The translations under genes and the position numbers were made by a program. The notes beneath the pieces were generated by a model that ran no database searches, was not told the origin of the DNA, and saw only the letters and a list, made by a program, of their open reading frames with translations. From Nitrososphaeria archaeon (GTDB taxonomy: Archaea > Thermoproteota > Nitrososphaeria > JACIWG01), in NCBI GenBank assembly GCA_050011875.1, contig JBEKIG010000006.1:43586-107585 (forward strand): a stretch of DNA of 64,000 nt, in the 5' to 3' direction. Positions 1-64,000 of this stretch are shown here, piece after piece (within the stretch, counting starts at the first letter, position 1; each line of letters begins with the position of its first letter).

Positions 1-100
1 GACTTAGATATATATTTTTCACTCTATTAGAAGGTTATATGTTAATTTGTAAGTACGGAGGCTGACATTCTGCGCAGATTTATGAGATGCCGTTTGCAGG

Positions 101-1000
101 CTAAGATGGTGTTATCCTGTACCCTGAAATCTTTTCCATTGATTTGATCGCTGCCTGTGTGCCCTTTTCCCCTAGACCTTCAGCTTCAGCTATCCTAAAG
201 ATCTGATTCACTAAAGCTGTTCCAGGCAGTGGAAGATCCAGTTCAGAGGCTGTCTCGAGCACTAGTCTTAGGTCCTTTTGCTGGGTTTTCATCTTAAATC
301 CTGGTTCGAGGTCCCCTTTTACGATCTTTGGACCTTGGTTTGCAAGTTGCCAAGAGTTTGCCGCACCACCTGTCAGTACTTCGATCAGCTTGTTAAGGTC
401 TATTCCCGCCTTAGCGCCTAACATAAGTCCTTCACAGACGCCTTGAATGTTTAGAACACACATTATCTGGTTGCAGAGCTTAGCTATTTGGCCGTTTCCA
501 TGTGCACCCATGTAAGTTACTCTTTTTCCCAGAGCCTGGAAGATTGGAAGACACTTTTCAAAGACCTTTTCGTTTCCTCCAACCATAATAGAAAGCGTAG
601 CATTTATCGCCCCGATTTGACCGCCAGTAACAGGGGCATCGAGCATTTCCACATCTTTTTCTAACAACCTTTCCGCTACCTTTTTTGTGACCTTTGGAGA
701 AATTGTGCTCATGTCTATGACAATAACCCCCTTTCTGACCCCCCTTATTACACCGCTTGGGCCGAGTATGACCTCTTCTACGTCAGGGGAGTCTGTTAAC
801 ATCGTTATCACAACATCAGTTTTTTCGGCCACCTCTTTAGGGGAACCTGCTCCCTTCGCATTTAGAGCTAAGATTTCATCCATTTTTGAAGAAGTTCTGT
901 TCCAAACCGTCAATGAGTAGCCTGCTTTGATCAGGTTTGTTGCCATTGGTTTTCCCATCAACCCTAAACCTATGAATCCGATTTTAGTTTCCATTTTCAA
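101..1000 (-). CDS. NAD(P)-dependent beta-hydroxyacid dehydrogenase (3-hydroxyisobutyrate dehydrogenase / tartronate semialdehyde reductase family)
   Basis: GFIGLGLMG Rossmann motif, DAPVTGG, catalytic Lys in AKLCNQ, and the C-terminal F-x6-KDL motif. The start may be the ATG at 994. Confidence 0.9.
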   Translation of the reverse strand: MKMETKIGFIGLGLMGKPMATNLIKAGYSLTVWNRTSSKMDEILALNAKGAGSPKEVAEKTDVVITMLTDSPDVEEVILGPSGVIRGVRKGVIVIDMSTISPKVTKKVAERLLEKDVEMLDAPVTGGQIGAINATLSIMVGGNEKVFEKCLPIFQALGKRVTYMGAHGNGQIAKLCNQIMCVLNIQGVCEGLMLGAKAGIDLNKLIEVLTGGAANSWQLANQGPKIVKGDLEPGFKMKTQQKDLRLVLETASELDLPLPGTALVNQIFRIAEAEGLGEKGTQAAIKSMEKISGYRITPS

Positions 1001-1129
1001 ACCTTACCTTATATCAAATATCATGTTCATAAAGATAATTAAAACTTTCTATATATAATCAGACTCTAAAGATACGGAATTTGGTGCCCTAGTCAAAGAT
1101 TTCTGTAAGTCGCCATATGGGGTTGAGAG

Positions 1130-1879
1130 TTACACTATTGACTCCAATGCTGCAGGCAGTTCGGAGATATCATTGATTACTGCATCCGGCTTTACTTCAT
1201 CACTGTCTGCCGGAGCAGCTGCTTCAGTATTCCATTTATAATTCTGAGGATTCCGCAGCAGTATAGCTTTTAGGCCGAATCTCTTGGGATAATAGACATC
1301 GTAGACATATTCGTCTCCAACCATGACCGACTGCGTTCCCTTGGAAATGAATGGTCTGAAATATTCAATTTCATTCTTATAATAACAAGTCGTATCGGGT
1401 GTTAATATATAGTCAAAATACTTTTTTAAATCGAGTTTCTCCATGATGGGATTCTGGTACTTGAAGAAGCCGTTTGTTGCCGCGCATAGAATATATCCCC
1501 TTTTCTTGAGTGTCCTAAGGGTCTGTTTTGCTCGGGGAAATAAATAGCCGTTTGATAGGGTCAACCCCTCTGTGAGCTTGCCTAAGTCTAAACTCCAGTT
1601 TGTTCCAAGCCTTTGGGCGACCTCTTTAACCATGTCATCCCAATTGTACCGTTTGTTGCTCAGGTTTCTTTCCCTGATGATTTCTTCCTCCATCATAATG
1701 TTCCTTATTTTCTCTGAACTTGTCTTAGTCCTTTTAGAGAGTTCTTGAAGTACCAATGGTAAGACTTTGCGTTTGAAAGGGAATTTCATTACGGTGCCAT
1801 CAAGATCTATAAATATAACGATACTATTTTTGGAAACCTTTGATTCAATTTTCGGATAGTTGGTTCTATGGTACGCCAT
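1130..1879 (-). CDS. HAD-superfamily hydrolase
   Basis: Motif I FIDLDGT, motif II ATNG, motif IV MVGDEYVYDV, and a C-terminal PDAVINDISEL. Confidence 0.88.
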   Translation of the reverse strand: MAYHRTNYPKIESKVSKNSIVIFIDLDGTVMKFPFKRKVLPLVLQELSKRTKTSSEKIRNIMMEEEIIRERNLSNKRYNWDDMVKEVAQRLGTNWSLDLGKLTEGLTLSNGYLFPRAKQTLRTLKKRGYILCAATNGFFKYQNPIMEKLDLKKYFDYILTPDTTCYYKNEIEYFRPFISKGTQSVMVGDEYVYDVYYPKRFGLKAILLRNPQNYKWNTEAAAPADSDEVKPDAVINDISELPAALESIV

Positions 1880-2104
1880 GGAGAAAAGCTCGGGTTTTAC
1901 TTCTAAAAAGTTTTACCTTGATAGCTGAGAGATTGACATTAAAAAATAGGAAGGACTGGGAAGTTTAAGCGCTTTCTATATCGATCTGTTAAAGCGGCTT
2001 CAAAATGTTCCGTCATCGATTATGCAAATATTCTACATCGTAGGAGCCTGCGTAATAAGATAAACCCTTATATTCTTCATGGCTCCAAATATATTAAGAA
2101 GATT

Positions 2105-3316
2105 ATGAGCAACGAAAAATTTGTTAAAAAGGCTCTTGAAGAAGGAGCAGGAATTGTAAGGTTGGCACCGGCGTGGGTCCCCAGAACATCACCACCAGGA
2201 GGAAGAATGAAGCTTGCGCCCCAAGACCTCTTCGCCTTAGGCGTTGAAAGAGGCGGCTTCTGTGAAAGATGGTTCGCTTCTGCAGCAAGGGCAGACAATG
2301 GGCCTGGAACGCCTGAAGACGAAGGTATGAGTTACATCGTAATTAAAGAAGGATCAAAGTTTAATAGAGTCCTATTTAAGGATGCCGTCGGCTTCGATGG
2401 CGAGACTTTTATTGGAAAAGCGATGTTTAGGAAGTATAAGGGTTGGCCTATCTTTTCAAAGTTCTACGACTACCTGTACGCGATACCTTTCCATTTACAT
2501 TTAAGAGAAGAGCATGCTCTAAAGGTGGGTAGACAGCCGAAACCTGAAGCGTACTACTTTCCACCACAGTTGAATGCTATACCCGGCCGTTTTCCGTACA
2601 CGTTCTTCGGACTGAATTCTGGCACGACAAAGGCCGACATTAAAAGATGTCTTCAGAGGTGGAATAAGGGTGACAATGGTGTACTAAATTATTCGAGAGC
2701 CTATACGATAACTCCGGGAACTGGATGGGTGATTCCAGCAGGTATACTGCACGCGCCAGGAACCCTGGTAACCTATGAACCTCAGTGGGGGTCAGATGTG
2801 GCTTCCATGTATCAGTCGAAGGTTGAAGACAGGCTGATTCCATGGAGCAATGTGATAAAGGATGTGCCAATAGATCGTCAGAAGGATCTAGATTACATCA
2901 TAGACTTGATCGACTGGGAAGTCAACCTTGATCAGAATTTCAAGGAGCATCACTATGTGGAGCCGAAACCGGTTAAAAATACAAGGGAAATGCAGGAAGA
3001 AGGCTATTTAGAAAATTGGATTACATATGGCACAGAGCTTTTTTCTGCAAAGGAACTCACCATTCTACCGATGAAGTCCGTTAAGATCAAGGACAGCGCA
3101 GCCTACGGACTGATCGTCGTGCAGGGGCATGGGACATTTGGGGGTTTTGAAGCGGAGTCTCCCACAATGATAAGATATGAAGAAATGACAAACGATGAAC
3201 TATTTGTTACAATTGGAGCCGCAAAGGATGGCATCAAGATAGAGAACAAAAGCAGCAAGGAGAATCTTGTTATCCTCAAACACTTCGGACCCGAAAACCC
3301 CGATGTACCAAAATAG
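2105..3316 (+). CDS. Cupin-fold class I mannose-6-phosphate isomerase-like protein
   Basis: Metal-ligand pattern FHLH...KPEAYY...GILHAPG resembles type I PMI. Confidence 0.7.
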   Translation: MSNEKFVKKALEEGAGIVRLAPAWVPRTSPPGGRMKLAPQDLFALGVERGGFCERWFASAARADNGPGTPEDEGMSYIVIKEGSKFNRVLFKDAVGFDGETFIGKAMFRKYKGWPIFSKFYDYLYAIPFHLHLREEHALKVGRQPKPEAYYFPPQLNAIPGRFPYTFFGLNSGTTKADIKRCLQRWNKGDNGVLNYSRAYTITPGTGWVIPAGILHAPGTLVTYEPQWGSDVASMYQSKVEDRLIPWSNVIKDVPIDRQKDLDYIIDLIDWEVNLDQNFKEHHYVEPKPVKNTREMQEEGYLENWITYGTELFSAKELTILPMKSVKIKDSAAYGLIVVQGHGTFGGFEAESPTMIRYEEMTNDELFVTIGAAKDGIKIENKSSKENLVILKHFGPENPDVPK

Positions 3317-3635
3317 AACACGCAACATAGGCAAGATCTAGAAGTAACCTATCCAACACCTTTATTGCAAGTTACATCATGTAATGTATAGAATTACAGA
3401 CAGGACTAGTATTAATAATACTGGAAGGTATACCAAGCCATTAAATTAATATCAAAATTCCATTTGATTTTTAGTTATTCGATAAACTATGTTCGGTTAA
3501 TCCAATTAAAGGTTTAATTATAGTAACATGTCTTCAACATTAAAAGGCATGTGATATTTTACGCCATCAACAACTTTCAAGAAACAGGTTCTAAGAATTG
3601 ACCTTAAAAAGAAGAAAGTTCGTACTACATATGAA

Positions 3636-4286
3636 ATGATAGCCGTTGAAAAACCCTTTTCAATCTATGTAAATGGCAAACACATTTTTTCTACAATGAT
3701 CACCCCTGGAAGTAAGAAGGCGTTTGTTTTAGGTCATATTATGGCTGAAGGCCTGATTGAAAAGATTGACGAAATAAAAAAAGTTTCGATTAACAGATCC
3801 CGAGCTGATGTCAGACTTATTAAAGTTCGTACTGAGCGGGCCAGATTTTCTTCGAGTGCATATACGGATTCGATGATAATGGTTGAAGCTAAAGAAATAG
3901 CTAGAATTGCGGATGTGCTCAGTAGAAAAGGAAAAGTTTACCAGACAACTCATGGCACTCATTTTGCAGCTCTGGTTAAGATCGACGGCGAAATCGTATC
4001 ATTTGTGGAAGACGTTGGCAGGCATAATGCAATAGACAAGGCTTTAGGTGAAGGGTTACTGAAAAAGGCCGACTTCTCCTCATGTATCCTGTTCACCTCT
4101 TGTAGGCAACAGAGGAGTACAATATCGAAGGCATCAAAAGCGGGTGTAGTCATCGTTGTTTCGATTGTTGCTCCACTGCAATCCGGTATAGATTCGGCGA
4201 AAGAAATGCGTATAACACTAGTCTGTGTTAAACGACAGTATCTGAGTGTCTATACCCATCCTTCGAGAATTCGTACCGATTTCTGA
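3636..4286 (+). CDS. fdhD: FdhD/NarQ-family accessory sulfurtransferase-like protein, lacking the CxxC loop
   Basis: IAVEKPFSIYVNG N-terminus, EDVGRHNAIDK signature and YTHPSRI C-terminus. The frame is open upstream to 3555. Confidence 0.82.
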   Translation: MIAVEKPFSIYVNGKHIFSTMITPGSKKAFVLGHIMAEGLIEKIDEIKKVSINRSRADVRLIKVRTERARFSSSAYTDSMIMVEAKEIARIADVLSRKGKVYQTTHGTHFAALVKIDGEIVSFVEDVGRHNAIDKALGEGLLKKADFSSCILFTSCRQQRSTISKASKAGVVIVVSIVAPLQSGIDSAKEMRITLVCVKRQYLSVYTHPSRIRTDF

Positions 4287-4373
4287 TTTAATCCTTTAAC
4301 TCACATTCGTTCAAAGATAGGCCTTCCGATATACTTTTAAGAGGTATGTCTGAAACCTAAACAAGATATTGAC

Positions 4374-5066
4374 ATGACTAAGCAAGAGGAGGGGAAGAAA
4401 CCATCTAGAAGAAATTTTATAAAAAATCTTAGTGTAGGAGTTGCTGTTGGTATCGCTGCTACAGCTGGTGTAGCCAAAGTTCTGACTCCTCCAGCATCTA
4501 CAACCACAACAACTGAGATGGCTACGACGACGGTAACTGCTACGACGGCGGTAACTGCTACAACAATTAGCACGGAAACTTCGACAGTTCCCCCACAGAA
4601 GCTCTTAAGGGCCGGGGTGATAAAATATTCACCCGAAAAATGTGTTGGCTGCCAGAGATGTGTGCTCGCATGCGCGTTAGTCCACGGTGGCGCCATATCG
4701 CCTCAGCTCTCTAGAATAATGTGGACAGAAGAGTTCGTGGGGGAGGAAACATTCGAACCGATGTTCTGCGGGCAGTGTGACAGCCCTCTATGTTACTGGG
4801 CTTGCCCAAAAAAAGACCTAGCTCTTTCAATTGATGAGGTAACAGGCGCTAGGTATATTAACGATGATAACTGCATCGGATGCCAATCATGTATCAGAGC
4901 GTGTCCCTATACTCCTCCGAGGATAAATTTTGATACAGAAAGAAAGGTTTCTATCAAATGCGATCTTTGCATGGATAGGCCGAACGGGCCAGCCTGCATA
5001 GAAGTATGCTCAAATGTAAGCGGTGACAAAGCTCTCAGTTTTGTGAACAAGGAGGATAGACAGTAG
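4374..5066 (+). CDS. Tat-signal 4Fe-4S multi-cluster electron-transfer subunit (DmsB/YdhX-like)
   Basis: SRRNFIK twin-arginine motif, hydrophobic stretch, Thr-rich linker, and four Cys groups (CVGCQRCVLAC, CGQCDSPLCYWACP, CIGCQSCIRACP, CDLC...PACIEVC). Confidence 0.9.
   Translation: MTKQEEGKKPSRRNFIKNLSVGVAVGIAATAGVAKVLTPPASTTTTTEMATTTVTATTAVTATTISTETSTVPPQKLLRAGVIKYSPEKCVGCQRCVLACALVHGGAISPQLSRIMWTEEFVGEETFEPMFCGQCDSPLCYWACPKKDLALSIDEVTGARYINDDNCIGCQSCIRACPYTPPRINFDTERKVSIKCDLCMDRPNGPACIEVCSNVSGDKALSFVNKEDRQ
4521..4561 (+). repeat. 18-bp coding tandem repeat (about 2.3 copies) in the Thr-rich linker
   Basis: gctacgacgacggtaact / gctacgacggcggtaact / gctac. Confidence 0.85.
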
Positions 5067-5068
5067 AA

Positions 5069-7033
5069 ATGTACGGCTGGATGGGTAAAGTTCTGAGGAT
5101 AGACCTGTCTTCAGGGGACATAAGCGAAATTAGCACTGGGGATTATGTCCCTGACTTTATTGGCGGGTATGGTCTTGCATTAAAGCTGATATGGGATGAA
5201 ACTGTAGGTAAACAGTTCCCGAGTGAATTTGATCCAGAAGCGCCGTTAGTCCTTGCTACAGGTCCTCTTGCGGGAACTCCTTCGCCCGCCGCTGGAAGAA
5301 GCGAGGTCGGTGGGCTCGCCCCTCAGAGCTATCCTGTTGCTTGGGTCGCTGACTCAGGCTTTGGAGGCGACTTTGCTACAAAATTGAAGTTTTCAGGGTA
5401 TGATGCGATACTAATAGTTGGCAGTTCGAATACGCCAAAATACATCTATGTAGAAGATGGCGAAGCAGAAATAATTGATGCCACATATCTATGGGGACTA
5501 TACACCATAAAAGCCGAGCAATTACTTCTCCAAAAACACGGCCTCGATTCTGCTGTAGCGTCGATCGGGCCTGCGGGTGAAAATCTTGTAAGAATTGCTA
5601 TAATAACAACTAAAACAGAGAATGCTTCTGGACAAGGTGGGTTCGGAGCAGTTATGGGATCAAAGAAACTGAAGGCTATAGTAGTCAAAGGCAATCAGAG
5701 GATTAGAGTTGCCGAACCAGACATCCTAATAGACGAGGTGAAGAAGATCACCGCTGAATTTAGAAACGGGACTCCTAAAGGAACTTACATGTGGAGACCG
5801 TTATCAGAAACCGATCCTACGTATACCGTTAAGAAGCACAGTGGTTGTACAGGCTGTGGTGAGTGCATGAGTGCCACTGATTCTTTTCCTGATTATTATG
5901 AAAACGTTCAACAACATTGGACTGGCACTGGTATGATATCCGGCGATATGCACTGTATTGGCCGTAATGCGTCTAACCTTATTGGCAATATCCAGAACGA
6001 TACAGCTTTTGAATTCAACAAATTGGCGGAATATCTTGGGATAAACCATTGGGAGCTCTTTGCAGGAATGGGCTATTTTATTCAGAACTGCTACAAAGAT
6101 GGTAAGCTTTCTGAATTGATGGGAGAAAAGCTGAACTTGAACACAAATCCGTGGACAGTGGGATTTCCACCGGAGCTAGCTGCCAAATTTATCAATGCAA
6201 TAGCCTACAGAGACGGAGATGGGGATATATTTGCAGAAGGATCCCCTAGAGCAGAGGAAAAGCTAGGTATCCAGAATGAAGCATGGAAGACTCACAAACA
6301 CGGCTACGGTCCACACTGGGATGGAAGGTACCTGCATCTGATCAACTATCCACTTTGGGTGATAGCTGCTCTTCTCTGGAGTACGTGGGGGAGAGATCCA
6401 AACAATTCAACGCACTGCTGCGTCGAGAGCTACTATGACGGAGTCAAAGAATGGGGTGGAGGACCCATACCGTATGAACAGCTTAAGGTGATAGGTGAGA
6501 AGGTATATGGTACGGAAGATGCTTTCACGGGGTGGAAGAATGACGCTGACCTAGGCTATAAGGACAAGGAAATTGTTGTAATATATCACCAGCACAGAAG
6601 TATGATGAAGACAAGCCTTACGGTGTGTGACTGGATGTTCCCTATGACATGGTCAACAGCGACACCAGATAATGTTGGAGACTACGAAGCGGAAGTAAGA
6701 TTATTCAACGCAGTAACAGGACAAAATTATACTCTCGATGACATGCTAAATTCAGCGGAAAGATGCATGAACGTCCTGAGATCGCTCCATGTCAGACAGG
6801 GAAGGACAAGAACGGACGACGAAAGCGTCATTAGATACTTTACGGAGCAAAAATCTGCGCATCCCGACGAAATTCAAACACTCGACCAAGCTAAATTCGG
6901 TACGTTACTAGACAATTACTATGAAAGGAGAGGATGGGACAAGGCAACAGGATGGCCTACCGAAGATAAATTAGTTTCTCTTGGTCTCAAAGACGTTTCT
7001 GATGAGTTAGCAAGAACAGGAAACCTACCATAA
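5069..7033 (+). CDS. Aldehyde:ferredoxin oxidoreductase family (W/Mo-pterin) catalytic subunit
   Basis: MYGWMGKVLRIDLS start, SIGPAGENLV, GQGGFGAVMGSKKLKAI, a CTGCGEC cluster motif and YYERRGWDKATGWPT C-terminus. It starts 2 nt after the ferredoxin stop. Confidence 0.92.
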   Translation: MYGWMGKVLRIDLSSGDISEISTGDYVPDFIGGYGLALKLIWDETVGKQFPSEFDPEAPLVLATGPLAGTPSPAAGRSEVGGLAPQSYPVAWVADSGFGGDFATKLKFSGYDAILIVGSSNTPKYIYVEDGEAEIIDATYLWGLYTIKAEQLLLQKHGLDSAVASIGPAGENLVRIAIITTKTENASGQGGFGAVMGSKKLKAIVVKGNQRIRVAEPDILIDEVKKITAEFRNGTPKGTYMWRPLSETDPTYTVKKHSGCTGCGECMSATDSFPDYYENVQQHWTGTGMISGDMHCIGRNASNLIGNIQNDTAFEFNKLAEYLGINHWELFAGMGYFIQNCYKDGKLSELMGEKLNLNTNPWTVGFPPELAAKFINAIAYRDGDGDIFAEGSPRAEEKLGIQNEAWKTHKHGYGPHWDGRYLHLINYPLWVIAALLWSTWGRDPNNSTHCCVESYYDGVKEWGGGPIPYEQLKVIGEKVYGTEDAFTGWKNDADLGYKDKEIVVIYHQHRSMMKTSLTVCDWMFPMTWSTATPDNVGDYEAEVRLFNAVTGQNYTLDDMLNSAERCMNVLRSLHVRQGRTRTDDESVIRYFTEQKSAHPDEIQTLDQAKFGTLLDNYYERRGWDKATGWPTEDKLVSLGLKDVSDELARTGNLP

Positions 7034-7399
7034 ACTATGGCAGCATCAATATTAATTCGAGGAAGTGCAACTTCTACGAACATATCATTTCTGTATTTCC
7101 AGAATCAAATGAAATGAGAAACGAATTTTGGAAAGCACATCTTGCAATATATGGTTCTAAGACCTATTGTCGTAGTTCCTTAACAGTGTCTTCTAATCTA
7201 AGATGTGAGCACAGAAAGTATGTTCAAATTCAAGCCGTTTAATCTTTCGATAACCTCACTCCTAATAGGTGTTAGATCTTAAGCCCCTATTCTCTATATA
7301 ATTGTGAAGGAATGACATCAAACGTGCTGTACTAAATAGGATGCTCTTCCATTTTGCGACAATAAAGTTAATATCTATGTTTTTCATATACATATTAAA

Positions 7400-7633
7400 A
7401 TGGCTTTAGCATTTGTTTTAATAAATTCGGAATTAGGTGCTGAAAGTGAAATAATTAAGGAACTGAAAAAGATCGAGGAAATAAAAGAAGTATATCCGGT
7501 CTACGGCGTTTACGATATTATAGTTAAAGTTCAAGCAGACGCTCTTGATAAGGTAAAGGACATAATAACTTGGAAGATCAGACGCCTAGATAAAATACGT
7601 TCGACCCTAACAATGATCGCTATCGAAGAATAG
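7400..7633 (+). CDS. Stand-alone Lrp/AsnC ligand-binding (RAM) domain protein
   Basis: AFVLIN...VYGVYDIIVKV...IRSTLTMI; 77 aa with no HTH. Confidence 0.9.
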   Translation: MALAFVLINSELGAESEIIKELKKIEEIKEVYPVYGVYDIIVKVQADALDKVKDIITWKIRRLDKIRSTLTMIAIEE

Positions 7634-7802
7634 AATAAAAATCTAATGAAAGAAATAAGTTTACCTAATTATTATTATATTCTTTCTATCTGAACATTTT
7701 TCCATATTGCCTCAAGAGCTCAAGCTTCTCAATCGTTCACTTCTGTTCTAACGATTTAATAAATGGGATATAAGACCCATTTTATAGCAGTAGGCAAATT
7801 GA

Positions 7803-9149
7803 TTAAAGAATCGAATAAAGCTCCTTAACGTATCTCTCAACAATTATGTCCCAGGAAAATTGCTGAGCAAATGGAACAGTATTTTCAGCCATCTCGTCCC
7901 TATTTGCTATAACATATTCTAATCCACTTGCTATGGATGATGTATCACTGCCGTCCACCAACACCCCCGTCTTCTTATCTATGATGTTCTCTGGTAGTCC
8001 ACCCACATTTCCGACGACTACGGGTAGGCCGCAGGCCTGAGCTTCGACAGCGACTAGACCGAACGCTTCCTTGGTTGAAGGGAATGCTCCTACGGACGCT
8101 GATCTGATCAATGAAAGGAGTACGTCGTCTGGTAATTGCTCCGTATAAATCTTAACCCTCGATCTAATGTCTGCTGGGAGGTCATTATATTTATCCAAGA
8201 CATCAGTATGGTAATACTCCCAGTTAGAGGGTATGCCAAAGATCGCTAGGTCGTATTCTGTTTGGGACTTGTAATAAAGCTTATCGTATGCTAGTATCAG
8301 ATTTGATATACCTTTCACAGGGTCTATTCTCCCCCAGAAAGCGATGTACTTCCTTTTAAGGCCATATCTTTGAAGTATTTCCACATCTTTCTTCTTTTCC
8401 TCCTCCGTCGGTGGTCTGAATTTTTTCAGGTCTATTCCGTTCGGGATGCAGACCAGCTTGTCAGACCTTATTCTATACTGAGTTCTTATTATCCTCTCTT
8501 GGCTCTTGGACATTACGTGCACCTTGTCAGCAAGCTTACACCCCTTTTGCTCCCACTGAAGTCTTTCATCTCTTTTAACCTCATCATCTTTTCTATCAGA
8601 ACTCATATGGACGGACAGAATGCATTTTGAGTCCGGCATAGCTCGAGCAGTCTTCAGATTGTAAATGAATTGAGCGCCATAGAAGTCGTGTCCGTGGATA
8701 ATTGTGCTCTCATCAAACATCTTTCGGCACAGTTCACCGTTAGAATCGTAAATATAATTAAGTGTTGTAAATATATGGTCCCAAGTTACTATGCAATCAA
8801 GTGGATTGTCAATATAGAGGCTGCCGCTTTTTGCTTGGATCTTATCACCTAGGCCGCTGCATGGAGGAACGGCATAGACGTCCACGTTTGATATCGGCCT
8901 ATATTGAACGACGTTTTCTGGGTTATAGTAGGATTTGGGAAAGATGGGTGAGCCGCTCAAACCCTTCTTCCTCGCAAGAACGGTTACATTGTAACCGAAT
9001 GATGGAAGACGCTCGGAGACTTCGGCTACAACCCTTCCCATCCCACCCCACTTTTCTATATCTTCCACTTTCCCCTTTAAGACTTCACCCTTCCCTACGT
9101 TCCACCAGTATTCCGGGGAAAACATTATGATTTCCTTGTCAACCGGCAT
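7803..9149 (-). CDS. GT4-family glycosyltransferase (glycogen-synthase-like)
   Basis: WGGMG N-terminal loop, HGHD, IPNGID, GRIDPVKG and EAFGLVAVEAQACGLPVV. Confidence 0.88.
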   Translation of the reverse strand: MPVDKEIIMFSPEYWWNVGKGEVLKGKVEDIEKWGGMGRVVAEVSERLPSFGYNVTVLARKKGLSGSPIFPKSYYNPENVVQYRPISNVDVYAVPPCSGLGDKIQAKSGSLYIDNPLDCIVTWDHIFTTLNYIYDSNGELCRKMFDESTIIHGHDFYGAQFIYNLKTARAMPDSKCILSVHMSSDRKDDEVKRDERLQWEQKGCKLADKVHVMSKSQERIIRTQYRIRSDKLVCIPNGIDLKKFRPPTEEEKKKDVEILQRYGLKRKYIAFWGRIDPVKGISNLILAYDKLYYKSQTEYDLAIFGIPSNWEYYHTDVLDKYNDLPADIRSRVKIYTEQLPDDVLLSLIRSASVGAFPSTKEAFGLVAVEAQACGLPVVVGNVGGLPENIIDKKTGVLVDGSDTSSIASGLEYVIANRDEMAENTVPFAQQFSWDIIVERYVKELYSIL

Positions 9150-9248
9150 CGAATCGTCTATCGGATGTTTAATAGGTATATTTAACTTTCTTTCCTTTTG
9201 TAGTCAAAAATTTATATAAAAGGCGATTCTGAGCAAAAACCGAAAATA

Positions 9249-9977
9249 TTGGTGGAAACTTCATTTCAATGCGAGCTCGAAAATGCCGCTAGAGAACTTG
9301 GAGCGGATTTATTCGGTGTGGCAGACCTTACGGAAGCACAAGATTTTGTATGTAACCAGGGAGGGGAGTACCTGAGGAAGTTCCCTAGGGCTATCTCAAT
9401 AGGTATTCGTCTGATGGACGCCGTTGTCGACGAGCTACACAGACACGAGGAGCGCTCCGTAATCTTCACTTACAGGGCACTATATAATTCCGTTAACTCT
9501 AGGTTAGACCATATCGGGCTGCTCTTGGCTAGAAGGATCCAAAAAGAAGGCTTCCAAGCATATCCGATTCCGGCATCTCAGGTCATCGATAATGACAGAC
9601 TCGTGGGGACGGTTTCCAACAAACTTGCACCGAATCTGGCTGGGCTAGGATGGATCGGAAAAAGCTGTCTTCTAGTAACCCCAGAATACGGTCCAAGAGT
9701 AAGATTTGCAACCATTCTCACGGATGCTAAATTGAAGGCTGGTTCTTCTATAAAAGTGCGGTGTGGGGAGTGCAGGGCGTGTGTAAACATATGTCCACCT
9801 AAGGCGTTTTCAGGGGTTCCGTTTGATCCTAAAGAGCCTAGGGAAATCAGATTTAATGCGCACGCGTGCTACGATTACATGAAAAGAAGGGAGCAGAAGT
9901 TAGGTGAACAGCTCTGCGGATTATGTGTCTACATCTGTCCATACGGTAAAGGGGAAAGGTTAAGGAAATCTTCCTAG
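9249..9977 (+). CDS. Epoxyqueuosine reductase (QueG)/reductive-dehalogenase-like Fe-S protein
   Basis: GADLFGVA, AGLGWIGKSCLLVTPEYGPRVRFATILTDA, CGECRACVNICP and CGLCVYICPYG. Confidence 0.85.
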   Translation: MVETSFQCELENAARELGADLFGVADLTEAQDFVCNQGGEYLRKFPRAISIGIRLMDAVVDELHRHEERSVIFTYRALYNSVNSRLDHIGLLLARRIQKEGFQAYPIPASQVIDNDRLVGTVSNKLAPNLAGLGWIGKSCLLVTPEYGPRVRFATILTDAKLKAGSSIKVRCGECRACVNICPPKAFSGVPFDPKEPREIRFNAHACYDYMKRREQKLGEQLCGLCVYICPYGKGERLRKSS

Positions 9978-10129
9978 GGAGAGTATTTACCAAAGCAGTT
10001 ACGAAGATGAAGTAAAACAATCTCATAGAAGATGAATCTTGCATATTAAACTTTTCCGTGTAACTTGGATGAGTTTGGAAAGGTTAATATTGGGTAGCAG
10101 GCTATAGAAAGAGTGAGGTTGTAGAAAGC

Positions 10130-11134
10130 TTGAAAGCACAAGTTTGCAGTCGTATTGGTCCGATTGAAAGCGGGGTAATGTCTTACGAATCTGTTCCGGA
10201 CCCTAAATTTGAGCCTAACAAGGTACTTATTAGAATAAAAGCCTGCGGTGTTTGCCATTCGAACCTCAGTATGATAGAGGGAGAATTTCAGATTTTCGGC
10301 GTTCCCTCTAAACTCCCAATAATCCCTGGTCACGAAATAACTGGAGTTATTGAGAAAGTAGGGAAGGATACGAAGGGAGTTCGAGAAGGACAGAGGGTGG
10401 GCGTTCAGGTACTATATGACAGCTGTGGCAAATGTGATTACTGTTTGACCGGAAACGAAAACCTGTGTTTGACAAAAAATGCGACAGGAGAAACCGTCGA
10501 TGGGGGCTACGCCGAATACATTGCTGCACCATATGATTACATTTACGAGCTGCCGGACAATGTGGGGTATGAAGAAGGGGCGCCTCTCTTTTGCCCCGGT
10601 GTAACAGCATACCGCGCTGTAAGGAGGGCTGGTATAAAACCCGGGCAAAGCGTTGCAGTAATAGGCATAGGCGGCGTAGGCCACATGTCCCTGCAGTTCG
10701 CAAAATTAGCTGGCGCTGAAACGATAGCCATTGACAAGTCTGAAGGCCAGTTAAAACTCGCTGAGGAACTTGGAGCCGATCACGTCCTTCTGTCAGAAGA
10801 TGTCAAGGATTACATATCAAAAAAAGAAAAGGTGGACGTAGCAATGGTTCACGCGCCCTCACAAAAAGCAGTTGACCAAGCGTTGAGCATTGTCAAACAC
10901 GGTGGGGTCGTGCTGATGGGCGTGTTAGGCAACGTCAACGTAGTCTTTCCGGAAGAAATTTCTATTGTATCAAGTGTAATAGGCTCGAGACATGAAATGA
11001 GAGAGGTTCTAAAGATCGCGTCAATGGGAAAAGTGAAGGTTAAATGGACAGCATATAAGCTCAGAGAAGCGAACAATGTACTCAAAAAGTTGAAACAGGG
11101 TCAGATAGTGGGAAGAGCGGTCTTAGTTCCATAA
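10130..11134 (+). CDS. Zinc-dependent alcohol dehydrogenase (MDR family)
   Basis: ACGVCHS, PGHEITG, structural-Zn CGKCDYCLTGNENLC and GIGGVG. Confidence 0.92.
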   Translation: MKAQVCSRIGPIESGVMSYESVPDPKFEPNKVLIRIKACGVCHSNLSMIEGEFQIFGVPSKLPIIPGHEITGVIEKVGKDTKGVREGQRVGVQVLYDSCGKCDYCLTGNENLCLTKNATGETVDGGYAEYIAAPYDYIYELPDNVGYEEGAPLFCPGVTAYRAVRRAGIKPGQSVAVIGIGGVGHMSLQFAKLAGAETIAIDKSEGQLKLAEELGADHVLLSEDVKDYISKKEKVDVAMVHAPSQKAVDQALSIVKHGGVVLMGVLGNVNVVFPEEISIVSSVIGSRHEMREVLKIASMGKVKVKWTAYKLREANNVLKKLKQGQIVGRAVLVP

Positions 11135-11289
11135 GATAATCAATCTCTCAAATGAATTTCAATCCCACTTTTTTTGAGCTCACGCGTACGATTGTTTCCG
11201 ATTTTTTTATTTAATAATATGCCAGAAAGCCTCAAACAGAGTAGTATTGCCTAAGAAAAAAAGGTGGGCCTGCGACTACAACGATACCT

Positions 11290-12597
11290 TTAGAGTTTGT
11301 GAGAAGCTAATTCAACAATGTCCTCGTAGTTCTGTAAGAAGCAATTCGTGTAAATCATGTGGGGTGGAATGACAAGGCCGGGGTTGACCCTTGTCTGAAT
11401 GAGACTGCAGCCCGCCCCTATGCGTACTGCGTTGCCTATGACCGATCCCGATCCGATATACGTGGAATTTTCAAGGGTTGACTCTATAACGACCTTTCTG
11501 CCAACTATGCTGTCCGAAACCTTGGCGTAATTTTCAATTCTCACAGCGTCTAAGATCGCTGACCTTTCTACTTCTACATGATCACGTAATATGCAGAAGT
11601 TGTCGATGTTAGAATCCGAGATCCTAGAGTTGTCCCCTATTCTTGTGTGTCTACCTATTAGGGCAGCGCCTTCTATAGACAATTTTTTTTCATTGTACTT
11701 TTTGATGATTTCTTCCCTTCTCTTGACTGATTCTTCACTGTATCCTTGAATCCAGACGTTCCTGCCCGGTATAGCCCTTTCTTCTGTGATTCTTATGTTC
11801 AGGTTTCCATAAAGCACATCATGCATTGCCTTCAAATATCTTCCAGGTGTGCCTATATCATACCAGACATTTAATTCGTAGGAGTAGACGGGATAGTTTT
11901 TCTCAATAAAGTATGGTATGATGTCATATCCGAAGTCTAGCCTCTTTCTCTCCTCCAGCATTTTCCTTATTTCTTCGCTTTCAACTATTGTTCGAACTTC
12001 TGGAGAAAGCAGGTATAGGCCAGCGTTTGCAAGATTGCTCGGTGCTTTACCTGCAGAAGGTTTTTCAACAAAATTTTTGATCCGAAAGTCATCGGCTACA
12101 TCGGCTATGCCGAACTCTTCAGTATTGTCGACTCTAGCAAGGGCGATGGTCATAATCGCTTTAGTGTCTACATGCCTTTTTACGAACCCTTTCAGGTCGA
12201 TGTTGAAAACATTGTCTCCTTGAACTACCAACACCGGGTCGCGGACGTCATAGTATCCGATGTTAAGCCTATACGAGTCAGCGCTTCCTAGATCGTCAAG
12301 GTTCGGTTGATGTTTTATGTGCGCCCTCGGCTGGATCCTATACTTAGCTGAGAATCCTACTCCCTCCCCATATTGATCAAAAAGGTTTGAATAATTTGTG
12401 TAACCATTTTCCCCAAAAATAAAGCTCTTTATTCCCTGTTCAGCCAAGGTTGCCATAGCGAATTCGATTAACGGTCTATTCAGGAATCTAATACAAGGCT
12501 TCGAAATATCCTGCGTTAAAGGCCTTAATCTTTTGGCTTGGCCTCCTACAGGGATAAAGCACTTGATCTTTCCTATATCCACGCTATATCTTAGCAC
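11290..12597 (-). CDS. NDP-sugar pyrophosphorylase (mannose/glucose-1-phosphate nucleotidyltransferase family)
   Basis: GGQAKRLRPLT...SKP, VQGDN, FVEKP, WYDIGT and C-terminal left-handed beta-helix hexapeptide repeats. Confidence 0.88.
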   Translation of the reverse strand: MLRYSVDIGKIKCFIPVGGQAKRLRPLTQDISKPCIRFLNRPLIEFAMATLAEQGIKSFIFGENGYTNYSNLFDQYGEGVGFSAKYRIQPRAHIKHQPNLDDLGSADSYRLNIGYYDVRDPVLVVQGDNVFNIDLKGFVKRHVDTKAIMTIALARVDNTEEFGIADVADDFRIKNFVEKPSAGKAPSNLANAGLYLLSPEVRTIVESEEIRKMLEERKRLDFGYDIIPYFIEKNYPVYSYELNVWYDIGTPGRYLKAMHDVLYGNLNIRITEERAIPGRNVWIQGYSEESVKRREEIIKKYNEKKLSIEGAALIGRHTRIGDNSRISDSNIDNFCILRDHVEVERSAILDAVRIENYAKVSDSIVGRKVVIESTLENSTYIGSGSVIGNAVRIGAGCSLIQTRVNPGLVIPPHMIYTNCFLQNYEDIVELASHKL

Positions 12598-12760
12598 AGC
12601 ACAATAATTTAAACCATGCTAGCAGCATAAAACGTCATATTTCATCTTCTCCTTGGTCATGATGGGTGTATCAGAGCGAAGCCAGCTGAATTTCAGTAAA
12701 CGGTGTTTAAATAAAGCTATAACTTTATCACCCTATTCTGAGTATTCTAGGCGATGGTTT

Positions 12761-13264
12761 ATGGTAGAAATTAAGTCACTTTTTGAATATAACTGGTATT
12801 GTAGGGCCAAGTTCCTCGACGCAATGTCGAAGCTTCCTTGGGAAAAAGTTGTAGAGAACCGTGAAGCGAGCTTCAACTCTATGAGAAACGTCTTCCTCCA
12901 CAGCCTTGGAGCTGAGGAGGGCTGGTTGAAGCGCATTACTCTTGGAAAAATGGATTTTTGGCCGGTCCACGATTATGACAAGGACTTCAAAGGCATAGAA
13001 GAAATGAGAAAATACATGGTGAAGGTTGAGACAGAGAGCCGAGCCTACCTTGCAAAGCTCACGCCGCAGGATCTCGACAGGACGGTCTCTTGGCTGGGCA
13101 AAGACAATACAATGAACAGTTTCCGAGTTGAGGACATACTGTTACATGTTATAGAAGAGGAAATACACCACAGAGGAGAAATTCTCTGCCTCATGTGGCA
13201 GATCAACGCTACGCCGCCATACACAAGCTACACCCAATATCTGAAAGATACAAAGAAGGTATAG
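12761..13264 (+). CDS. DinB family protein
   Basis: LFEYNWYCR N-terminus, FLHSLGAE and LLHVIEEEIHHRGE His-triad-like motif. The ATG at 12761 is preferred over the ORF-track start at 12653. Confidence 0.85.
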   Translation: MVEIKSLFEYNWYCRAKFLDAMSKLPWEKVVENREASFNSMRNVFLHSLGAEEGWLKRITLGKMDFWPVHDYDKDFKGIEEMRKYMVKVETESRAYLAKLTPQDLDRTVSWLGKDNTMNSFRVEDILLHVIEEEIHHRGEILCLMWQINATPPYTSYTQYLKDTKKV

Positions 13265-13373
13265 TGGCTTCAAACAAAATTAGAGATTTTCATGACCAAA
13301 GTTTTCCTTTTAAATTAAGTGTCGAAATTTTAAATACCTATATTCAAAGTAATCGTAATTGAGTGTGATGTAA

Positions 13374-14732
13374 ATGAGTTCGGTCATGAGACTTAGGCTT
13401 AATGAAAGGGAAGAAAACGGTAATCCTGTAAAGGTGGGCGTTATTGGCGCGGGCTTCTTTGGTTGTTCTGCAATAGGGCAGGTATCAAGAATACCAGGAA
13501 TCAAGGTCTCCATCATAGCAGACGTCTACAGAGATAAGGCGCTCCGCGCGTACGTAAAATTTGCTCGATGTAACCCAAAGAATGTCGTAGAGGTCAAGGA
13601 TGTTGACACAGCGAACCATTACATAGAGAAGGGTACCCCCGCGATTACAACCAATAGCAGAGTATTGATAGACAGCAACTTGGACGTCATCCTTGAATCA
13701 ACCGGTATTCCAGAAGTAGCTGCTAGGCACGCTTACGATGCGATAAACAAGAAAAAGAACATCGTCATGGCTACGGTTGAAGCTGAATGCGTAGTTGGGC
13801 CACTTTTGGCCAAGATGGCACAAGAAAAAGGTGTTGTCTATAGCCAAGCTTTTGGAGACCAACCAGCTTTGATAGCAGAGCTTTATGATTGGGCGACATC
13901 CTGTGGATTTAAAGTCGTAGCTGCCGGTGAAGGAACCGCGGCAAGGCTCGAATGGAGACATTTAAGCCCTGATGACGCGTTAAAGCGATTCGGTTTTACA
14001 CAGGAAGAAATAGTTCGTCTAAGACTGAACCCAAAGATGTACAACTCTTTCCTTGACACGACGAAATGTGCAGTAGAAATGGTCGCTGTCTGCAATGCGA
14101 CAGGATTGAAGCCGGATGTTAGAGGCATGCACTTTCCCTTAGGTTCGATGAAAGATGTGCCCAGGCTCCTAAGTTTGAAGAAGGATGGAGGAATTTTAGA
14201 AAATGAGGGTATCGTCGATGTGATCACCCGCGTACGTCCGAATGGAAAAAGAATCAGACGCGATATACGCTGGGGTGTATTTGTCGTGGTCACTACTGAT
14301 AGCAGAGATGTCAGAGGTCTCTTCAAGACCTACGAAGCACCAAGAGGTGGAAGGGGTAAAAATGCCCTATTCTATAGACCGTCTCATTGGGCTGGCCTTG
14401 AAGCATCGATGTCCTTGATTCAAGTAGCACTATACCATGAGCCGACTGGAGTGCCACTTCCTAAGGCACCTTCTGCGGAGGTTCTAGCTGCAGCCAAGAA
14501 GACACTGAAGCCTGGAGAAACATTGGATGGCGGGGGAGGGCACTCAGTCTATGGTATTGCTGAAAGAGCAGATATGGCAAGAAAGGAAGATCTGTTGCCT
14601 CTTGGACTTGCCGAAGGCATTCATCTTGTCAAAGAGGTTCCTCCAGATGGGATAATAAGATACGAGGATGTCGAACTGAACGAGGACTCCTTCCTTCTCA
14701 AGCTGAGACGGATACAAGACAAGGCATTCTAG
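13374..14732 (+). CDS. Homoserine-dehydrogenase-like NAD(P)-binding oxidoreductase with C-terminal SAF domain
   Basis: GVIGAGFFG, GDQPA, NPKMYNSFLDTTK, and SAF-like AKKTLKPGETLDGGGG...LPLGLA. Confidence 0.85.
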   Translation: MSSVMRLRLNEREENGNPVKVGVIGAGFFGCSAIGQVSRIPGIKVSIIADVYRDKALRAYVKFARCNPKNVVEVKDVDTANHYIEKGTPAITTNSRVLIDSNLDVILESTGIPEVAARHAYDAINKKKNIVMATVEAECVVGPLLAKMAQEKGVVYSQAFGDQPALIAELYDWATSCGFKVVAAGEGTAARLEWRHLSPDDALKRFGFTQEEIVRLRLNPKMYNSFLDTTKCAVEMVAVCNATGLKPDVRGMHFPLGSMKDVPRLLSLKKDGGILENEGIVDVITRVRPNGKRIRRDIRWGVFVVVTTDSRDVRGLFKTYEAPRGGRGKNALFYRPSHWAGLEASMSLIQVALYHEPTGVPLPKAPSAEVLAAAKKTLKPGETLDGGGGHSVYGIAERADMARKEDLLPLGLAEGIHLVKEVPPDGIIRYEDVELNEDSFLLKLRRIQDKAF

Positions 14733-14783
14733 GAAGATATGAAGTTTCCAGTGTCTTGATTAGTCTATATATTGTGGTCTTTT

Positions 14784-15014
14784 CTATAGTTCGAATTCTT
14801 CAATAAGACCTTTCTCCTTGAGCCTTCTTAAAGCATAAGAAATCTCCCATAGATGGCAGTCTGTTGAGCGCCAGAGTTCCGAAAGGTTAACCTTTCCTTC
14901 TTTTCTGATCTTTTGGAGAAGCTCCTTTTCAAGTTCCTCGACATTTCTTCTGTTCTCTAGCGTTCGATGTGGCCCAACTACAATGTTCATAAACTCTTCA
15001 GGAAGCTCCTCCAT
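14784..15014 (-). CDS. Small winged-helix protein
   Basis: 76 aa; the pattern VNLSELWRSTDCHLWEISYALRRLKEKGLIEE fits a wHTH. Confidence 0.65.
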   Translation of the reverse strand: MEELPEEFMNIVVGPHRTLENRRNVEELEKELLQKIRKEGKVNLSELWRSTDCHLWEISYALRRLKEKGLIEEFEL

Positions 15015-15296
15015 ATAATCTGTTAGATAGAGGAGATGCCTCTCTTTTAAGAGTTTACAGGGACACCATTATCGCAGGTTTGGCCTTATTTAATTCCTAC
15101 ACAGTTGACATGAAGTCAAAGGTTCAGGACGAGGTGATAATTGCATAGAAAAAAAGGATCTTATTCTTATTACATAGAAAGGATTTGTTAGACCCCCTTA
15201 AACATTCTGAATGTCACGGAAGCAGGATATAAGTTAGTTAAAAATATAGAAAACATATAAATATTTTTATATGAGAAACTTATCTCACCCCAAAAT

Positions 15297-15800
15297 ATGG
15301 GTTCAAAATCAAAGCCGACTACCGCTTACGTATTATCGCTTATTTCTGGGGTTCTGATTTTTATAGGAGGCATATGTAACTTAATAGTCAGTGTTTTAGT
15401 AAGAGCCTACATTAGAACATTTTTAGGCCGATACAGACCGCCGTTGATGCTGATCTGGCGACCCGGTTTGGGTATTGTATGGAGCATAGTTGGAATGGCG
15501 TTCGGGGTCATCGTCATATATTCGGCTTTAATGCTCAACTCGGCACCCAAGAACCATACTATGTGGGGAACGCTCATCTTAGTGTTCTCCCTACTAAGCT
15601 TCATGGGTGCTTTAGCTGGTCTCGGAGCAGGTCTTATCCTTGGAGTAGTCGGTGGTGTTCTAGTGATTAATTGGAAAGAACCTGCCTTAACTCCAACTGC
15701 TGTCCTAGGGTTAACTGTTAAATACTGCGTACAGTGTGGCCAAGCTATACCCGCAGATGCCAAGTTTTGTCCACATTGCGGAAAAGAGGCACCAGCATAG
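15297..15800 (+). CDS. Membrane protein (DUF6114-like) with C-terminal zinc ribbon
   Basis: About four TM segments followed by CVQCG...AKFCPHCG. Paralogous to 49588-49974. Confidence 0.8.
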   Translation: MGSKSKPTTAYVLSLISGVLIFIGGICNLIVSVLVRAYIRTFLGRYRPPLMLIWRPGLGIVWSIVGMAFGVIVIYSALMLNSAPKNHTMWGTLILVFSLLSFMGALAGLGAGLILGVVGGVLVINWKEPALTPTAVLGLTVKYCVQCGQAIPADAKFCPHCGKEAPA

Positions 15801-15860
15801 TATCATAATGCCACATCTTGTACGAAAAAGATGGGGTGAGGCATGCCAAATAGGATTTGC

Positions 15861-17033
15861 CTACTCGTAGGTCCTTATGCCTGTCCTGTGTTTCTCTATG
15901 AAATCCCAATTCAGTTCCACGCCAAGGCCAGGCCCCTCGGTGATCTTAATATTCCCTTCACTGTCGATGGCGTTAAGTCCCTGCTTGTGCCCACTGAGAT
16001 AGAGTTCCTCGGGCTCCCATATGTCAACCTTCGGGTGAACCAGTCCCCATTCTAAGAAGTTGGTGTTCCTAATCGCGGCCATACACTGCTGACAGGTGAT
16101 GCCTCCTCCATGCATCTCTACATCTAGACCGAAGCCCTCTGCCGCGTGGGCTACCTTCATGACCCCAGTAATGCCTCCATCTTTGTCGACATCTCCTCGG
16201 ACGAAGTCTGTGCCTTCGGCGACGATGAAGTCGACCTTTGGATAGACAGTGCGGAGATGCTCGGTTTGGAGCAGAGGAGTCTTCAGCAGTTGGCGGAGCT
16301 TGCGGTGGGCGAAGGCAGAGATTCCCCCGTCCCTGAACGGGTCCTCTAGCCAGAAGAAGTTCTCCTCATCACAGGCCCTCCCGATCTCTAGGGCATTCGC
16401 CCATGTCGGGTACTCGCAGGCAGGGTCAATCATGAGCTTCATCTTGTCACCAATCCGTTCCCCAACGGCATGTATCGTCGCGATCTCCTGTTTGATGCGT
16501 TTAGGCGTGTCAAAGCCCCACCCGTGGATCTTGAAGCCAGTGTACCCCATCTTCAAGCACTGCTCAGCGAAATCGGCGTAGGCATCAGGGCTGTCAAGAC
16601 CTCCTTTCAGATTGTCGGCATGCATAGTACTAGCGTAGGCTGGCAGGGTTTTCCGGTAGTAGCCTAGAAGTTCGTATATCGGCGCATCGAAGTACTTTCC
16701 GGCCAAATCCCAAAGGGCAACATCTATCGGCGCCAGCCCTAGGCCTGCAAAATGCCTGAGGCCCCGCCAAATGTTTGACCAGAGATACTCCCGTTCAAGG
16801 GCGTTCTTGCCTATGAGGAAACGCGAGATAATGGGGATGGTGAAGAGGTCTCCTGTCAAGAATTCTCCGATTTGTCCACCGTCCGTGAAGATCCTGAGCA
16901 CGCTGCCTTGACTCTTGATTACATTACCTGGTCTCCAGACCATGTTGAAGCCGTAGTCATAGCCTACATTTCGTCTCTTGTATTCAAACTCGTCCACCAC
17001 TATTTTCTTTATCAATAGTTTTTCCTTAGTCAA
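15861..17033 (-). CDS. Mandelate racemase/muconate lactonizing enzyme (enolase superfamily) protein
   Basis: DVALWDLAGK, LPAYAST, GFKIH, MIDP, WLEDP, GGITG and GPGLGVELNWD. Confidence 0.9.
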   Translation of the reverse strand: MTKEKLLIKKIVVDEFEYKRRNVGYDYGFNMVWRPGNVIKSQGSVLRIFTDGGQIGEFLTGDLFTIPIISRFLIGKNALEREYLWSNIWRGLRHFAGLGLAPIDVALWDLAGKYFDAPIYELLGYYRKTLPAYASTMHADNLKGGLDSPDAYADFAEQCLKMGYTGFKIHGWGFDTPKRIKQEIATIHAVGERIGDKMKLMIDPACEYPTWANALEIGRACDEENFFWLEDPFRDGGISAFAHRKLRQLLKTPLLQTEHLRTVYPKVDFIVAEGTDFVRGDVDKDGGITGVMKVAHAAEGFGLDVEMHGGGITCQQCMAAIRNTNFLEWGLVHPKVDIWEPEELYLSGHKQGLNAIDSEGNIKITEGPGLGVELNWDFIEKHRTGIRTYE

Positions 17034-17053
17034 ATATAGACACTATCAAACTA

Positions 17054-17074
17054 TCTTCAATTCCCAACTTATTA
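17054..17074 (+). repeat. 21-bp direct repeat, copy 1
   Basis: tcttcaattcccaacttatta, identical to 18589-18609. Confidence 0.85.
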
Positions 17075-17247
17075 TTATTTATAAAAAGTTTTATTCCACT
17101 ATTTCGGATCTCACATTATAGATCATATTGATGGAATATAATTCGACGAAGTTATCAAAGTTAGTTATATTGTGGACTAGTGGAGATTGAGAAGTGGCAT
17201 TGAAAATGACTTCAAGCCTTAAATACCTTGTGTTCTAATATTTTAAT

Positions 17248-18273
17248 TTGTTGTCAGCCCAGAAATCTGAGGACGACGGCCTTCAGAAGGAATGGGATGC
17301 CGCCAGGGACGTGCTTAAGGCCTTTGACGACCGTATTGATGCGCTCAGGAGGAATGGTTTCAGTTTCGTCACAGCCCTGTTAGCAGCACAGTCTCTCCTC
17401 ATCCCTTATGTTGCAGGAAGCACTGGTAATAGCAGTTCACTTCCAGATAACGTCAAATTCGTTATCGTGTCTGTTACGATGTTGCTCGTATTCACATTGA
17501 AGCTAATCGAAGGCGGGTATCAGTCATTTGAACGTGCAGCAACTACCAGGGCATTAGTTATCGAAAAGAAACTGAATATAGAATTGACTGAAATCATCGA
17601 CTTAAGATTTAGAAAGGATCACATCCGATTGTGGATGACTCTCGTATACGTGCTTTTCATAATCGGCGCTCTACTTGTCGGTTGGTTCAGCATCATTGAT
17701 CCATACTGGAAGAATCTTCTCATCCTCTCTACAACAATGGCTATAATCGGCACGGTGGCCCTAAACTGGGTGTTCAATTTGAAGTTCCCCTATGGTGAAG
17801 AGGACTGGACAATAGAGAAGTTGGAATGCGGTCTAAACGACGAAGTCGGAATAACAATGACTAACCTGAGCGGACACAGAGTAATTGAATTGAATGAAGA
17901 AGATCTGCTATGGGAAATCAGACCTGAAGGCTATGATCGTCCGGTCCACATAGAGAAGGCAAAGGTCCATTCTGTAATTCCCCCTAAAGCCTGCTTCACT
18001 TGGTCTTGGAAGGTCAAGAGCGAAGAAGGGTGCCTGCCGGTCGTGCCTGGAGTATATTGGGTATTCCCGACTCAATCCAAAAGAGATGGACGCGAGAGGT
18101 ATCGGGACTATCGGAGGCTTGGGGAAGCTCCTCTCACTAATGTGAAGAACAAACTATTGCGAAGAAAAGTCAAGGGGATTCCAATGCCACTCCCAAGAGC
18201 GGTTAGAGTCGTAGACACATCCAAGACTGAACCAGCCATGGATAACACGAAAGCCCAAGTTCAGACTAATTAA
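17248..18273 (+). CDS. Hypothetical membrane protein (about 4 TM plus soluble C-terminal domain)
   Basis: 341-aa ORF with four hydrophobic segments and a TATA-like ctttaaata at about 17218. No family recognised. Confidence 0.7.
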   Translation: MLSAQKSEDDGLQKEWDAARDVLKAFDDRIDALRRNGFSFVTALLAAQSLLIPYVAGSTGNSSSLPDNVKFVIVSVTMLLVFTLKLIEGGYQSFERAATTRALVIEKKLNIELTEIIDLRFRKDHIRLWMTLVYVLFIIGALLVGWFSIIDPYWKNLLILSTTMAIIGTVALNWVFNLKFPYGEEDWTIEKLECGLNDEVGITMTNLSGHRVIELNEEDLLWEIRPEGYDRPVHIEKAKVHSVIPPKACFTWSWKVKSEEGCLPVVPGVYWVFPTQSKRDGRERYRDYRRLGEAPLTNVKNKLLRRKVKGIPMPLPRAVRVVDTSKTEPAMDNTKAQVQTN

Positions 18274-18588
18274 GATATAACGAAACCGAGACGGTTTAAC
18301 ACCCAAATATGACATCTAACATAACCCTGCTCCCAAGTAATTCTCTTCTCGATATGATTGGAGGTGGTCATCTTCGTTTCACCAGGTACCACTCTCCATT
18401 TCGCCCTTGTTAGGCGGTTTGACTTTAGGTAGTTCGCACTTGAGGATACCACACTAGATTTAATCAAAAGATGATGTCAAGAAAATATGAATGGATGAGA
18501 GAAGATTCTACTTCAATTAGATTATAAGGAGATATATGAGATTATAAGAAGATATAGTTGGGTTTTGGGGCTAAACTTTTATTTGATT

Positions 18589-18609
18589 TCTTCAATTCCC
18601 AACTTATTA
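18589..18609 (+). repeat. 21-bp direct repeat, copy 2
   Basis: Identical to 17054-17074. Confidence 0.85.
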
Positions 18610-18828
18610 GTTTTGCCAGAACTGAGGACAATATAAGACACCCCCGATCACTAGGGGTGATCTTGAAACAATAAGGCTCCGAATAACTAATCCACATCTT
18701 TTGTGAGAGAACCGTTTAGAGCATGCTTACTCTTTCTCGAAGATCAGTGCACATGTCACAAATATTAGGTATCTGCTCATTGGAACTCTAACACTTGCTC
18801 TAATCATCGAAATAGATTGATATCTGTC

Positions 18829-19830
18829 CTATGTAAAGTATGGGCCTTTCGGAGGAACTATTTGGTCAATCCTTTCTAGATCCTCTTTACCTAAAACAAG
18901 CTCGGTAGCGCCAAAGCTTTCTTCAAATTGCTGAACACTTGACGCGCCTACAATTGGTGCTGTGATAGCGGGATTAGCCAACATCCAAGCTAGAGCAACC
19001 TGAATCAACGGCCGTCCAAGTTGCTTAGAAAAGTCTTCCAGTTTCTGTACTATTTTGGTGTTGTTAGGATTTTCCCAAGATAACCCTTTGTACATCTTAA
19101 AGAACGTAGGGCTGGTGGTGGCTCTACTACCAGCAGGAGGTGGAGCATCAGCTTTGTATTTTCCTGACAGAACTCCGCCAGCAAATGGGGCGTAAGGCAC
19201 GATACCGATTCCTTGATCCATGCATAATGGTATTATTTCTCGTTCAATCTCTCTGTTAAGAAGGTTATAGAGAGGTTCTATAACTACAAAGCTTTCAAGA
19301 TCGTAGACCTCACTAGTCCATAAAGCTTTGCATAGTAGCCAAGCTGAAAAGTTCGAACATCCAATATAATGAACCTTACCACAGCGAACTAGATCAGAAA
19401 GAGCACCAAGGGTCTCTTCTAAGGGAACAGGCTCCCCAACAATCCCCTTAATGTTATCGACGTTACTTTCCCTATGAAGGTATAAAATATCGATGTAATC
19501 GGTGTCCAGCCTTCTAAGGCTTTCTTTTACAGCGTACATTATATGCTTGCGACTTAATCCTTCATCGTTGGGGCCTTCGCCCATGCGGTGTCTTACCTTT
19601 GTAGCTAGGACAATCTGTTCTCTCATGCCTTTGATCGCTCTGCCGATGATCTCTTCAGATCTTCCTTTAGCGTAGATGTTTGCTGTGTCGATAAAGTTTA
19701 CACCGAGGTCTACAGCTCTTTTTATGATACTAGTTGCTGTAGTTTCATCGACAGTAGAACCGAAATATGCGGTCCCCAAGCAGATTTCTGAAACATTGAC
19801 GCCACACTTTCCAAGACGCTTGTACTTCAT
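18829..19830 (-). CDS. Aldo/keto reductase
   Basis: GVNFIDTANIY, LATK, SLRRLDTDYIDILYLH, YIGCSN and YNLLNREIE. Confidence 0.92.
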   Translation of the reverse strand: MKYKRLGKCGVNVSEICLGTAYFGSTVDETTATSIIKRAVDLGVNFIDTANIYAKGRSEEIIGRAIKGMREQIVLATKVRHRMGEGPNDEGLSRKHIMYAVKESLRRLDTDYIDILYLHRESNVDNIKGIVGEPVPLEETLGALSDLVRCGKVHYIGCSNFSAWLLCKALWTSEVYDLESFVVIEPLYNLLNREIEREIIPLCMDQGIGIVPYAPFAGGVLSGKYKADAPPPAGSRATTSPTFFKMYKGLSWENPNNTKIVQKLEDFSKQLGRPLIQVALAWMLANPAITAPIVGASSVQQFEESFGATELVLGKEDLERIDQIVPPKGPYFT

Positions 19831-19924
19831 TAATATTCACTGAATTGATTGGAAGTGTTGCTGTAACTTATTTAAGTCTTGTCAATTCTTGGAATAGAGA
19901 GTTTTTTTAGCCTATTTCCTTTAT

Positions 19925-20168
19925 CTATGATTCTATGCTAATATATTTTTTCAATATATTTACATAATGTTTGTAGTTATTAAATGAGACATCAAATAGA
20001 ACTTTGTGATCAACACTCGCTATGAATCCTCCTTCTTCGACAAGAGATGAGATTTTTCTTTTTACTTCTTCGTCTATTTCTGAGCCGCCTTTTATTAATA
20101 TCCTCTTATCAATGTCTCCTATCAGAGGGAGCTTATGCCTAAAGTTACAAACATTGTTGATGTCCCCA
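19925..20168 (-). pseudogene. C-terminal remnant of a uroporphyrinogen decarboxylase/MtaA-family protein
   Basis: Startless frame translated by hand as LPLIGDIDKRILIKGGSEIDEEVKRKISSLVEEGGFIASVDHKVLFDVSFNNYKHYVNILKKYISIES*. It is absent from the ORF track. Confidence 0.65.
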
Positions 20169-20219
20169 TATTTACATTAGAAAAGTTAAGTACAAGATAT
20201 TAAATAAAGAAGTGATTGT

Positions 20220-21458
20220 ATGTCGGAGAAAAGGGCTAAAGTGGGTGTTATTGGATGCGGTTTGATTGGTCAATGGCACCTCCGGACCATCGCGGAATTG
20301 CATGCTGGAGGACTTATAGAGCTCGCCGCAGTCTGCGACATTGTCGAAGATAGGGCGAAGGCTATTGGCGAGAAGTATCACGTACCCTATTTCACATCAG
20401 CAGAGAAGATGTTGGACAATGATCTAGACTTCGTATACATTGCAACTGGAGACTTCACTCATCACGCTATAGCGAAGTTGGCGGCCGAGCACGGGAAGTC
20501 CGTCCTCGTCGAGAAGCCATTCGCAATGTCGCTCCCATGCTTCGATATGGTCATAAACGCATGTAAGAAAGCTAGTGTCTACTGGGAGTGTGCTGAGAAC
20601 TACTGGGGAACGACCTTGGAGCTGGCTATGAAGAAGGTAATAGACCAAGGTGTGATCGGAGACGTCACTAGGACCTATGCCATTGACCCTTCTCCAGCTA
20701 TTGGAAAGGGGCCTGCTTTCAGCGCTCACTCAGCTGCATTTAGACTGCATGACTGGGGTGTGCACCGCATGTCTCAAATACGTAGATTCGCTGGAAGCGA
20801 CGCCAAAAAAGTCGTTGCAAAGACGAAGGTCTGTACGCCAGGAGAAGAATTCGATGATTGGGGCCACGCAATCGTGGAATTCGAGAACGGAGCTGTCGGC
20901 ATCTGCGAGCTCGGAATAGGAACAGCGGGCAAGGTCAATTACAGGGAAGTTGTAGGTACAAAGGGAATCATCCACATGCGGGGCATAAGAAACAATGGGC
21001 CTACCGAGCTTACATTGCTTTCTGAAAATAAAGCCGTGCTCGAGGATAAGAACACGCGCGCGACGATAAGGCGCCCGACGATAAGGAACATCGATATACC
21101 TGTACAAACACTGTACTGGGCGCCTGGTGCCGTAGCAGACTTGTCCGTCGAGAAGGTTGTAGTGTGGACGGATCCGCCGATCGTCTACGAAAACCCCTAT
21201 GCCGATGTGGTTTCTACAGAGTGGGGTACTGGATTTGCTAACTGTGTGATGAGTATAGCGAATGCTTGTGTCAAGGATAAATCACCAGTCTATGGTATCC
21301 AAGGTAGAAAGGATGTCGAGATGTGCGTTGCCATGTACGAGTCTAGTCTCAAAGGCATGGCGCCAATAAGTCTGCCGATAACGAGCTTGACCTCTTGGGA
21401 GCGGAATCTCCACGCGCTCTACAGGAAGACCTTCGGTAAAGATCCGACAGACGTTTAG
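20220..21458 (+). CDS. Gfo/Idh/MocA family oxidoreductase
   Basis: GVIGCGLIG, GKSVLVEKPFA, AENY and LHDWGVH. Confidence 0.88.
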   Translation: MSEKRAKVGVIGCGLIGQWHLRTIAELHAGGLIELAAVCDIVEDRAKAIGEKYHVPYFTSAEKMLDNDLDFVYIATGDFTHHAIAKLAAEHGKSVLVEKPFAMSLPCFDMVINACKKASVYWECAENYWGTTLELAMKKVIDQGVIGDVTRTYAIDPSPAIGKGPAFSAHSAAFRLHDWGVHRMSQIRRFAGSDAKKVVAKTKVCTPGEEFDDWGHAIVEFENGAVGICELGIGTAGKVNYREVVGTKGIIHMRGIRNNGPTELTLLSENKAVLEDKNTRATIRRPTIRNIDIPVQTLYWAPGAVADLSVEKVVVWTDPPIVYENPYADVVSTEWGTGFANCVMSIANACVKDKSPVYGIQGRKDVEMCVAMYESSLKGMAPISLPITSLTSWERNLHALYRKTFGKDPTDV

Positions 21459-21804
21459 GAACTCCGGTAAGGAGTAGGGGACCTGCATTTCGGCTCCTTG
21501 GGCAAAGTGGCCCGCTTGCTAATTGAACGCCGTAGGGTCAGCACCGAGTCTTTTGTAAGGGTTTCGGAGTTAAAGCTAGAAGATGGGCATTAATGTTGGT
21601 TTGTATTAAAGAAATAGAAATTTTGTCATACCAGAGAAGGGGTGACCTTAGGCTCTTTTCCTTAGGGCTTTTCCTAAGGCTTTAAAATACAATATGTCGA
21701 CAGATAATTTTTCAACCATCATCAATTATCAACACCTATAATCAGTAACCATTAGCCAATTACATAATATACAACTTTCTATTCTCCTGAAGTATGACAG
21801 TATA

Positions 21805-21818
21805 GAAACTTTAAAGTA
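21805..21818 (+). promoter_or_regulatory. Putative BRE/TATA box of the SMC operon
   Basis: gaaactttaaagta lies about 20-30 nt upstream of the TTG starts at 21838/21841. Confidence 0.45.
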
Positions 21819-21837
21819 AAATGGAAAGTATGGTCTG

Positions 21838-23850
21838 TTGTTGCAGACAAAGGAAAAGGAACTAAAAGCTGAAAGAAGATCTAATACTAGTATTCGCGAA
21901 ATTATCTTAGAGAACTTCATGTCATACGAATATGCACGTGTTCCGCTTATCAAGGGATTGAATATCATCTGTGGCCCTAACGGGTCAGGAAAATCCTCCA
22001 TATTATTGGGGATATCCGTTGCAATGGGCCAGATCTACACTGAGCGGTCGAGAAAGTTAAGCGACCTAATAAGGCGCGATAAGGATCTAGGAAGGGTTAC
22101 AATAGTCTTCGACAATAAGCCTGTTGACGGTAAAAGGCCTGTTCCATACTCTAGGTCTGACTCCTTTATGCTCTCCAGATATTTGAGGAAGGATGGGTCG
22201 TACTGGTTTGAAGCAGACTACAAAGAGGTGAGCTCCGCCGAAGTTAAGGAAATCCTGGCGGGTCTGAACATCAACCCAGACAACATGCTGCTAATAATGC
22301 ATCAGGGTATGGTTGAAGAATTTGCCATAGTCGACGCAGGGGACAAGTTAAGGATGGTCGAAGAAGTGGTTGGGTTAACGGGATACAGGGAGAAGGTTCT
22401 AGACTCCCAGAAAAGGCTTCAGACTTTGGTCAGCGAAGAGAGCTCAATAAAGCAGCTGATGGGAATGGCTGAAGAGACTTTAACTCATTGGAAGGACGTT
22501 TACGCGCGATTCCTAAAGAAACAGGAGCTTGTTACAAGGAGAGAAGCACTGACCAAAGAAAAGTTCTGGGTTCAAATGGCACGAGTGGAAAAAAGCATCG
22601 ACGTTACCTTGAACAGGCTGGATATCAAGAAAAGAGACGTGGGTGAACTCTCATCGAAGGTGAAAGGGTCGGAGGAAAGGTCAAAGAATCTAGAAACGGA
22701 TTTCCACACGTCATACAATCAGCTTAAGAAGTCCTTTAGCGCGTTGACTTTTCTCGGATCCGATAAAAGCTCTTCTGATGCAAGAAGAAAAGCACTTTCT
22801 GAGATCATCAAGTCCTTTGAAATGATATCGAGCACAGTTGAGAAATATCTTGTAAACAGCAGGACCGAAGCAAGCGATCTTAAGACGTTACAAAGGGATC
22901 TGACCTTGCTGGTTGATTCATGGAATAAAGAAGTGGAAATAGAGGCTCGAAAGGGCGTGGATACGTCTAATGAGATAGAAATGATCGAAAAATCCCTTTC
23001 TCAGAATGAAGAGGGGATGTTCAACCTAGTAAAGGAATACGCGGAAGAAAGTGCGAACCTCACACTTCTATCCTATAAAAGAAAGCAGTTAGAGACAGAG
23101 CTGGCTGAACTGGAACGAGGTCTTCGAGAACTTAAGGAGGAGTTGGCTGCCCTCGAACTTCAAAAACCATCGATGGAAGCAAGAGTGGCTCCAAATAGGC
23201 AGCTGAACGAAATCGACTCGGAACTTTCGTCGGTTAACGCGCAGATAGAAGTTTACGCTGATGTGCCGGATGAAGCGAAGAACATATTCGAAACCTATTC
23301 GTCTAAGTTCAACGAACTGAAGGGGAGGCTGGAACTGGTTCTTGAGAACAAGAAGGTCATCTTGGCAGAACTCGAGGAGAGGAAGAAGGTCTGGCGTGAA
23401 GGCATAAACATGGTTCTTGAGTCCGTGAACCCGGTATATCAGGAAATCCTAAGAGGGCTGAACGCCTTCGGATACATCAGGATCGTCTACGAAGAAGAGT
23501 TCGAAAGGACGGGGCTTGAGCTTCTCATAGGGTTCAGGGGGACAACGCCTGCCATTTTGGACGCGTATACCCTGAGCGGAGGAGAAAGAAGCACAGCTAC
23601 AATATCGTTCCTGCTGGCCCTTCAGAGGCTCTCCTCCTCACCTATCGTGGCCGTTGACGAATTCGATGTCCACATGGACCCCATCAACAGAGAGAGAATC
23701 TTCAGGTCGATATTCCAGAGGGCACAGGACGATGAAAAGCAGTACGTGATCATCACGCCGAGCCAAGTCAAGATCATGGGCGAAGACATAAACTACGTTG
23801 TTACCCAAACGATCGAAGGTAAGACGGAGGTCGGTGTAATTGCCAAATGA
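21838..23850 (+). CDS. Short SMC5/6-like ATPase with no recognisable hinge or zinc hook
   Basis: LENFMSY, Walker A GPNGSGKSS, Q-loop NINPDNMLLIMHQG, about 320 aa of coiled coil, signature LSGGERS, Walker B/D-loop VDEFDVHMD and QYVIITP. Confidence 0.9.
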   Translation: MLQTKEKELKAERRSNTSIREIILENFMSYEYARVPLIKGLNIICGPNGSGKSSILLGISVAMGQIYTERSRKLSDLIRRDKDLGRVTIVFDNKPVDGKRPVPYSRSDSFMLSRYLRKDGSYWFEADYKEVSSAEVKEILAGLNINPDNMLLIMHQGMVEEFAIVDAGDKLRMVEEVVGLTGYREKVLDSQKRLQTLVSEESSIKQLMGMAEETLTHWKDVYARFLKKQELVTRREALTKEKFWVQMARVEKSIDVTLNRLDIKKRDVGELSSKVKGSEERSKNLETDFHTSYNQLKKSFSALTFLGSDKSSSDARRKALSEIIKSFEMISSTVEKYLVNSRTEASDLKTLQRDLTLLVDSWNKEVEIEARKGVDTSNEIEMIEKSLSQNEEGMFNLVKEYAEESANLTLLSYKRKQLETELAELERGLRELKEELAALELQKPSMEARVAPNRQLNEIDSELSSVNAQIEVYADVPDEAKNIFETYSSKFNELKGRLELVLENKKVILAELEERKKVWREGINMVLESVNPVYQEILRGLNAFGYIRIVYEEEFERTGLELLIGFRGTTPAILDAYTLSGGERSTATISFLLALQRLSSSPIVAVDEFDVHMDPINRERIFRSIFQRAQDDEKQYVIITPSQVKIMGEDINYVVTQTIEGKTEVGVIAK

Positions 23851-24610
23851 TGAAAAGATAGAAAGGGTGCTGAGGGTTGTCGAAGCCCTGAGAACCGTCA
23901 TTGGAAGCAGCTCCGACCCGTTTAACGTCGACGTCAAAGCCCAAGTGGAGACCCTAAGGAAGCTTCTTCCGGAATGGAAGGAGCTCGGAGAAATCCTCAT
24001 GGACGTCGAAGCGTTGAACCTGCTGTCGAGGGTCGTTGAGCTTCAGGAAAAATGGGTCAGATACCAGGCGTCATCCCTCTATGTTGACCCACTGCTCGTC
24101 GAGTTGAAGATAGTTGCGTCAGCTCCGGAGAAGCTGGCCGAAGTATTCACGGGGAGCTGGCACCCGATACTCAAGGTGGAACAGGTCTCTACAAGAGAAC
24201 TGATGCGGGCCGTCGACTACTGGAATGTCCTCCTACCCTTGGGGGAGCGGTACAGGGAAGAATTTGGTCAAGAAAGGGGACTTGCCTCTCTGAATGCGAT
24301 GAGTCTGGTTGAGATGAAGGTCTTGACAGAAGAGGAACTCAACAGGAGGATAGAAGAGGTCTACGGGGAGCTGGTTTCTCTGCTCGAGACACAGGGAAAG
24401 GTTGACTACTGGAAGTTCATACGTGGAAAAGACCTGAACGAGACGGTCACAAGGGCCGTGATACTTTCTCATGTAATATCTTCTGGACGCGCAAGCCTAG
24501 AGATCAAGCCTCTGGAAGAGAACATTTTCATCGTAAAGCATAACGCTGACAAGTACCCCAAATCTATGGCGATAGCCATTTCACCGACAAGAGGTGTAAG
24601 GGAAGAATGA
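23840..24610 (+). CDS. Kleisin (ScpA/Nse4-like)
   Basis: N-terminal DPFNVDV plus helix resembles the ScpA DPWxIDI motif. The C-terminal winged helix is GKVDYWKFIRGKDLNETVTRAVILSHVISSGRASLEIKPLEENIFI. Overlaps the SMC stop by 11 nt. Confidence 0.72.
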   Translation: MPNDEKIERVLRVVEALRTVIGSSSDPFNVDVKAQVETLRKLLPEWKELGEILMDVEALNLLSRVVELQEKWVRYQASSLYVDPLLVELKIVASAPEKLAEVFTGSWHPILKVEQVSTRELMRAVDYWNVLLPLGERYREEFGQERGLASLNAMSLVEMKVLTEEELNRRIEEVYGELVSLLETQGKVDYWKFIRGKDLNETVTRAVILSHVISSGRASLEIKPLEENIFIVKHNADKYPKSMAIAISPTRGVREE

Positions 24611-25197
24611 GCGATGAAGCAGAAGTAGCGATAAAAACCAAGAAGGCGCTCCAGGTCATACTTACGCCGAAGGCCAGAGCCCCCGGTGTCAAGGGCTGGG
24701 AACTGAAAAGGACGGTTGGGAAAGACTACTACTCAATAATCCAAGTCCTCGGCACTGAGCTGGACAAACTCGGTCTTTTAATTATGGTGGTGGGAGAAAC
24801 CGGTGAACTGCCCCCTCAGGCCGAACCCGAACAGCTGGATGATGCGAGGTACTACATAGTATTCAAGGAACCTCTATCAACAAGGGAGGCCAGCCCTTCA
24901 GGGATGAGCGTCGACGATATGGCCGCGTTAGCGATCACCCTGAGCTATCTGACATCCAAACGAGGAAAGGCGCCTGCGAACGAAGTGGAGAGGATGCTGA
25001 AAGATAAGCTGCCAAAGTGGAAGGTTGAATGGAACATGAGAAGGTTCGTCAGAAAGGGGTACATTATACATAACGATGATGATACACTTTCGATAGGTTG
25101 GAGGAGCCTAGTGGAAGTGGACTTCAAGTCTCTTCTGACATTACTGCTCGCGACTCCACAGGGGGAACCGAAAGAGCAAGAAACAAGTGAATCTTAG
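24607..25197 (+). CDS. KITE tandem winged-helix subunit (ScpB/Nse1/Nse3-like)
   Basis: 196 aa with two WH-like halves. The C-terminal FVRKGYI...LSIGWRSLVEV resembles the Nse1/MAGE GPRAxxE motif. ATGA overlap with the kleisin. Confidence 0.68.
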   Translation: MSDEAEVAIKTKKALQVILTPKARAPGVKGWELKRTVGKDYYSIIQVLGTELDKLGLLIMVVGETGELPPQAEPEQLDDARYYIVFKEPLSTREASPSGMSVDDMAALAITLSYLTSKRGKAPANEVERMLKDKLPKWKVEWNMRRFVRKGYIIHNDDDTLSIGWRSLVEVDFKSLLTLLLATPQGEPKEQETSES

Positions 25198-25428
25198 AAA
25201 CAGTTCCATAACCCTTTGGTAGATGTACATTGAGCTGTCTTGGCTTGTTTCTAAACTCAAAAGAGAAGATAGGAGCATACATCTCCAAACTATCAGGCGA
25301 CAAAGAAGACTTCATCAGCCGAAAGAATAAGCTGAAAAGGTTTATTTCCTCAAAGGGAAAACAAAATTATTTTTAATCTAGTTTAATTTCCAAAAATTCT
25401 TAAATATTGATGTAAACTGAAGAATCCT

Positions 25429-26403
25429 ATGCCAGCAGATAAGATGAAAAAAATTCTGGTGACTGGTTCAACAGGTCAGATCGGTTCCGAACTTTCGATT
25501 GAATTACGAAGAAAATATGGTAGCGAGAATGTAGTCACTGCAGGGCATAGGCGACAACTCGATGAGAAGTTGAAGTCTGGCCCATTCGAGTACATCGATG
25601 TCACTGATAAGGGTAGTATAGAAAAAATTATCAAAGAACATGATATTGACACGATCTATCATCTAGCAGCTATTCTCTCAGCAACAGGTGAAAAGGATCC
25701 TAAACTCGCCTGGAATGTTAACATGACTGGGCTCTACAACATACTTGAAATATCAAAGGAGCGGGGACTGTATCGAGTCTTTTGGCCCAGCTCTATTGCA
25801 GTCTTCGGCCCTTCAGCACCACGCGTTAACACACCTCAGGAGACAGTTTTGATCCCAGGAACTATGTATGGCGTGTCGAAAGTGGCAGGAGAACTGTTGT
25901 GCAACTATTATCACCAAAAGTATGGGTTGGATATCCGTAGTGTTCGCTACCCTGGTATAGTAAGCAGCGAAACACCTCCAGGTGGAGGTACTACGGACTA
26001 TGCTGTAGAAATATTTTACAAAGCTCTTAAGGATAAAAGGTATACATGCTTTGTAAGAGGGGATACAGTCCTACCTATGATGTATATGCCTGATTGCATC
26101 AAAGCGACCTTGGATTTGATGGAAGCTGATACTTCAAGCATAAAGTGTCGTACTTCGTACAATCTGGCTGGAATGAGCTTTTCTGCAAGCGAATTGGCGT
26201 TGGAAATCAAAAGATATGTTCCCGATTTCGAATGCGATTACAAACCTGATTTCAGGCAGAAGATTGCCGATTCGTGGCCGATGTCTCTAGACGATGGTGT
26301 GGCAAGGAAAGAATGGGGTTGGAAGCCCCGCTACAACATGGCTTCCATGGTGAAGGATATGATTGAAAAGCTGGGAAAACGCTTCGCTGACGGAAATGCT
26401 TAG
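25429..26403 (+). CDS. tdh: L-threonine 3-dehydrogenase, SDR type
   Basis: TGSTGQIG, HLAAILSATGE, TMYGVSK, PGGGTTDYA and RQKIADSWP. Adjacent to kbl. Confidence 0.88.
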   Translation: MPADKMKKILVTGSTGQIGSELSIELRRKYGSENVVTAGHRRQLDEKLKSGPFEYIDVTDKGSIEKIIKEHDIDTIYHLAAILSATGEKDPKLAWNVNMTGLYNILEISKERGLYRVFWPSSIAVFGPSAPRVNTPQETVLIPGTMYGVSKVAGELLCNYYHQKYGLDIRSVRYPGIVSSETPPGGGTTDYAVEIFYKALKDKRYTCFVRGDTVLPMMYMPDCIKATLDLMEADTSSIKCRTSYNLAGMSFSASELALEIKRYVPDFECDYKPDFRQKIADSWPMSLDDGVARKEWGWKPRYNMASMVKDMIEKLGKRFADGNA

Positions 26404-26441
26404 AAATAAATTATAAATAGGGGCTGTGCTCCAAGTAAGCC

Positions 26442-27644
26442 ATGTCTTCTCAGACTCCACCTAATAGAGATTTTCATTCATACATCAGGCAGAAATTAAA
26501 GGATATGGAAGTAAATAACCTTCTTTGGAGGCCTAGAACGTTAGAGGGCCCCTCTGCTGTCTGGGCTGAGGTGCAAGGAAGAAAAGTTTTGGTTTTATCT
26601 TCAAACAATTATTTGAGCCTCTCAACTCATCCCAAATTGATCAAGGCAGCTAGGGAAGCTATCAGCAAATATGGTGTAGGTTCTGGCTCTGTTAGGCCGA
26701 TCTCAGGAACCATGCGGTTACATCTAGAATTAGAGGAGAAGCTTGCAGAATATAAGAAAAAAGAGGCTTCGATAGTCTTCCCCTCAGGTTTCATGGTCAA
26801 TTCTGGATCAATCCCTGCACTAGCAGGGCAAGGGGATCTCATAATAAGCGACGAGCTAAACCATGGGTCAATAATAGACGGGGTCAGATTATCTAGGGCA
26901 GAAAGAATGATCTACCCTCACAAAAATTTTGGGAAACTGGAGGAGCTGCTTGAACAGAACGGTTCAAAGTATAACAGGATATTCATTATAACGGACGCTG
27001 TCTTTAGTATGGACGGAGATATCGCTCCAGTACCTCAATTAAATAAGGTTGCCAAACAGTACGGTGCCGCTCTTTATGTAGATGATGCACACGGTGATGG
27101 CGTTCTAGGTGAAGCAGGAAGAGGAGTTGTAAACCATTTCGGGCTAGAAGGAGAAGATATAATCGAAATGGGTACATTCAGCAAAGCATATGGTGTCGTA
27201 GGAGGATATCTTGCAGCAGGCAAAGATGTAGTTGATTATTTGAAGAATACCGCTAGAACCTATCTGTTGACGGGGTCAACACCTCCTCCGATAGCTGCAG
27301 CATGCAGGGCAGCTCTAGAAGTATGTGAAGAAGAACCACAGCTTATAGAATCGTTGTGGAAAAATACAAAATACTTCAAAGAAGGACTGAAGAAACTAGG
27401 CTTCAACACTGGCCAAAGCGAGACACCAATAACCCCAATCATAGTCGGCGATAACACGCGCGCAAACCAAATGGCAGAAGAAATATTCAAAGAGGATATC
27501 TACGCACTACCGATAGTCCATCCTATGGTTGCACAAGGAAGCGCAAGAATAAGAACTCAAGTCAACGCAAAGCACACCACAGAAGATTTGGACATAGCTC
27601 TAAGAGCGTTTGAGAAAGTAGGTAAGAGATTAGGGGTAATATAA
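26442..27644 (+). CDS. kbl: Glycine C-acetyltransferase (2-amino-3-ketobutyrate CoA ligase), AONS family
   Basis: SSNNYLSL, SDELNHGSIIDG, DAVFSMDGD, DDAHG, PLP Lys in GTFSKAYG and ARIRTQ. Follows tdh. Confidence 0.85.
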   Translation: MSSQTPPNRDFHSYIRQKLKDMEVNNLLWRPRTLEGPSAVWAEVQGRKVLVLSSNNYLSLSTHPKLIKAAREAISKYGVGSGSVRPISGTMRLHLELEEKLAEYKKKEASIVFPSGFMVNSGSIPALAGQGDLIISDELNHGSIIDGVRLSRAERMIYPHKNFGKLEELLEQNGSKYNRIFIITDAVFSMDGDIAPVPQLNKVAKQYGAALYVDDAHGDGVLGEAGRGVVNHFGLEGEDIIEMGTFSKAYGVVGGYLAAGKDVVDYLKNTARTYLLTGSTPPPIAAACRAALEVCEEEPQLIESLWKNTKYFKEGLKKLGFNTGQSETPITPIIVGDNTRANQMAEEIFKEDIYALPIVHPMVAQGSARIRTQVNAKHTTEDLDIALRAFEKVGKRLGVI

Positions 27645-27804
27645 TATATAGTATTGGAAAAACTGCGAAGGGAAAGCCCAAAACATTCTGAGGTTCCTAA
27701 AAGGTTCAAGCAGCATACATTTTCCTCCAACCTTCAAGACCCGAAAGATTTCTTCTATTGCTAAAAAAAGAAGAGGGATGACTCCAGAGATTCAAGCCTG
27801 AAAT

Positions 27805-28134
27805 TTACTTTGGAGCCGCTTGGGCTAACATCATCTGCAAGAGAGATGTAACGTACTCCATGGTTGGTGGATAGCTCTGCACGACAGGCACGAACTCGGT
27901 TCCTTTCTTCAGTACCGGGCAGTATTTTCCGAATAGTTGTTCAAGGGTAGCAGGGTTAGGAGCAACCCAGACACAGAAAGCTCCATTAGGCGTTATATTA
28001 TTATAGGAGAAGAGTAGATCAACACCTTTCGCGAGTTTTCCTTCTGAAAAAGCTTTGAAGAGCGCTAGAGTCTCTTTTGTGATAGCTGCGAATTGTTCAG
28101 GTTTCCATTTATGTACGGCAACAAATAAAGCCAT
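27805..28134 (-). CDS. Hypothetical protein (small ferredoxin-like fold suspected)
   Basis: MALFVAVHKWKPEQ...AFCVWVAP, with an AT-rich promoter upstream. The ORF-track start is 28149. Confidence 0.65.
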   Translation of the reverse strand: MALFVAVHKWKPEQFAAITKETLALFKAFSEGKLAKGVDLLFSYNNITPNGAFCVWVAPNPATLEQLFGKYCPVLKKGTEFVPVVQSYPPTMEYVTSLLQMMLAQAAPK

Positions 28135-28472
28135 ATCACTCGACAACAATTATTTTAAAATGATATATAAATGTTGTTAATTTTTTTGTTTTAAATCTTG
28201 TTATTTTTTTATATTTTTTATTTAATTACATTTAATTTGCAAAAAACCCTATTCTGATGATTCTTTGTAAGATACTAGGATAAATCAAACTTAGGTACAT
28301 TTATATTCGCAAGCTTGTGTGGCGGGATTTCCTTCTGCCTGAACAAACAATGTTAACATTGTTTTAGCTATTGCAGTGGAATGTTGAGTAACTCGTGGAA
28401 AATGTTCTAAAATGGAACATTTAGATCAGGAAAGTTTCGTTCAATTATGCCCAACTCAGATGAGTAAAAATT

Positions 28473-28973
28473 TCAGTTATCTTGGTGTGTCGCTTCGTTC
28501 ATCTGTTTGATTATTGCATCGGCGAACTGCCTCACTTTGTCGAGGTAAGTTTCTGTTTTCACTTCTTGCTTTTGTCTTAACATAAGCGCTGCTAACGGTT
28601 TCCTTTCGCATAGAGCCTCCATTTCTTCGAATGGGGCTTTCCCAGAGCCTCCCTGCGTGGTGAAGAATGCGACTTGTCTGAAGCTTTGTTTGTACTGTGT
28701 TATGTATGTCCTGATGGGCGTAGACAATGTGCCACCCCAAACAGGGGTTCCGATTATAACCGCGTCATATGAGCCTGGGTCTTTCTTTGGGGGTTTAATT
28801 ACGGTGAGTTTTTTTGCGCGGGCATCCCTGCCTGACCGCAGCCAGCCAAGGGCGCCTGCCCTTTTTTTTGTGTCGAACACTTCTTCAATGTCACTTCCCA
28901 AGATGTTTGAAATTGCCTCTGCAACCTTTTTCGTTGTCCCACTCCTAGAGAAGAACACTACTAGTGTTTTCAT
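28473..28973 (-). CDS. Flavodoxin family protein
   Basis: VFFSRSGTTKKVA, IGTPVWGG and AFFTTQGG. Confidence 0.88.
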   Translation of the reverse strand: MKTLVVFFSRSGTTKKVAEAISNILGSDIEEVFDTKKRAGALGWLRSGRDARAKKLTVIKPPKKDPGSYDAVIIGTPVWGGTLSTPIRTYITQYKQSFRQVAFFTTQGGSGKAPFEEMEALCERKPLAALMLRQKQEVKTETYLDKVRQFADAIIKQMNEATHQDN

Positions 28974-29207
28974 AAAATCACCGTGAAAGTCTTATCGCGC
29001 TGTAAACTTGGCCGGAAATATGGTAATATTCAAGAATGCATTGATTCTGGCATGCTCCGCTTTGTCTAATACTGAAAGCCAGCCATTTCTTAATTTCCGA
29101 ACCCCCTGCCGATGCTGAAAGGTTTCTCAAGTTTAACATCCAAAAATCACTAAACACAGATAATATAAATATTGGCTTTAAACCCAAAGCTTTGATGACG
29201 TGATAGA

Positions 29208-29879
29208 ATGAACGAAAATTTTCCGCCGGTAACAATCCGTGATTCAGAATTGAGGTTCCTTAAATCGACATTGTTGGGAAAAGAGTACAAGATTCAGGTC
29301 GCATTACCGGCAGGTTACGCTGAGAGCAAAGAAACGTATCCTGTTCTCTACCTGTTGGACGCAGATGTCTGCTTCGGCGATATCACTGAAACCGTTCGGT
29401 TCCTGGCAGCCTTTAGGAAAATGGCACGTATCGAGGTGCCCGATATGATCGTCGTCGGCATTGGGTATCCACTTGATCCTGCGAAGCCATCCGAATACTA
29501 TGCAGGATGGTTTAACGCGCGTGCTAAAGACCTTACGCCGACTAAGGACCCTACAGGTGAGTACAGTCCTTCCGGCGGAGCCAACGACTTTATGGCCTTC
29601 ATCCGGGATGACCTCAAACCCTTGATCAACTCGAACTACAGAGCCAACCCAGAAGATAATACCATATATGGAGCTTCATATGGTGCTCTGTTTGCGCTAT
29701 ACGTACTCTTCCATAGGCCAGACACTTTCAATCGTTACATCGTCATAAGCCCATCATTATGGTGGGACAAGAAGGTAACATTCGATTATGAGCGTAAGTA
29801 CGCCAATGAGCACACTGAACTCCCCGCGAGACTGTTTCTATCCATAGGCTCACTAGAAAAAGAGGATTCGCAAGGTTAA
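29208..29879 (+). CDS. IroE/Fes-like alpha/beta hydrolase, probably C-terminally truncated
   Basis: YPVLYLLDAD, IVVGIGYP, nucleophile GASYGA and SPSLWW. It ends just after IGSLE, before the expected catalytic His segment. Confidence 0.78.
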   Translation: MNENFPPVTIRDSELRFLKSTLLGKEYKIQVALPAGYAESKETYPVLYLLDADVCFGDITETVRFLAAFRKMARIEVPDMIVVGIGYPLDPAKPSEYYAGWFNARAKDLTPTKDPTGEYSPSGGANDFMAFIRDDLKPLINSNYRANPEDNTIYGASYGALFALYVLFHRPDTFNRYIVISPSLWWDKKVTFDYERKYANEHTELPARLFLSIGSLEKEDSQG

Positions 29880-30073
29880 GTAGCACAGAACATTCCTGAC
29901 AGCATCAACCAGGCTTATGCCCCCGTCGAAGGTTAGCCGTGTTGCAAAGGAATTGTAATATCTACTGCCATTCTCCTAAATCTTCAGACTCTATTCCCTA
30001 ACCAATCATCGTATTATTTATAAAAGCTTAAATCTTAAGATGAAATTATTATATATTGGATTAGCGAGTTAAG

Positions 30074-30658
30074 ATGACTGAACAACCCAAGCCGGACACT
30101 TCAAAAGTGGAAAAAGTAGAAGTAGATAAGTGGAACGAGGAGACTAAAAAGGGTCTCAGGAACCTGCAGGTAGCCATAGAAAACCTGGCGGACAGCAAGC
30201 ACGAGAAGCTTGAAGCCAACGCCGCAAGAACCTTCAAAGAACTTCGATGGATGATTTGGATAACGTTCGCCTTCGGACTTGGATTAGTATTAACTTCCGT
30301 TGTGTTCTTTGTTGCGGGCAAAGGGACCTTATCTGTGCTCGGCCTCGGCAGCTTGGGGGTAGCGGATTGGTTAGCCCTATTCTTCTACAAGCCGATGGAC
30401 CGATTGCAAGAAGCCGACAAGGATTACCTCCAACAAATGATAGTCGTAAAGGGCTGGGCACTGTCAATCAGTCTGGAGATGCTCGCCATGAAAGTCGATA
30501 ATTATCAAAGCATGATCGCCGCCTCGAAGAACATCCGATCTGCGACCTACTTTGCTGTTTGTTCGCTTAATGAATTCGTTTTGCCAACTCAGCCTCCTCA
30601 GGAAGGAGAGAGCAGTACGCAACCAACCCAGACGACACCTCCTAGCAAAAAGCTCTGA
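30074..30658 (+). CDS. Hypothetical 2-TM membrane protein
   Basis: Helical N-terminus, two adjacent hydrophobic segments and a Pro/Thr/Gln tail. Confidence 0.7.
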   Translation: MTEQPKPDTSKVEKVEVDKWNEETKKGLRNLQVAIENLADSKHEKLEANAARTFKELRWMIWITFAFGLGLVLTSVVFFVAGKGTLSVLGLGSLGVADWLALFFYKPMDRLQEADKDYLQQMIVVKGWALSISLEMLAMKVDNYQSMIAASKNIRSATYFAVCSLNEFVLPTQPPQEGESSTQPTQTTPPSKKL

Positions 30659-30927
30659 CTGGTTGATCCACATAGACATCTGTTGATAGCGGGATTGGTG
30701 GGATTAATGATCATATCGGTCTAATTTTGGGATTCAAATTAGAACCACAAATAAGTTATTGAGTTGACTCCCAGAACGAAAGTCGCCTGCTTATTTTCTG
30801 CGAATCTTCCTCATTTATAGACTGCGTAATATGATGTCGTAAAAAAGTAACCTATTAATCCGCAAAACATTTCTAGTATTGTCTATTAATGGCCATATTG
30901 TACCAGCTGTCTGGGGATGAGTCGAAT

Positions 30928-31425
30928 ATGGATTTTTTTGAAGTGGTAGAGAGAAGGAGAAGTATACGAAAGTTCAAGCCTGAGCCGATATCAACAACCG
31001 ATCTGAAAAAGATTCTGGAAGCCGCACGCCTGGCGCCTTCAGGCAGTAACCGCCAAGCGTGGTCTTTTATAGTGATAAGGGACTTGGAGACAAAGAAGCT
31101 AATATCCGTCGCTGCCAACAATCAAACCTTCATCGCCGACGCGGACACAATAATCGTAGCGCTAGCTAGATTACCGCACAGAAAAGATCCAATGATAGCC
31201 GTAGAGCACATGGTTCTGGCTGCGACAGCGCTCGGCTATGGAACATGTTGGATTGGGGCATTCGATGAGAGAAAGGTTAAGGATATTTTGAAAGTTCCTG
31301 AAGGCTGGGAAGTCATCGCCCTTCTTCCTGTCGGTGTTCCTGACGAGACTCCATTTGCCACACAAAGAAAAGCGTTCTCAGAAGTTTTTTTCAAAGAATC
31401 TTATGGGGTTCCATTAAAACTGTAA
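30928..31425 (+). CDS. Nitroreductase family protein
   Basis: RRSIRKF, ARLAPSGSNRQAW and ALGYGTCWIG. The ATG at 30928 is preferred over 30889. Confidence 0.9.
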   Translation: MDFFEVVERRRSIRKFKPEPISTTDLKKILEAARLAPSGSNRQAWSFIVIRDLETKKLISVAANNQTFIADADTIIVALARLPHRKDPMIAVEHMVLAATALGYGTCWIGAFDERKVKDILKVPEGWEVIALLPVGVPDETPFATQRKAFSEVFFKESYGVPLKL

Positions 31426-31462
31426 CTAGTACGTATTATTAGAACTGTAACTGGTATGTATT
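31413..31462 (+). repeat. 25-bp tandem duplication of the nitroreductase 3' end (3 mismatches)
   Basis: attaaaactgtaactagtacgtatt / attagaactgtaactggtatgtatt. Confidence 0.8.
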
Positions 31463-31606
31463 TTTTCCATCTCGAAGATCTTTACCCACAGCGATGAGAC
31501 TTTTAGAAAAAGAACCTTTTCCAGCGATAATTATCAGGATGCTTGAAACTATTATTACGACTGTTCTAAATATAGAACTATAATCTAGCGTCTCAATATT
31601 TGGTGC

Positions 31607-32254
31607 ATGAGCAAAAGCAGGGTAGGTTTCCTTTTAGCACTAGTCTTAGTTGTTATTGTAGTAGCCACGGCGATCATTGCCACAGATTTATTTCTGTCTA
31701 ACATGCATGTCTCCGTACCACCCCAGCCTACTGCCGCGTCCTCCTTCGACAGTGTAAACGGATTGAACCTCACACTTTCTTTGAGCTCGGTTTCCATCCA
31801 ACATGGGCAGGTCGTCGATATAGTAACAGATCTGACCAACACGCTGGACCACAACCAGACCCTGACAGAAGTCAACCGTTGGCCTTCAGCTCCAGGGCTG
31901 AGTTTAACACCCTGCCCAAACGTACAGTATCCCTTGGGGGTTGCGATCTACCGGGGACACTTTACGAACCAGAACATCTCTACTGCAACTTCTCTCTGGA
32001 TGTTTGGACCTGCATCCTGTCCCCTTTACGTTATGGCCGTAGACGGGTACCGGTTCTTGCCCAACAGTAATCTCGCGTTCCCCATGTTCCAAAATAGCAC
32101 ATCCACAAGTCAGCCTATGCGGATGGGCGCCGATTTCAACCTGAGTGGTCACTACGTCAACGGAACCTTGAAGGTCTTTCCTGCCGGCGAATATACAGTG
32201 GTCTCAGGCACCATGTGGGGAGACATCGCAGTACTTCACTTCACGGTGATTTAG
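31607..32254 (+). CDS. Membrane-anchored/secreted hypothetical protein
   Basis: N-terminal signal anchor, many N-x-S/T sequons, two Cys and a beta-rich C-terminus (GEYTVVSGTMWGDIAVLHFTV). Confidence 0.75.
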   Translation: MSKSRVGFLLALVLVVIVVATAIIATDLFLSNMHVSVPPQPTAASSFDSVNGLNLTLSLSSVSIQHGQVVDIVTDLTNTLDHNQTLTEVNRWPSAPGLSLTPCPNVQYPLGVAIYRGHFTNQNISTATSLWMFGPASCPLYVMAVDGYRFLPNSNLAFPMFQNSTSTSQPMRMGADFNLSGHYVNGTLKVFPAGEYTVVSGTMWGDIAVLHFTVI

Positions 32255-32477
32255 AGGAAATTCAGGAGTCTACACCCTCTTTTGAGATGCATAATTTTTT
32301 ATCCCTTTTAAAAGATCGATTGACTTATGTAGTGATGGTTAATTTAGGAAGTTGTAAGATTAACTTCGACATGCTTCCATTCTCTTCTGTTCTGATAGCT
32401 CTTTGGGAGATATCCTCTGAATTATCCTGATGCCATTCTTTCTTCTTTTAAAGGCCACTATTCCATGTTTTCTTTTC

Positions 32478-33485
32478 CTATGTTTTCTTACCTATTTTAA
32501 TTCCGTTTAATCTCGAGCAGATCTCACATCTCCCCTTCAGAGGTTCACCAGAAGCTATCCTCAGTACGATCTTTGATAACAATTCATCTGCTAACTTTTT
32601 TGTATCATAATACTTCGACTCTACTTTAATCCTCTCATCAATCATCTCATTCAACTTCGCATCAGTTCTCAGCTTATCTAAGAAGCTTCGAACCTCTTCC
32701 CCGTACCCTTTGGCAGAAATCTCTTTATTGCCTAAGGAATCGTAGACAGGACTTGAAGTGTCGATCGCCCTATCTAATCCTTCGAACTTGTATCCCCTGA
32801 GCCTGTTCTCGATTGCTACATAAACTAGTTCTGCAGAGCCTTCAAGTGCATCCTTTGGAACCTTAAGTTCATCAAACCTTTCTCTTATCCGGTGCTCGAT
32901 TTCTTCTTTTAGGAGTTTTTCCTTCTGCTTCCTTTCGGCCGTAAGTGATATTGCTTCTTCAACCTTCTCCTTTTCCATAGGATATGCTTGTAGATGTGAC
33001 ATAACATGCGGTTTAGTCTGCGACATATAACGTAAGCTGAATTGCAATTCGGATGATCTTACAACCTTCAAATCGGTTGTTACTGCAGACTTCATATAAG
33101 TTGTTTCTGTCACAGGCTGGCCCTCTGGTTTCATAACATAGTCTCTTAGGATATTGGGGGAAATGAATTCTTCAAGTATTCCGCCGTAATCATGGGATAG
33201 GGATATGAATCCCGCCACCAAGTTTTTGCTGTGTTCTAGCAAGGCTTGATACTTCTCACCTGTAGCGAACGGTTCAACTGATTCGAACCACTTATAGACC
33301 CCTCTTTCCTTCTTTACGAGAACCCCTGATTCAACAAGGGTTTTTAGACATCTTTCAATAGTTCTTTTAAGGCCTTTTTTTCCTTTGATCTCTTTTGAAA
33401 GAATATCTACTAACTCGTCATGCTTCATTTCCCCGCGCGTTCTCAGATTACCGATGATCAATTTAATTGCTTCTTCCCATTTCAT
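32478..33485 (-). CDS. Winged-helix DNA-binding protein with C-terminal CxxC
   Basis: N-terminal EMKHDELVDIL...KRTIERCLKTLVESGVLVKKERGVY wHTH, a helical body, and LKGRCEIC at the end. Confidence 0.72.
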   Translation of the reverse strand: MKWEEAIKLIIGNLRTRGEMKHDELVDILSKEIKGKKGLKRTIERCLKTLVESGVLVKKERGVYKWFESVEPFATGEKYQALLEHSKNLVAGFISLSHDYGGILEEFISPNILRDYVMKPEGQPVTETTYMKSAVTTDLKVVRSSELQFSLRYMSQTKPHVMSHLQAYPMEKEKVEEAISLTAERKQKEKLLKEEIEHRIRERFDELKVPKDALEGSAELVYVAIENRLRGYKFEGLDRAIDTSSPVYDSLGNKEISAKGYGEEVRSFLDKLRTDAKLNEMIDERIKVESKYYDTKKLADELLSKIVLRIASGEPLKGRCEICSRLNGIKIGKKT

Positions 33486-33571
33486 TTGTCGCTACCGTAT
33501 ACTGTAAATTGGAACTTTGTTAATAAAATTTTCGCATCAGAACTTAAAGCGACAAAAATCAAGCGACAAAA
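33485..33571. promoter_or_regulatory. Three AGCGACAAA motifs (two direct, one inverted) in the divergent promoter
   Basis: tttgtcgct at 33485-33493; aagcgacaaaa at 33547-33557 and 33561-33571, the last followed directly by TATA-like tttaaaaa. Confidence 0.55.
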
Positions 33572-33609
33572 GTTTAAAAAGGTGGCCATAAATCCAGAAG
33601 TGATATTAA

Positions 33610-34662
33610 ATGATAAAAATAAAAAATAAGAATCCGGTGTCCGGACAGAACACCGGAAAGGAGGACATTAGTGAAGATAATCCTGGCTCAGAGAAGCAGA
33701 GCGGGGCATCCGAGCTAGATGTCGCACAATTGAAGCGTCTTCTGAAAGAAGGAAAGTTACCATCAGGAAGAAGTCCTGAGGAACATCAGCAGTTCTTTGA
33801 AGAATTGCGTAGATCTGCTGAAGTTCTCGGACACTTACATCCAGTCCTAAGGACGCAATTTGGCATAGCTGCAGGTAGTTCACGGCTTGAAGCTGATCCC
33901 AACTGGCCTGTAAGGGACGTCCCAGTAAAAAACCCTTACAATTATTACCGATTGATGGCAGGTGATAATCAACGGGAAGAAAAGACAAACGAATGGTGGA
34001 AAGCGGTCATAATACTAGCGGCTAACGAACTTGTGGAAAGGGGCATTCCAAAGGGCGAGATATCGAAAAAGTTGTATAAAGACTTCCCAATTGGAAGGGC
34101 CAGACTGTTAAGGCTACTTCCCGCGGAGTTCAAGGATTTGCATCAATCAAATGCGGCTCAGGCTTCAGCGCAAAAGAGACAGGCAGAGGCTTACAGGAAA
34201 CTTATGGAAAGGGAAAAGTTCGAAAAGGAAAGAAGACGGAAGGAGGAGGAAAGGGAAGCGGCGATGGCTATGGGGAAATTCGTCCGCTACAGTGACAGAT
34301 TTCCTTCAGATGTTTCAGATGTAAGGGTGTCCATAGAAGAAACAACTCCAACGGAAACCGAGAATATGATAGTGTCTGAGCTTGTAAATGTTGGGATCAG
34401 GTACATACCATCGGCGGTTTTTCCATATAGAGACAAATCACAGGAGGAGACAGCTCCCCATAAGGTGTATGTGATCCCCATATACATTGAAAGAGGTAAA
34501 CATGCCATAGGTTTGGATGTCGAAGGAAGTCCTGCATCCAAAGATGAAGAAGCCCGTTCAAAATATTTCAAGAAACGCGGCATCAGCTTGGTATGGATCC
34601 CTAAAGAATTTGCCGTAAAATATTCAGATATCTTGGCGCAAATCATTAGGGCGTTGATCTAA
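33610..34662 (+). CDS. ParB/Srx-like N-domain + HTH + degenerate DUF559/Vsr-like nuclease-fold protein
   Basis: EELRRSAEVLGHLHPVL...IAAGSSRL...DNQRE (ParB-like), GEISKKL...RARLLRLLPAEFK (HTH), and TETENMIVSEL...IGLDVEG...DEEARSKYFKKRGISLVWIP (DUF559-like). Confidence 0.62.
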   Translation: MIKIKNKNPVSGQNTGKEDISEDNPGSEKQSGASELDVAQLKRLLKEGKLPSGRSPEEHQQFFEELRRSAEVLGHLHPVLRTQFGIAAGSSRLEADPNWPVRDVPVKNPYNYYRLMAGDNQREEKTNEWWKAVIILAANELVERGIPKGEISKKLYKDFPIGRARLLRLLPAEFKDLHQSNAAQASAQKRQAEAYRKLMEREKFEKERRRKEEEREAAMAMGKFVRYSDRFPSDVSDVRVSIEETTPTETENMIVSELVNVGIRYIPSAVFPYRDKSQEETAPHKVYVIPIYIERGKHAIGLDVEGSPASKDEEARSKYFKKRGISLVWIPKEFAVKYSDILAQIIRALI

Positions 34663-34764
34663 AATGGTGGAATTTTTAAAGCCATAATGTGATAAGGTAG
34701 ATAAACTCGTAGCACTTCATCCAGTTATAAGAATGCACGAAATTGCTGCAGGAGAAATTAGGCT

Positions 34765-34953
34765 TCAAGCGTTTTCTTCTATGTGTTCAGTTTCTTCAAC
34801 ATTTTCTTCAAATTCGTCGGAATTTTCTGTCTCAGTTTCTTCGTCCTCTTCTGTGTCTTCCATATCTTTTTCCCAATTTTCTTCTTCCTGTTTTTCAGAT
34901 TTACTATTTTTTTTCACAGGTTTTTTGCTGTCTTTAACCTCTGCATTAGGCAT
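34765..34953 (-). CDS. Small highly acidic protein (62 aa)
   Basis: 26 of 62 residues are Asp/Glu, after a Lys-rich N-terminus. TATA-like ctttaaataa lies about 30 nt upstream on the minus strand. Confidence 0.5.
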   Translation of the reverse strand: MPNAEVKDSKKPVKKNSKSEKQEEENWEKDMEDTEEDEETETENSDEFEENVEETEHIEENA

Positions 34954-35435
34954 AAGATCGCAATTAAGCGGTTTATTGTTTTATTTAAAGTTAATTTTAA
35001 AAAGAAAGCTGTTACTGGTTTCTTGCTCGCAGTTAAACCGCATAAGAATCTCTATTTAACTGGTGAATAAGGGCTCCTTTATATAGGGGGACCACTATTA
35101 GAAATCGATAGATATGTGCCTTAACGGAACTTACATTAAAGAAGAATACCTGAACGGGAGCATAGGCTATCAGCGTCGACTTAGAAGCTATAGGAACGGA
35201 TAGCGAGCCTTAATTTTTGTCCACGAAGTTAATGAGAGCCAAAAGTTGTTATGACTTTTTGCTAATCTGTTTTTAATTTTTTTTATGGATAAATCGTTAC
35301 CTGATCTTTATGAGCATGTTATCTAATGATTGTTCATTATATATTATATGATAGCGTTGGGAAGAGAAAAGGACGACTTTATAGGTAGTAAACAATTTCA
35401 GATACTACTTCATATATTAGGAAACATTTGAAAAG

Positions 35436-35954
35436 TTAGGGAATGTTTCTAGATGTAACATTTACGATTTCAGCGAAGTAGCACGTGTGATAGTCTCCTT
35501 TGTCGTAGAATCTTTTTTTCATATCACTTGGAATATCCTTTTTAACAATCCTTTTCTTGAACATAACTTTACATTCCAACGTGACGAGACAATCGGATAA
35601 GGTTGGGCTCTTCACCGCTTTCGAAGGCTGAACCTTAAGGCCGAGCTTTTTAATTTTATCAACTTTTCTTCCTGTCTCAGTGCCGCAAAAGTCTATGACC
35701 TTTTTAAATCCTTCAGGAGGAACGTTTACCGTAAAATCGCCGGATTGCTCGATCAGTTCATATGTATACCTCGACTTCCTTATGAAGGCGATAAAGAAAG
35801 GCTTCGACCAGAGTACCCCTACTTCGCCCCACCCGATCGTCATGACGTTGCTTTTTCCGTCTGCTCCGGATGATGCGACCAGTAGGCCTTCTTTTGCAAG
35901 AGTGGTATTGATCAAAGATGAAAATTTATAAACATTTGAGAGATTTGATGGCAT
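35436..35954 (-). CDS. Flavin reductase-like (DIM6/NTAB) FMN-binding protein
   Basis: NVMTIGWG, SRYTYELI, FTVNVP, CGTETGR, LECKV and GDYHTCYFAEI. Confidence 0.87.
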   Translation of the reverse strand: MPSNLSNVYKFSSLINTTLAKEGLLVASSGADGKSNVMTIGWGEVGVLWSKPFFIAFIRKSRYTYELIEQSGDFTVNVPPEGFKKVIDFCGTETGRKVDKIKKLGLKVQPSKAVKSPTLSDCLVTLECKVMFKKRIVKKDIPSDMKKRFYDKGDYHTCYFAEIVNVTSRNIP

Positions 35955-36473
35955 ATTAAATTTTTTAGCGAGTTATCATAATAAAGGTTTCTTTAAAAGA
36001 AGATATGTGCAAAGCGTTTGATAGGACCCAGATAGGGAAAGGGGGTAAATGCAAAGCGGTGACGTTTACCTTTTTGGTTGATTGACTGTTTTTTTATCAT
36101 TGTTGTTCGGCTCAAACGGAAAATCGGCAAAAAAGTTTGCGCAAACGCTTTTTGTCGGCTCAAATTAATATCGTCATGCATGAGAGCAACATATGAATAA
36201 ATAATGCACAGGGGGATTTGCTTGAGCATATCAGCAGAACTTTAGCGTTAATTGTGCATGATATTTTTTGTTTGAGCCGGAATTATCCAAGGTTATCAAA
36301 TGATATTATAAAACGATATTTTATAATTATAACATTAACCAATTTGGTATAATAATTATGATGTCATTGAATTCAGGGAACCTTGGGATGAACTCAGGTT
36401 TCGCTAGGCCCCTAAGGTCTAACCAGACTCTCTGAGCTTCTTTACCTTCTTTCTGACCCAACCAATCAGGGTA

Positions 36474-37355
36474 TCAGATAAGTTTTCCTTTTGCTATCAT
36501 AGTTACTTTACCACCAACATTAACGTCTATCCACTTTTTTTTATCTTCAGCTTTAATGAGAAGCAGAGAAGGCCTTCCTATTTCATAACCTTGTTCCACT
36601 CGGATATTTATCCGATCTTTACTAAAATATTTGTATTTAACTAAATATCCAGCCAGACAGCCATTTGCACTACCGGTAGCCGGATCCTCATGTACGCCAT
36701 AATAATCAGCAAAAAATCGTGCACTAAGATTATTTTTTTTCTTGCGGGTTTCTGAACAAAAAATTAGTATACCTTTTGCCGATAAATTTTCTATCAAATC
36801 GAAGTATTTCTGCATATCAATTTTAGCTCTTTTTAAAGCGTCCAAAGATCTTAATGGAACTATTATTGAAGGAAGACCAGTGGAAACTTCTTGGATAGGA
36901 AACCTATCATCTAAATCAGCCTTATTAAGGGATAAAACTTCTGACAAAGATTCTGCCTCTAAAATACGCCCAAATGTAGGTTGTGGTTGTTTCATCCAAA
37001 GAATATCTTTTTCATGGCTCAGCCGACCAAATGTCACAGTAATTTTTCCCGCTTTCAAATTTAAGATAATGTTGTTGACATCCGATTTAATAATTTCTTG
37101 TCTTATCACGTAGGCTGTACCAAGAGTCGGGTGGCCCGCAAAAGGGGCCTCTTTTTCTGGTGTAAAGATACGAACATTATATCCGGCATCTTTTTTTCTA
37201 CTTGAAAATATAAATGTCGTCTCAGAATAATGCATTTCTTGGGCAATTTTCTGCATTTCAGTACCATTGAGTGTTTTTGAACTAATAACAACTGCCAATT
37301 GGTTGCCTGAATACTTTGTTACAGCAAAAACATCTAGTATATAGAAGTTTAGCAT
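36474..37355 (-). CDS. PhzF family isomerase/epimerase
   Basis: DVFA...GNQLAV, SETTF, RIFTPEKEAPFAGHPTLG, EDPATGSANG and EQGYEIGRPS. Confidence 0.92.
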   Translation of the reverse strand: MLNFYILDVFAVTKYSGNQLAVVISSKTLNGTEMQKIAQEMHYSETTFIFSSRKKDAGYNVRIFTPEKEAPFAGHPTLGTAYVIRQEIIKSDVNNIILNLKAGKITVTFGRLSHEKDILWMKQPQPTFGRILEAESLSEVLSLNKADLDDRFPIQEVSTGLPSIIVPLRSLDALKRAKIDMQKYFDLIENLSAKGILIFCSETRKKKNNLSARFFADYYGVHEDPATGSANGCLAGYLVKYKYFSKDRINIRVEQGYEIGRPSLLLIKAEDKKKWIDVNVGGKVTMIAKGKLI

Positions 37356-37640
37356 CTATATTGCTAATATTATCTTGAAGATATAAAGCTAATATTATGT
37401 AAAGTTTATGCGTATGACAACACTTGAATCCCTCATAAAAATATGATAATTTAAGACATCAGAAAGAACAAAAAAATCAGACAGAAACTTCCCATCAGTC
37501 TAAACGCGTCCAGAAGCGACTGCGGAATTCGTTTGAGATGCACTATTCTTAAGGAAGAAAGAATGCCTATCCAAATAATTTATTTCTAATATCATATGTA
37601 TAATAGAAATGGGCTGGCTCTGGGCGAAAGTCTGATCGAA

Positions 37641-37660
37641 GGTGCAGGGGGTGAGATTTC
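37641..37660 (-). other. tRNA 3'-end-like fragment (tRNA-Leu-like), possible att remnant
   Basis: The reverse complement gaaatctcaccccctgcacc resembles the ...AATCCCACCCCCTGCACCA ending typical of archaeal tRNA-Leu. It lies immediately before the defence island. Confidence 0.45.
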
Positions 37661-37825
37661 AGCAGTAATTTACCGGTAAATTATTAGGAGAACCACTAGG
37701 TTCAAGTTTGGTGTGTTCTATACCTAAATTGATTTAAGTTTTTGAGATTCTATAATGTCCCGAATTGAATAAGGTTCTCTGAAAAAATAAAGTTTAAATT
37801 TGCCCTCTTTCTAAACAAAGCTAAA

Positions 37826-40780
37826 TTGGATAGAAGTGAACTGATAAGAGGTTTTATACGTGACAATCTAGGCTTGTTGACTCTAAAGTCTTTCCCAGTC
37901 GAATTGTATAAGAAAGCAAAGCAAAAATATTTCATTGAAAGACATGGTAACTCTCAGCAAGGTGTACCCCGAGACTCAGAAATAGCTAGTGAGACCATTT
38001 GGTTCCTTATAAGGAGAAACCAAATACAATCACAGGATGAACTTGACAAAATTCTATCTGTTGGTCTAATGGCTGAGAAACTTAAAAATAAACAAACATT
38101 CTACGAATTTATCGAGTCAAGAAAGCCGTCTGAGCCTATTGTAGATTTTTCAAAGGTAAAACAAGCAGATTTCTTGGCTGGGATGCGTGAACAGATTAGG
38201 AAAGAACTTGAAAGCGAAATGAAAGTTTCCAATGTTTATAGAATAGAAGAACTAGATAAAGAAATCCAACGAAAAGTTGAAGAATATCAGTCTATTCCTT
38301 CGGTGATAGATGGTAAGGAATTCCCTGAACCTCCTCAACCCGTAATTGAGCTTGAAGCTCAGACATATATACCTTGGTGGAGGCAATTAAATCTAACCAA
38401 GGATCCATTCCCAGTAACAGAGGGATTGAGACGAATAGACCCTTCCTCATATGAAAGTGTAATAGTGAAAACACAAACCTTCCAGAAGTATTTGTCATAT
38501 TTAGACGAAGCTCCTGAAGAATTGTTTAAGAACACAATCTTTTTCGGTGAATTTGGGTCGGGTAAGACTACCCTTTTTGAATATTTAACGAAAGCTTTTT
38601 CATCCAAAGAGATATATTCTATATATGTACAGTTATATTCTGAGAAAGATCTCCAAAGTCTGAAGATTAAATTTAAGGAGAAAATGATTGAAGAACTTCA
38701 AGAAATTCTTAATGAACATGAAGGCGATGTATTAAGTATAGGAACAGCCAATATGGATATGACCTTAAGAACTCTTCTAAATAAGCTTGAGTCCAAATTG
38801 AATTCAAGAGGACTGATAATTTTCGTTGACGATCTACACAAGAATAAAGAAGATTATCCCGTATCTTTAGAATTCCTTAGTTATTTGCAAATATTTACAT
38901 CAGAGATAGTGAAAAAAACAGGTTTTCAAGATATTGCCTTCTACGTAGCAGGTGCCCTTCCATGGGAGCATGAAATAAGGACCCAACCAAGATATTCTGG
39001 TTCATTGGCTCGTCGTGAAACTATACCAGATATAACAGAAGAAGAGGCTTGGCAAATGCTTAATAAACGATTAGAGGCATTTTATCCCAACCCTGAAGTG
39101 AAGAGGACAGTAGACAGAAAATTTGTTGCTCAAGTTTATAAAGACTTGAAAATAAACAAATTTGAATTAACGTTCCGTGGTTTCATACGGCGTCTGGTAG
39201 ATGAATTCAAAATAGGTGACTTTCATGCTCTTACTAGTGACCCAGTTCATATACAACAAGATGTATTAGATCATATTAAAAAAGATCTCGAATCAAATAC
39301 AATACTTAAAGAAAGGTTCAATACCCTATTGCAGGAGAAAATTCAAGGAGTTGAACAAAGAGTTGCATCCCTTCGCCTTCTTGCTGATATATTCTTAAAA
39401 AAGTCGGTAAAAGACCAAGACTTAACTGAAAACAAATACTTCTGCTTGAAACAACTTAGTGACACTAGGCTTATCATCAAACAAAGAGAGAAGGAACATG
39501 ACTTTTCATGGATCATTTGTCCCGAGTTATCTGAGCGCGTTCGCTTCATTGCTTCCAATTATTCTCTATCACTCGAAGATTATATACTAAAAATATATGG
39601 TTTAACCCCAGGAAAACGTAAAGGTCTAAATGAAGAAATTCAACAAACAAAGACTTTTATCGATGAAAGTGTTGTGGAAGGTAAAGATATACTAGAAGGA
39701 GCATTAAAATTGCACAAAGAAATAATTGAAATTATGGAGAATTATAACCTAGAAATATCTGAAATCGAACTTGCAAGTAAGTGCAGACAATCATTAGAAC
39801 TGTTAACTAGATTTTATCTAACACAAGTTGAGCCAATCGATGAATCTAGCCCCTTTACTATTGGACTGGAATTCTGGAAGGATTACTGGTATTCTCCTAG
39901 AGAAATGGCACAATTCCAAAATGTGATATCTGACGAATATGAAATCAGACAGAGAATATGGCATGTTTGTAGTATTTATAGACAAGCTTACAGCTCAATT
40001 TTCGTGTTTATTACTAGAGAATATCAGTTCCTCACGTCTGTGCGTATACCTTCATTGCATCTAGATAATAGTGATATAAAACAGTTAGTCGAAGCGAGAG
40101 ACTGGTGGTCGAATCAGAATTACGAGCGATGCGTTCAGTGCCTATATGGTTCTATACAATCCAAGCTTAGAACATTTGTTCAGAACATTTTTACTTTAAT
40201 TTATGGTGATATAGATGACCGCTTTAATCATGTAGCAGAGCCTTTGCGTTCGCGAATAAGAGATAGTCTTCCTTCAAAACCTTCTTCGCTAATACAAGAA
40301 TTTTCCACTTTGACCTTAAAAGAAATTGGAGAGCTTATGACAGATGCCAATGCTAACAGAGAGATCAATAATTGGAACTGCCTTTTTTCAAAGCTTTTTC
40401 AACCTTTAACCAAAGATGAAATAACGGGATATATCAATAGATTATCGTCTCTGAAACTGCAATGTGACAACATGGAAGAGTTTGGCAAAGATATTTCTCT
40501 CGAATTGAGAGAACTACTGCTCTTCATGCGTGACCTTAGTTGCAAATCCAATATGGCATACGTCAATCTCTTACGTGAAGGTTTACAGATACGATTGAAT
40601 GTAACGAGTGCTATGCTATACATCACGCCAATTAACGAAATTGAAAAACTGAAAACAATTGGCCTGTCTTTTAGGCCGGAAGTGTTCCAAGCTCTTGATA
40701 CACACCTTTCATCTGGGACAATTAGTTTAAGTGATCAGAGTTATGCTAGAGAATATGAAGAAATCCCTGTACGACACTGA
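37826..40780 (+). CDS. Large P-loop (AAA+/STAND-like) NTPase with a degenerate Swt1/HEPN-like segment; N-terminal part of a probable ATPase-TIR fusion
   Basis: WWRQLNLTKDPF, Walker A GEFGSGKTT and Walker B LIIFVDDLH. It ends at a TGA, after which the same frame stays open into the TIR domain. Confidence 0.82.
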   Translation: MDRSELIRGFIRDNLGLLTLKSFPVELYKKAKQKYFIERHGNSQQGVPRDSEIASETIWFLIRRNQIQSQDELDKILSVGLMAEKLKNKQTFYEFIESRKPSEPIVDFSKVKQADFLAGMREQIRKELESEMKVSNVYRIEELDKEIQRKVEEYQSIPSVIDGKEFPEPPQPVIELEAQTYIPWWRQLNLTKDPFPVTEGLRRIDPSSYESVIVKTQTFQKYLSYLDEAPEELFKNTIFFGEFGSGKTTLFEYLTKAFSSKEIYSIYVQLYSEKDLQSLKIKFKEKMIEELQEILNEHEGDVLSIGTANMDMTLRTLLNKLESKLNSRGLIIFVDDLHKNKEDYPVSLEFLSYLQIFTSEIVKKTGFQDIAFYVAGALPWEHEIRTQPRYSGSLARRETIPDITEEEAWQMLNKRLEAFYPNPEVKRTVDRKFVAQVYKDLKINKFELTFRGFIRRLVDEFKIGDFHALTSDPVHIQQDVLDHIKKDLESNTILKERFNTLLQEKIQGVEQRVASLRLLADIFLKKSVKDQDLTENKYFCLKQLSDTRLIIKQREKEHDFSWIICPELSERVRFIASNYSLSLEDYILKIYGLTPGKRKGLNEEIQQTKTFIDESVVEGKDILEGALKLHKEIIEIMENYNLEISEIELASKCRQSLELLTRFYLTQVEPIDESSPFTIGLEFWKDYWYSPREMAQFQNVISDEYEIRQRIWHVCSIYRQAYSSIFVFITREYQFLTSVRIPSLHLDNSDIKQLVEARDWWSNQNYERCVQCLYGSIQSKLRTFVQNIFTLIYGDIDDRFNHVAEPLRSRIRDSLPSKPSSLIQEFSTLTLKEIGELMTDANANREINNWNCLFSKLFQPLTKDEITGYINRLSSLKLQCDNMEEFGKDISLELRELLLFMRDLSCKSNMAYVNLLREGLQIRLNVTSAMLYITPINEIEKLKTIGLSFRPEVFQALDTHLSSGTISLSDQSYAREYEEIPVRH

Positions 40781-40825
40781 ATAATATACTTAGCCTTAGC
40801 TACAAATGAAGGAAAGGCTTACATT

Positions 40826-41296
40826 TTGAATATCAAATCCAAATATACTATTGAAAAAGACAAGGGATCAACAATATCAATCAGGAGGGTGTTTAAATTT
40901 GCTGAAAAGCCTCCGAGGGTATTTATTTGTTATTCTAGCAAAGATAGGGATTTTGCCCAAAAGCTAGCAAAAGATCTGACAACGTATGGAATAATGGTGT
41001 GGTATGATGAATACGAGATAAAAGTCGGTGACTCGATTACAGAAAAGATTAGCAAAGCTCTTCAAGAATGTGATTATCTCTGTATTATATTGTCTCCAGA
41101 TTCCGTTAATTCAGAATGGGTTAAGAGAGAGCTGTCTGTAGCACTATTGGATGAGCTAGATCATAAGCGTGTTAAAGTCCTTCCAATCCTTTGGAAAGAC
41201 TGCCAAGTTCCCCCACTTATTCAGGATAAAAGACGAGCAAACTTCAGTCATATTTATGAAAAGGGACTTGAGGAACTGTTAGACCGTTTTTCCTAA
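40826..41296 (+). CDS. TIR domain protein (in frame with the upstream ATPase)
   Basis: VFICYSSKD, VWYDEYEIKVGDSI, LSPDSVNSEWVKREL with the catalytic Glu, and VLPIL. Confidence 0.9.
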   Translation: MNIKSKYTIEKDKGSTISIRRVFKFAEKPPRVFICYSSKDRDFAQKLAKDLTTYGIMVWYDEYEIKVGDSITEKISKALQECDYLCIILSPDSVNSEWVKRELSVALLDELDHKRVKVLPILWKDCQVPPLIQDKRRANFSHIYEKGLEELLDRFS

Positions 41297-41708
41297 ACCA
41301 ATGGAGAAAAATCTTTTATTTTATTATTGAGTAATAGAACACTTTGCTATTTGGCATGTATTGCTGACCAAAGGATGATTATTTATCTTCTCTAATGAAA
41401 AACCTAACCTGTTCAGTGAAACGGTATAGCCATTCCAGTAAAGAAACTCATGTATGGATCTTTGGTCTAGACCGATTATTGATAGAATTTTGGATTTTTC
41501 GAATAATAGACCAAAATCATGAAAATTTATCTGAACTTCATGGACAAAATTCTTAGTCAGATGGTGCCCCCATCCCATGCTGACAACTTTTTTAGTCTAA
41601 AATCGGCTGATCTAGCGGTTAAGATTCCTTTGGCTTTTAAAAAGTTAGGGGGAGGCTAACAGAAGATAATAATGGTGAAAGGGAGACCTTAAATTTGGAA
41701 TCCCAACC

Positions 41709-43337
41709 ATGGCCATCATTCATTTCCATTCATTCATGACCAGAGTTCCCACAATATGGGTAGAAGTCTATAATAATCAGTGTCATCAATCTGGTAGTGG
41801 TATGCCAGTTCAGGAGAAACTCTTCAACGAAGATAAGATGACCAATAATAACATTGAGAAGCGATTGTGGGATATTGCAAACAATCTGAGGGCAAATTCC
41901 AAGCTGAGCTCTTCCGAGTACTCCACCCCTGTGCTTGGGCTTATTTTCCTGCGTCATGCTGCCTTCAAATTTACCAAGAAACAAAAGGAGCTAGAAAAAA
42001 ATGTACAAGGCTCAAGAAGGCAGGTAGGTAAGCTGGATTTTCAGGCAGAGGGCGTACTTTACCTTCCGGAAAAAGCCAGATACTCCTACTTACTCAACCT
42101 ACCAGAAGGTGATGATATCGGCAAGGCCATGGATACGGCGATGGATGCTATTGAAGATGAGAATCCTGATCTTAAAGGAACGCTTCCTAGAGGTTATTCC
42201 AAGTTCTCAAATGATTTGCTTGTCACGCTCTTGAGAGCGTTCTCACAGATAGCCGATGATATTGAGGGAGACGTTTTCGGAAGGATCTACGAGTACTTTC
42301 TTGGCGAGTTTGCGATGACTGAAGGCCAGAAGGGTGGCGAGTTCTACACACCAATATCACTGGTCAAACTGATTGTCGAAGTGATTGAACCATTCCACGG
42401 CAAGATTCTTGACCCAGCATGTGGTTCAGGCGGTATGTTTGTTCAAAGTGCACGTTTCGTTGAAGAGCGAAAAAGGAATCCAAGTGAGGAATTGTCCATC
42501 TATGGCCAAGAAAGAGTCACAGGCACAGTAAATCTGTGCAAGATGAACCTTGCAGTCCACGGATTATCAGGCGATATAAGAGAGGGCAACAGCTACTATG
42601 AAGACATTCACAAAAGCACCGGTAAATTCGACTATGTTATGGCCAATCCCCCATTCAACGTCAAGAAAGTTGACTACGAAAAAGTCAAAGGAGATCATCG
42701 CTGGCCTTTCGGGTTACCATCGACTGATAATGCCAACTATCTGTGGATTCAGCTATTCTATTCTGCTTTAAATGACAAAGGCAGAGCAGGATTTGTCATG
42801 GCAAATTCTGCGGCAGATGCAAGAGGTGCTGAGTTAGAAATAAGAAAGAAACTGATTCAGTCAGATGCCATAGACGTAATGATTTCGATAAGTCCAAACT
42901 TCTTTTACACTGTAACACTACCATGCACATTATGGTTCTTGGACAAGGACAAAGTTAACACAAAAAGGAAAGGAAATATTCTTTTCATAGATGCTCGCAG
43001 TATCTTCAATCAAGTCGACAGGGCTCATAGAGAATTTGTTCCAGAGCAAATTGACCAAATAGCAGGAATAGTTAGAAGTTATCGTGAAGAGAAAGGAGCA
43101 AAGTCGTATAAGGATGTTCAAGGACTTTGTAAGATTACAACTCTCAAAGAAATAGAGGAACAAGGTTGGTCTTTGAATCCTGGCAGATATATTGGGGTCT
43201 CTGAAAAAAAGGAAGAAGATTATGATTTCAATGAGAGGATTGAAGAGTTTGATGAAGAACTTGAAACACTTAACGAAGAAGCACATCAGCTTGAAAAACA
43301 AATATCGGAGAACGTGAACAAATTATTAGGGGATTAA
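41709..43337 (+). CDS. hsdM: Type I R-M system DNA methyltransferase subunit
   Basis: [32 protein letters not shown] (m6A motif IV) and LNPGRY. The true start is probably 41802 or 41838. Confidence 0.95.
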
Positions 43338-43338
43338 A

Positions 43339-44616
43339 GTGACATCACAAGAATATGAAGTCAAATTGGGTGACTGCATTGAAACTTTAAAAGGATTTGC
43401 ATTCAAAAGTCAATGGTATACAGATAAAGGCGTCCCTTTGATAAAAGTGAGTGATTTTTCCGATGATTCAATATCAACAGAAAACATAACCTTTATACCT
43501 GAACACATTGCCAAGGATTTTGACAGATATAGAATCCGAGAAAACGATATAATCATTCAAACAGTGGGCTCCTGGCCGAGAAACCCAAAATCTGTTGTTG
43601 GAAAAGCAATTCTGGTTCCAAGAAACTGCAATAATTCTCTACTCAATCAGAATGCTGTTAAAATCATTCCAAATCGGAACATTGATAACAATTTTCTTTT
43701 CTATTTATTGAGGTCGAAGCAATTTAAAGACTACATTATAAACACAGCGCAAGGAGCTGCAAATCAAGCAAGCATAACATTGGAATCGATTAAGAACTTT
43801 AAATTTGTTTTGCCTGATTTCGATTCACAGAAAAAAATTGGCGCACAAATACGAAATTATGACGACCTCATCAAGAACAATTCTCGTCGTATTCAACTTC
43901 TCGAACATATAGCAAAACTTATCTATGATGAATGGTTTGTCAGATTCAAATTTCCGGGACATGAAAATATCGGGATAGTTGAATCTGAATTAGGAGATAT
44001 CCCAAAGGGATGGAAGGTCTCCAAATTGAGTGAAGTAATAGATATCGACCCGAAAATGGCATTTCTAAAAAATTCAGAAAAAGTCTATGTTCCAATGAGT
44101 GCGTTATCCCCGAACTCAATGTTAATTGACGAGTTTGAATTTCGAAGAGGTAATGATGGTTCGAAATTCAAGAATGGGGATACTTTATTCGCTCGCATTA
44201 CTCCTAGTCTTGAACATGGTAAGACTGCCTTCGTTCAGTTCCTTGGCCCAGACGAAGTTGCGTTAGGCTCTACAGAGTTCATTGTTTTCAGATCGAGAAC
44301 TCTGAACCCATATTATGTTTACTTTATTGCACGTAACGAAAATTTGCGGCAGCACGCAATTAAGAGTATGACTGGGGCGTCTGGTCGACAGAGGGTTCAA
44401 TCGTCTTGTTTTGACAGTTTCTATTTCCCACGTCCCGAAGAAGATACATTAACAAAGTTCGCTTCAATAGTAGCACCGATGTTTCATGAAATCCAAGTCC
44501 TTTGTAGGAAGAATCAAATATTGCAACACATGCGGAATCTGCTTCTACCAAAGTTGATTTCTGGTGAGATTAATGTTTCAGAATTGGATATTAAGGTTCC
44601 TGAAGTGGAAGCATGA
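43339..44616 (+). CDS. hsdS: Type I R-M specificity subunit
   Basis: Two TRDs separated by QKKIG...DDLIKNNSRRIQLLE...IYDEWFVRFKFPG, and LLLPKLISGEI at the C-terminus. Confidence 0.93.
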   Translation: MTSQEYEVKLGDCIETLKGFAFKSQWYTDKGVPLIKVSDFSDDSISTENITFIPEHIAKDFDRYRIRENDIIIQTVGSWPRNPKSVVGKAILVPRNCNNSLLNQNAVKIIPNRNIDNNFLFYLLRSKQFKDYIINTAQGAANQASITLESIKNFKFVLPDFDSQKKIGAQIRNYDDLIKNNSRRIQLLEHIAKLIYDEWFVRFKFPGHENIGIVESELGDIPKGWKVSKLSEVIDIDPKMAFLKNSEKVYVPMSALSPNSMLIDEFEFRRGNDGSKFKNGDTLFARITPSLEHGKTAFVQFLGPDEVALGSTEFIVFRSRTLNPYYVYFIARNENLRQHAIKSMTGASGRQRVQSSCFDSFYFPRPEEDTLTKFASIVAPMFHEIQVLCRKNQILQHMRNLLLPKLISGEINVSELDIKVPEVEA

Positions 44617-47600
44617 CTGACTACTCGGAAGATGAATTGATCGAGCGTTCAGCAATAAAGGTCCTAACTCAGGATTTGCATTATGAGTATCTAAACAGCT
44701 ATGAAGAGAAGTTTCCTCAGACTCTTGGCAGGGAAACAAAGTCAGACGTTGTTCTTGTCAATAGACTATCCAAGGCCATCAACAAACTGAATGAGGGATT
44801 GTCAGAGGAAGCCAAGAAAGAAGCTATCTCAGAATTACTGCAAGATAGAAGCAGGCTTTCCTTGGTCAAGGCCAATCAAGAATTCTACCAAATCATCAAA
44901 GATGGTGTCAAGGTCAAGACTAAGAATAACAGGGGAGAATACGAATACCGTAACGTAAAAATTATCGACTTCAACAATCCTGAAGCCAATGACTTCTTCC
45001 TTGCTTCGCAATTCTGGGTTTGTGGCGAAATCTATACAAGAAGACCTGACTTGGTGTGCTTCGTAAATGGCGTACCTCTTGTTATGATAGAGTTGAAAGC
45101 AAGAAGTGTGGATGTCAAGAGGGCATTTGACGATAACATTACAGATTACAAGGATACGATCCCGCAGCTCTTCTGGTATAATGCATTTGTTATCATCTCA
45201 AACGGCAGAGATGCAAAGATAGGTAGCATCACAAGTGGATATGAACACTTCTCTGAATGGAAGAAGGTTGACGCAGAAAAGGAGGTCGGTATCGTATCAC
45301 TGGAAAGAGTCCTGAAGGGAACTTGCGACAAGAATAGACTCATAGACTTATTTGAGAATTTCATTCTCTTTACAACAATCGAAGGAAAACAGGTCAAGCT
45401 GATTGCAAAGAACCATCAATACCTCGGTGTCAACAATGCCATTGAGGTCTTCAAGAATAGGAAGATGAACAACGGCAGATTGGGCGTCTTCTGGCACACA
45501 CAGGGCTCAGGTAAAAGCTATTCCATGATATTCTTCTCACAGAAAGTGCTCAGAAAATTTGAGGGACACTACACTTTTGTCATTGTCACAGACCGTCAGG
45601 AGCTCGACCAGCAGATTTACCAGAACTTCCAAAACGCTGGCGTGGTTACTGAAGAAAAGGTTCAAGCCGAAAGCGGTGAACATCTGAAGAGACTTTTGAG
45701 AGAAGACCATAGACTCGTATTCACGTTGATTCACAAATTCAATACCGAGAAGGGAGAAACCTATCCCAAGCTGTCTGATAGAGACGACATCATTGTCATG
45801 ACGGATGAGGCTCACCGGACACAATACGATATTCTTGCTCTAAATATGAGGAATGCTTTGCCCAATGCCTCATTCATTGCATTCACAGGAACGCCACTCA
45901 TGAAAGAAGGTGAAGAAAAGACGAGGGCCACTTTCGGTGATTACGTTAGTATCTACAACTTCAGAGAAAGCGTCGAAGACCAAGCCACCGTTCCACTCTA
46001 CTATGAGAATAGAGTTCCTGAACTACAAATCATCAACCCAAACCTAAACGATGACATATACAACGTAATTGAAGAAGCGGACTTGGATACGGCTCAGGAA
46101 GAGAAGCTGGCCCGAGAGTTTGATAGAGAATACCACATTTTAACGAGAGAAGACCGCCTCAACACCATCGCTGAAGATATCGTTAATCATTTCATCAACA
46201 GAGGCTATGGAGGCAAGGCCATGGTGGTATCAATTGATAAAATCACCACTGTTAAAATGTACGATAAGGTCCAATACTATTGGCAGAAATATATCAATAC
46301 CCTCAAAGCAAAAGCAGACAAAGCAAAATATGAGGATGCAACGCCAATAAATGACAAGATCGCACAGCAGAAAAAGGTAGACATGGCAGTAGTCATCAGC
46401 CAAGAACAGAACGAAGTCAAGAAATTCAAAGAAAAAGGCCTTGACATCGCTAAACATAGAAAGCGAATGGTCAATGAAGACCTGGCAACCATCTTCAAAG
46501 ACCCCGACAGTCACTTCAAGATAGTCTTCGTCTGCAATATGTGGATGACAGGATTTGACGTTCCATGTCTTTCCACAATTTACCTGGATAAACCGATGAA
46601 GAACCACACGCTAATGCAGGCAATCGCAAGAGCGAATAGAGTCTTCAAAGAGAAACAGGCAGGCTTCATTGTTGATTATGCCAACATCTTCAAGAATCTA
46701 AAGAAAGCACTCGCAATCTATGCAGCACCAATCCCAGGCGGACAAGTAGACCTGCCAATCCAATCAAAAGACGAACTCGTGCAGGTCTTGAGAGACTACA
46801 TCAAAGAACTGAACAAGTTCTTAGGGGAACAAGGCATTAACCAAGTGAAGATTATCACTAGCAAGGGAATAGAAAAGAATGCCCTACTTGATGCAGCGTT
46901 ATCAGCTCTCGTCATCAATGACAACGTTAAGAACAACTTCCTACAGAAGACAGGAATCGCAATTAAAACATACAGTGCAATATTACCTCATAAAGACGCA
47001 TCAGAATTCAGCGCTGACATTACGCTCTACCTAGAACTTGTCAGAGAAATACGCTCACTCGACCCAGAAGTTGATATAAACGCAGTCATGCAAAACGTAG
47101 AGACTGTCCTCGACAAATCGATAGCCTCAAAAAGCTACGTAATCAGCGAGTCAACTAAAAAAACTATTGACCTTAGCAAGATTGACTTTGAGGCATTGAG
47201 GAAAAAGTTCGAGAAGAAAAAGAGCAACGCAGACGTTGAACGTCTCAAGAACATTATCACATTCAAATTGAAAGAGATGGTACGACTAAATAGCATAAGG
47301 ATTGATTATCAAACAAGATTCCAGCAGCTTATTGACGACTATAATTCAGGTTCGATGAATCAAGAGACATTCTTCGATGAACTGGTTAGGTTTAGCATCG
47401 GTTTGGACAAGGAAGAAAGAAGAACATTGGTGGAAGGTTTAACCGAAGAAGAACTTGTTCTCTTCGATAAACTGAATAAACCAAATCTTCCAGAGAAAGA
47501 CAAAAACCAAATCAAGAAAGTGGCAAAAGACTTGCTACATAGACTCCAACCTGTGAAACTCGTACTTGATTGGAGAAAGAAACAGCAGACAAGAGCATCA

Positions 47601-47777
47601 GTCAGACTTGAAATCGAAAAAGAACTCGATGTTGGTCTACCAAAGATTTACACGCAAGAAGATTACCAACAAAAGTGTCAAGAGGTTTTCCAACACTTCT
47701 ATGACAATTACTTTGGAGATGGCCTAAGTGTATTCAACACAGGCTTTGGAGTTAATTTCCAGAGGAGGCTTGGATAG
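44613..47777 (+). CDS. hsdR: Type I restriction endonuclease subunit R
   Basis: RPDLVCFVNGVPLVMIELK nuclease motif, HTQGSGKS, DEAHR, FTGTP, MWMTGFDVP and QAIARANR. ATGA overlap with hsdS. Confidence 0.95.
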   Translation: MTDYSEDELIERSAIKVLTQDLHYEYLNSYEEKFPQTLGRETKSDVVLVNRLSKAINKLNEGLSEEAKKEAISELLQDRSRLSLVKANQEFYQIIKDGVKVKTKNNRGEYEYRNVKIIDFNNPEANDFFLASQFWVCGEIYTRRPDLVCFVNGVPLVMIELKARSVDVKRAFDDNITDYKDTIPQLFWYNAFVIISNGRDAKIGSITSGYEHFSEWKKVDAEKEVGIVSLERVLKGTCDKNRLIDLFENFILFTTIEGKQVKLIAKNHQYLGVNNAIEVFKNRKMNNGRLGVFWHTQGSGKSYSMIFFSQKVLRKFEGHYTFVIVTDRQELDQQIYQNFQNAGVVTEEKVQAESGEHLKRLLREDHRLVFTLIHKFNTEKGETYPKLSDRDDIIVMTDEAHRTQYDILALNMRNALPNASFIAFTGTPLMKEGEEKTRATFGDYVSIYNFRESVEDQATVPLYYENRVPELQIINPNLNDDIYNVIEEADLDTAQEEKLAREFDREYHILTREDRLNTIAEDIVNHFINRGYGGKAMVVSIDKITTVKMYDKVQYYWQKYINTLKAKADKAKYEDATPINDKIAQQKKVDMAVVISQEQNEVKKFKEKGLDIAKHRKRMVNEDLATIFKDPDSHFKIVFVCNMWMTGFDVPCLSTIYLDKPMKNHTLMQAIARANRVFKEKQAGFIVDYANIFKNLKKALAIYAAPIPGGQVDLPIQSKDELVQVLRDYIKELNKFLGEQGINQVKIITSKGIEKNALLDAALSALVINDNVKNNFLQKTGIAIKTYSAILPHKDASEFSADITLYLELVREIRSLDPEVDINAVMQNVETVLDKSIASKSYVISESTKKTIDLSKIDFEALRKKFEKKKSNADVERLKNIITFKLKEMVRLNSIRIDYQTRFQQLIDDYNSGSMNQETFFDELVRFSIGLDKEERRTLVEGLTEEELVLFDKLNKPNLPEKDKNQIKKVAKDLLHRLQPVKLVLDWRKKQQTRASVRLEIEKELDVGLPKIYTQEDYQQKCQEVFQHFYDNYFGDGLSVFNTGFGVNFQRRLG

Positions 47778-47973
47778 CTGAGAAGCATAGGTTACGGACC
47801 CCCCTCATTATTATGTTGCACATTGGCCTGATATTATAGCAATAGACGTAGATAGACCAGATGACCGATATGTTATTGAGTATGTCAACAGCGCGAGACA
47901 ATTCCTTTTGACTTGAGAGGGTATAAATGCTCTATCAACAGTAATGACCAGAGGTCTTATTGCTGATTTTTTT

Positions 47974-48028
47974 ATAAAGTAAAGCTTTGCGGATAAGGAG
48001 TTTGCTTCATGGACTCCTTTAAGCTTAT
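47974..48028 (+). repeat. 55-bp exact direct repeat, copy 1, containing a hairpin
   Basis: ataaagtaaagctttgcggataaggagtttgcttcatggactcctttaagcttat, identical to 52485-52539. Confidence 0.9.
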
Positions 48029-48039
48029 TGAGAAAATAT

Positions 48040-48106
48040 TCAATTTAGGTTAATGATTCTAGTCAATGCTTTAACTGCTTTTTCCCTTCGATCATAAGCC
48101 TGATCT
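48040..48106 (-). repeat. 67-bp imperfect repeat (gene 3'-end remnant), copy A
   Basis: 57/67 identical to 61022-61088. The minus strand reads DQAYDRREKAVKALTRIINLN*. Confidence 0.75.
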
Positions 48107-48156
48107 TCGATAAGGGAAATCAAAGTATTAACTAAACGTTTTACTCGATACTTGGT

Positions 48157-48945
48157 CTAGGCCTTAAGATTTCTCTCGAAGAAGCCCACCGTGTAGTCGA
48201 TCACCTTCCACTGCCACTCCCACTTGTTGTATGTGTGATCTGCGCCATCGACAAAGAACGTTTCCTTCGGCTCACCTGCCGCATTAAACAGCTTCTCTGC
48301 ATGGGAAAATGGAACCGACTGATCTCTAGTGCCATGCACTATCAAGAGCGGCCTAGGCGATATTCTCGCAACGGCCTTTAGAACATCCTTTTTCATTGCA
48401 TCAAGCAGGAAACCCCTTCCAATACGATCGCCTGCAAGCAAGTCGATGTAGTCTTCCTTAATCAGCTTATCGAAATTTGTCTCTCTGAAGATGTTTTTTG
48501 CATTTTCCTTAAACAACCTGAGGTCAGCCGGGCTACTCCAGGTGCAGACAGCTTTGAACCTCTTATCTTTTGCAGCAGTTAACAGGGAGACCGCACCTCC
48601 CAGACTTAAGCCGACAACTCCGATCTGCTCTTTTAAGACATCAGTTCTATCCTGAATCCAATCCAACGCATTCTCCAAGTCCTCCACTTCACGAGATACC
48701 GTCATTGAGTCGAATGTGCCCTCACTCTCACCAGAACCTCGAAAATCGAACCGCAACACGACAAAACCTTTCCTGCAAAACTCCCTTGCCGCATAGATGA
48801 AGAGTCGATGAGATTCTATCCTGTGTCCTGTGAAGCCATGACAAAATATTATCGCTGGAGCAGGCGTCTTCTCCGGAATGTGAAGCATACCAGCGATCTT
48901 TTCTCCTCCACTTATGAAGTTAACAAATAGTTCCTCCATGTGCAA
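48157..48945 (-). CDS. Alpha/beta hydrolase
   Basis: CHGFTG, RFDFRGSGES, nucleophile GLSLGG, HGTRDQSV and GADH. Confidence 0.9.
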   Translation of the reverse strand: MHMEELFVNFISGGEKIAGMLHIPEKTPAPAIIFCHGFTGHRIESHRLFIYAAREFCRKGFVVLRFDFRGSGESEGTFDSMTVSREVEDLENALDWIQDRTDVLKEQIGVVGLSLGGAVSLLTAAKDKRFKAVCTWSSPADLRLFKENAKNIFRETNFDKLIKEDYIDLLAGDRIGRGFLLDAMKKDVLKAVARISPRPLLIVHGTRDQSVPFSHAEKLFNAAGEPKETFFVDGADHTYNKWEWQWKVIDYTVGFFERNLKA

Positions 48946-49197
48946 ATAAAGACCTTCGATAAATAAAAATATTTTGGTTCAAACGCTACACCGAAAAAGG
49001 GAGATTCTATAGCGACATACATGATAGGGTATTGTGCGACTGTCCCAGACGCGATCGTTGAAGAGACGAAGAAAAAGGGTAAGAAATTTCTTAAGATGGA
49101 CAGGAAACAGCGAAGGGAATTCCTAAAGAAGAAATTGATAGAATAAGTTCCATATTCTTTGAAAGAGCGATTCCGATGATGTGGAAAAAGGTCTAAT

Positions 49198-49473
49198 TTA
49201 TTTATTGAAAGAAGTATATAAAATTAAAGCGGTTATGGCTATCATCAGCCCCAACCAGAAGACGAGGTCGATGATTAGAGATGTAATGTCTACGCTCCAT
49301 CGATCTACGGGTCCTGCGATCGTGTTTGTGGTATGCGTGCCCCAATCTAATGGAAAGCCGTAATCGGTGTGAAGGTTGTCCGGGAAATTCACAGTATTCC
49401 CCAATGTAAGTGTAAGAGTTGTCACTGCCGACAAAATTATTATAAAAGACAGCGTCAAAATATTCTTATTCAT
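49198..49473 (-). CDS. Small 2-TM hypothetical protein
   Basis: TM-YGFPLDW loop-TM (LIIDLVFW). Confidence 0.65.
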   Translation of the reverse strand: MNKNILTLSFIIILSAVTTLTLTLGNTVNFPDNLHTDYGFPLDWGTHTTNTIAGPVDRWSVDITSLIIDLVFWLGLMIAITALILYTSFNK

Positions 49474-49587
49474 ACCAGTAAAGGGAAAACTGTTTCTGCT
49501 ATTTAAGTTGTATAAGACATATAGGTTACCATAACTGTCGGTAACCTTATCAGGTTAGAGACTTAACTTTATTGACGTAGTCTTTTC

Positions 49588-49974
49588 TTACACCTTAATG
49601 GAGGGTCTCCAGCTGAGCGCGAAGGCTCCACCGATTATTCCCAATATTGCACCAACAAAAAATCCTCCCATGCCCAAGAAACTGATTATCGAGAAGACGA
49701 GTACTATGATGCCCCAGATGGTATGCTCTGATGGACGCGTATCAAGCATCACCGCAGCGATTATCACAAGTACACCGGACATTAGCCCTATAAGGGAGAG
49801 GCCCACCATGGAACCGAAGGGAAATCCAAAGCCACCCATCATTCCCCTATATCCGCCCATCATACCGAATCCTGTGAAACCGAACATCGAAAACACTGCT
49901 CCGCTTAAGACCATTAGAATGCCACCGATGAGTGACAGTATTGCTGCAAGAGTGGGCCTATTTTCTGAACTCAT
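49588..49974 (-). CDS. Membrane protein (DUF6114-like), paralog of 15297-15800 without the zinc ribbon
   Basis: PTLAAILSLIGGIL, HTIWGIIVLVFSIISFLG and GGFFVGAILGIIGG. Confidence 0.78.
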   Translation of the reverse strand: MSSENRPTLAAILSLIGGILMVLSGAVFSMFGFTGFGMMGGYRGMMGGFGFPFGSMVGLSLIGLMSGVLVIIAAVMLDTRPSEHTIWGIIVLVFSIISFLGMGGFFVGAILGIIGGAFALSWRPSIKV

Positions 49975-50697
49975 TTATCTTACCTAACTCTTGAAGCACG
50001 TTCCTAACATAAAAGACTTGGCTTTTCCAGTATTAACTTTGATAGTTTTAAGAATACATTTATAGCAAATGTGTGTGTGTTTCAATAATTTTTTATCCTG
50101 TATGGTGTCACGATCTATCCCTCTTTGCATTAAGATAGATGGAACTGAAATGACTTACGACACTAACAAGATGCAGAAAGTCTATTTCACGTGATGACAT
50201 GAAGTCTCTCAAAAAGTAAAGAAACAGGTCTCTTAAGGGAGGCCTTACCAAATTTTTTATTAGCAAAAGATGCAAGAGGGACTCGAACCCGTTTAGGTAT
50301 GAATCCAACCCGGTCCACTTTCCAGTAAGACATCAATCCTTATGTTGAATTTTTTTCTATAAAATTTAATGTAATTATATAAAGCTGTCATAGCGTCTTC
50401 TATCTGCGGGCCCTTTCTATGATATCGAAATCTTAAAGCTTTTTCTGGGTTCAACTTAAACCTAAACGCCCTTTTTAATCGCTATCTTAGATTTTTAAAA
50501 AAATGACCTTCTCTAATTTGACGACAGGATGCAGGGTAGAATCCCTACTCTCAGCAGTCGTAAGGCCAGAAGGCTCGTGATCAAGGCGACGGCTGTAGTT
50601 GGGCTCGGAGTGAACCTTACAATACTCGGTCAGCTCCCCAGCAGCTCCGCGAGTATTTCACCACGACCATGTCGACCCTCTTAAGGAAGCTAGGTGG

Positions 50698-52176
50698 CTA
50701 CCCTCCTTTTCTCATGCTCCCCCGCTGTATGCAAGTGAAGAAGCCCACCGTCGCGATGACTGCGGAAACTATGAAGGCTCTCCTCATGCCCTCGACGAAG
50801 GACTCCGCGGCCACGTTCAGTTGGGGAATCGCCACGCCAATGAACAGCGAAGAAAGAAGGCCCGCGGAGGCTGCGCTGGCCACCACGGCCCCCATCAACG
50901 CGAGGCTCAGGGACTGGCCGCTGAACCTCATCGTAGCTAGCGTCCCGCTGGCGACCCCCAGCCTATCCCTCTCCACCGAGCCCATCACGGCGCTCGTGTT
51001 GGGGGAGGAGAAGAGCCCCATGCCGACGCCTATGACGAGGAGGCCGAGGATCACCTGGGTCAAAGGCGAGGAGAGGCCCAGAGTGCTCATCACGAGGAGC
51101 CCTGAGGTGATCAAGGCCATGCCCAGCGAGCTGAAGCCGCGCGACCCGAACCTGTCCGACAGCCAACCGCTGACGGGAGAGAGCAACGCCATGGAGACCG
51201 GCATCACGAGGAGCACCAGGCCTGCCCGGAGAACGTCGTATCCAAGGATCCTCTGAAGGTAGAAGGAGATGAAGAAGCTGACCCCGAAGAAGGAGGTGTA
51301 GTTAAGCAGGGCCGAAAGGTTGGCTGCCGCGAATAGTCGATTGCCGGTGAAGAGGGAAAGGTCGAGCATGGCCTTTGTCTTCCTTCCCCTCTCGATGGCG
51401 GCAAAGGAAATCAGCAGGAGCCCGCCGGCCGTCAGTAGCCCGATTATGAAAGGCGTCTCCCAGCCCAAGAAATCCCCCAACGTCAGGCCGACGAGGACGG
51501 CGACGAGCCCGGCGGAGAACGTGCCTGCCCCTAGGAGGTCTAACCCCTTCTTGGAGCCGACGATGGGCGGTTCCTTCAGCTTGATGAGCGCGAGTACTAT
51601 CACGAGCAGCCCGATGGGCACGTTGACGTAGAAGATCGAGCGCCAGCCGTAGGCGAACGTCAGGAAGCCTCCTAGGCTGGGGCCCACCGAGAGACCCACG
51701 TAGGTGGACATTGAGTTGATCCCCAACGCCTTCCCCCTCTCACTCGCAGGGAAGGTGTCCGTGACTATCGCCGTCGACGTGGCCCCTATGAATGCCGCCC
51801 CAGCCCCCTCGATGACCCTGAACAAGATCAGCTCGGGGCCGCTGGAAGCGTTACCGCAGAGGAAGGAGGCCACCGCGAAGATGGCGAAGCCAGAGACGAA
51901 GATCGGCTTCCTTCCCCTACTGTCGGAGAGCCTCCCCAAGCTCAGGAGGAGCACGGTCAAAGCGACAAGGTACGAAGTAGGTACCCATATGACCGCCTCG
52001 TAGCCCATCTTCAGCCCTTCGGCGATGGAGGGCAGAGAAACGCTCACTATGGTGCTGTCGAGCGGCGCCATGAAAGCCCCGATGGACGTTATCAGGAGCA
52101 CAATCCACTTGTACAGCCCCCCCTGTTCTGCCCTCACAAAGTCGCGGTCGACGAGGGAAAAACGCTTCTTTGTCAT
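50698..52176 (-). CDS. MFS transporter, DHA2 (14-TM EmrB/QacA-like)
   Basis: FMAPLDSTIVSVSLP, GRLSDSRGRK motif A, GPSLGGFL and WRSIFYVNVPIG. Visibly GC-rich. Confidence 0.92.
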   Translation of the reverse strand: MTKKRFSLVDRDFVRAEQGGLYKWIVLLITSIGAFMAPLDSTIVSVSLPSIAEGLKMGYEAVIWVPTSYLVALTVLLLSLGRLSDSRGRKPIFVSGFAIFAVASFLCGNASSGPELILFRVIEGAGAAFIGATSTAIVTDTFPASERGKALGINSMSTYVGLSVGPSLGGFLTFAYGWRSIFYVNVPIGLLVIVLALIKLKEPPIVGSKKGLDLLGAGTFSAGLVAVLVGLTLGDFLGWETPFIIGLLTAGGLLLISFAAIERGRKTKAMLDLSLFTGNRLFAAANLSALLNYTSFFGVSFFISFYLQRILGYDVLRAGLVLLVMPVSMALLSPVSGWLSDRFGSRGFSSLGMALITSGLLVMSTLGLSSPLTQVILGLLVIGVGMGLFSSPNTSAVMGSVERDRLGVASGTLATMRFSGQSLSLALMGAVVASAASAGLLSSLFIGVAIPQLNVAAESFVEGMRRAFIVSAVIATVGFFTCIQRGSMRKGG

Positions 52177-52484
52177 CGCTATCTATCAGATGAACTAAGG
52201 CGATAAAAAAGCTTTGGCCCTTCCTTGCCCTTCACGAGCAATCTGCCCTGCAAGTCGATCTGGGTGGAACGGGCCGAGGTTTCTATTGATAGGCTATTTG
52301 CATTATATACTATGCTATTGGTCTAGACCGAGTTTATGACAACAGGAAGATGGAAGGGTGTAATGGAATTGGTAGGGTTCCTAATACGCTGGAATCCTTC
52401 GAGTTCTGATGGTCTGATATTAACTCACGTTGACTACTAAATCTAATGGTCCGTCAAATCCCGATATTTCATAAGGGGACTAAA

Positions 52485-52539
52485 ATAAAGTAAAGCTTTG
52501 CGGATAAGGAGTTTGCTTCATGGACTCCTTTAAGCTTAT
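52485..52539 (+). repeat. 55-bp exact direct repeat, copy 2, overlapping the stop codon and downstream hairpin of 52536-53048
   Basis: Identical to 47974-48028. The hairpin is aaggagt...actcctt. Confidence 0.9.
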
Positions 52540-53048
52540 GGAGAAATTATCACCTTATCGGCTTTTTTGCCACTCATGTAATCAATATCTATTCTTCCGA
52601 TTCTCACTTTTTGAATTCGCTCAGGCTTAAGTTGTTTTTCGATAACTTTCTCTGGATTTTTGTCTAATGATTCAATCATCACCTTTAACGCGTGCTCCTT
52701 TTCGTTTAAGTCCCCTAAGAAAGTTACCCTGCCTCTAAACTGTGTTGTAGCGTACAGTTGCTTACATGCCCCTTGAATATATCCTAGGTCGACAAGCGCT
52801 TGACCCCAGACGAGACTGTTTGCCTTTAGAATATCGATTTTCTTTCCTTCATCTGCACAGTGAAAATAAATGCAGTTTCTCTCTTGGTCATAACCGTGGC
52901 TGAGGCTCACCAAGTATGGTTCATCGTTCATACACATCGCTAAGGTTACATACTTAGCTGTTTTGAGAATGTTTTTCATCTCATCGGCGTTCGTTATTTC
53001 CTTATCCTTTCTTCTAACTCCTGTCAACGCAGTCCTCTCCCAGTGCAC
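52536..53048 (-). CDS. Pyridoxamine 5'-phosphate oxidase-like FMN-binding protein (NimA-like)
   Basis: RRKDKEI, EPYLVSLSHGY, IYFHCADEGKKIDIL and MSGKK. Confidence 0.87.
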   Translation of the reverse strand: MHWERTALTGVRRKDKEITNADEMKNILKTAKYVTLAMCMNDEPYLVSLSHGYDQERNCIYFHCADEGKKIDILKANSLVWGQALVDLGYIQGACKQLYATTQFRGRVTFLGDLNEKEHALKVMIESLDKNPEKVIEKQLKPERIQKVRIGRIDIDYMSGKKADKVIISP

Positions 53049-53186
53049 ATTTTAGTTAATTGGACCTTTTTACGTATTTTGTCTATTATTTGAACTTTCT
53101 TCTGTTCAACTTTATACCCAAAAGGGCCATGGAATTGAGTGCAGTGAATGCAAGAACCGTTTAAACGCGAATTATGAACAAAGGAA

Positions 53187-53252
53187 GGCGGCTGGCTCGC
53201 AGGTCTAATCCTCGGAGTAGCGGGTAGAATCTTAAGTCTACTGAAGAAATAA
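53187..53252 (+). pseudogene. C-terminal stub of a third DUF6114-like membrane protein
   Basis: Reads GGWLAGLILGVAGRILSLLKK*, matching the last TM of 15297-15800 and 49588-49974. Confidence 0.4.
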
Positions 53253-53524
53253 CGTTCGCCGAGACCTCTTCCTTTTTCTTTACTGCACTTCCAAATACTC
53301 CCCACACCCAACAATTTTAATAGATAAGGAACTATATCAGCAACCTCATATTTATTGAAAATTAGCTAAAGAACATAATTATATCATTGTAAGGCCAATT
53401 AACGCCAAGATGGAGATAAAAAAATTATTCAGTAAAAGAAAAATCAGAGAACAGGTTCTAAGGTTCTGAAGTGGCTAGTACTCTTTCCTCATCAAACTGA
53501 CGACTGATTTTAGTTCGACCGAAT

Positions 53525-54163
53525 TTACAGGTGGCCTGTTTGGACGTCTAATCTCTTGCCTTTTCTCAGAAAATCCTTTCCATACCTTAGCAGAGCCGTT
53601 TCCAACCTAACTAAGTCTAGATCATACCTTTCTGCTACTTCTCTAATATTACTTATTCTCAATTCCTCCATCGCCAGCCTTACAAGTGTCGAAGGATCCG
53701 GGTCAGCCTTAGCCCAAACGCAGCGCATTTCTCTCAAAAAGATGGAAATTGTAGTATTGCCTATCCCTCTACCAAGCTTTCTGATTTTGATTTCCAAGTC
53801 TTTGCTATCCTTCGCCTCCTCATGAAGTTTGTTCAAGTTCCCCTGATAAAATTCCTTTAGATTTCCGAAAACATTCAAAAGCTTGTCAGCGGTGGAGAAA
53901 TCATAACGAGTGTATGAGCCTTCGTCCAGAATATCAACCAAACCTTGCCATTTAGTAGCTAAAATTGCATTCACACTATCAACGCCATGCTCGACAAAAG
54001 AATAGAAGGCTCTTTTAGCAGAACTCTCCCTTATCGGCTTCGAGAATAAAATTGATGCAAGAAACCATCTGGCAATCTCCTCGTTCTTTCCCGATTTCAG
54101 ATCAATCCCAAGCGTTTCGGAAAAAGGTTTACCGTATTCATTCACAAATTCTTTTATCTGCAC
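53525..54163 (-). CDS. HhH-GPD/endonuclease III-like DNA glycosylase-fold protein
   Basis: WFLASILFSKPI, LDEGSYTRYD and HhH-like GRGIGNTTISIFLRE. Confidence 0.75.
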   Translation of the reverse strand: MQIKEFVNEYGKPFSETLGIDLKSGKNEEIARWFLASILFSKPIRESSAKRAFYSFVEHGVDSVNAILATKWQGLVDILDEGSYTRYDFSTADKLLNVFGNLKEFYQGNLNKLHEEAKDSKDLEIKIRKLGRGIGNTTISIFLREMRCVWAKADPDPSTLVRLAMEELRISNIREVAERYDLDLVRLETALLRYGKDFLRKGKRLDVQTGHL

Positions 54164-54306
54164 ATGGTATGTTATTTTTAAAGGAAATTAAGCTTCTATT
54201 CGATTTCATAAGTCTTAGTGAAACTTAAGAATGGTAACTGTCGACACCACAACGAATATTATTTTATCCTATAGCTCTAAATATGGTTCTCCATTAAGGT
54301 GGATCA

Positions 54307-54939
54307 GTGAGAATGATGGAAGATAAGACATACTATTTTGAGGAGAATAAGCCGGAAAACACTAATGTCACCTTAAATCTAGTGAAGAAGAAGGCTTTGG
54401 AGAAGAATATAAAGTACGTAGTCATAGCGTCAACACTTGGTGACACTGGAGTCAAAGCTGCAGAAGCATTCAAGGACTCAGGGATAAATGTCGTCGTAGT
54501 GACCCATCCATACGGTCCAAAAGGCTCCCGAGTACTTGGGGAGAATGAGAAGAAAATGAAGGCTCTGGGAGCGAAGATCGTCACCTGCGGCTTCGCCTTC
54601 GGAGGTGTAAGCGCTAGCCTCAGGAGAACCCCGCCGACTGAGCCGGGCCAACCGTTGCCAACACCCTATTGGCCTGCCTACGTACCAGCCATGGGAGACC
54701 TGATCGCAAATGTGCTCCGCCTCTTCTGCCAGGGCATGAAGGTTTGCTTCGAAATCACAGTAATGGCAGCTGATGCAGGCGCCGTTCCAGTTGGAGAAAA
54801 CGTAATAGCCGTTGGAGGACAAAGCAGGGGAGCGAATACAGCGATAGTTATCAAAGCGACGAACACCACCACCTTCTTCGACTTAGACGTACAAGAGATA
54901 ATTGCCAAGCCCATCAAAAAGACGCTACCAACTCTATAG
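54307..54939 (+). CDS. Pyruvate kinase C-terminal-domain-like protein (MTH1675 family)
   Basis: YFEENKPENT, VVIASTLGDTG, LRLFCQGMKVCFEITVMAADAG and GANTAIV. Confidence 0.85.
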   Translation: MRMMEDKTYYFEENKPENTNVTLNLVKKKALEKNIKYVVIASTLGDTGVKAAEAFKDSGINVVVVTHPYGPKGSRVLGENEKKMKALGAKIVTCGFAFGGVSASLRRTPPTEPGQPLPTPYWPAYVPAMGDLIANVLRLFCQGMKVCFEITVMAADAGAVPVGENVIAVGGQSRGANTAIVIKATNTTTFFDLDVQEIIAKPIKKTLPTL

Positions 54940-55095
54940 CAGAAGAAAACACACGTCCCCATCTCATCGCCTTCAGTTCCCGAGTTTCCAGCATGGATAG
55001 CTTCACCTGCTATGCCTTGTTCGTTTGCATTGTTCAGGTTGTTTTCCTTATTTATAATGTAGCTAGCTTCTTATAATGCCGCGCGTTCCTAGCGA

Positions 55096-55923
55096 TCAGA
55101 TTTCTCTCCATCTTGCCTTACTCCTCGCGATCACGAGGAGTGCAACTGTGACGCTGATCAGGATGATCCAGTTAACGATTACCTCTCCTAATGACAGTGA
55201 AAGGTAGCCGGTTGCGCTTTGAGACAGCTCTGCGGCGTAGGTAGTGGGTGAGAGGTAGGCAAGGTACCTAAAGGGATATGGGACGTATGTGATGGGGTAG
55301 TAGACGGGGGGTATTGTGGAGAAGAGCATTGAGATAAGTCTGGAGAAGGCGCCTGCGTTAATGATGTCGGTTGAGAACGTTGCGATTGTATAGCCGATTG
55401 AGATTGATGTAAAGAACATCATGAGCAGAATTGCAATGAACTCTAGGACGCTTGTGATGCTTAGATGGATGTATAGAGTTGCGAGTACGCTGAGTACGAG
55501 GAGCGCCGGCAGGGAGGAAACGAGTTCAGAGGCCGCCATTCCTATCAGGTAGATGTACCAGGGTGTGGGCGAGCTTACCACCATGTCCTGAAGCTTGAAG
55601 TCGTTCTTCAGGTGGGAGAGGTCTCCCATAAGCGACATGCCGTTCCCGAACATGCTCATTATGAACCCGCCTCCGATAGCCTCCCCGATGAGGCTGCCGC
55701 GGCTGACAAAGTCGATCACAATCAGGAACGAAAGTGGGGAGAATATGGTGTTGATCAGGACTACAGGATAGTTCTTCATCTCGTATATGGCATTCACGAG
55801 TATAGCTGCCATGAACTGGCTGAATCTATTCCGTTTCATCGTCGAGTTTGCGTCCTTCAACTGATCTCTGGTTTCCAACCGATTTTCAAGCCTCCTGGTC
55901 CACGATGTAGCCGAATATATCAT
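55096..55923 (-). CDS. ABC-2 type transporter permease
   Basis: Six TM segments and PVYYP...LSPTTYA. The true start is probably downstream (55878 or 55839). Confidence 0.85.
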   Translation of the reverse strand: MIYSATSWTRRLENRLETRDQLKDANSTMKRNRFSQFMAAILVNAIYEMKNYPVVLINTIFSPLSFLIVIDFVSRGSLIGEAIGGGFIMSMFGNGMSLMGDLSHLKNDFKLQDMVVSSPTPWYIYLIGMAASELVSSLPALLVLSVLATLYIHLSITSVLEFIAILLMMFFTSISIGYTIATFSTDIINAGAFSRLISMLFSTIPPVYYPITYVPYPFRYLAYLSPTTYAAELSQSATGYLSLSLGEVIVNWIILISVTVALLVIARSKARWREI

Positions 55924-56800
55924 CGAGGGAAACCGGGTTTATTGTGAATTTGTATCCTTCCTTGGAGAGTTCTCTCGAGATTCTGAACGCCTCGTCCTCC
56001 GTTGTTAGTATCCTGTAGCCGTCTTTACCCTCCAGTAACTCGCCATCCTCCACTCTGGGGATGGGTAACGTTGGGTTCGCTGGGATCCTTACGCTGTAGT
56101 TGTAGTTAACGCTGTGCCTCAACTGGTCAAGCGTCCCGCACTGTATTAGTCTACCCTTATCCAGTACGCCTATCCTGTCGGCCAGCTCCTCCGCCTCATC
56201 CAGATAGTGGGTTGTGAGAAAGATGAAGCGCTCTTTACTGATCTTTCTGAGGAGACCCCAAAGCTCCTTTCTCGATATCGGGTCAAGCCCCGTCGTAGGC
56301 TCGTCGAGGAAGAATATCTCCGCCTCCGATGCGAGGATGGTAGCCACCAGCGCCTTCCTCCTCATTCCACCGGATAGCTTACGGTTCAGGGTGTTGGCGT
56401 ATCCGCCTAGCCCGAGCTCCTCGAGCGCGTTGGAGGCCCTTCGCTTCGCTTCCCCGAAGTTGAAGCCCCTCCAGAGGAGGTACGATGAGGCCGTCTCCTT
56501 CGGCGTCATCCAGGGGATGGCCCTTGCCTCCTGCGGCACGACTGCGATCTTCTCTCTCAGCTTGTTAGGCTCCCTCACGACGTCTATCCCGTTTATCTTT
56601 GCGCTTCCGGACGTCGGTTCGAGCTCCGTCGCAAGTATTCGAACGAGGGTGGTCTTACCGGAACCGTTTCTCCCGATCAGGACGAATATTCCGGTTGATG
56701 GAACAGAGAAGGTGACGGAGTCAAGCGCCTTCCTCTGTTGCTTCTCATAGATTTTTGTTAGTTGATCACAGTAGGTTACCCTAGTATTCTCCTCAATCAT
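55886..56800 (-). CDS. ABC transporter ATP-binding protein
   Basis: GRNGSGKTT, LSGGMRRK, LDEPTTGLD and TTHYLDEAE. Confidence 0.93.
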   Translation of the reverse strand: MIEENTRVTYCDQLTKIYEKQQRKALDSVTFSVPSTGIFVLIGRNGSGKTTLVRILATELEPTSGSAKINGIDVVREPNKLREKIAVVPQEARAIPWMTPKETASSYLLWRGFNFGEAKRRASNALEELGLGGYANTLNRKLSGGMRRKALVATILASEAEIFFLDEPTTGLDPISRKELWGLLRKISKERFIFLTTHYLDEAEELADRIGVLDKGRLIQCGTLDQLRHSVNYNYSVRIPANPTLPIPRVEDGELLEGKDGYRILTTEDEAFRISRELSKEGYKFTINPVSLDDIFGYIVDQEA

Positions 56801-57118
56801 CTAAATCACCCTAATCATATCTTTAGCTATGTTAAATATCGTCGATATGGCCACATGTGAGGCTATTTTAAATTTATATTAAATCTTGCTACTTGCTCAT
56901 ACATATTTATTTACGTTGTCTGGGAGGCTCGATGAGGAGCTCAGGGTGGTGATGCTAGAGCTAGCTACAGCCCCCTGTACAGCCTTTCTCGGTAATTTTC
57001 TGTTATCTATTCCCATGCACATCTCAGTATCTCAGATACGTATCCTTGACGCAAACAAGTGCAGGAATCAAATCAATCCGTTTATTTTATTATTGATGAA
57101 AAGAGTTAAATATCTACT

Positions 57119-57916
57119 ATGATATCGTCTTTCAAGGCGACGGTAATGTCCAGAGGTATGAAGGTCCTTGTAACTGGCGCCAGTGGACGTGTGGGTTTAC
57201 CGTTTTGTAAAGCTTACCGGGACTATTATTCCCTAAAGTTAATGTTTCATAAGAAGGTCTTGGAGGCTCTACCTGGAGAAGTAGTTGTTTCTGCGGATAT
57301 AACAGACTTGAATTCAGTTATAAGAGCTATGGATGGTGTTGAGGCGGTCGTACATCTGGCTGCTGACTCAAAGGTTGAGGCACCTTGGGACTCCATTCTT
57401 GGTTTAAACATTGTCGGAACGTACAATATCTTCGAGGCTGCTCGAAAGGTAGGAGTGAAAAAGGTGGTGTACGCCAGCTCCAACCACGCCTGCGGCTTCT
57501 CCGTAAAAGAACTTGACCAAGTCGGGCCGGGGGCTCCAATAAGGCCTGACAGCCTTTACGGCGTCAGCAAGGTTTTTGGTGAAGCACTTGGAAGATACTA
57601 TGCTGACAACTTCGGTCTGTCGGTCATCTGTCTGAGGATAGGATCATGTCCTGGGTTAGAGGACCCTAGTAGTTACGTTAAGCCGTTTATTTCAGGAGAA
57701 CGTCCCCACATAACCTATACTGGCGAAAAGCTTGCTGGGATGTGGATCAGTAATCGTGATATGGCACAGCTGATTTACAGGAGTTTGGAATCGAATCTGA
57801 AGTTTGGCATCTTTTACGGTGTTTCCGATAACGACCATAATATGTTTGATTTATCTGAAACTATGGAGAAGCTCGGATATAGACCACAGGATAGGGTCGA
57901 AGACTACTTACGGTAA
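57119..57916 (+). CDS. NAD-dependent epimerase/dehydratase (uronate dehydrogenase-like)
   Basis: TGASGRVG, ASSNHA, YGVSKVFGE, LRIGS and GYRPQD. The start may be 57158. Confidence 0.87.
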   Translation: MISSFKATVMSRGMKVLVTGASGRVGLPFCKAYRDYYSLKLMFHKKVLEALPGEVVVSADITDLNSVIRAMDGVEAVVHLAADSKVEAPWDSILGLNIVGTYNIFEAARKVGVKKVVYASSNHACGFSVKELDQVGPGAPIRPDSLYGVSKVFGEALGRYYADNFGLSVICLRIGSCPGLEDPSSYVKPFISGERPHITYTGEKLAGMWISNRDMAQLIYRSLESNLKFGIFYGVSDNDHNMFDLSETMEKLGYRPQDRVEDYLR

Positions 57917-58156
57917 AATGTCATCCCTGCTTCAGACGGACTGGTAGCCATGAAAAGACAAATAACGCAAGTTTCGAAACAGGTTTTTCACCGATGGACA
58001 TTGCCAAAAACTTGGGTTATTCTAGGTCAGTGAGCGGTATAAGCGAAGTATTCGGACCTGGCACTGCAATTTCAGGAATTTAGGTTGCAACAAAATAGCA
58101 AACCTTTTTCTTTTTATGGAAAAACTTTTAACTTCCTGCCCCCCTTTATATCTGTT

Positions 58157-58690
58157 ATGTCTAAGTGGCGTTCGGCCGGTTTCGTTGCTACAGTGATAGT
58201 TGTTTTCTTCGCTTTATACGCAGTTATGTACTTCTCTTCCGTTCAAGCCTACAATAACTCATTTTCTTCTGCTGGAGCTACCGTAGCTAAACAAACTTAC
58301 CAGCTTGTTCTGCATGTGCGGCATATCGCGACTTGGGTGAGCATCTTTCTTAATAATTTTGAAGTGAGTATCGTACTGATCATTCCCATAATTGGTTTTC
58401 TGTACTTTTTTACGATAATGTGGAATACCGGGCAAATAATCGGCATGTTAGCTGCTGTAACAGGATACAGTCCATTCGCATATTTAATGGGTATAAGTTT
58501 TCCTGTGGGTATCCTTGAAACGTCAGCGTACACGGTTTTAGCCGCAGAAATCCTCTACGTTACATCATTGTGGTTCAATGAGAAAGACGTGAAAGGTCGT
58601 CTATTACATGACACTTGGAAAAGTTTTATCTTATACCTTGCCTTGCTATTTGTAGCAGCGTATCTGGAAGCATTACTAATGGCTATGTAA
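58157..58690 (+). CDS. Stage II sporulation protein M (DUF95) family membrane protein
   Basis: IFLNN, P-x-GILE and LLFVAAYLE. The ATG at 58157 is preferred over 58085. Confidence 0.78.
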   Translation: MSKWRSAGFVATVIVVFFALYAVMYFSSVQAYNNSFSSAGATVAKQTYQLVLHVRHIATWVSIFLNNFEVSIVLIIPIIGFLYFFTIMWNTGQIIGMLAAVTGYSPFAYLMGISFPVGILETSAYTVLAAEILYVTSLWFNEKDVKGRLLHDTWKSFILYLALLFVAAYLEALLMAM

Positions 58691-58754
58691 TGAGGTAGCC
58701 TAGATCGCTGTAGCAGGCAGTTCAAAGATCTCAACTGACACCGTATTGAAAGCT

Positions 58755-58859
58755 ATGGTCACAAATTCTGTTTTTACAATTGAGGCAGTCCAGCTGATGA
58801 AGAAGTACGGCTCATTCACCGCGCTAGACAATTTGAGTCTCAAGATCGAAGGAGCAAAA
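58755..58859 (+). pseudogene. 5' stub of an ABC ATPase gene
   Basis: IEAVQLMKKYGSFTALDNLSLKIEGAK; homology breaks off just before the Walker A motif. Confidence 0.6.
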
Positions 58860-58906
58860 TATGCAATGCGGTTAGTATGGATACAATGGTCTCTACAAGT
58901 ACTAGC

Positions 58907-59650
58907 CTATTTGACAGTTAAGTGTGTGGCTCCACCGGGAATAAATTTTAGCTTAGGATGTATGTATGCGTTCAAATTCTTTTTTGACGGATTTTCTGCG
59001 TACATAAACCATATGTAAGAAATTGGAAACGGTGGAGGTGCAACATTCGGGTGATAGCATTCCTTCGCTAAAAAAGCGTCATAATCTCCGATCATATGGA
59101 CTTTCTGCTCTTTATCGGTCCACTCGAGCTGCAATCCAAATCCATCTCCCAATCCGTAGTATACATAAACTTCCGGTTTGTCGTCGTGTCTGTGGGGAGG
59201 ATAACCGGTCCAATTCCCTGGTTCGGCCTCAGTTAAACCCACAATGAGACTTTCCAGCGGAGACTCAGGTCCAAAAAGAACGCGTACATTCCTCCTATAG
59301 TGATCACCGCCAGTAATTATACCTTGGACCTTTCCAGGTTCCACTTTTGTGACAAGTCTTCTACTTGTCGTGTTTCCTTTACATATGGTAAGTATCGAAT
59401 TTTCTGTCACCATAATTTTTACTGAATCAACCCCTTGTATAGCAGCACAATCCTTTTCGGCTAATGATAGCTTCTCAGATTCCCCAAGTAGAATTTCTGC
59501 CCCACCCTTTAGAGGGCAAACTACTGTCTCATGTTTATTCAATTCTTCATCATATTTGAGTTTATCAACTGCTGTGATGACACTGACATTAAATTGGCCA
59601 TCAAGAACATCTGTTCTGTTGTTTCGCCATCCTAACCATTTAAAGATCAT
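58907..59650 (-). CDS. iolB: 5-deoxy-glucuronate isomerase (IolB/KduI cupin family)
   Basis: GNWTGYPPHRHDDKPEVYVY, GFGLQ and YHPNVA. Confidence 0.8.
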   Translation of the reverse strand: MIFKWLGWRNNRTDVLDGQFNVSVITAVDKLKYDEELNKHETVVCPLKGGAEILLGESEKLSLAEKDCAAIQGVDSVKIMVTENSILTICKGNTTSRRLVTKVEPGKVQGIITGGDHYRRNVRVLFGPESPLESLIVGLTEAEPGNWTGYPPHRHDDKPEVYVYYGLGDGFGLQLEWTDKEQKVHMIGDYDAFLAKECYHPNVAPPPFPISYIWFMYAENPSKKNLNAYIHPKLKFIPGGATHLTVK

Positions 59651-59788
59651 ATGAGAAATTTCGATTAAAGTAGTATATATGGTTTATTGGATTACTGCCT
59701 GAAGACAAAGGAAAGGACACATGCGTGAGCAAAAAATAAATCAGAAGTTTGTAATCGATGTCAAAAATTTTGTGATGAGCAGAGTACT

Positions 59789-59854
59789 TTGATAAATGCG
59801 GGGAATCTCACAAGAAAGTTCGGTGACATTACTGCAGTCGAGAGATGTAGCTAA
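59789..59854 (+). pseudogene. 5' stub of an ABC ATPase gene
   Basis: LINAGNLTRKFGDITAVE followed by an early stop; similar to the N-terminus of 61509-62429 (IETENLTKKFGDLTAVD). Confidence 0.55.
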
Positions 59855-60144
59855 AAACTCCCTGCATAATAAGTAATTTCTGCACAAAAATACCATATTT
59901 TTTAAAATAATATTTCTTATTTATTAATATTAGGCCCAAGTTGTGAATAGTGAGTAAACGATTGTGTATGTTCTATGTGCTTGAGAAGAACTTGAGCAGT
60001 CTTCATACCAATAACATCTCGATATACAGAACTTTATAATAAATTTGTTTTTCCAGTTGATAGGTGAATAAGAGAGAGAAAGATATTAAAAATATATATA
60101 ATCGGCTTATGAGTTTTACATTCGCTACTAGGGCGATTTGAAAG

Positions 60145-60681
60145 TTGAAGAAGGCGATCATCATCTACTGGTCGAAAACTGGAAACACCGAGAAAGTAGC
60201 GTTCAAAATCAAAGAAGGGCTGGAAGACGCCGGAGTCGACGTCTCCGTGAAGAAGACAGAGGACGCAGGCGATATCGACTACTTCGACTACGACCTCGTA
60301 TGCATAGGCTTCCCATCCTACAACTGGCATCCCCCCAAACCTGTAACAGACCTGCTTAGTAGCAACCTCAACAAGCACCGAAAGGAGGGAAAGGTCAAAC
60401 TGAACGCACCAAAAATACCTAGTAAAAACGCATTGATCTTCTGCACCTACTCAGGACCTCATACAGGAATCAACGAAGCCATACCGGCTGGGAAGTACGC
60501 TGGACAGTTCTTCGAGCACATCGGGTTCACCTTACTCGACGAGTGGTACATCCTCAGCGAGTTCCACGGATGGGAAGATAGAAGCACGGAGGGAAGAATG
60601 GGCGACATAAGGGGAAAACCAACTGAGGATGATCTGAGAAAAGTAAAGGAAGACGCGAAGAAGCTGGGTCTAAAAATTTAA
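60145..60681 (+). CDS. Flavodoxin-domain protein
   Basis: YWSKTGNTEKVA, CIGFPSY and FCTYSGPHTG. Confidence 0.85.
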   Translation: MKKAIIIYWSKTGNTEKVAFKIKEGLEDAGVDVSVKKTEDAGDIDYFDYDLVCIGFPSYNWHPPKPVTDLLSSNLNKHRKEGKVKLNAPKIPSKNALIFCTYSGPHTGINEAIPAGKYAGQFFEHIGFTLLDEWYILSEFHGWEDRSTEGRMGDIRGKPTEDDLRKVKEDAKKLGLKI

Positions 60682-61021
60682 TGTTTCTCTCTCAAACTTG
60701 CTGGTTTTGCATGAAAATATATTAATGAAAATTTTTTAGGTTCTTACTGTAAGGCTTCCCAACAATAATCGACACGGTTTACTCATAATTTAGAAACATT
60801 TATGAAACTTTCGAACGTTACGCGTGCTCATCCTCCATTTTGTGATATACTGATATGTGAGGATGAATAAGAGAGAATAAGAATAATAGAAAATAAGAAG
60901 ATACAAATGAAAGTGAAAGTAGGTGGATTTGGGGATTAAAACTTAAAACTGGGACAATGGTTCTTCCATGTGACACCTTAGCCATAAATTTAGCTAAACG
61001 TTACCTTCTACTTGGAAAAAA

Positions 61022-61088
61022 TCAATTTGGATTAGTGATTTTAGTCAATGCTTTAACTGTCTTTTCTCTTTGATCGTAAGCTTGATCT
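61022..61088 (-). repeat. 67-bp imperfect repeat (gene 3'-end remnant), copy B
   Basis: The minus strand reads DQAYDQREKTVKALTKITNPN*, matching 48040-48106. Confidence 0.75.
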
Positions 61089-61132
61089 AAATGCTATTGC
61101 CCAAATGAACAAATCCATATATCTTTACCCGA

Positions 61133-61190
61133 AAGCGCCGGGATTTGAACCGAGGTTCTCCCTTGCCTGTGGAACGTGACTTACCACTTC
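61133..61190 (-). pseudogene. Degenerate tRNA-like sequence
   Basis: The minus strand agtggtaagtcacgttccacaggcaagggagaacctcggttcaaatcccggcg has a D-loop-like AGTGGTA, a weak anticodon arm (GGC) and a GGTTCAAATCC T-loop, but no convincing acceptor stem. Confidence 0.35.
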
Positions 61191-61508
61191 CCTTAAAGTG
61201 GATGCTAGTCACTTTGATGCTAGGTCTTAACGTGAGAGACGCCCGAAAAAAGAGTTTTATTCCTGCAGGTTTAATCAAATCCTATTATCTTGACCTTTGA
61301 CTTTTTGATTAAGTCATTATAGATAAAAAAAGTTATTAATTCTATATAATGCTCTCATATTTAATAATGGGTTATGGATAATGGGAAGAGATTGGGATAA
61401 CTTCATGATTATGTATTCTAAATACGGCAGCGTATGCCAAATCACGTACCGGCTTCCAAGGTACTATCCATCGAGCCGCCGCCAGGGCTCAGGCAATGGT
61501 GAAACGTT

Positions 61509-62429
61509 ATGATCGAGACGGAGAACCTCACCAAGAAGTTCGGCGACCTGACCGCGGTCGATGGGGTGACCCTCCGCGTTGAGGAAGGGGAGGTCTTCGG
61601 CTTCCTCGGACCCAACGGAGCGGGCAAGACCACCACCGTCAGGATGCTCTGCTGCCTGATATCAAAGACCAGCGGAACGGCCAGGATAGCAAGTTACGAG
61701 GTAGGTAACGACGCAGATTCTTTGAAGATCAGGAAGATCATTGGACTGGTTCCTGACAACGTAGGCCTCTACGATGACCTGACCGCCTACGACAACTTGG
61801 ACTTTTACGGTAAGCTGTACAAATGTACAGAAGCACAAAGAAAAGAAAACATCGAACGCTTCCTCAAGATGTTGGGGCTTTGGGAGAAGAAGGATGTCGC
61901 GGCCGGAACATTTTCCAAAGGAATGAAGCAAAAACTTGCGATAGCACGTGCCCTCATTCATGATCCGGAAATATTGTTCTTGGACGAGCCGACAGTCAAC
62001 CTAGATCCAGAATCGTCAAAAACTGTCAGGGATTTCATTCTTGAGCTGAAAAGGGAGAAGAAGACCATCTTTCTGAACACACACAACCTCGATGAAGCGC
62101 AAAGAATCTGCGATAGGATTGGGATATTGAATACCAAGCTGATGGCAGTAGGCACTCCCGAAGAGCTTGAGGGGTCGGTTCGGGGTAGGAAGACCGTAAT
62201 TCAGCTGGAGCAGGTGAACGACGTGATCTTGAACGCGTTGAAGAAGCTGTCGATCGGGAAGATGACCAGTGATGACAACAAAATAACGATTGACGTGGTG
62301 AATCCTGAAAAGGAGAATCAGGACATTGTACGCGCAATTGTCGGGGCAGGGGGCAACGTTCAATCCGTTACTGTGCTTAGTTCAACGTTGGAAGATGCCT
62401 ATTTGAAGCTCGTGAGGGAGACAAAATGA
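61509..62429 (+). CDS. ABC transporter ATP-binding protein
   Basis: GPNGAGKTT, FSKGMKQK, LDEPT and NTHNLDEA. Confidence 0.93.
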   Translation: MIETENLTKKFGDLTAVDGVTLRVEEGEVFGFLGPNGAGKTTTVRMLCCLISKTSGTARIASYEVGNDADSLKIRKIIGLVPDNVGLYDDLTAYDNLDFYGKLYKCTEAQRKENIERFLKMLGLWEKKDVAAGTFSKGMKQKLAIARALIHDPEILFLDEPTVNLDPESSKTVRDFILELKREKKTIFLNTHNLDEAQRICDRIGILNTKLMAVGTPEELEGSVRGRKTVIQLEQVNDVILNALKKLSIGKMTSDDNKITIDVVNPEKENQDIVRAIVGAGGNVQSVTVLSSTLEDAYLKLVRETK

Positions 62430-63163
62430 ACCTAGAAAATTCGTGGATTATCGCAGCCAAGGACCTAAAGTCATTCATACGGAAGAGAACCGTCATCTAT
62501 ACGACAGTCCTCCTGCCTCTACTGCTCTCGATTCTTTTCCCATTGATAATCGAGATCACTGGAAGGAAAAGCGGGGGCATCCCAGCTGCGGCACTCCCGC
62601 AGCTACTGAACGCGTTCGCCTTCTTCTACGTCATCATCCCGGCGATTATTCCTACTCCAATCGCCTCCTATAGTATAGTCGGCGAGAAGGTTGAGAAGAG
62701 TCTGGAACCGCTTCTGGCGACTCCCACCACCGATGGAGAAATCCTGCTTGGAAAGAGCATCGCCGCATTCCTACCTGCCATCGTTGCTACCTACGCAGGC
62801 GCTACAATCTTCATGGCGCTCATGGATAGCATTACCTTCAGCAAGCTTGGCTACCTTTACTATCCTAATTGGGGTATTGGTCTTATCCTCCTTATTCTCG
62901 CCCCTCTTGCAGCGCTACTAAGCGTCGAGATGAGTGTGATCGCCTCCGCGAGGGTCAACGACGTACGTTCAGCATCGCAACTCGGGGGTCTCATGCTCCT
63001 CCCCTTCATGGGCATCTACCTCGCTGGCGAGATAGGCCTGATATCACTCGACACCACCAATCTTCTCATCATCGCCGCTGTTCTCGCAGCGCTTAATTTG
63101 ATTCTGTTCCGCATCAGCACGGCCACATTCCGCAGGGAGGAGATACTTACAAAGTGGAAGTAA
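62426..63163 (+). CDS. ABC-2 type transporter permease
   Basis: SIVGEKVEKSLEPLLATP, six TM segments and FRREEIL. ATGA overlap with the ATPase. Confidence 0.9.
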   Translation: MNLENSWIIAAKDLKSFIRKRTVIYTTVLLPLLLSILFPLIIEITGRKSGGIPAAALPQLLNAFAFFYVIIPAIIPTPIASYSIVGEKVEKSLEPLLATPTTDGEILLGKSIAAFLPAIVATYAGATIFMALMDSITFSKLGYLYYPNWGIGLILLILAPLAALLSVEMSVIASARVNDVRSASQLGGLMLLPFMGIYLAGEIGLISLDTTNLLIIAAVLAALNLILFRISTATFRREEILTKWK

Positions 63164-63170
63164 GCACATC

Positions 63171-63404
63171 TTGACTAAATACGGTACTTGGAGTTCCTAC
63201 GTGGGCACAGATGCAGCATTCTTGGCGGTCACGCTTCTTGCCATCGGAGTCTTGCTCACATATCTTGGGACGAGGTTGATTGGTGTTGTTGGAGTCAAGA
63301 GACCTGGGAAGACTGTCAGTATTTTCTTGATTCTGATCTGGGGTCTTTCTTTGGCGACGTTTCTTATTAACGCCGTAACTTATGCCCTACAGCTATACCA
63401 GTAG
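63171..63404 (+). CDS. Small membrane protein, possibly a truncated third gene of the ABC operon
   Basis: Two TM segments; starts 7 nt after the permease stop and ends abruptly. Confidence 0.5.
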   Translation: MTKYGTWSSYVGTDAAFLAVTLLAIGVLLTYLGTRLIGVVGVKRPGKTVSIFLILIWGLSLATFLINAVTYALQLYQ

Positions 63405-63481
63405 AATATGGTCTGTGCTGCACCCACAAACCCGATTAGTGTTAAGACCGAATTCCTCAAGTAGATCGGCTAAGATGCTTG

Positions 63482-64000
63482 CTACTGTCTCCTAGTTCTC
63501 GCTACTAACAGTATGCTCAGGACCGCTACGGCAAGGGCTAAAACGGCCACGATCATTACAAGAAGCGCGCTTCCTGTGAGGAGGCTGTTGGAGGATTCCG
63601 AGACCGAATCAGAGGTCGTTGGTCTAGGGTTCGAATAGGTTACCGTTGATGTAATCGTTGTCGGCAGGACTACCTGAGAGGACTGACCCTGCTGGCTTCC
63701 TTGAGATTGCTGATATACTGCGGCTGGGATTGAGCCAGATTCGGAGGCTGAAGTCATCCCGACTCCCATCCCTGCCGTTGCCGTTCCTTGGACTCCGTTT
63801 GTCATCACCCAGTAGTCAGACTGCTGTACACGCAGGCTTATCGATGCACCGGCCCCGGGTGGAACTATTACGGTTGAACCCGCCAATCCAACGGACATCG
63901 GCTGCCAGTATACGGTGACGTTCACCTTTTCACCGCCAACTACGACCTGAACCGACGACGGGCCGTTCGGCAGGTTCACGGGTAGCCAGCTCCAGGCGTA
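63482..64000 (-). CDS. C-terminal part of a cell-surface protein with Ser/Thr/Gln linker and C-terminal TM anchor (partial)
   Basis: The frame is open to the window edge; a low-complexity linker precedes the hydrophobic tail and RTRRQ. Confidence 0.75.
   Translation of the reverse strand, partial: YAWSWLPVNLPNGPSSVQVVVGGEKVNVTVYWQPMSVGLAGSTVIVPPGAGASISLRVQQSDYWVMTNGVQGTATAGMGVGMTSASESGSIPAAVYQQSQGSQQGQSSQVVLPTTITSTVTYSNPRPTTSDSVSESSNSLLTGSALLVMIVAVLALAVAVLSILLVARTRRQ

Follow-up and report, generated by a model that had tools for sequence, protein, structure and literature searches.

Coupling a TIR effector to an NTPase gate is an established design. In the Avs, bNACHT and TIR-NLR proteins, a P-loop NTPase with a lid and a winged helix is joined within one large protein to a killing effector such as TIR, and the Avs and NLR-like systems are believed to act via oligomerisation. 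PMC13581612 reports at least 90 defence STAND families and describes STAND proteins as typically carrying the effector at the N-terminus and the sensor at the C-terminus. A further group consists of prokaryotic HEPN domains of the Swt1/Abi2 family fused to AAA+/STAND ATPases (Ava_2192 type; Anantharaman et al. 2013, PMC3710099). In the parts of that paper devoted to them, Swt1-like HEPN fusions are linked to R-M operons and some are inactive via loss of Rx4-6H; the Ava_2192-type fusions have a DUF499 ATPase, or the HEPN domain lies N-terminal to a STAND module with TPR/S1. The TIR proteins AbTir, BtTir and PdTIR are chains of 134-184 residues with no ATPase.

The locus described here lies within a 64,000-nucleotide stretch of DNA from a Nitrososphaeria archaeon (contig JBEKIG010000006.1, positions 43,586 to 107,585), referred to as the window. 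It encodes an ATPase with a C-terminal TIR domain and resembles Avs, bNACHT and TIR-NLR proteins in the parts named above; action via oligomerisation is likewise proposed for it. Unlike in STAND proteins, the TIR effector is C-terminal, the nearest solved ATPases are the ORC/Cdc6 replication initiators and no repeat sensor was seen: TPR, LRR or WD40 arrays had no Pfam match in the window protein and none appeared in the model of residues 601-1156. The PADLOC models of Avs, bNACHT and TIR-NLR had no match outside the TIR domain. With the Ava_2192 type it would share a Swt1-like HEPN domain, an AAA+/STAND ATPase and the association with R-M, but in the window family the putative HEPN domain is C-terminal to an ATPase of the ATPase_2/AAA_22 type, and in the short members the His is retained while the canonical Arg, expected five residues earlier, is not. 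A TIR addition of this kind is absent from the fusions described in the relevant parts of PMC3710099. The TIR domain is 29-32 % identical to those of AbTir, BtTir and PdTIR, and its Glu in the W-x-x-x-E-L stretch aligns with theirs, but it forms only the last 126 of 1156 residues. Profile matches to PDC-S66, Thoeris ThsB and RT-TIR were limited to this domain, and the gene lacks ThsA, a reverse transcriptase and the N-terminal part of PDC-S66. The family may overlap one of the defence STAND families of PMC13581612.

The reading frame and the in-frame TGA

A 984-residue ORF on the forward strand (37826-40780) starts at a TTG, which corresponds in the alignment to the MDRxEL Met of its homologues, and ends at a TGA at positions 40778-40780. 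Beyond this TGA, which is codon 985, 171 further codons are open in the same frame up to a TAA at 41294-41296. The earliest ATG, GTG or TTG past the TGA is a TTG at 40826-40828 (codon 1001), where gene callers begin a 156-residue TIR protein. The original prediction had placed the ATPase and TIR ORFs in one frame giving 1156 residues by read-through, and this was confirmed from the ORFs and codons. Frame sharing alone is not rare, at least 150 open codons following the stop in 12 of the 275 TGA-ended frames of at least 300 codons in the whole genome. The shared frame exceeds chance here because fused homologues align across the TGA: the read-through product could be aligned end to end with single proteins of 1150-1172 residues at 44-55 % identity, with no gap at the TGA, and a stop was found at this column in none of 26 homologues. 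Since these fused relatives align straight across it, the alignments indicate that the locus is one gene, as predicted, and that the TGA is its sole interruption.

The residue at the TGA column in the 26 homologues was Phe in 18, Val in three, Ala in two, and Cys, Ser and Ile in one each. Trp was never found, so the predicted TGG>TGA change received no particular support. A local frameshift behind the PVRH* context was also considered and was rejected, as the other two frames at around 40760-40800, with the bases read by eye, had no match to the PYREF consensus.

Domain architecture and the effector series

Structures were predicted for the N-terminal part up to the ATPase and winged helix (m94b41a5415f0) and for residues 601-1156 (m5bb763af96ac). 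The protein begins with an all-helical domain (residues 1-100; 37826-38125) modelled at pLDDT 88-96, with many invariant alignment columns and no Pfam match, which is a possible sensor or adaptor. A long single helix according to DSSP (residues 110-156; 38153-38293; pLDDT 55-85) joins it to the AAA+/STAND-like P-loop ATPase and lid (residues ~184-475; 38375-39250), a region that also includes the lead-in WWxQLxLxxDPFP. Walker A, GEFGSGKT, comprises residues 241-248 (38546-38569) and Walker B, FVDD, residues 333-336 (38822-38833); G241, G246, K247 and D335 were invariant across 72 sequences. The window ATPase was matched in Pfam by ATPase_2 (4.6e-9), AAA_22 (3.7e-7) and AAA_16; NB-ARC and NACHT had no Pfam match in the protein. 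Some relatives showed sub-threshold matches to NB-ARC, NACHT and nSTAND, and NPHP3_N was over its cut-off in the relative P0053. The best Foldseek matches were ORC2 (1w5t, E 4.6e-9) and Cdc6/Orc1 (2qby and 1fnn), with the ORC/Cdc6 matches ranging from 5e-9 to 1e-7, and PAB2304 (2qen) was also among the best. Behind ORC2 and Cdc6 came the STAND proteins CED-4 (4m9s), Apaf-1 (1z6t) and NRC2 (8xuq) at about 8e-7, with probability 1.0. The region following the ATPase (residues 478-591; 39257-39598) is modelled as helices at 478-546, a hairpin at 550-564 and helices at 566-591, with pLDDT of about 90-96, and is spanned by both the ORC/Cdc6 and the STAND alignments. Taken together, sequence and model place a helical lid and a winged helix behind a P-loop NTPase that has both Walker motifs, the arrangement of a STAND module.

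A large helical domain follows at residues 601-918 (39626-40579), helical in the model to model residue 318 with pLDDT above 90. It contains a putative degenerate Swt1-like HEPN core at residues ~772-882 (40139-40471). At the family level, hhalign of the family profile against a bona fide HEPN_Swt1 protein (42 bits on PF18731) gave a probability of 90.8 % and an E-value of 1.2e-6 over 107 columns. By hmmscan, PF18731 was matched at the same place in two of 47 short relatives (17-18 bits, under the cut-off of 27.5), and on the window protein itself it had no match. Nearly all matches in two fold searches with the model of residues 601-1156 were to TIR and flavodoxin-like folds, the whole-chain rows for SARM1 having a TM of 0.17-0.21. 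The typical family member is about 1040 residues long, and its HEPN-like domain retains the conserved Arg and His. In these short forms the His is kept, the Arg five residues earlier is not conserved and a different Arg (LNR) is. The window protein, in contrast, has Leu and Asn at the two motif columns, which are Arg and His in the short forms, and a deletion at the motif (LKLQCDN--) that leaves it without the His. Arg and His were kept in 92 of 98 short members and in none of the 24 extended by a C-terminal effector; this count is descriptive and not statistical, because just four independent pairs relate extension to loss of Arg and His (sign test, p 0.5). At the C-terminus, family members had no effector, TIR, TIR with Schlafen/AlbA_2, TIR with a second TIR-like domain, or AlbA_2 alone.

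Residues 920-1022 (40583-40891) are predicted to form a small alpha/beta winged-helix-like domain, with strands at 320-333, helices at 351-400 and a hairpin at 406-422 in model numbering. The TGA corresponds to model residue 385 and thus would fall between two helices of a confidently folded domain (block pLDDT 77-96). The TIR domain (residues 1031-1156; 40916-41296 with the TAA) was matched by TIR_2 (PF13676; 1e-29, 104 bits against a cut-off of 28) and TIR (PF01582; 49.5 against 21.3). It was modelled as a flavodoxin-like TIR fold with pLDDT mostly at 85-95. VIA-align gave Z scores of 13.2 to 5y8f (rmsd 2.7, 124 aligned), 12.2 to the SARM1 TIR 9hq0 and 10.8 to AbTir 8g83, which is 32 % identical to the domain, and the match to AbTir 7uwg had an E-value of 7.5e-16. 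Glu 1102 (GAG, 41129-41131) of WVKRE occupies the alignment column of the YEL Glu of AbTir and BtTir, which we take to be the catalytic residue of AbTir. By sequence, the domain is of the AbTir type with the catalytic-motif Glu intact, and would be an NADase, whose reaction may deplete NAD+ or yield a cyclic ADPR signal. The best PADLOC/NCBIfam matches of the TIR piece were PDC-S66 (1.8e-24), ThsB (6e-13) and Retron_TIR (2e-22, far under its own cut-off). The domain calls of the original prediction thus stood: the GEFGSGKT and FVDD motifs, a putative Swt1/HEPN-like segment, supported at family level, without RxxxxH (the motif His being absent from the window protein and all 24 extended members), and a C-terminal TIR with an intact WVxxE.

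Relatives and genomic neighbourhood

At E≤1e-3, the relatives formed 282 clusters among 1.84 billion representative proteins. No family member was found in 400 other genomes of the phylum or in the genomes of 60 relatives, one of which had weak TIR-only matches (E 4e-4), and none was found in a scan of viral contigs. Alignment-based scans gathered at least three homologue loci in genomes and at least four in metagenomes. TIR was carried by 17 of 60 non-self matches, each in a single protein of 1150-1339 residues, so that homologues fused to TIR, whose complete absence was to have counted against the original prediction, do exist. All members of the TIR clade other than the window gene are single chains, with the exception of P0005, in which the TIR is truncated. 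The predicted novelty was upheld in part. No PADLOC (2.0.0) or NCBIfam model covered the ATPase-HEPN core, the window ATPase matching only LeoBC (6e-4) and mad8 (6e-3) on the P-loop; PADLOC matches were likewise seen in the core of none of ten relatives, and the ATPase-HEPN-like-TIR architecture was described in no paper title or abstract found. The protein is not unique, however, having some 280 clusters of relatives, and one relative in a public MAG is already labelled 'toll/interleukin-1 receptor domain-containing protein'. Judged from these searches, the family appears to be rare, patchily spread, archaeal and uncharacterised.

The gene lies directly upstream of a type I R-M operon on the same strand, as predicted, comprising hsdM (41709-43337), hsdS (43339-44616) and hsdR (44613-47777), which were identified by Pfam matches to N6_Mtase (4.7e-90), Methylase_S (4.5e-21), HSDR_N (1.4e-48) and SWI2_SNF2 (3.2e-74). 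The GC content is 0.35-0.37 at 36-42 kb of the window and about 0.40-0.47 in the flanks. Pfam named no SIR2, Macro or SLOG families among the ORFs of 28.5 to 59.6 kb. Defence-type neighbours were seen in the window and at two of the four homologue loci examined: a C-terminal HsdR fragment and a pPIWI-nuclease-like gene near the homologue of L010, and AbiTii near that of L004. Loci L008 and L009 had no clear defence neighbours. Rarity, patchiness, low GC, R-M/Abi neighbours and effector swapping together suggest that the family behaves in a defence-like manner.

State of the window copy and its meaning

On balance, the copy is probably a recently inactivated NTPase-gated TIR defence gene of an uncharacterised archaeal family. 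The family core would consist of the N-terminal helical domain, the ORC/Cdc6-STAND-like AAA+ ATPase with lid and winged helix, the Swt1-like HEPN domain and the small winged-helix-like domain; in the subclade of the window gene, the HEPN domain would have lost the conserved Arg and His, and an AbTir-type C-terminal TIR would have been gained. The intact protein may detect a signal given off by an incoming virus or plasmid. The ATPase would then oligomerise in a nucleotide-dependent manner and gather the TIR domains, whose active site would form and destroy NAD+, and the infected cell would stop (abortive infection). A nonsense TGA inside the winged-helix-like domain would uncouple the TIR from the ATPase, and it is this uncoupling that makes recent inactivation of the copy most likely. 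No second lesion was found besides the TGA. Deviations at conserved columns amounted to four of 46 in the TIR and 18 of 191 in the ATPase, both being as conserved as in intact relatives, and relaxed selection 3′ of the TGA was not seen (branch share 0.064 in the TIR, against 0.062-0.079 elsewhere; 0.074 in the ATPase).

A working two-piece system, in which the 984-residue ATPase with its degenerate HEPN domain and the 156-residue TIR associate non-covalently and do the work of the fused protein, is possible but unlikely. The TIR piece would be started at TTG 40826 via re-initiation or its own promoter. Both ORFs are intact, the TIR keeps all conserved residues, TTG also serves as the start codon at 37826 of the same gene, and a purine-rich aggaaagg stands 8 nt 5′ of TTG 40826. 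However, the cut would lie within a folded domain and not in a linker, and a start at this TTG would omit residues 986-1000 (IIYLALATNEGKAYI), i.e. two helices including the conserved xAYLAL motif, although that motif has survived in the 15 codons that separate the TGA from the TTG; the real split at this TTG that had been predicted is thus weakly supported. Among 69 short TIR proteins, the window's own 156-residue piece was the only one with the linker, so that the set contained no second split allele, and the rest of the TIR clade, save P0005, is not split. The same split allele, with both pieces annotated, occurs on contigs of 107,585, 95,247 and 309,168 bases from different sources, which may rest on shared reads, and it would accordingly persist in the sampled population; the three copies do not differ in protein sequence and are therefore no sign that the split has been maintained over a long time. 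The segment just 5′ of the TGA (residues 920-984) is unusually divergent, with deviations at eight of 19 conserved columns against 28 of 349 elsewhere (p 1.3e-4). This was dropped as a sign of an old split because the intact P0012 (8/21) and P0018 (12/22) share the same divergence. Decidedly unlikely is a combination of two proposals, namely serial effector replacement in an undescribed archaeal immune sensor (from a Swt1-like HEPN, through a dead HEPN with TIR, to a TIR with Asp for the catalytic Glu plus Schlafen/AlbA_2 or a second TIR-like domain) and a TGA that gives a natural two-piece form, with a free TIR that an ATPase without effector would hold or release.

Read-through of the TGA, whether leaky or regulated, yielding little full-length protein and so holding a toxic effector at low dose, would account for the frame and conserved motif continuing straight past the TGA and for the lack of extra divergence in the TIR, but a merely recent nonsense mutation predicts the same pattern, and we give this explanation little credence. 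TGA is an ordinary stop that terminates 275 of 983 long frames in the genome, with downstream open lengths resembling those of TAA and TAG; ARAGORN found no tRNA-Sec, suppressor tRNA or TCA-anticodon tRNA in the genome, there are no Rfam elements in the window and no homologue has a stop at this column. Recoding of the TGA, as selenocysteine or otherwise, was rejected on these grounds. That the real genome has a sense codon and the TGA is a sequencing or assembly error is extremely unlikely: one base decides, and the assembly is a draft of 119 contigs with 4.8 % estimated contamination, but identical products of 984 and 156 residues are encoded on the three contigs, even if these possibly share reads. 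It is also very unlikely that the family is non-immune, the protein being an ORC/Cdc6-like DNA- or RNA-handling AAA+ regulator with a housekeeping or mobile-element function and the TIR having another role. ORC2, Cdc6 and Orc1 are indeed the top structural matches, half of the homologue loci examined are without defence neighbours and PADLOC has no match. Against this, CED-4, Apaf-1 and plant NLRs match as well with probability 1.0, and extreme patchiness, effector swapping and R-M/Abi neighbours are unexpected for housekeeping genes.

To our knowledge, little is known of archaeal innate immunity beyond CRISPR and R-M. If the interpretation as an inactivated defence gene is true, the family would be an archaeal system based on TIR and gated by an NTPase, its domains running in the reverse order to those of Avs and NLR proteins. 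Within it, a single sensor scaffold would carry a clear natural succession of exchanged effectors, from which one could learn what is sensed by the scaffold and how it is coupled to different effectors, while the cut copy in the window would mainly show how fast such costly genes disappear.

An interrupted gene and its TGA codon

The ATPase ORF starts with a TTG codon and extends from 37826 to 40780 (+; 984 aa), ending at a TGA codon at 40778-40780. Past this codon the same frame was open for 171 further codons, up to a TAA at 41294-41296, and the TTG at 40826 was the earliest candidate restart codon downstream of the TGA. Such in-register adjacency is not unusual: in this genome 275 frames of 300 codons or more end in TGA, and 12 of them are followed by at least 150 open codons. 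The pair was regarded as a real single gene because of its homology to fused proteins, not because of the shared frame as such. A search of 5.8 billion proteins yielded 61 matches including the window's own protein, and 17 of the 60 non-self matches carried the TIR domain in a single chain of 1150-1339 aa; homologues fused to TIR thus exist. When X was placed at the stop, the read-through product aligned end to end with twelve matches at 35-55 % identity and was gap-free at the stop. The original prediction of an ATPase ORF and a TIR ORF lying in one frame and split by one TGA was borne out by these coordinates and homologues. Its suggestion of a TGG>TGA change was not, as Trp was found in 0/26 homologues at the stop column. 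The residues in this column (F 18, V 3, A 2, C 1, S 1, I 1) point to a probable hydrophobic ancestor; as intermediates, codons for Cys (TGY), Ser (TCA) and Leu (TTA) each differ from TGA by a single change.

The genome is a 2.64-Mb draft of 119 contigs (97 % complete). It encodes ribosomal protein S19e, which among the controls was present only in the four archaea, indicating that it is archaeal. TGA ended 275 of 983 long frames, and open lengths downstream were similar to those after TAA and TAG. Neither a tRNA-Sec nor a tRNA with a TCA anticodon was found in the genome with ARAGORN, and no Rfam match was obtained in the window. Outside the window, at 12645-20337 (+) of contig C17, a single TGA separates a 1942-codon open frame from a 620-codon one in register with it; these are either two in-frame genes or a second giant gene with an interruption.

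Domain architecture and relation to known systems

Two AlphaFold models, calculated with 72 and 68 homologues, covered residues 1-600 (pLDDT 89) and 601-1156 (pLDDT 91.5, pTM 0.88). They showed a conserved helical domain without a Pfam match (residues 1-100), a single long helix (110-156), a P-loop ATPase with its lid carrying GEFGSGKT and FVDD (~184-475; Pfam ATPase_2 4.6e-9, AAA_22 3.7e-7), helices with a winged helix (478-591), an all-helical domain (601-918), a small alpha/beta, winged-helix-like domain (920-1022) and the TIR domain (1031-1156), which was also detected by Pfam. Foldseek with the ATPase half placed ORC2/Cdc6/Orc1 on top (1w5t, E 4.6e-9), followed at about 1e-6 by CED-4, Apaf-1, plant NLR resistosomes and the ATPase_2 protein PAB2304, all with a probability of 1.0. 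The TIR domain scored 104 bits on TIR_2 and was 29-32 % identical to AbTir (E 7.5e-16). The Glu of W-V-K-R-E-L (E1102, GAG 41129-41131) is kept and pairs with the Y-E-L Glu of BtTir and of AbTir, where it is the catalytic residue.

A Swt1/HEPN-like segment had also been proposed, and sequence profiles gave this call some support at the level of the family, but not for the window protein itself, which gave no HEPN match with Pfam. In 2 of 47 short relatives, PF18731 HEPN_Swt1 matched exactly the same region at E<=1, below its cut-off (17-18 bits vs 27.5). When the family profile was compared by hhalign with a genuine HEPN_Swt1 protein (42 bits) from a genome of the same class, a probability of 90.8 % was obtained (E 1.2e-6, 107 columns), and the conserved His of the family paired with the His of R-N-A-I-S-H. 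A language-model look-up agreed, as a lead only; TIR and flavodoxin-like chains took up the results of both fold searches with the C-terminal model.

By analogy, the protein would resemble NLR/Avs proteins in joining an NTPase switch to a death effector, but it differs from them in domain order, in having no repeat sensors and in matching no PADLOC system, and STANDs are no closer to its ATPase than ORC/Cdc6 are. Fusions of Swt1/Abi2-type HEPN with AAA+ or STAND ATPases, linked to R-M, were catalogued in 2013, but with other ATPases and another domain order (PMC3710099). A 2026 survey reports at least 90 defence-associated STAND families, among which the present family may be included (PMC13581612). 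Over the ATPase-HEPN core no model was found in NCBIfam or in PADLOC 2.0.0, which gave only P-loop-level matches in the window and none in its relatives (0/10). Literature searches listed no paper describing the ATPase-HEPN*-TIR architecture. The window gene belongs to an unnamed, defence-like family, and its design varies an already known one.

GC content was 0.35-0.37 at 36-42 kb, compared with about 0.40-0.47 nearby, and within the low-GC stretch (36000-42000) lie a PhzF-like gene, the ATPase-TIR gene and the first part of an R-M operon. Metabolic genes (PhzF-like, flavin reductase) flank the gene on one side and a complete type I R-M operon on the other; neither an integrase gene nor a tRNA gene was detected in the window. 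Elsewhere in the window, the operon at 21838-25197 (+) comprises a gene for a 670-aa SMC/Rad50-like ATPase and, downstream of it, two ORFs that overlap each other (23840-24610 and 24607-25197); the ATPase showed sub-threshold matches to SMC, an archaea-specific SMC-related protein, a TrlF-family ATPase and arcadin-4. Four homologue loci were examined. At L010 (1096-2094 (-) and 18-1010 (+)) a short-form member lies between a C-terminal fragment of HsdR and a pPIWI-nuclease-like gene whose pPIWI-associated-nuclease match is weak, L004 has AbiTii nearby, L009 a DUF2130 neighbour and L008 only housekeeping neighbours.

Effect and age of the stop

Codon 985 corresponds to residue 385 of the C-terminal model. 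This position is not in a linker but within the winged-helix-like domain, which is confidently folded, in a loop that connects two of its helices. According to the model, the 984-aa truncation product would be left without half of this domain and without the only intact effector. A start at TTG 40826 (codon 1001) would omit residues 986-1000, i.e. two helices including the conserved xAYLAL motif. Conservation persists across these 15 codons, an argument for their translation up to the recent past or even today.

For 12 TIR-clade proteins compared on a fixed tree, the window branch made up 0.062 of the tree length for the N-terminus, 0.074 for the ATPase, 0.079 for the helical domain, 0.064 for TIR and 0.136 for the junction domain (920-1030). 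At columns conserved in the other proteins the window deviated at 8 of 19 positions in the junction domain vs 28 of 349 elsewhere (p 1.3e-4), all eight preceding the stop. This divergence was rejected as evidence for an old, adapted split because the intact proteins P0012 (8/21) and P0018 (12/22) share the same excess.

The simplest reading, slightly more likely than not, is that an otherwise functional gene recently acquired a nonsense mutation. A working two-piece form is unlikely, though it deserves more weight than the other alternatives. Its TIR piece would start at TTG 40826, and a search with the 171-aa post-stop piece yielded 69 short TIR proteins without another split allele: the linker is covered by the window's own (91 %) and by none of the others, which reach 42-78 %, essentially the TIR domain. 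Leaky read-through seems improbable in a genome with neither of the tRNAs sought. There is an equally slim chance that the family has a non-immune role, with which the neighbours at L008 and L009 would agree and the R-M operon, AbiTii and HsdR neighbours would not. A sequencing or assembly error is the least credible explanation, and very improbable; an assembly slip is unlikely because three contigs from different sources (107,585, 95,247 and 309,168 bases) gave the same 984-aa product, called as 958 aa in one case, and the same 156-aa product. As these copies are identical, they hold no information on the age of the split. Of the proposed NTPase-gated TIR defence protein, the single ATPase-HEPN*-TIR gene and its unnamed, defence-like family thus stand, but the window copy, read as a recent nonsense allele, is probably dead.

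Family distribution and effector additions

The family is small and patchy. Among 1.84 billion representatives, 282 clusters were obtained at E<=1e-3 and 153 at E<=1e-30; no member was found in 60 relatives (one genome gave weak TIR-only matches), in 400 other genomes of the phylum or on viral contigs. Source names of the members included Nitrososphaerales, Thaumarchaeota, Nitrososphaerota and Thorarchaeota MAGs. The commonest size was ~1030-1080 aa, with the C-terminus just past the winged-helix-like domain.

C-terminal additions of at least 90 aa were mapped as extensions on a tree of the ATPase core (122 full-length rows). A conserved Arg (L-N-R) and the HEPN His (S-H-x-K) were both kept in 92 of 98 short members, and the pair was missing in all 24 extended members; the columns correspond to window residues about 832 and 885 (nt about 40319-40480; alignments A3/A2, P0019-P0176). 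The extension label requires four changes on the tree: it was gained three times (main clade, P0035, P0091) and lost once (P0005). A sign test on extension vs pair loss gave p 0.5, and the 0/24 count is a description, not a statistic, because independent events are too few. P0005 (1057 aa), a TIR-clade protein whose TIR ends ~25 residues in, could likewise be a decayed allele, or else an artefact of assembly.

Extensions comprised TIR, TIR with Schlafen/AlbA_2, TIR with a second TIR-like/Nuc_deoxyrib_tr domain, or an AlbA_2-like domain alone. Glu at the E1102 column was kept in 13/13 members with a terminal TIR, the window included, and Asp was present in six of seven TIR members with a further domain of at least 144 aa (P0004, P0006, P0010, P0011, P0016 and P0017; Schlafen/AlbA_2 or second TIR-like). 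The HEPN-like domain may have been the original effector, from which TIR would have taken over in the window's clade, TIR in turn being superseded in a sub-branch. The pattern suggests that the HEPN-like domain was replaced at least three times, and the exchange of Glu for Asp looks like a second round of this process. The main value of the finding lies in this effector succession at the level of a family in archaea.
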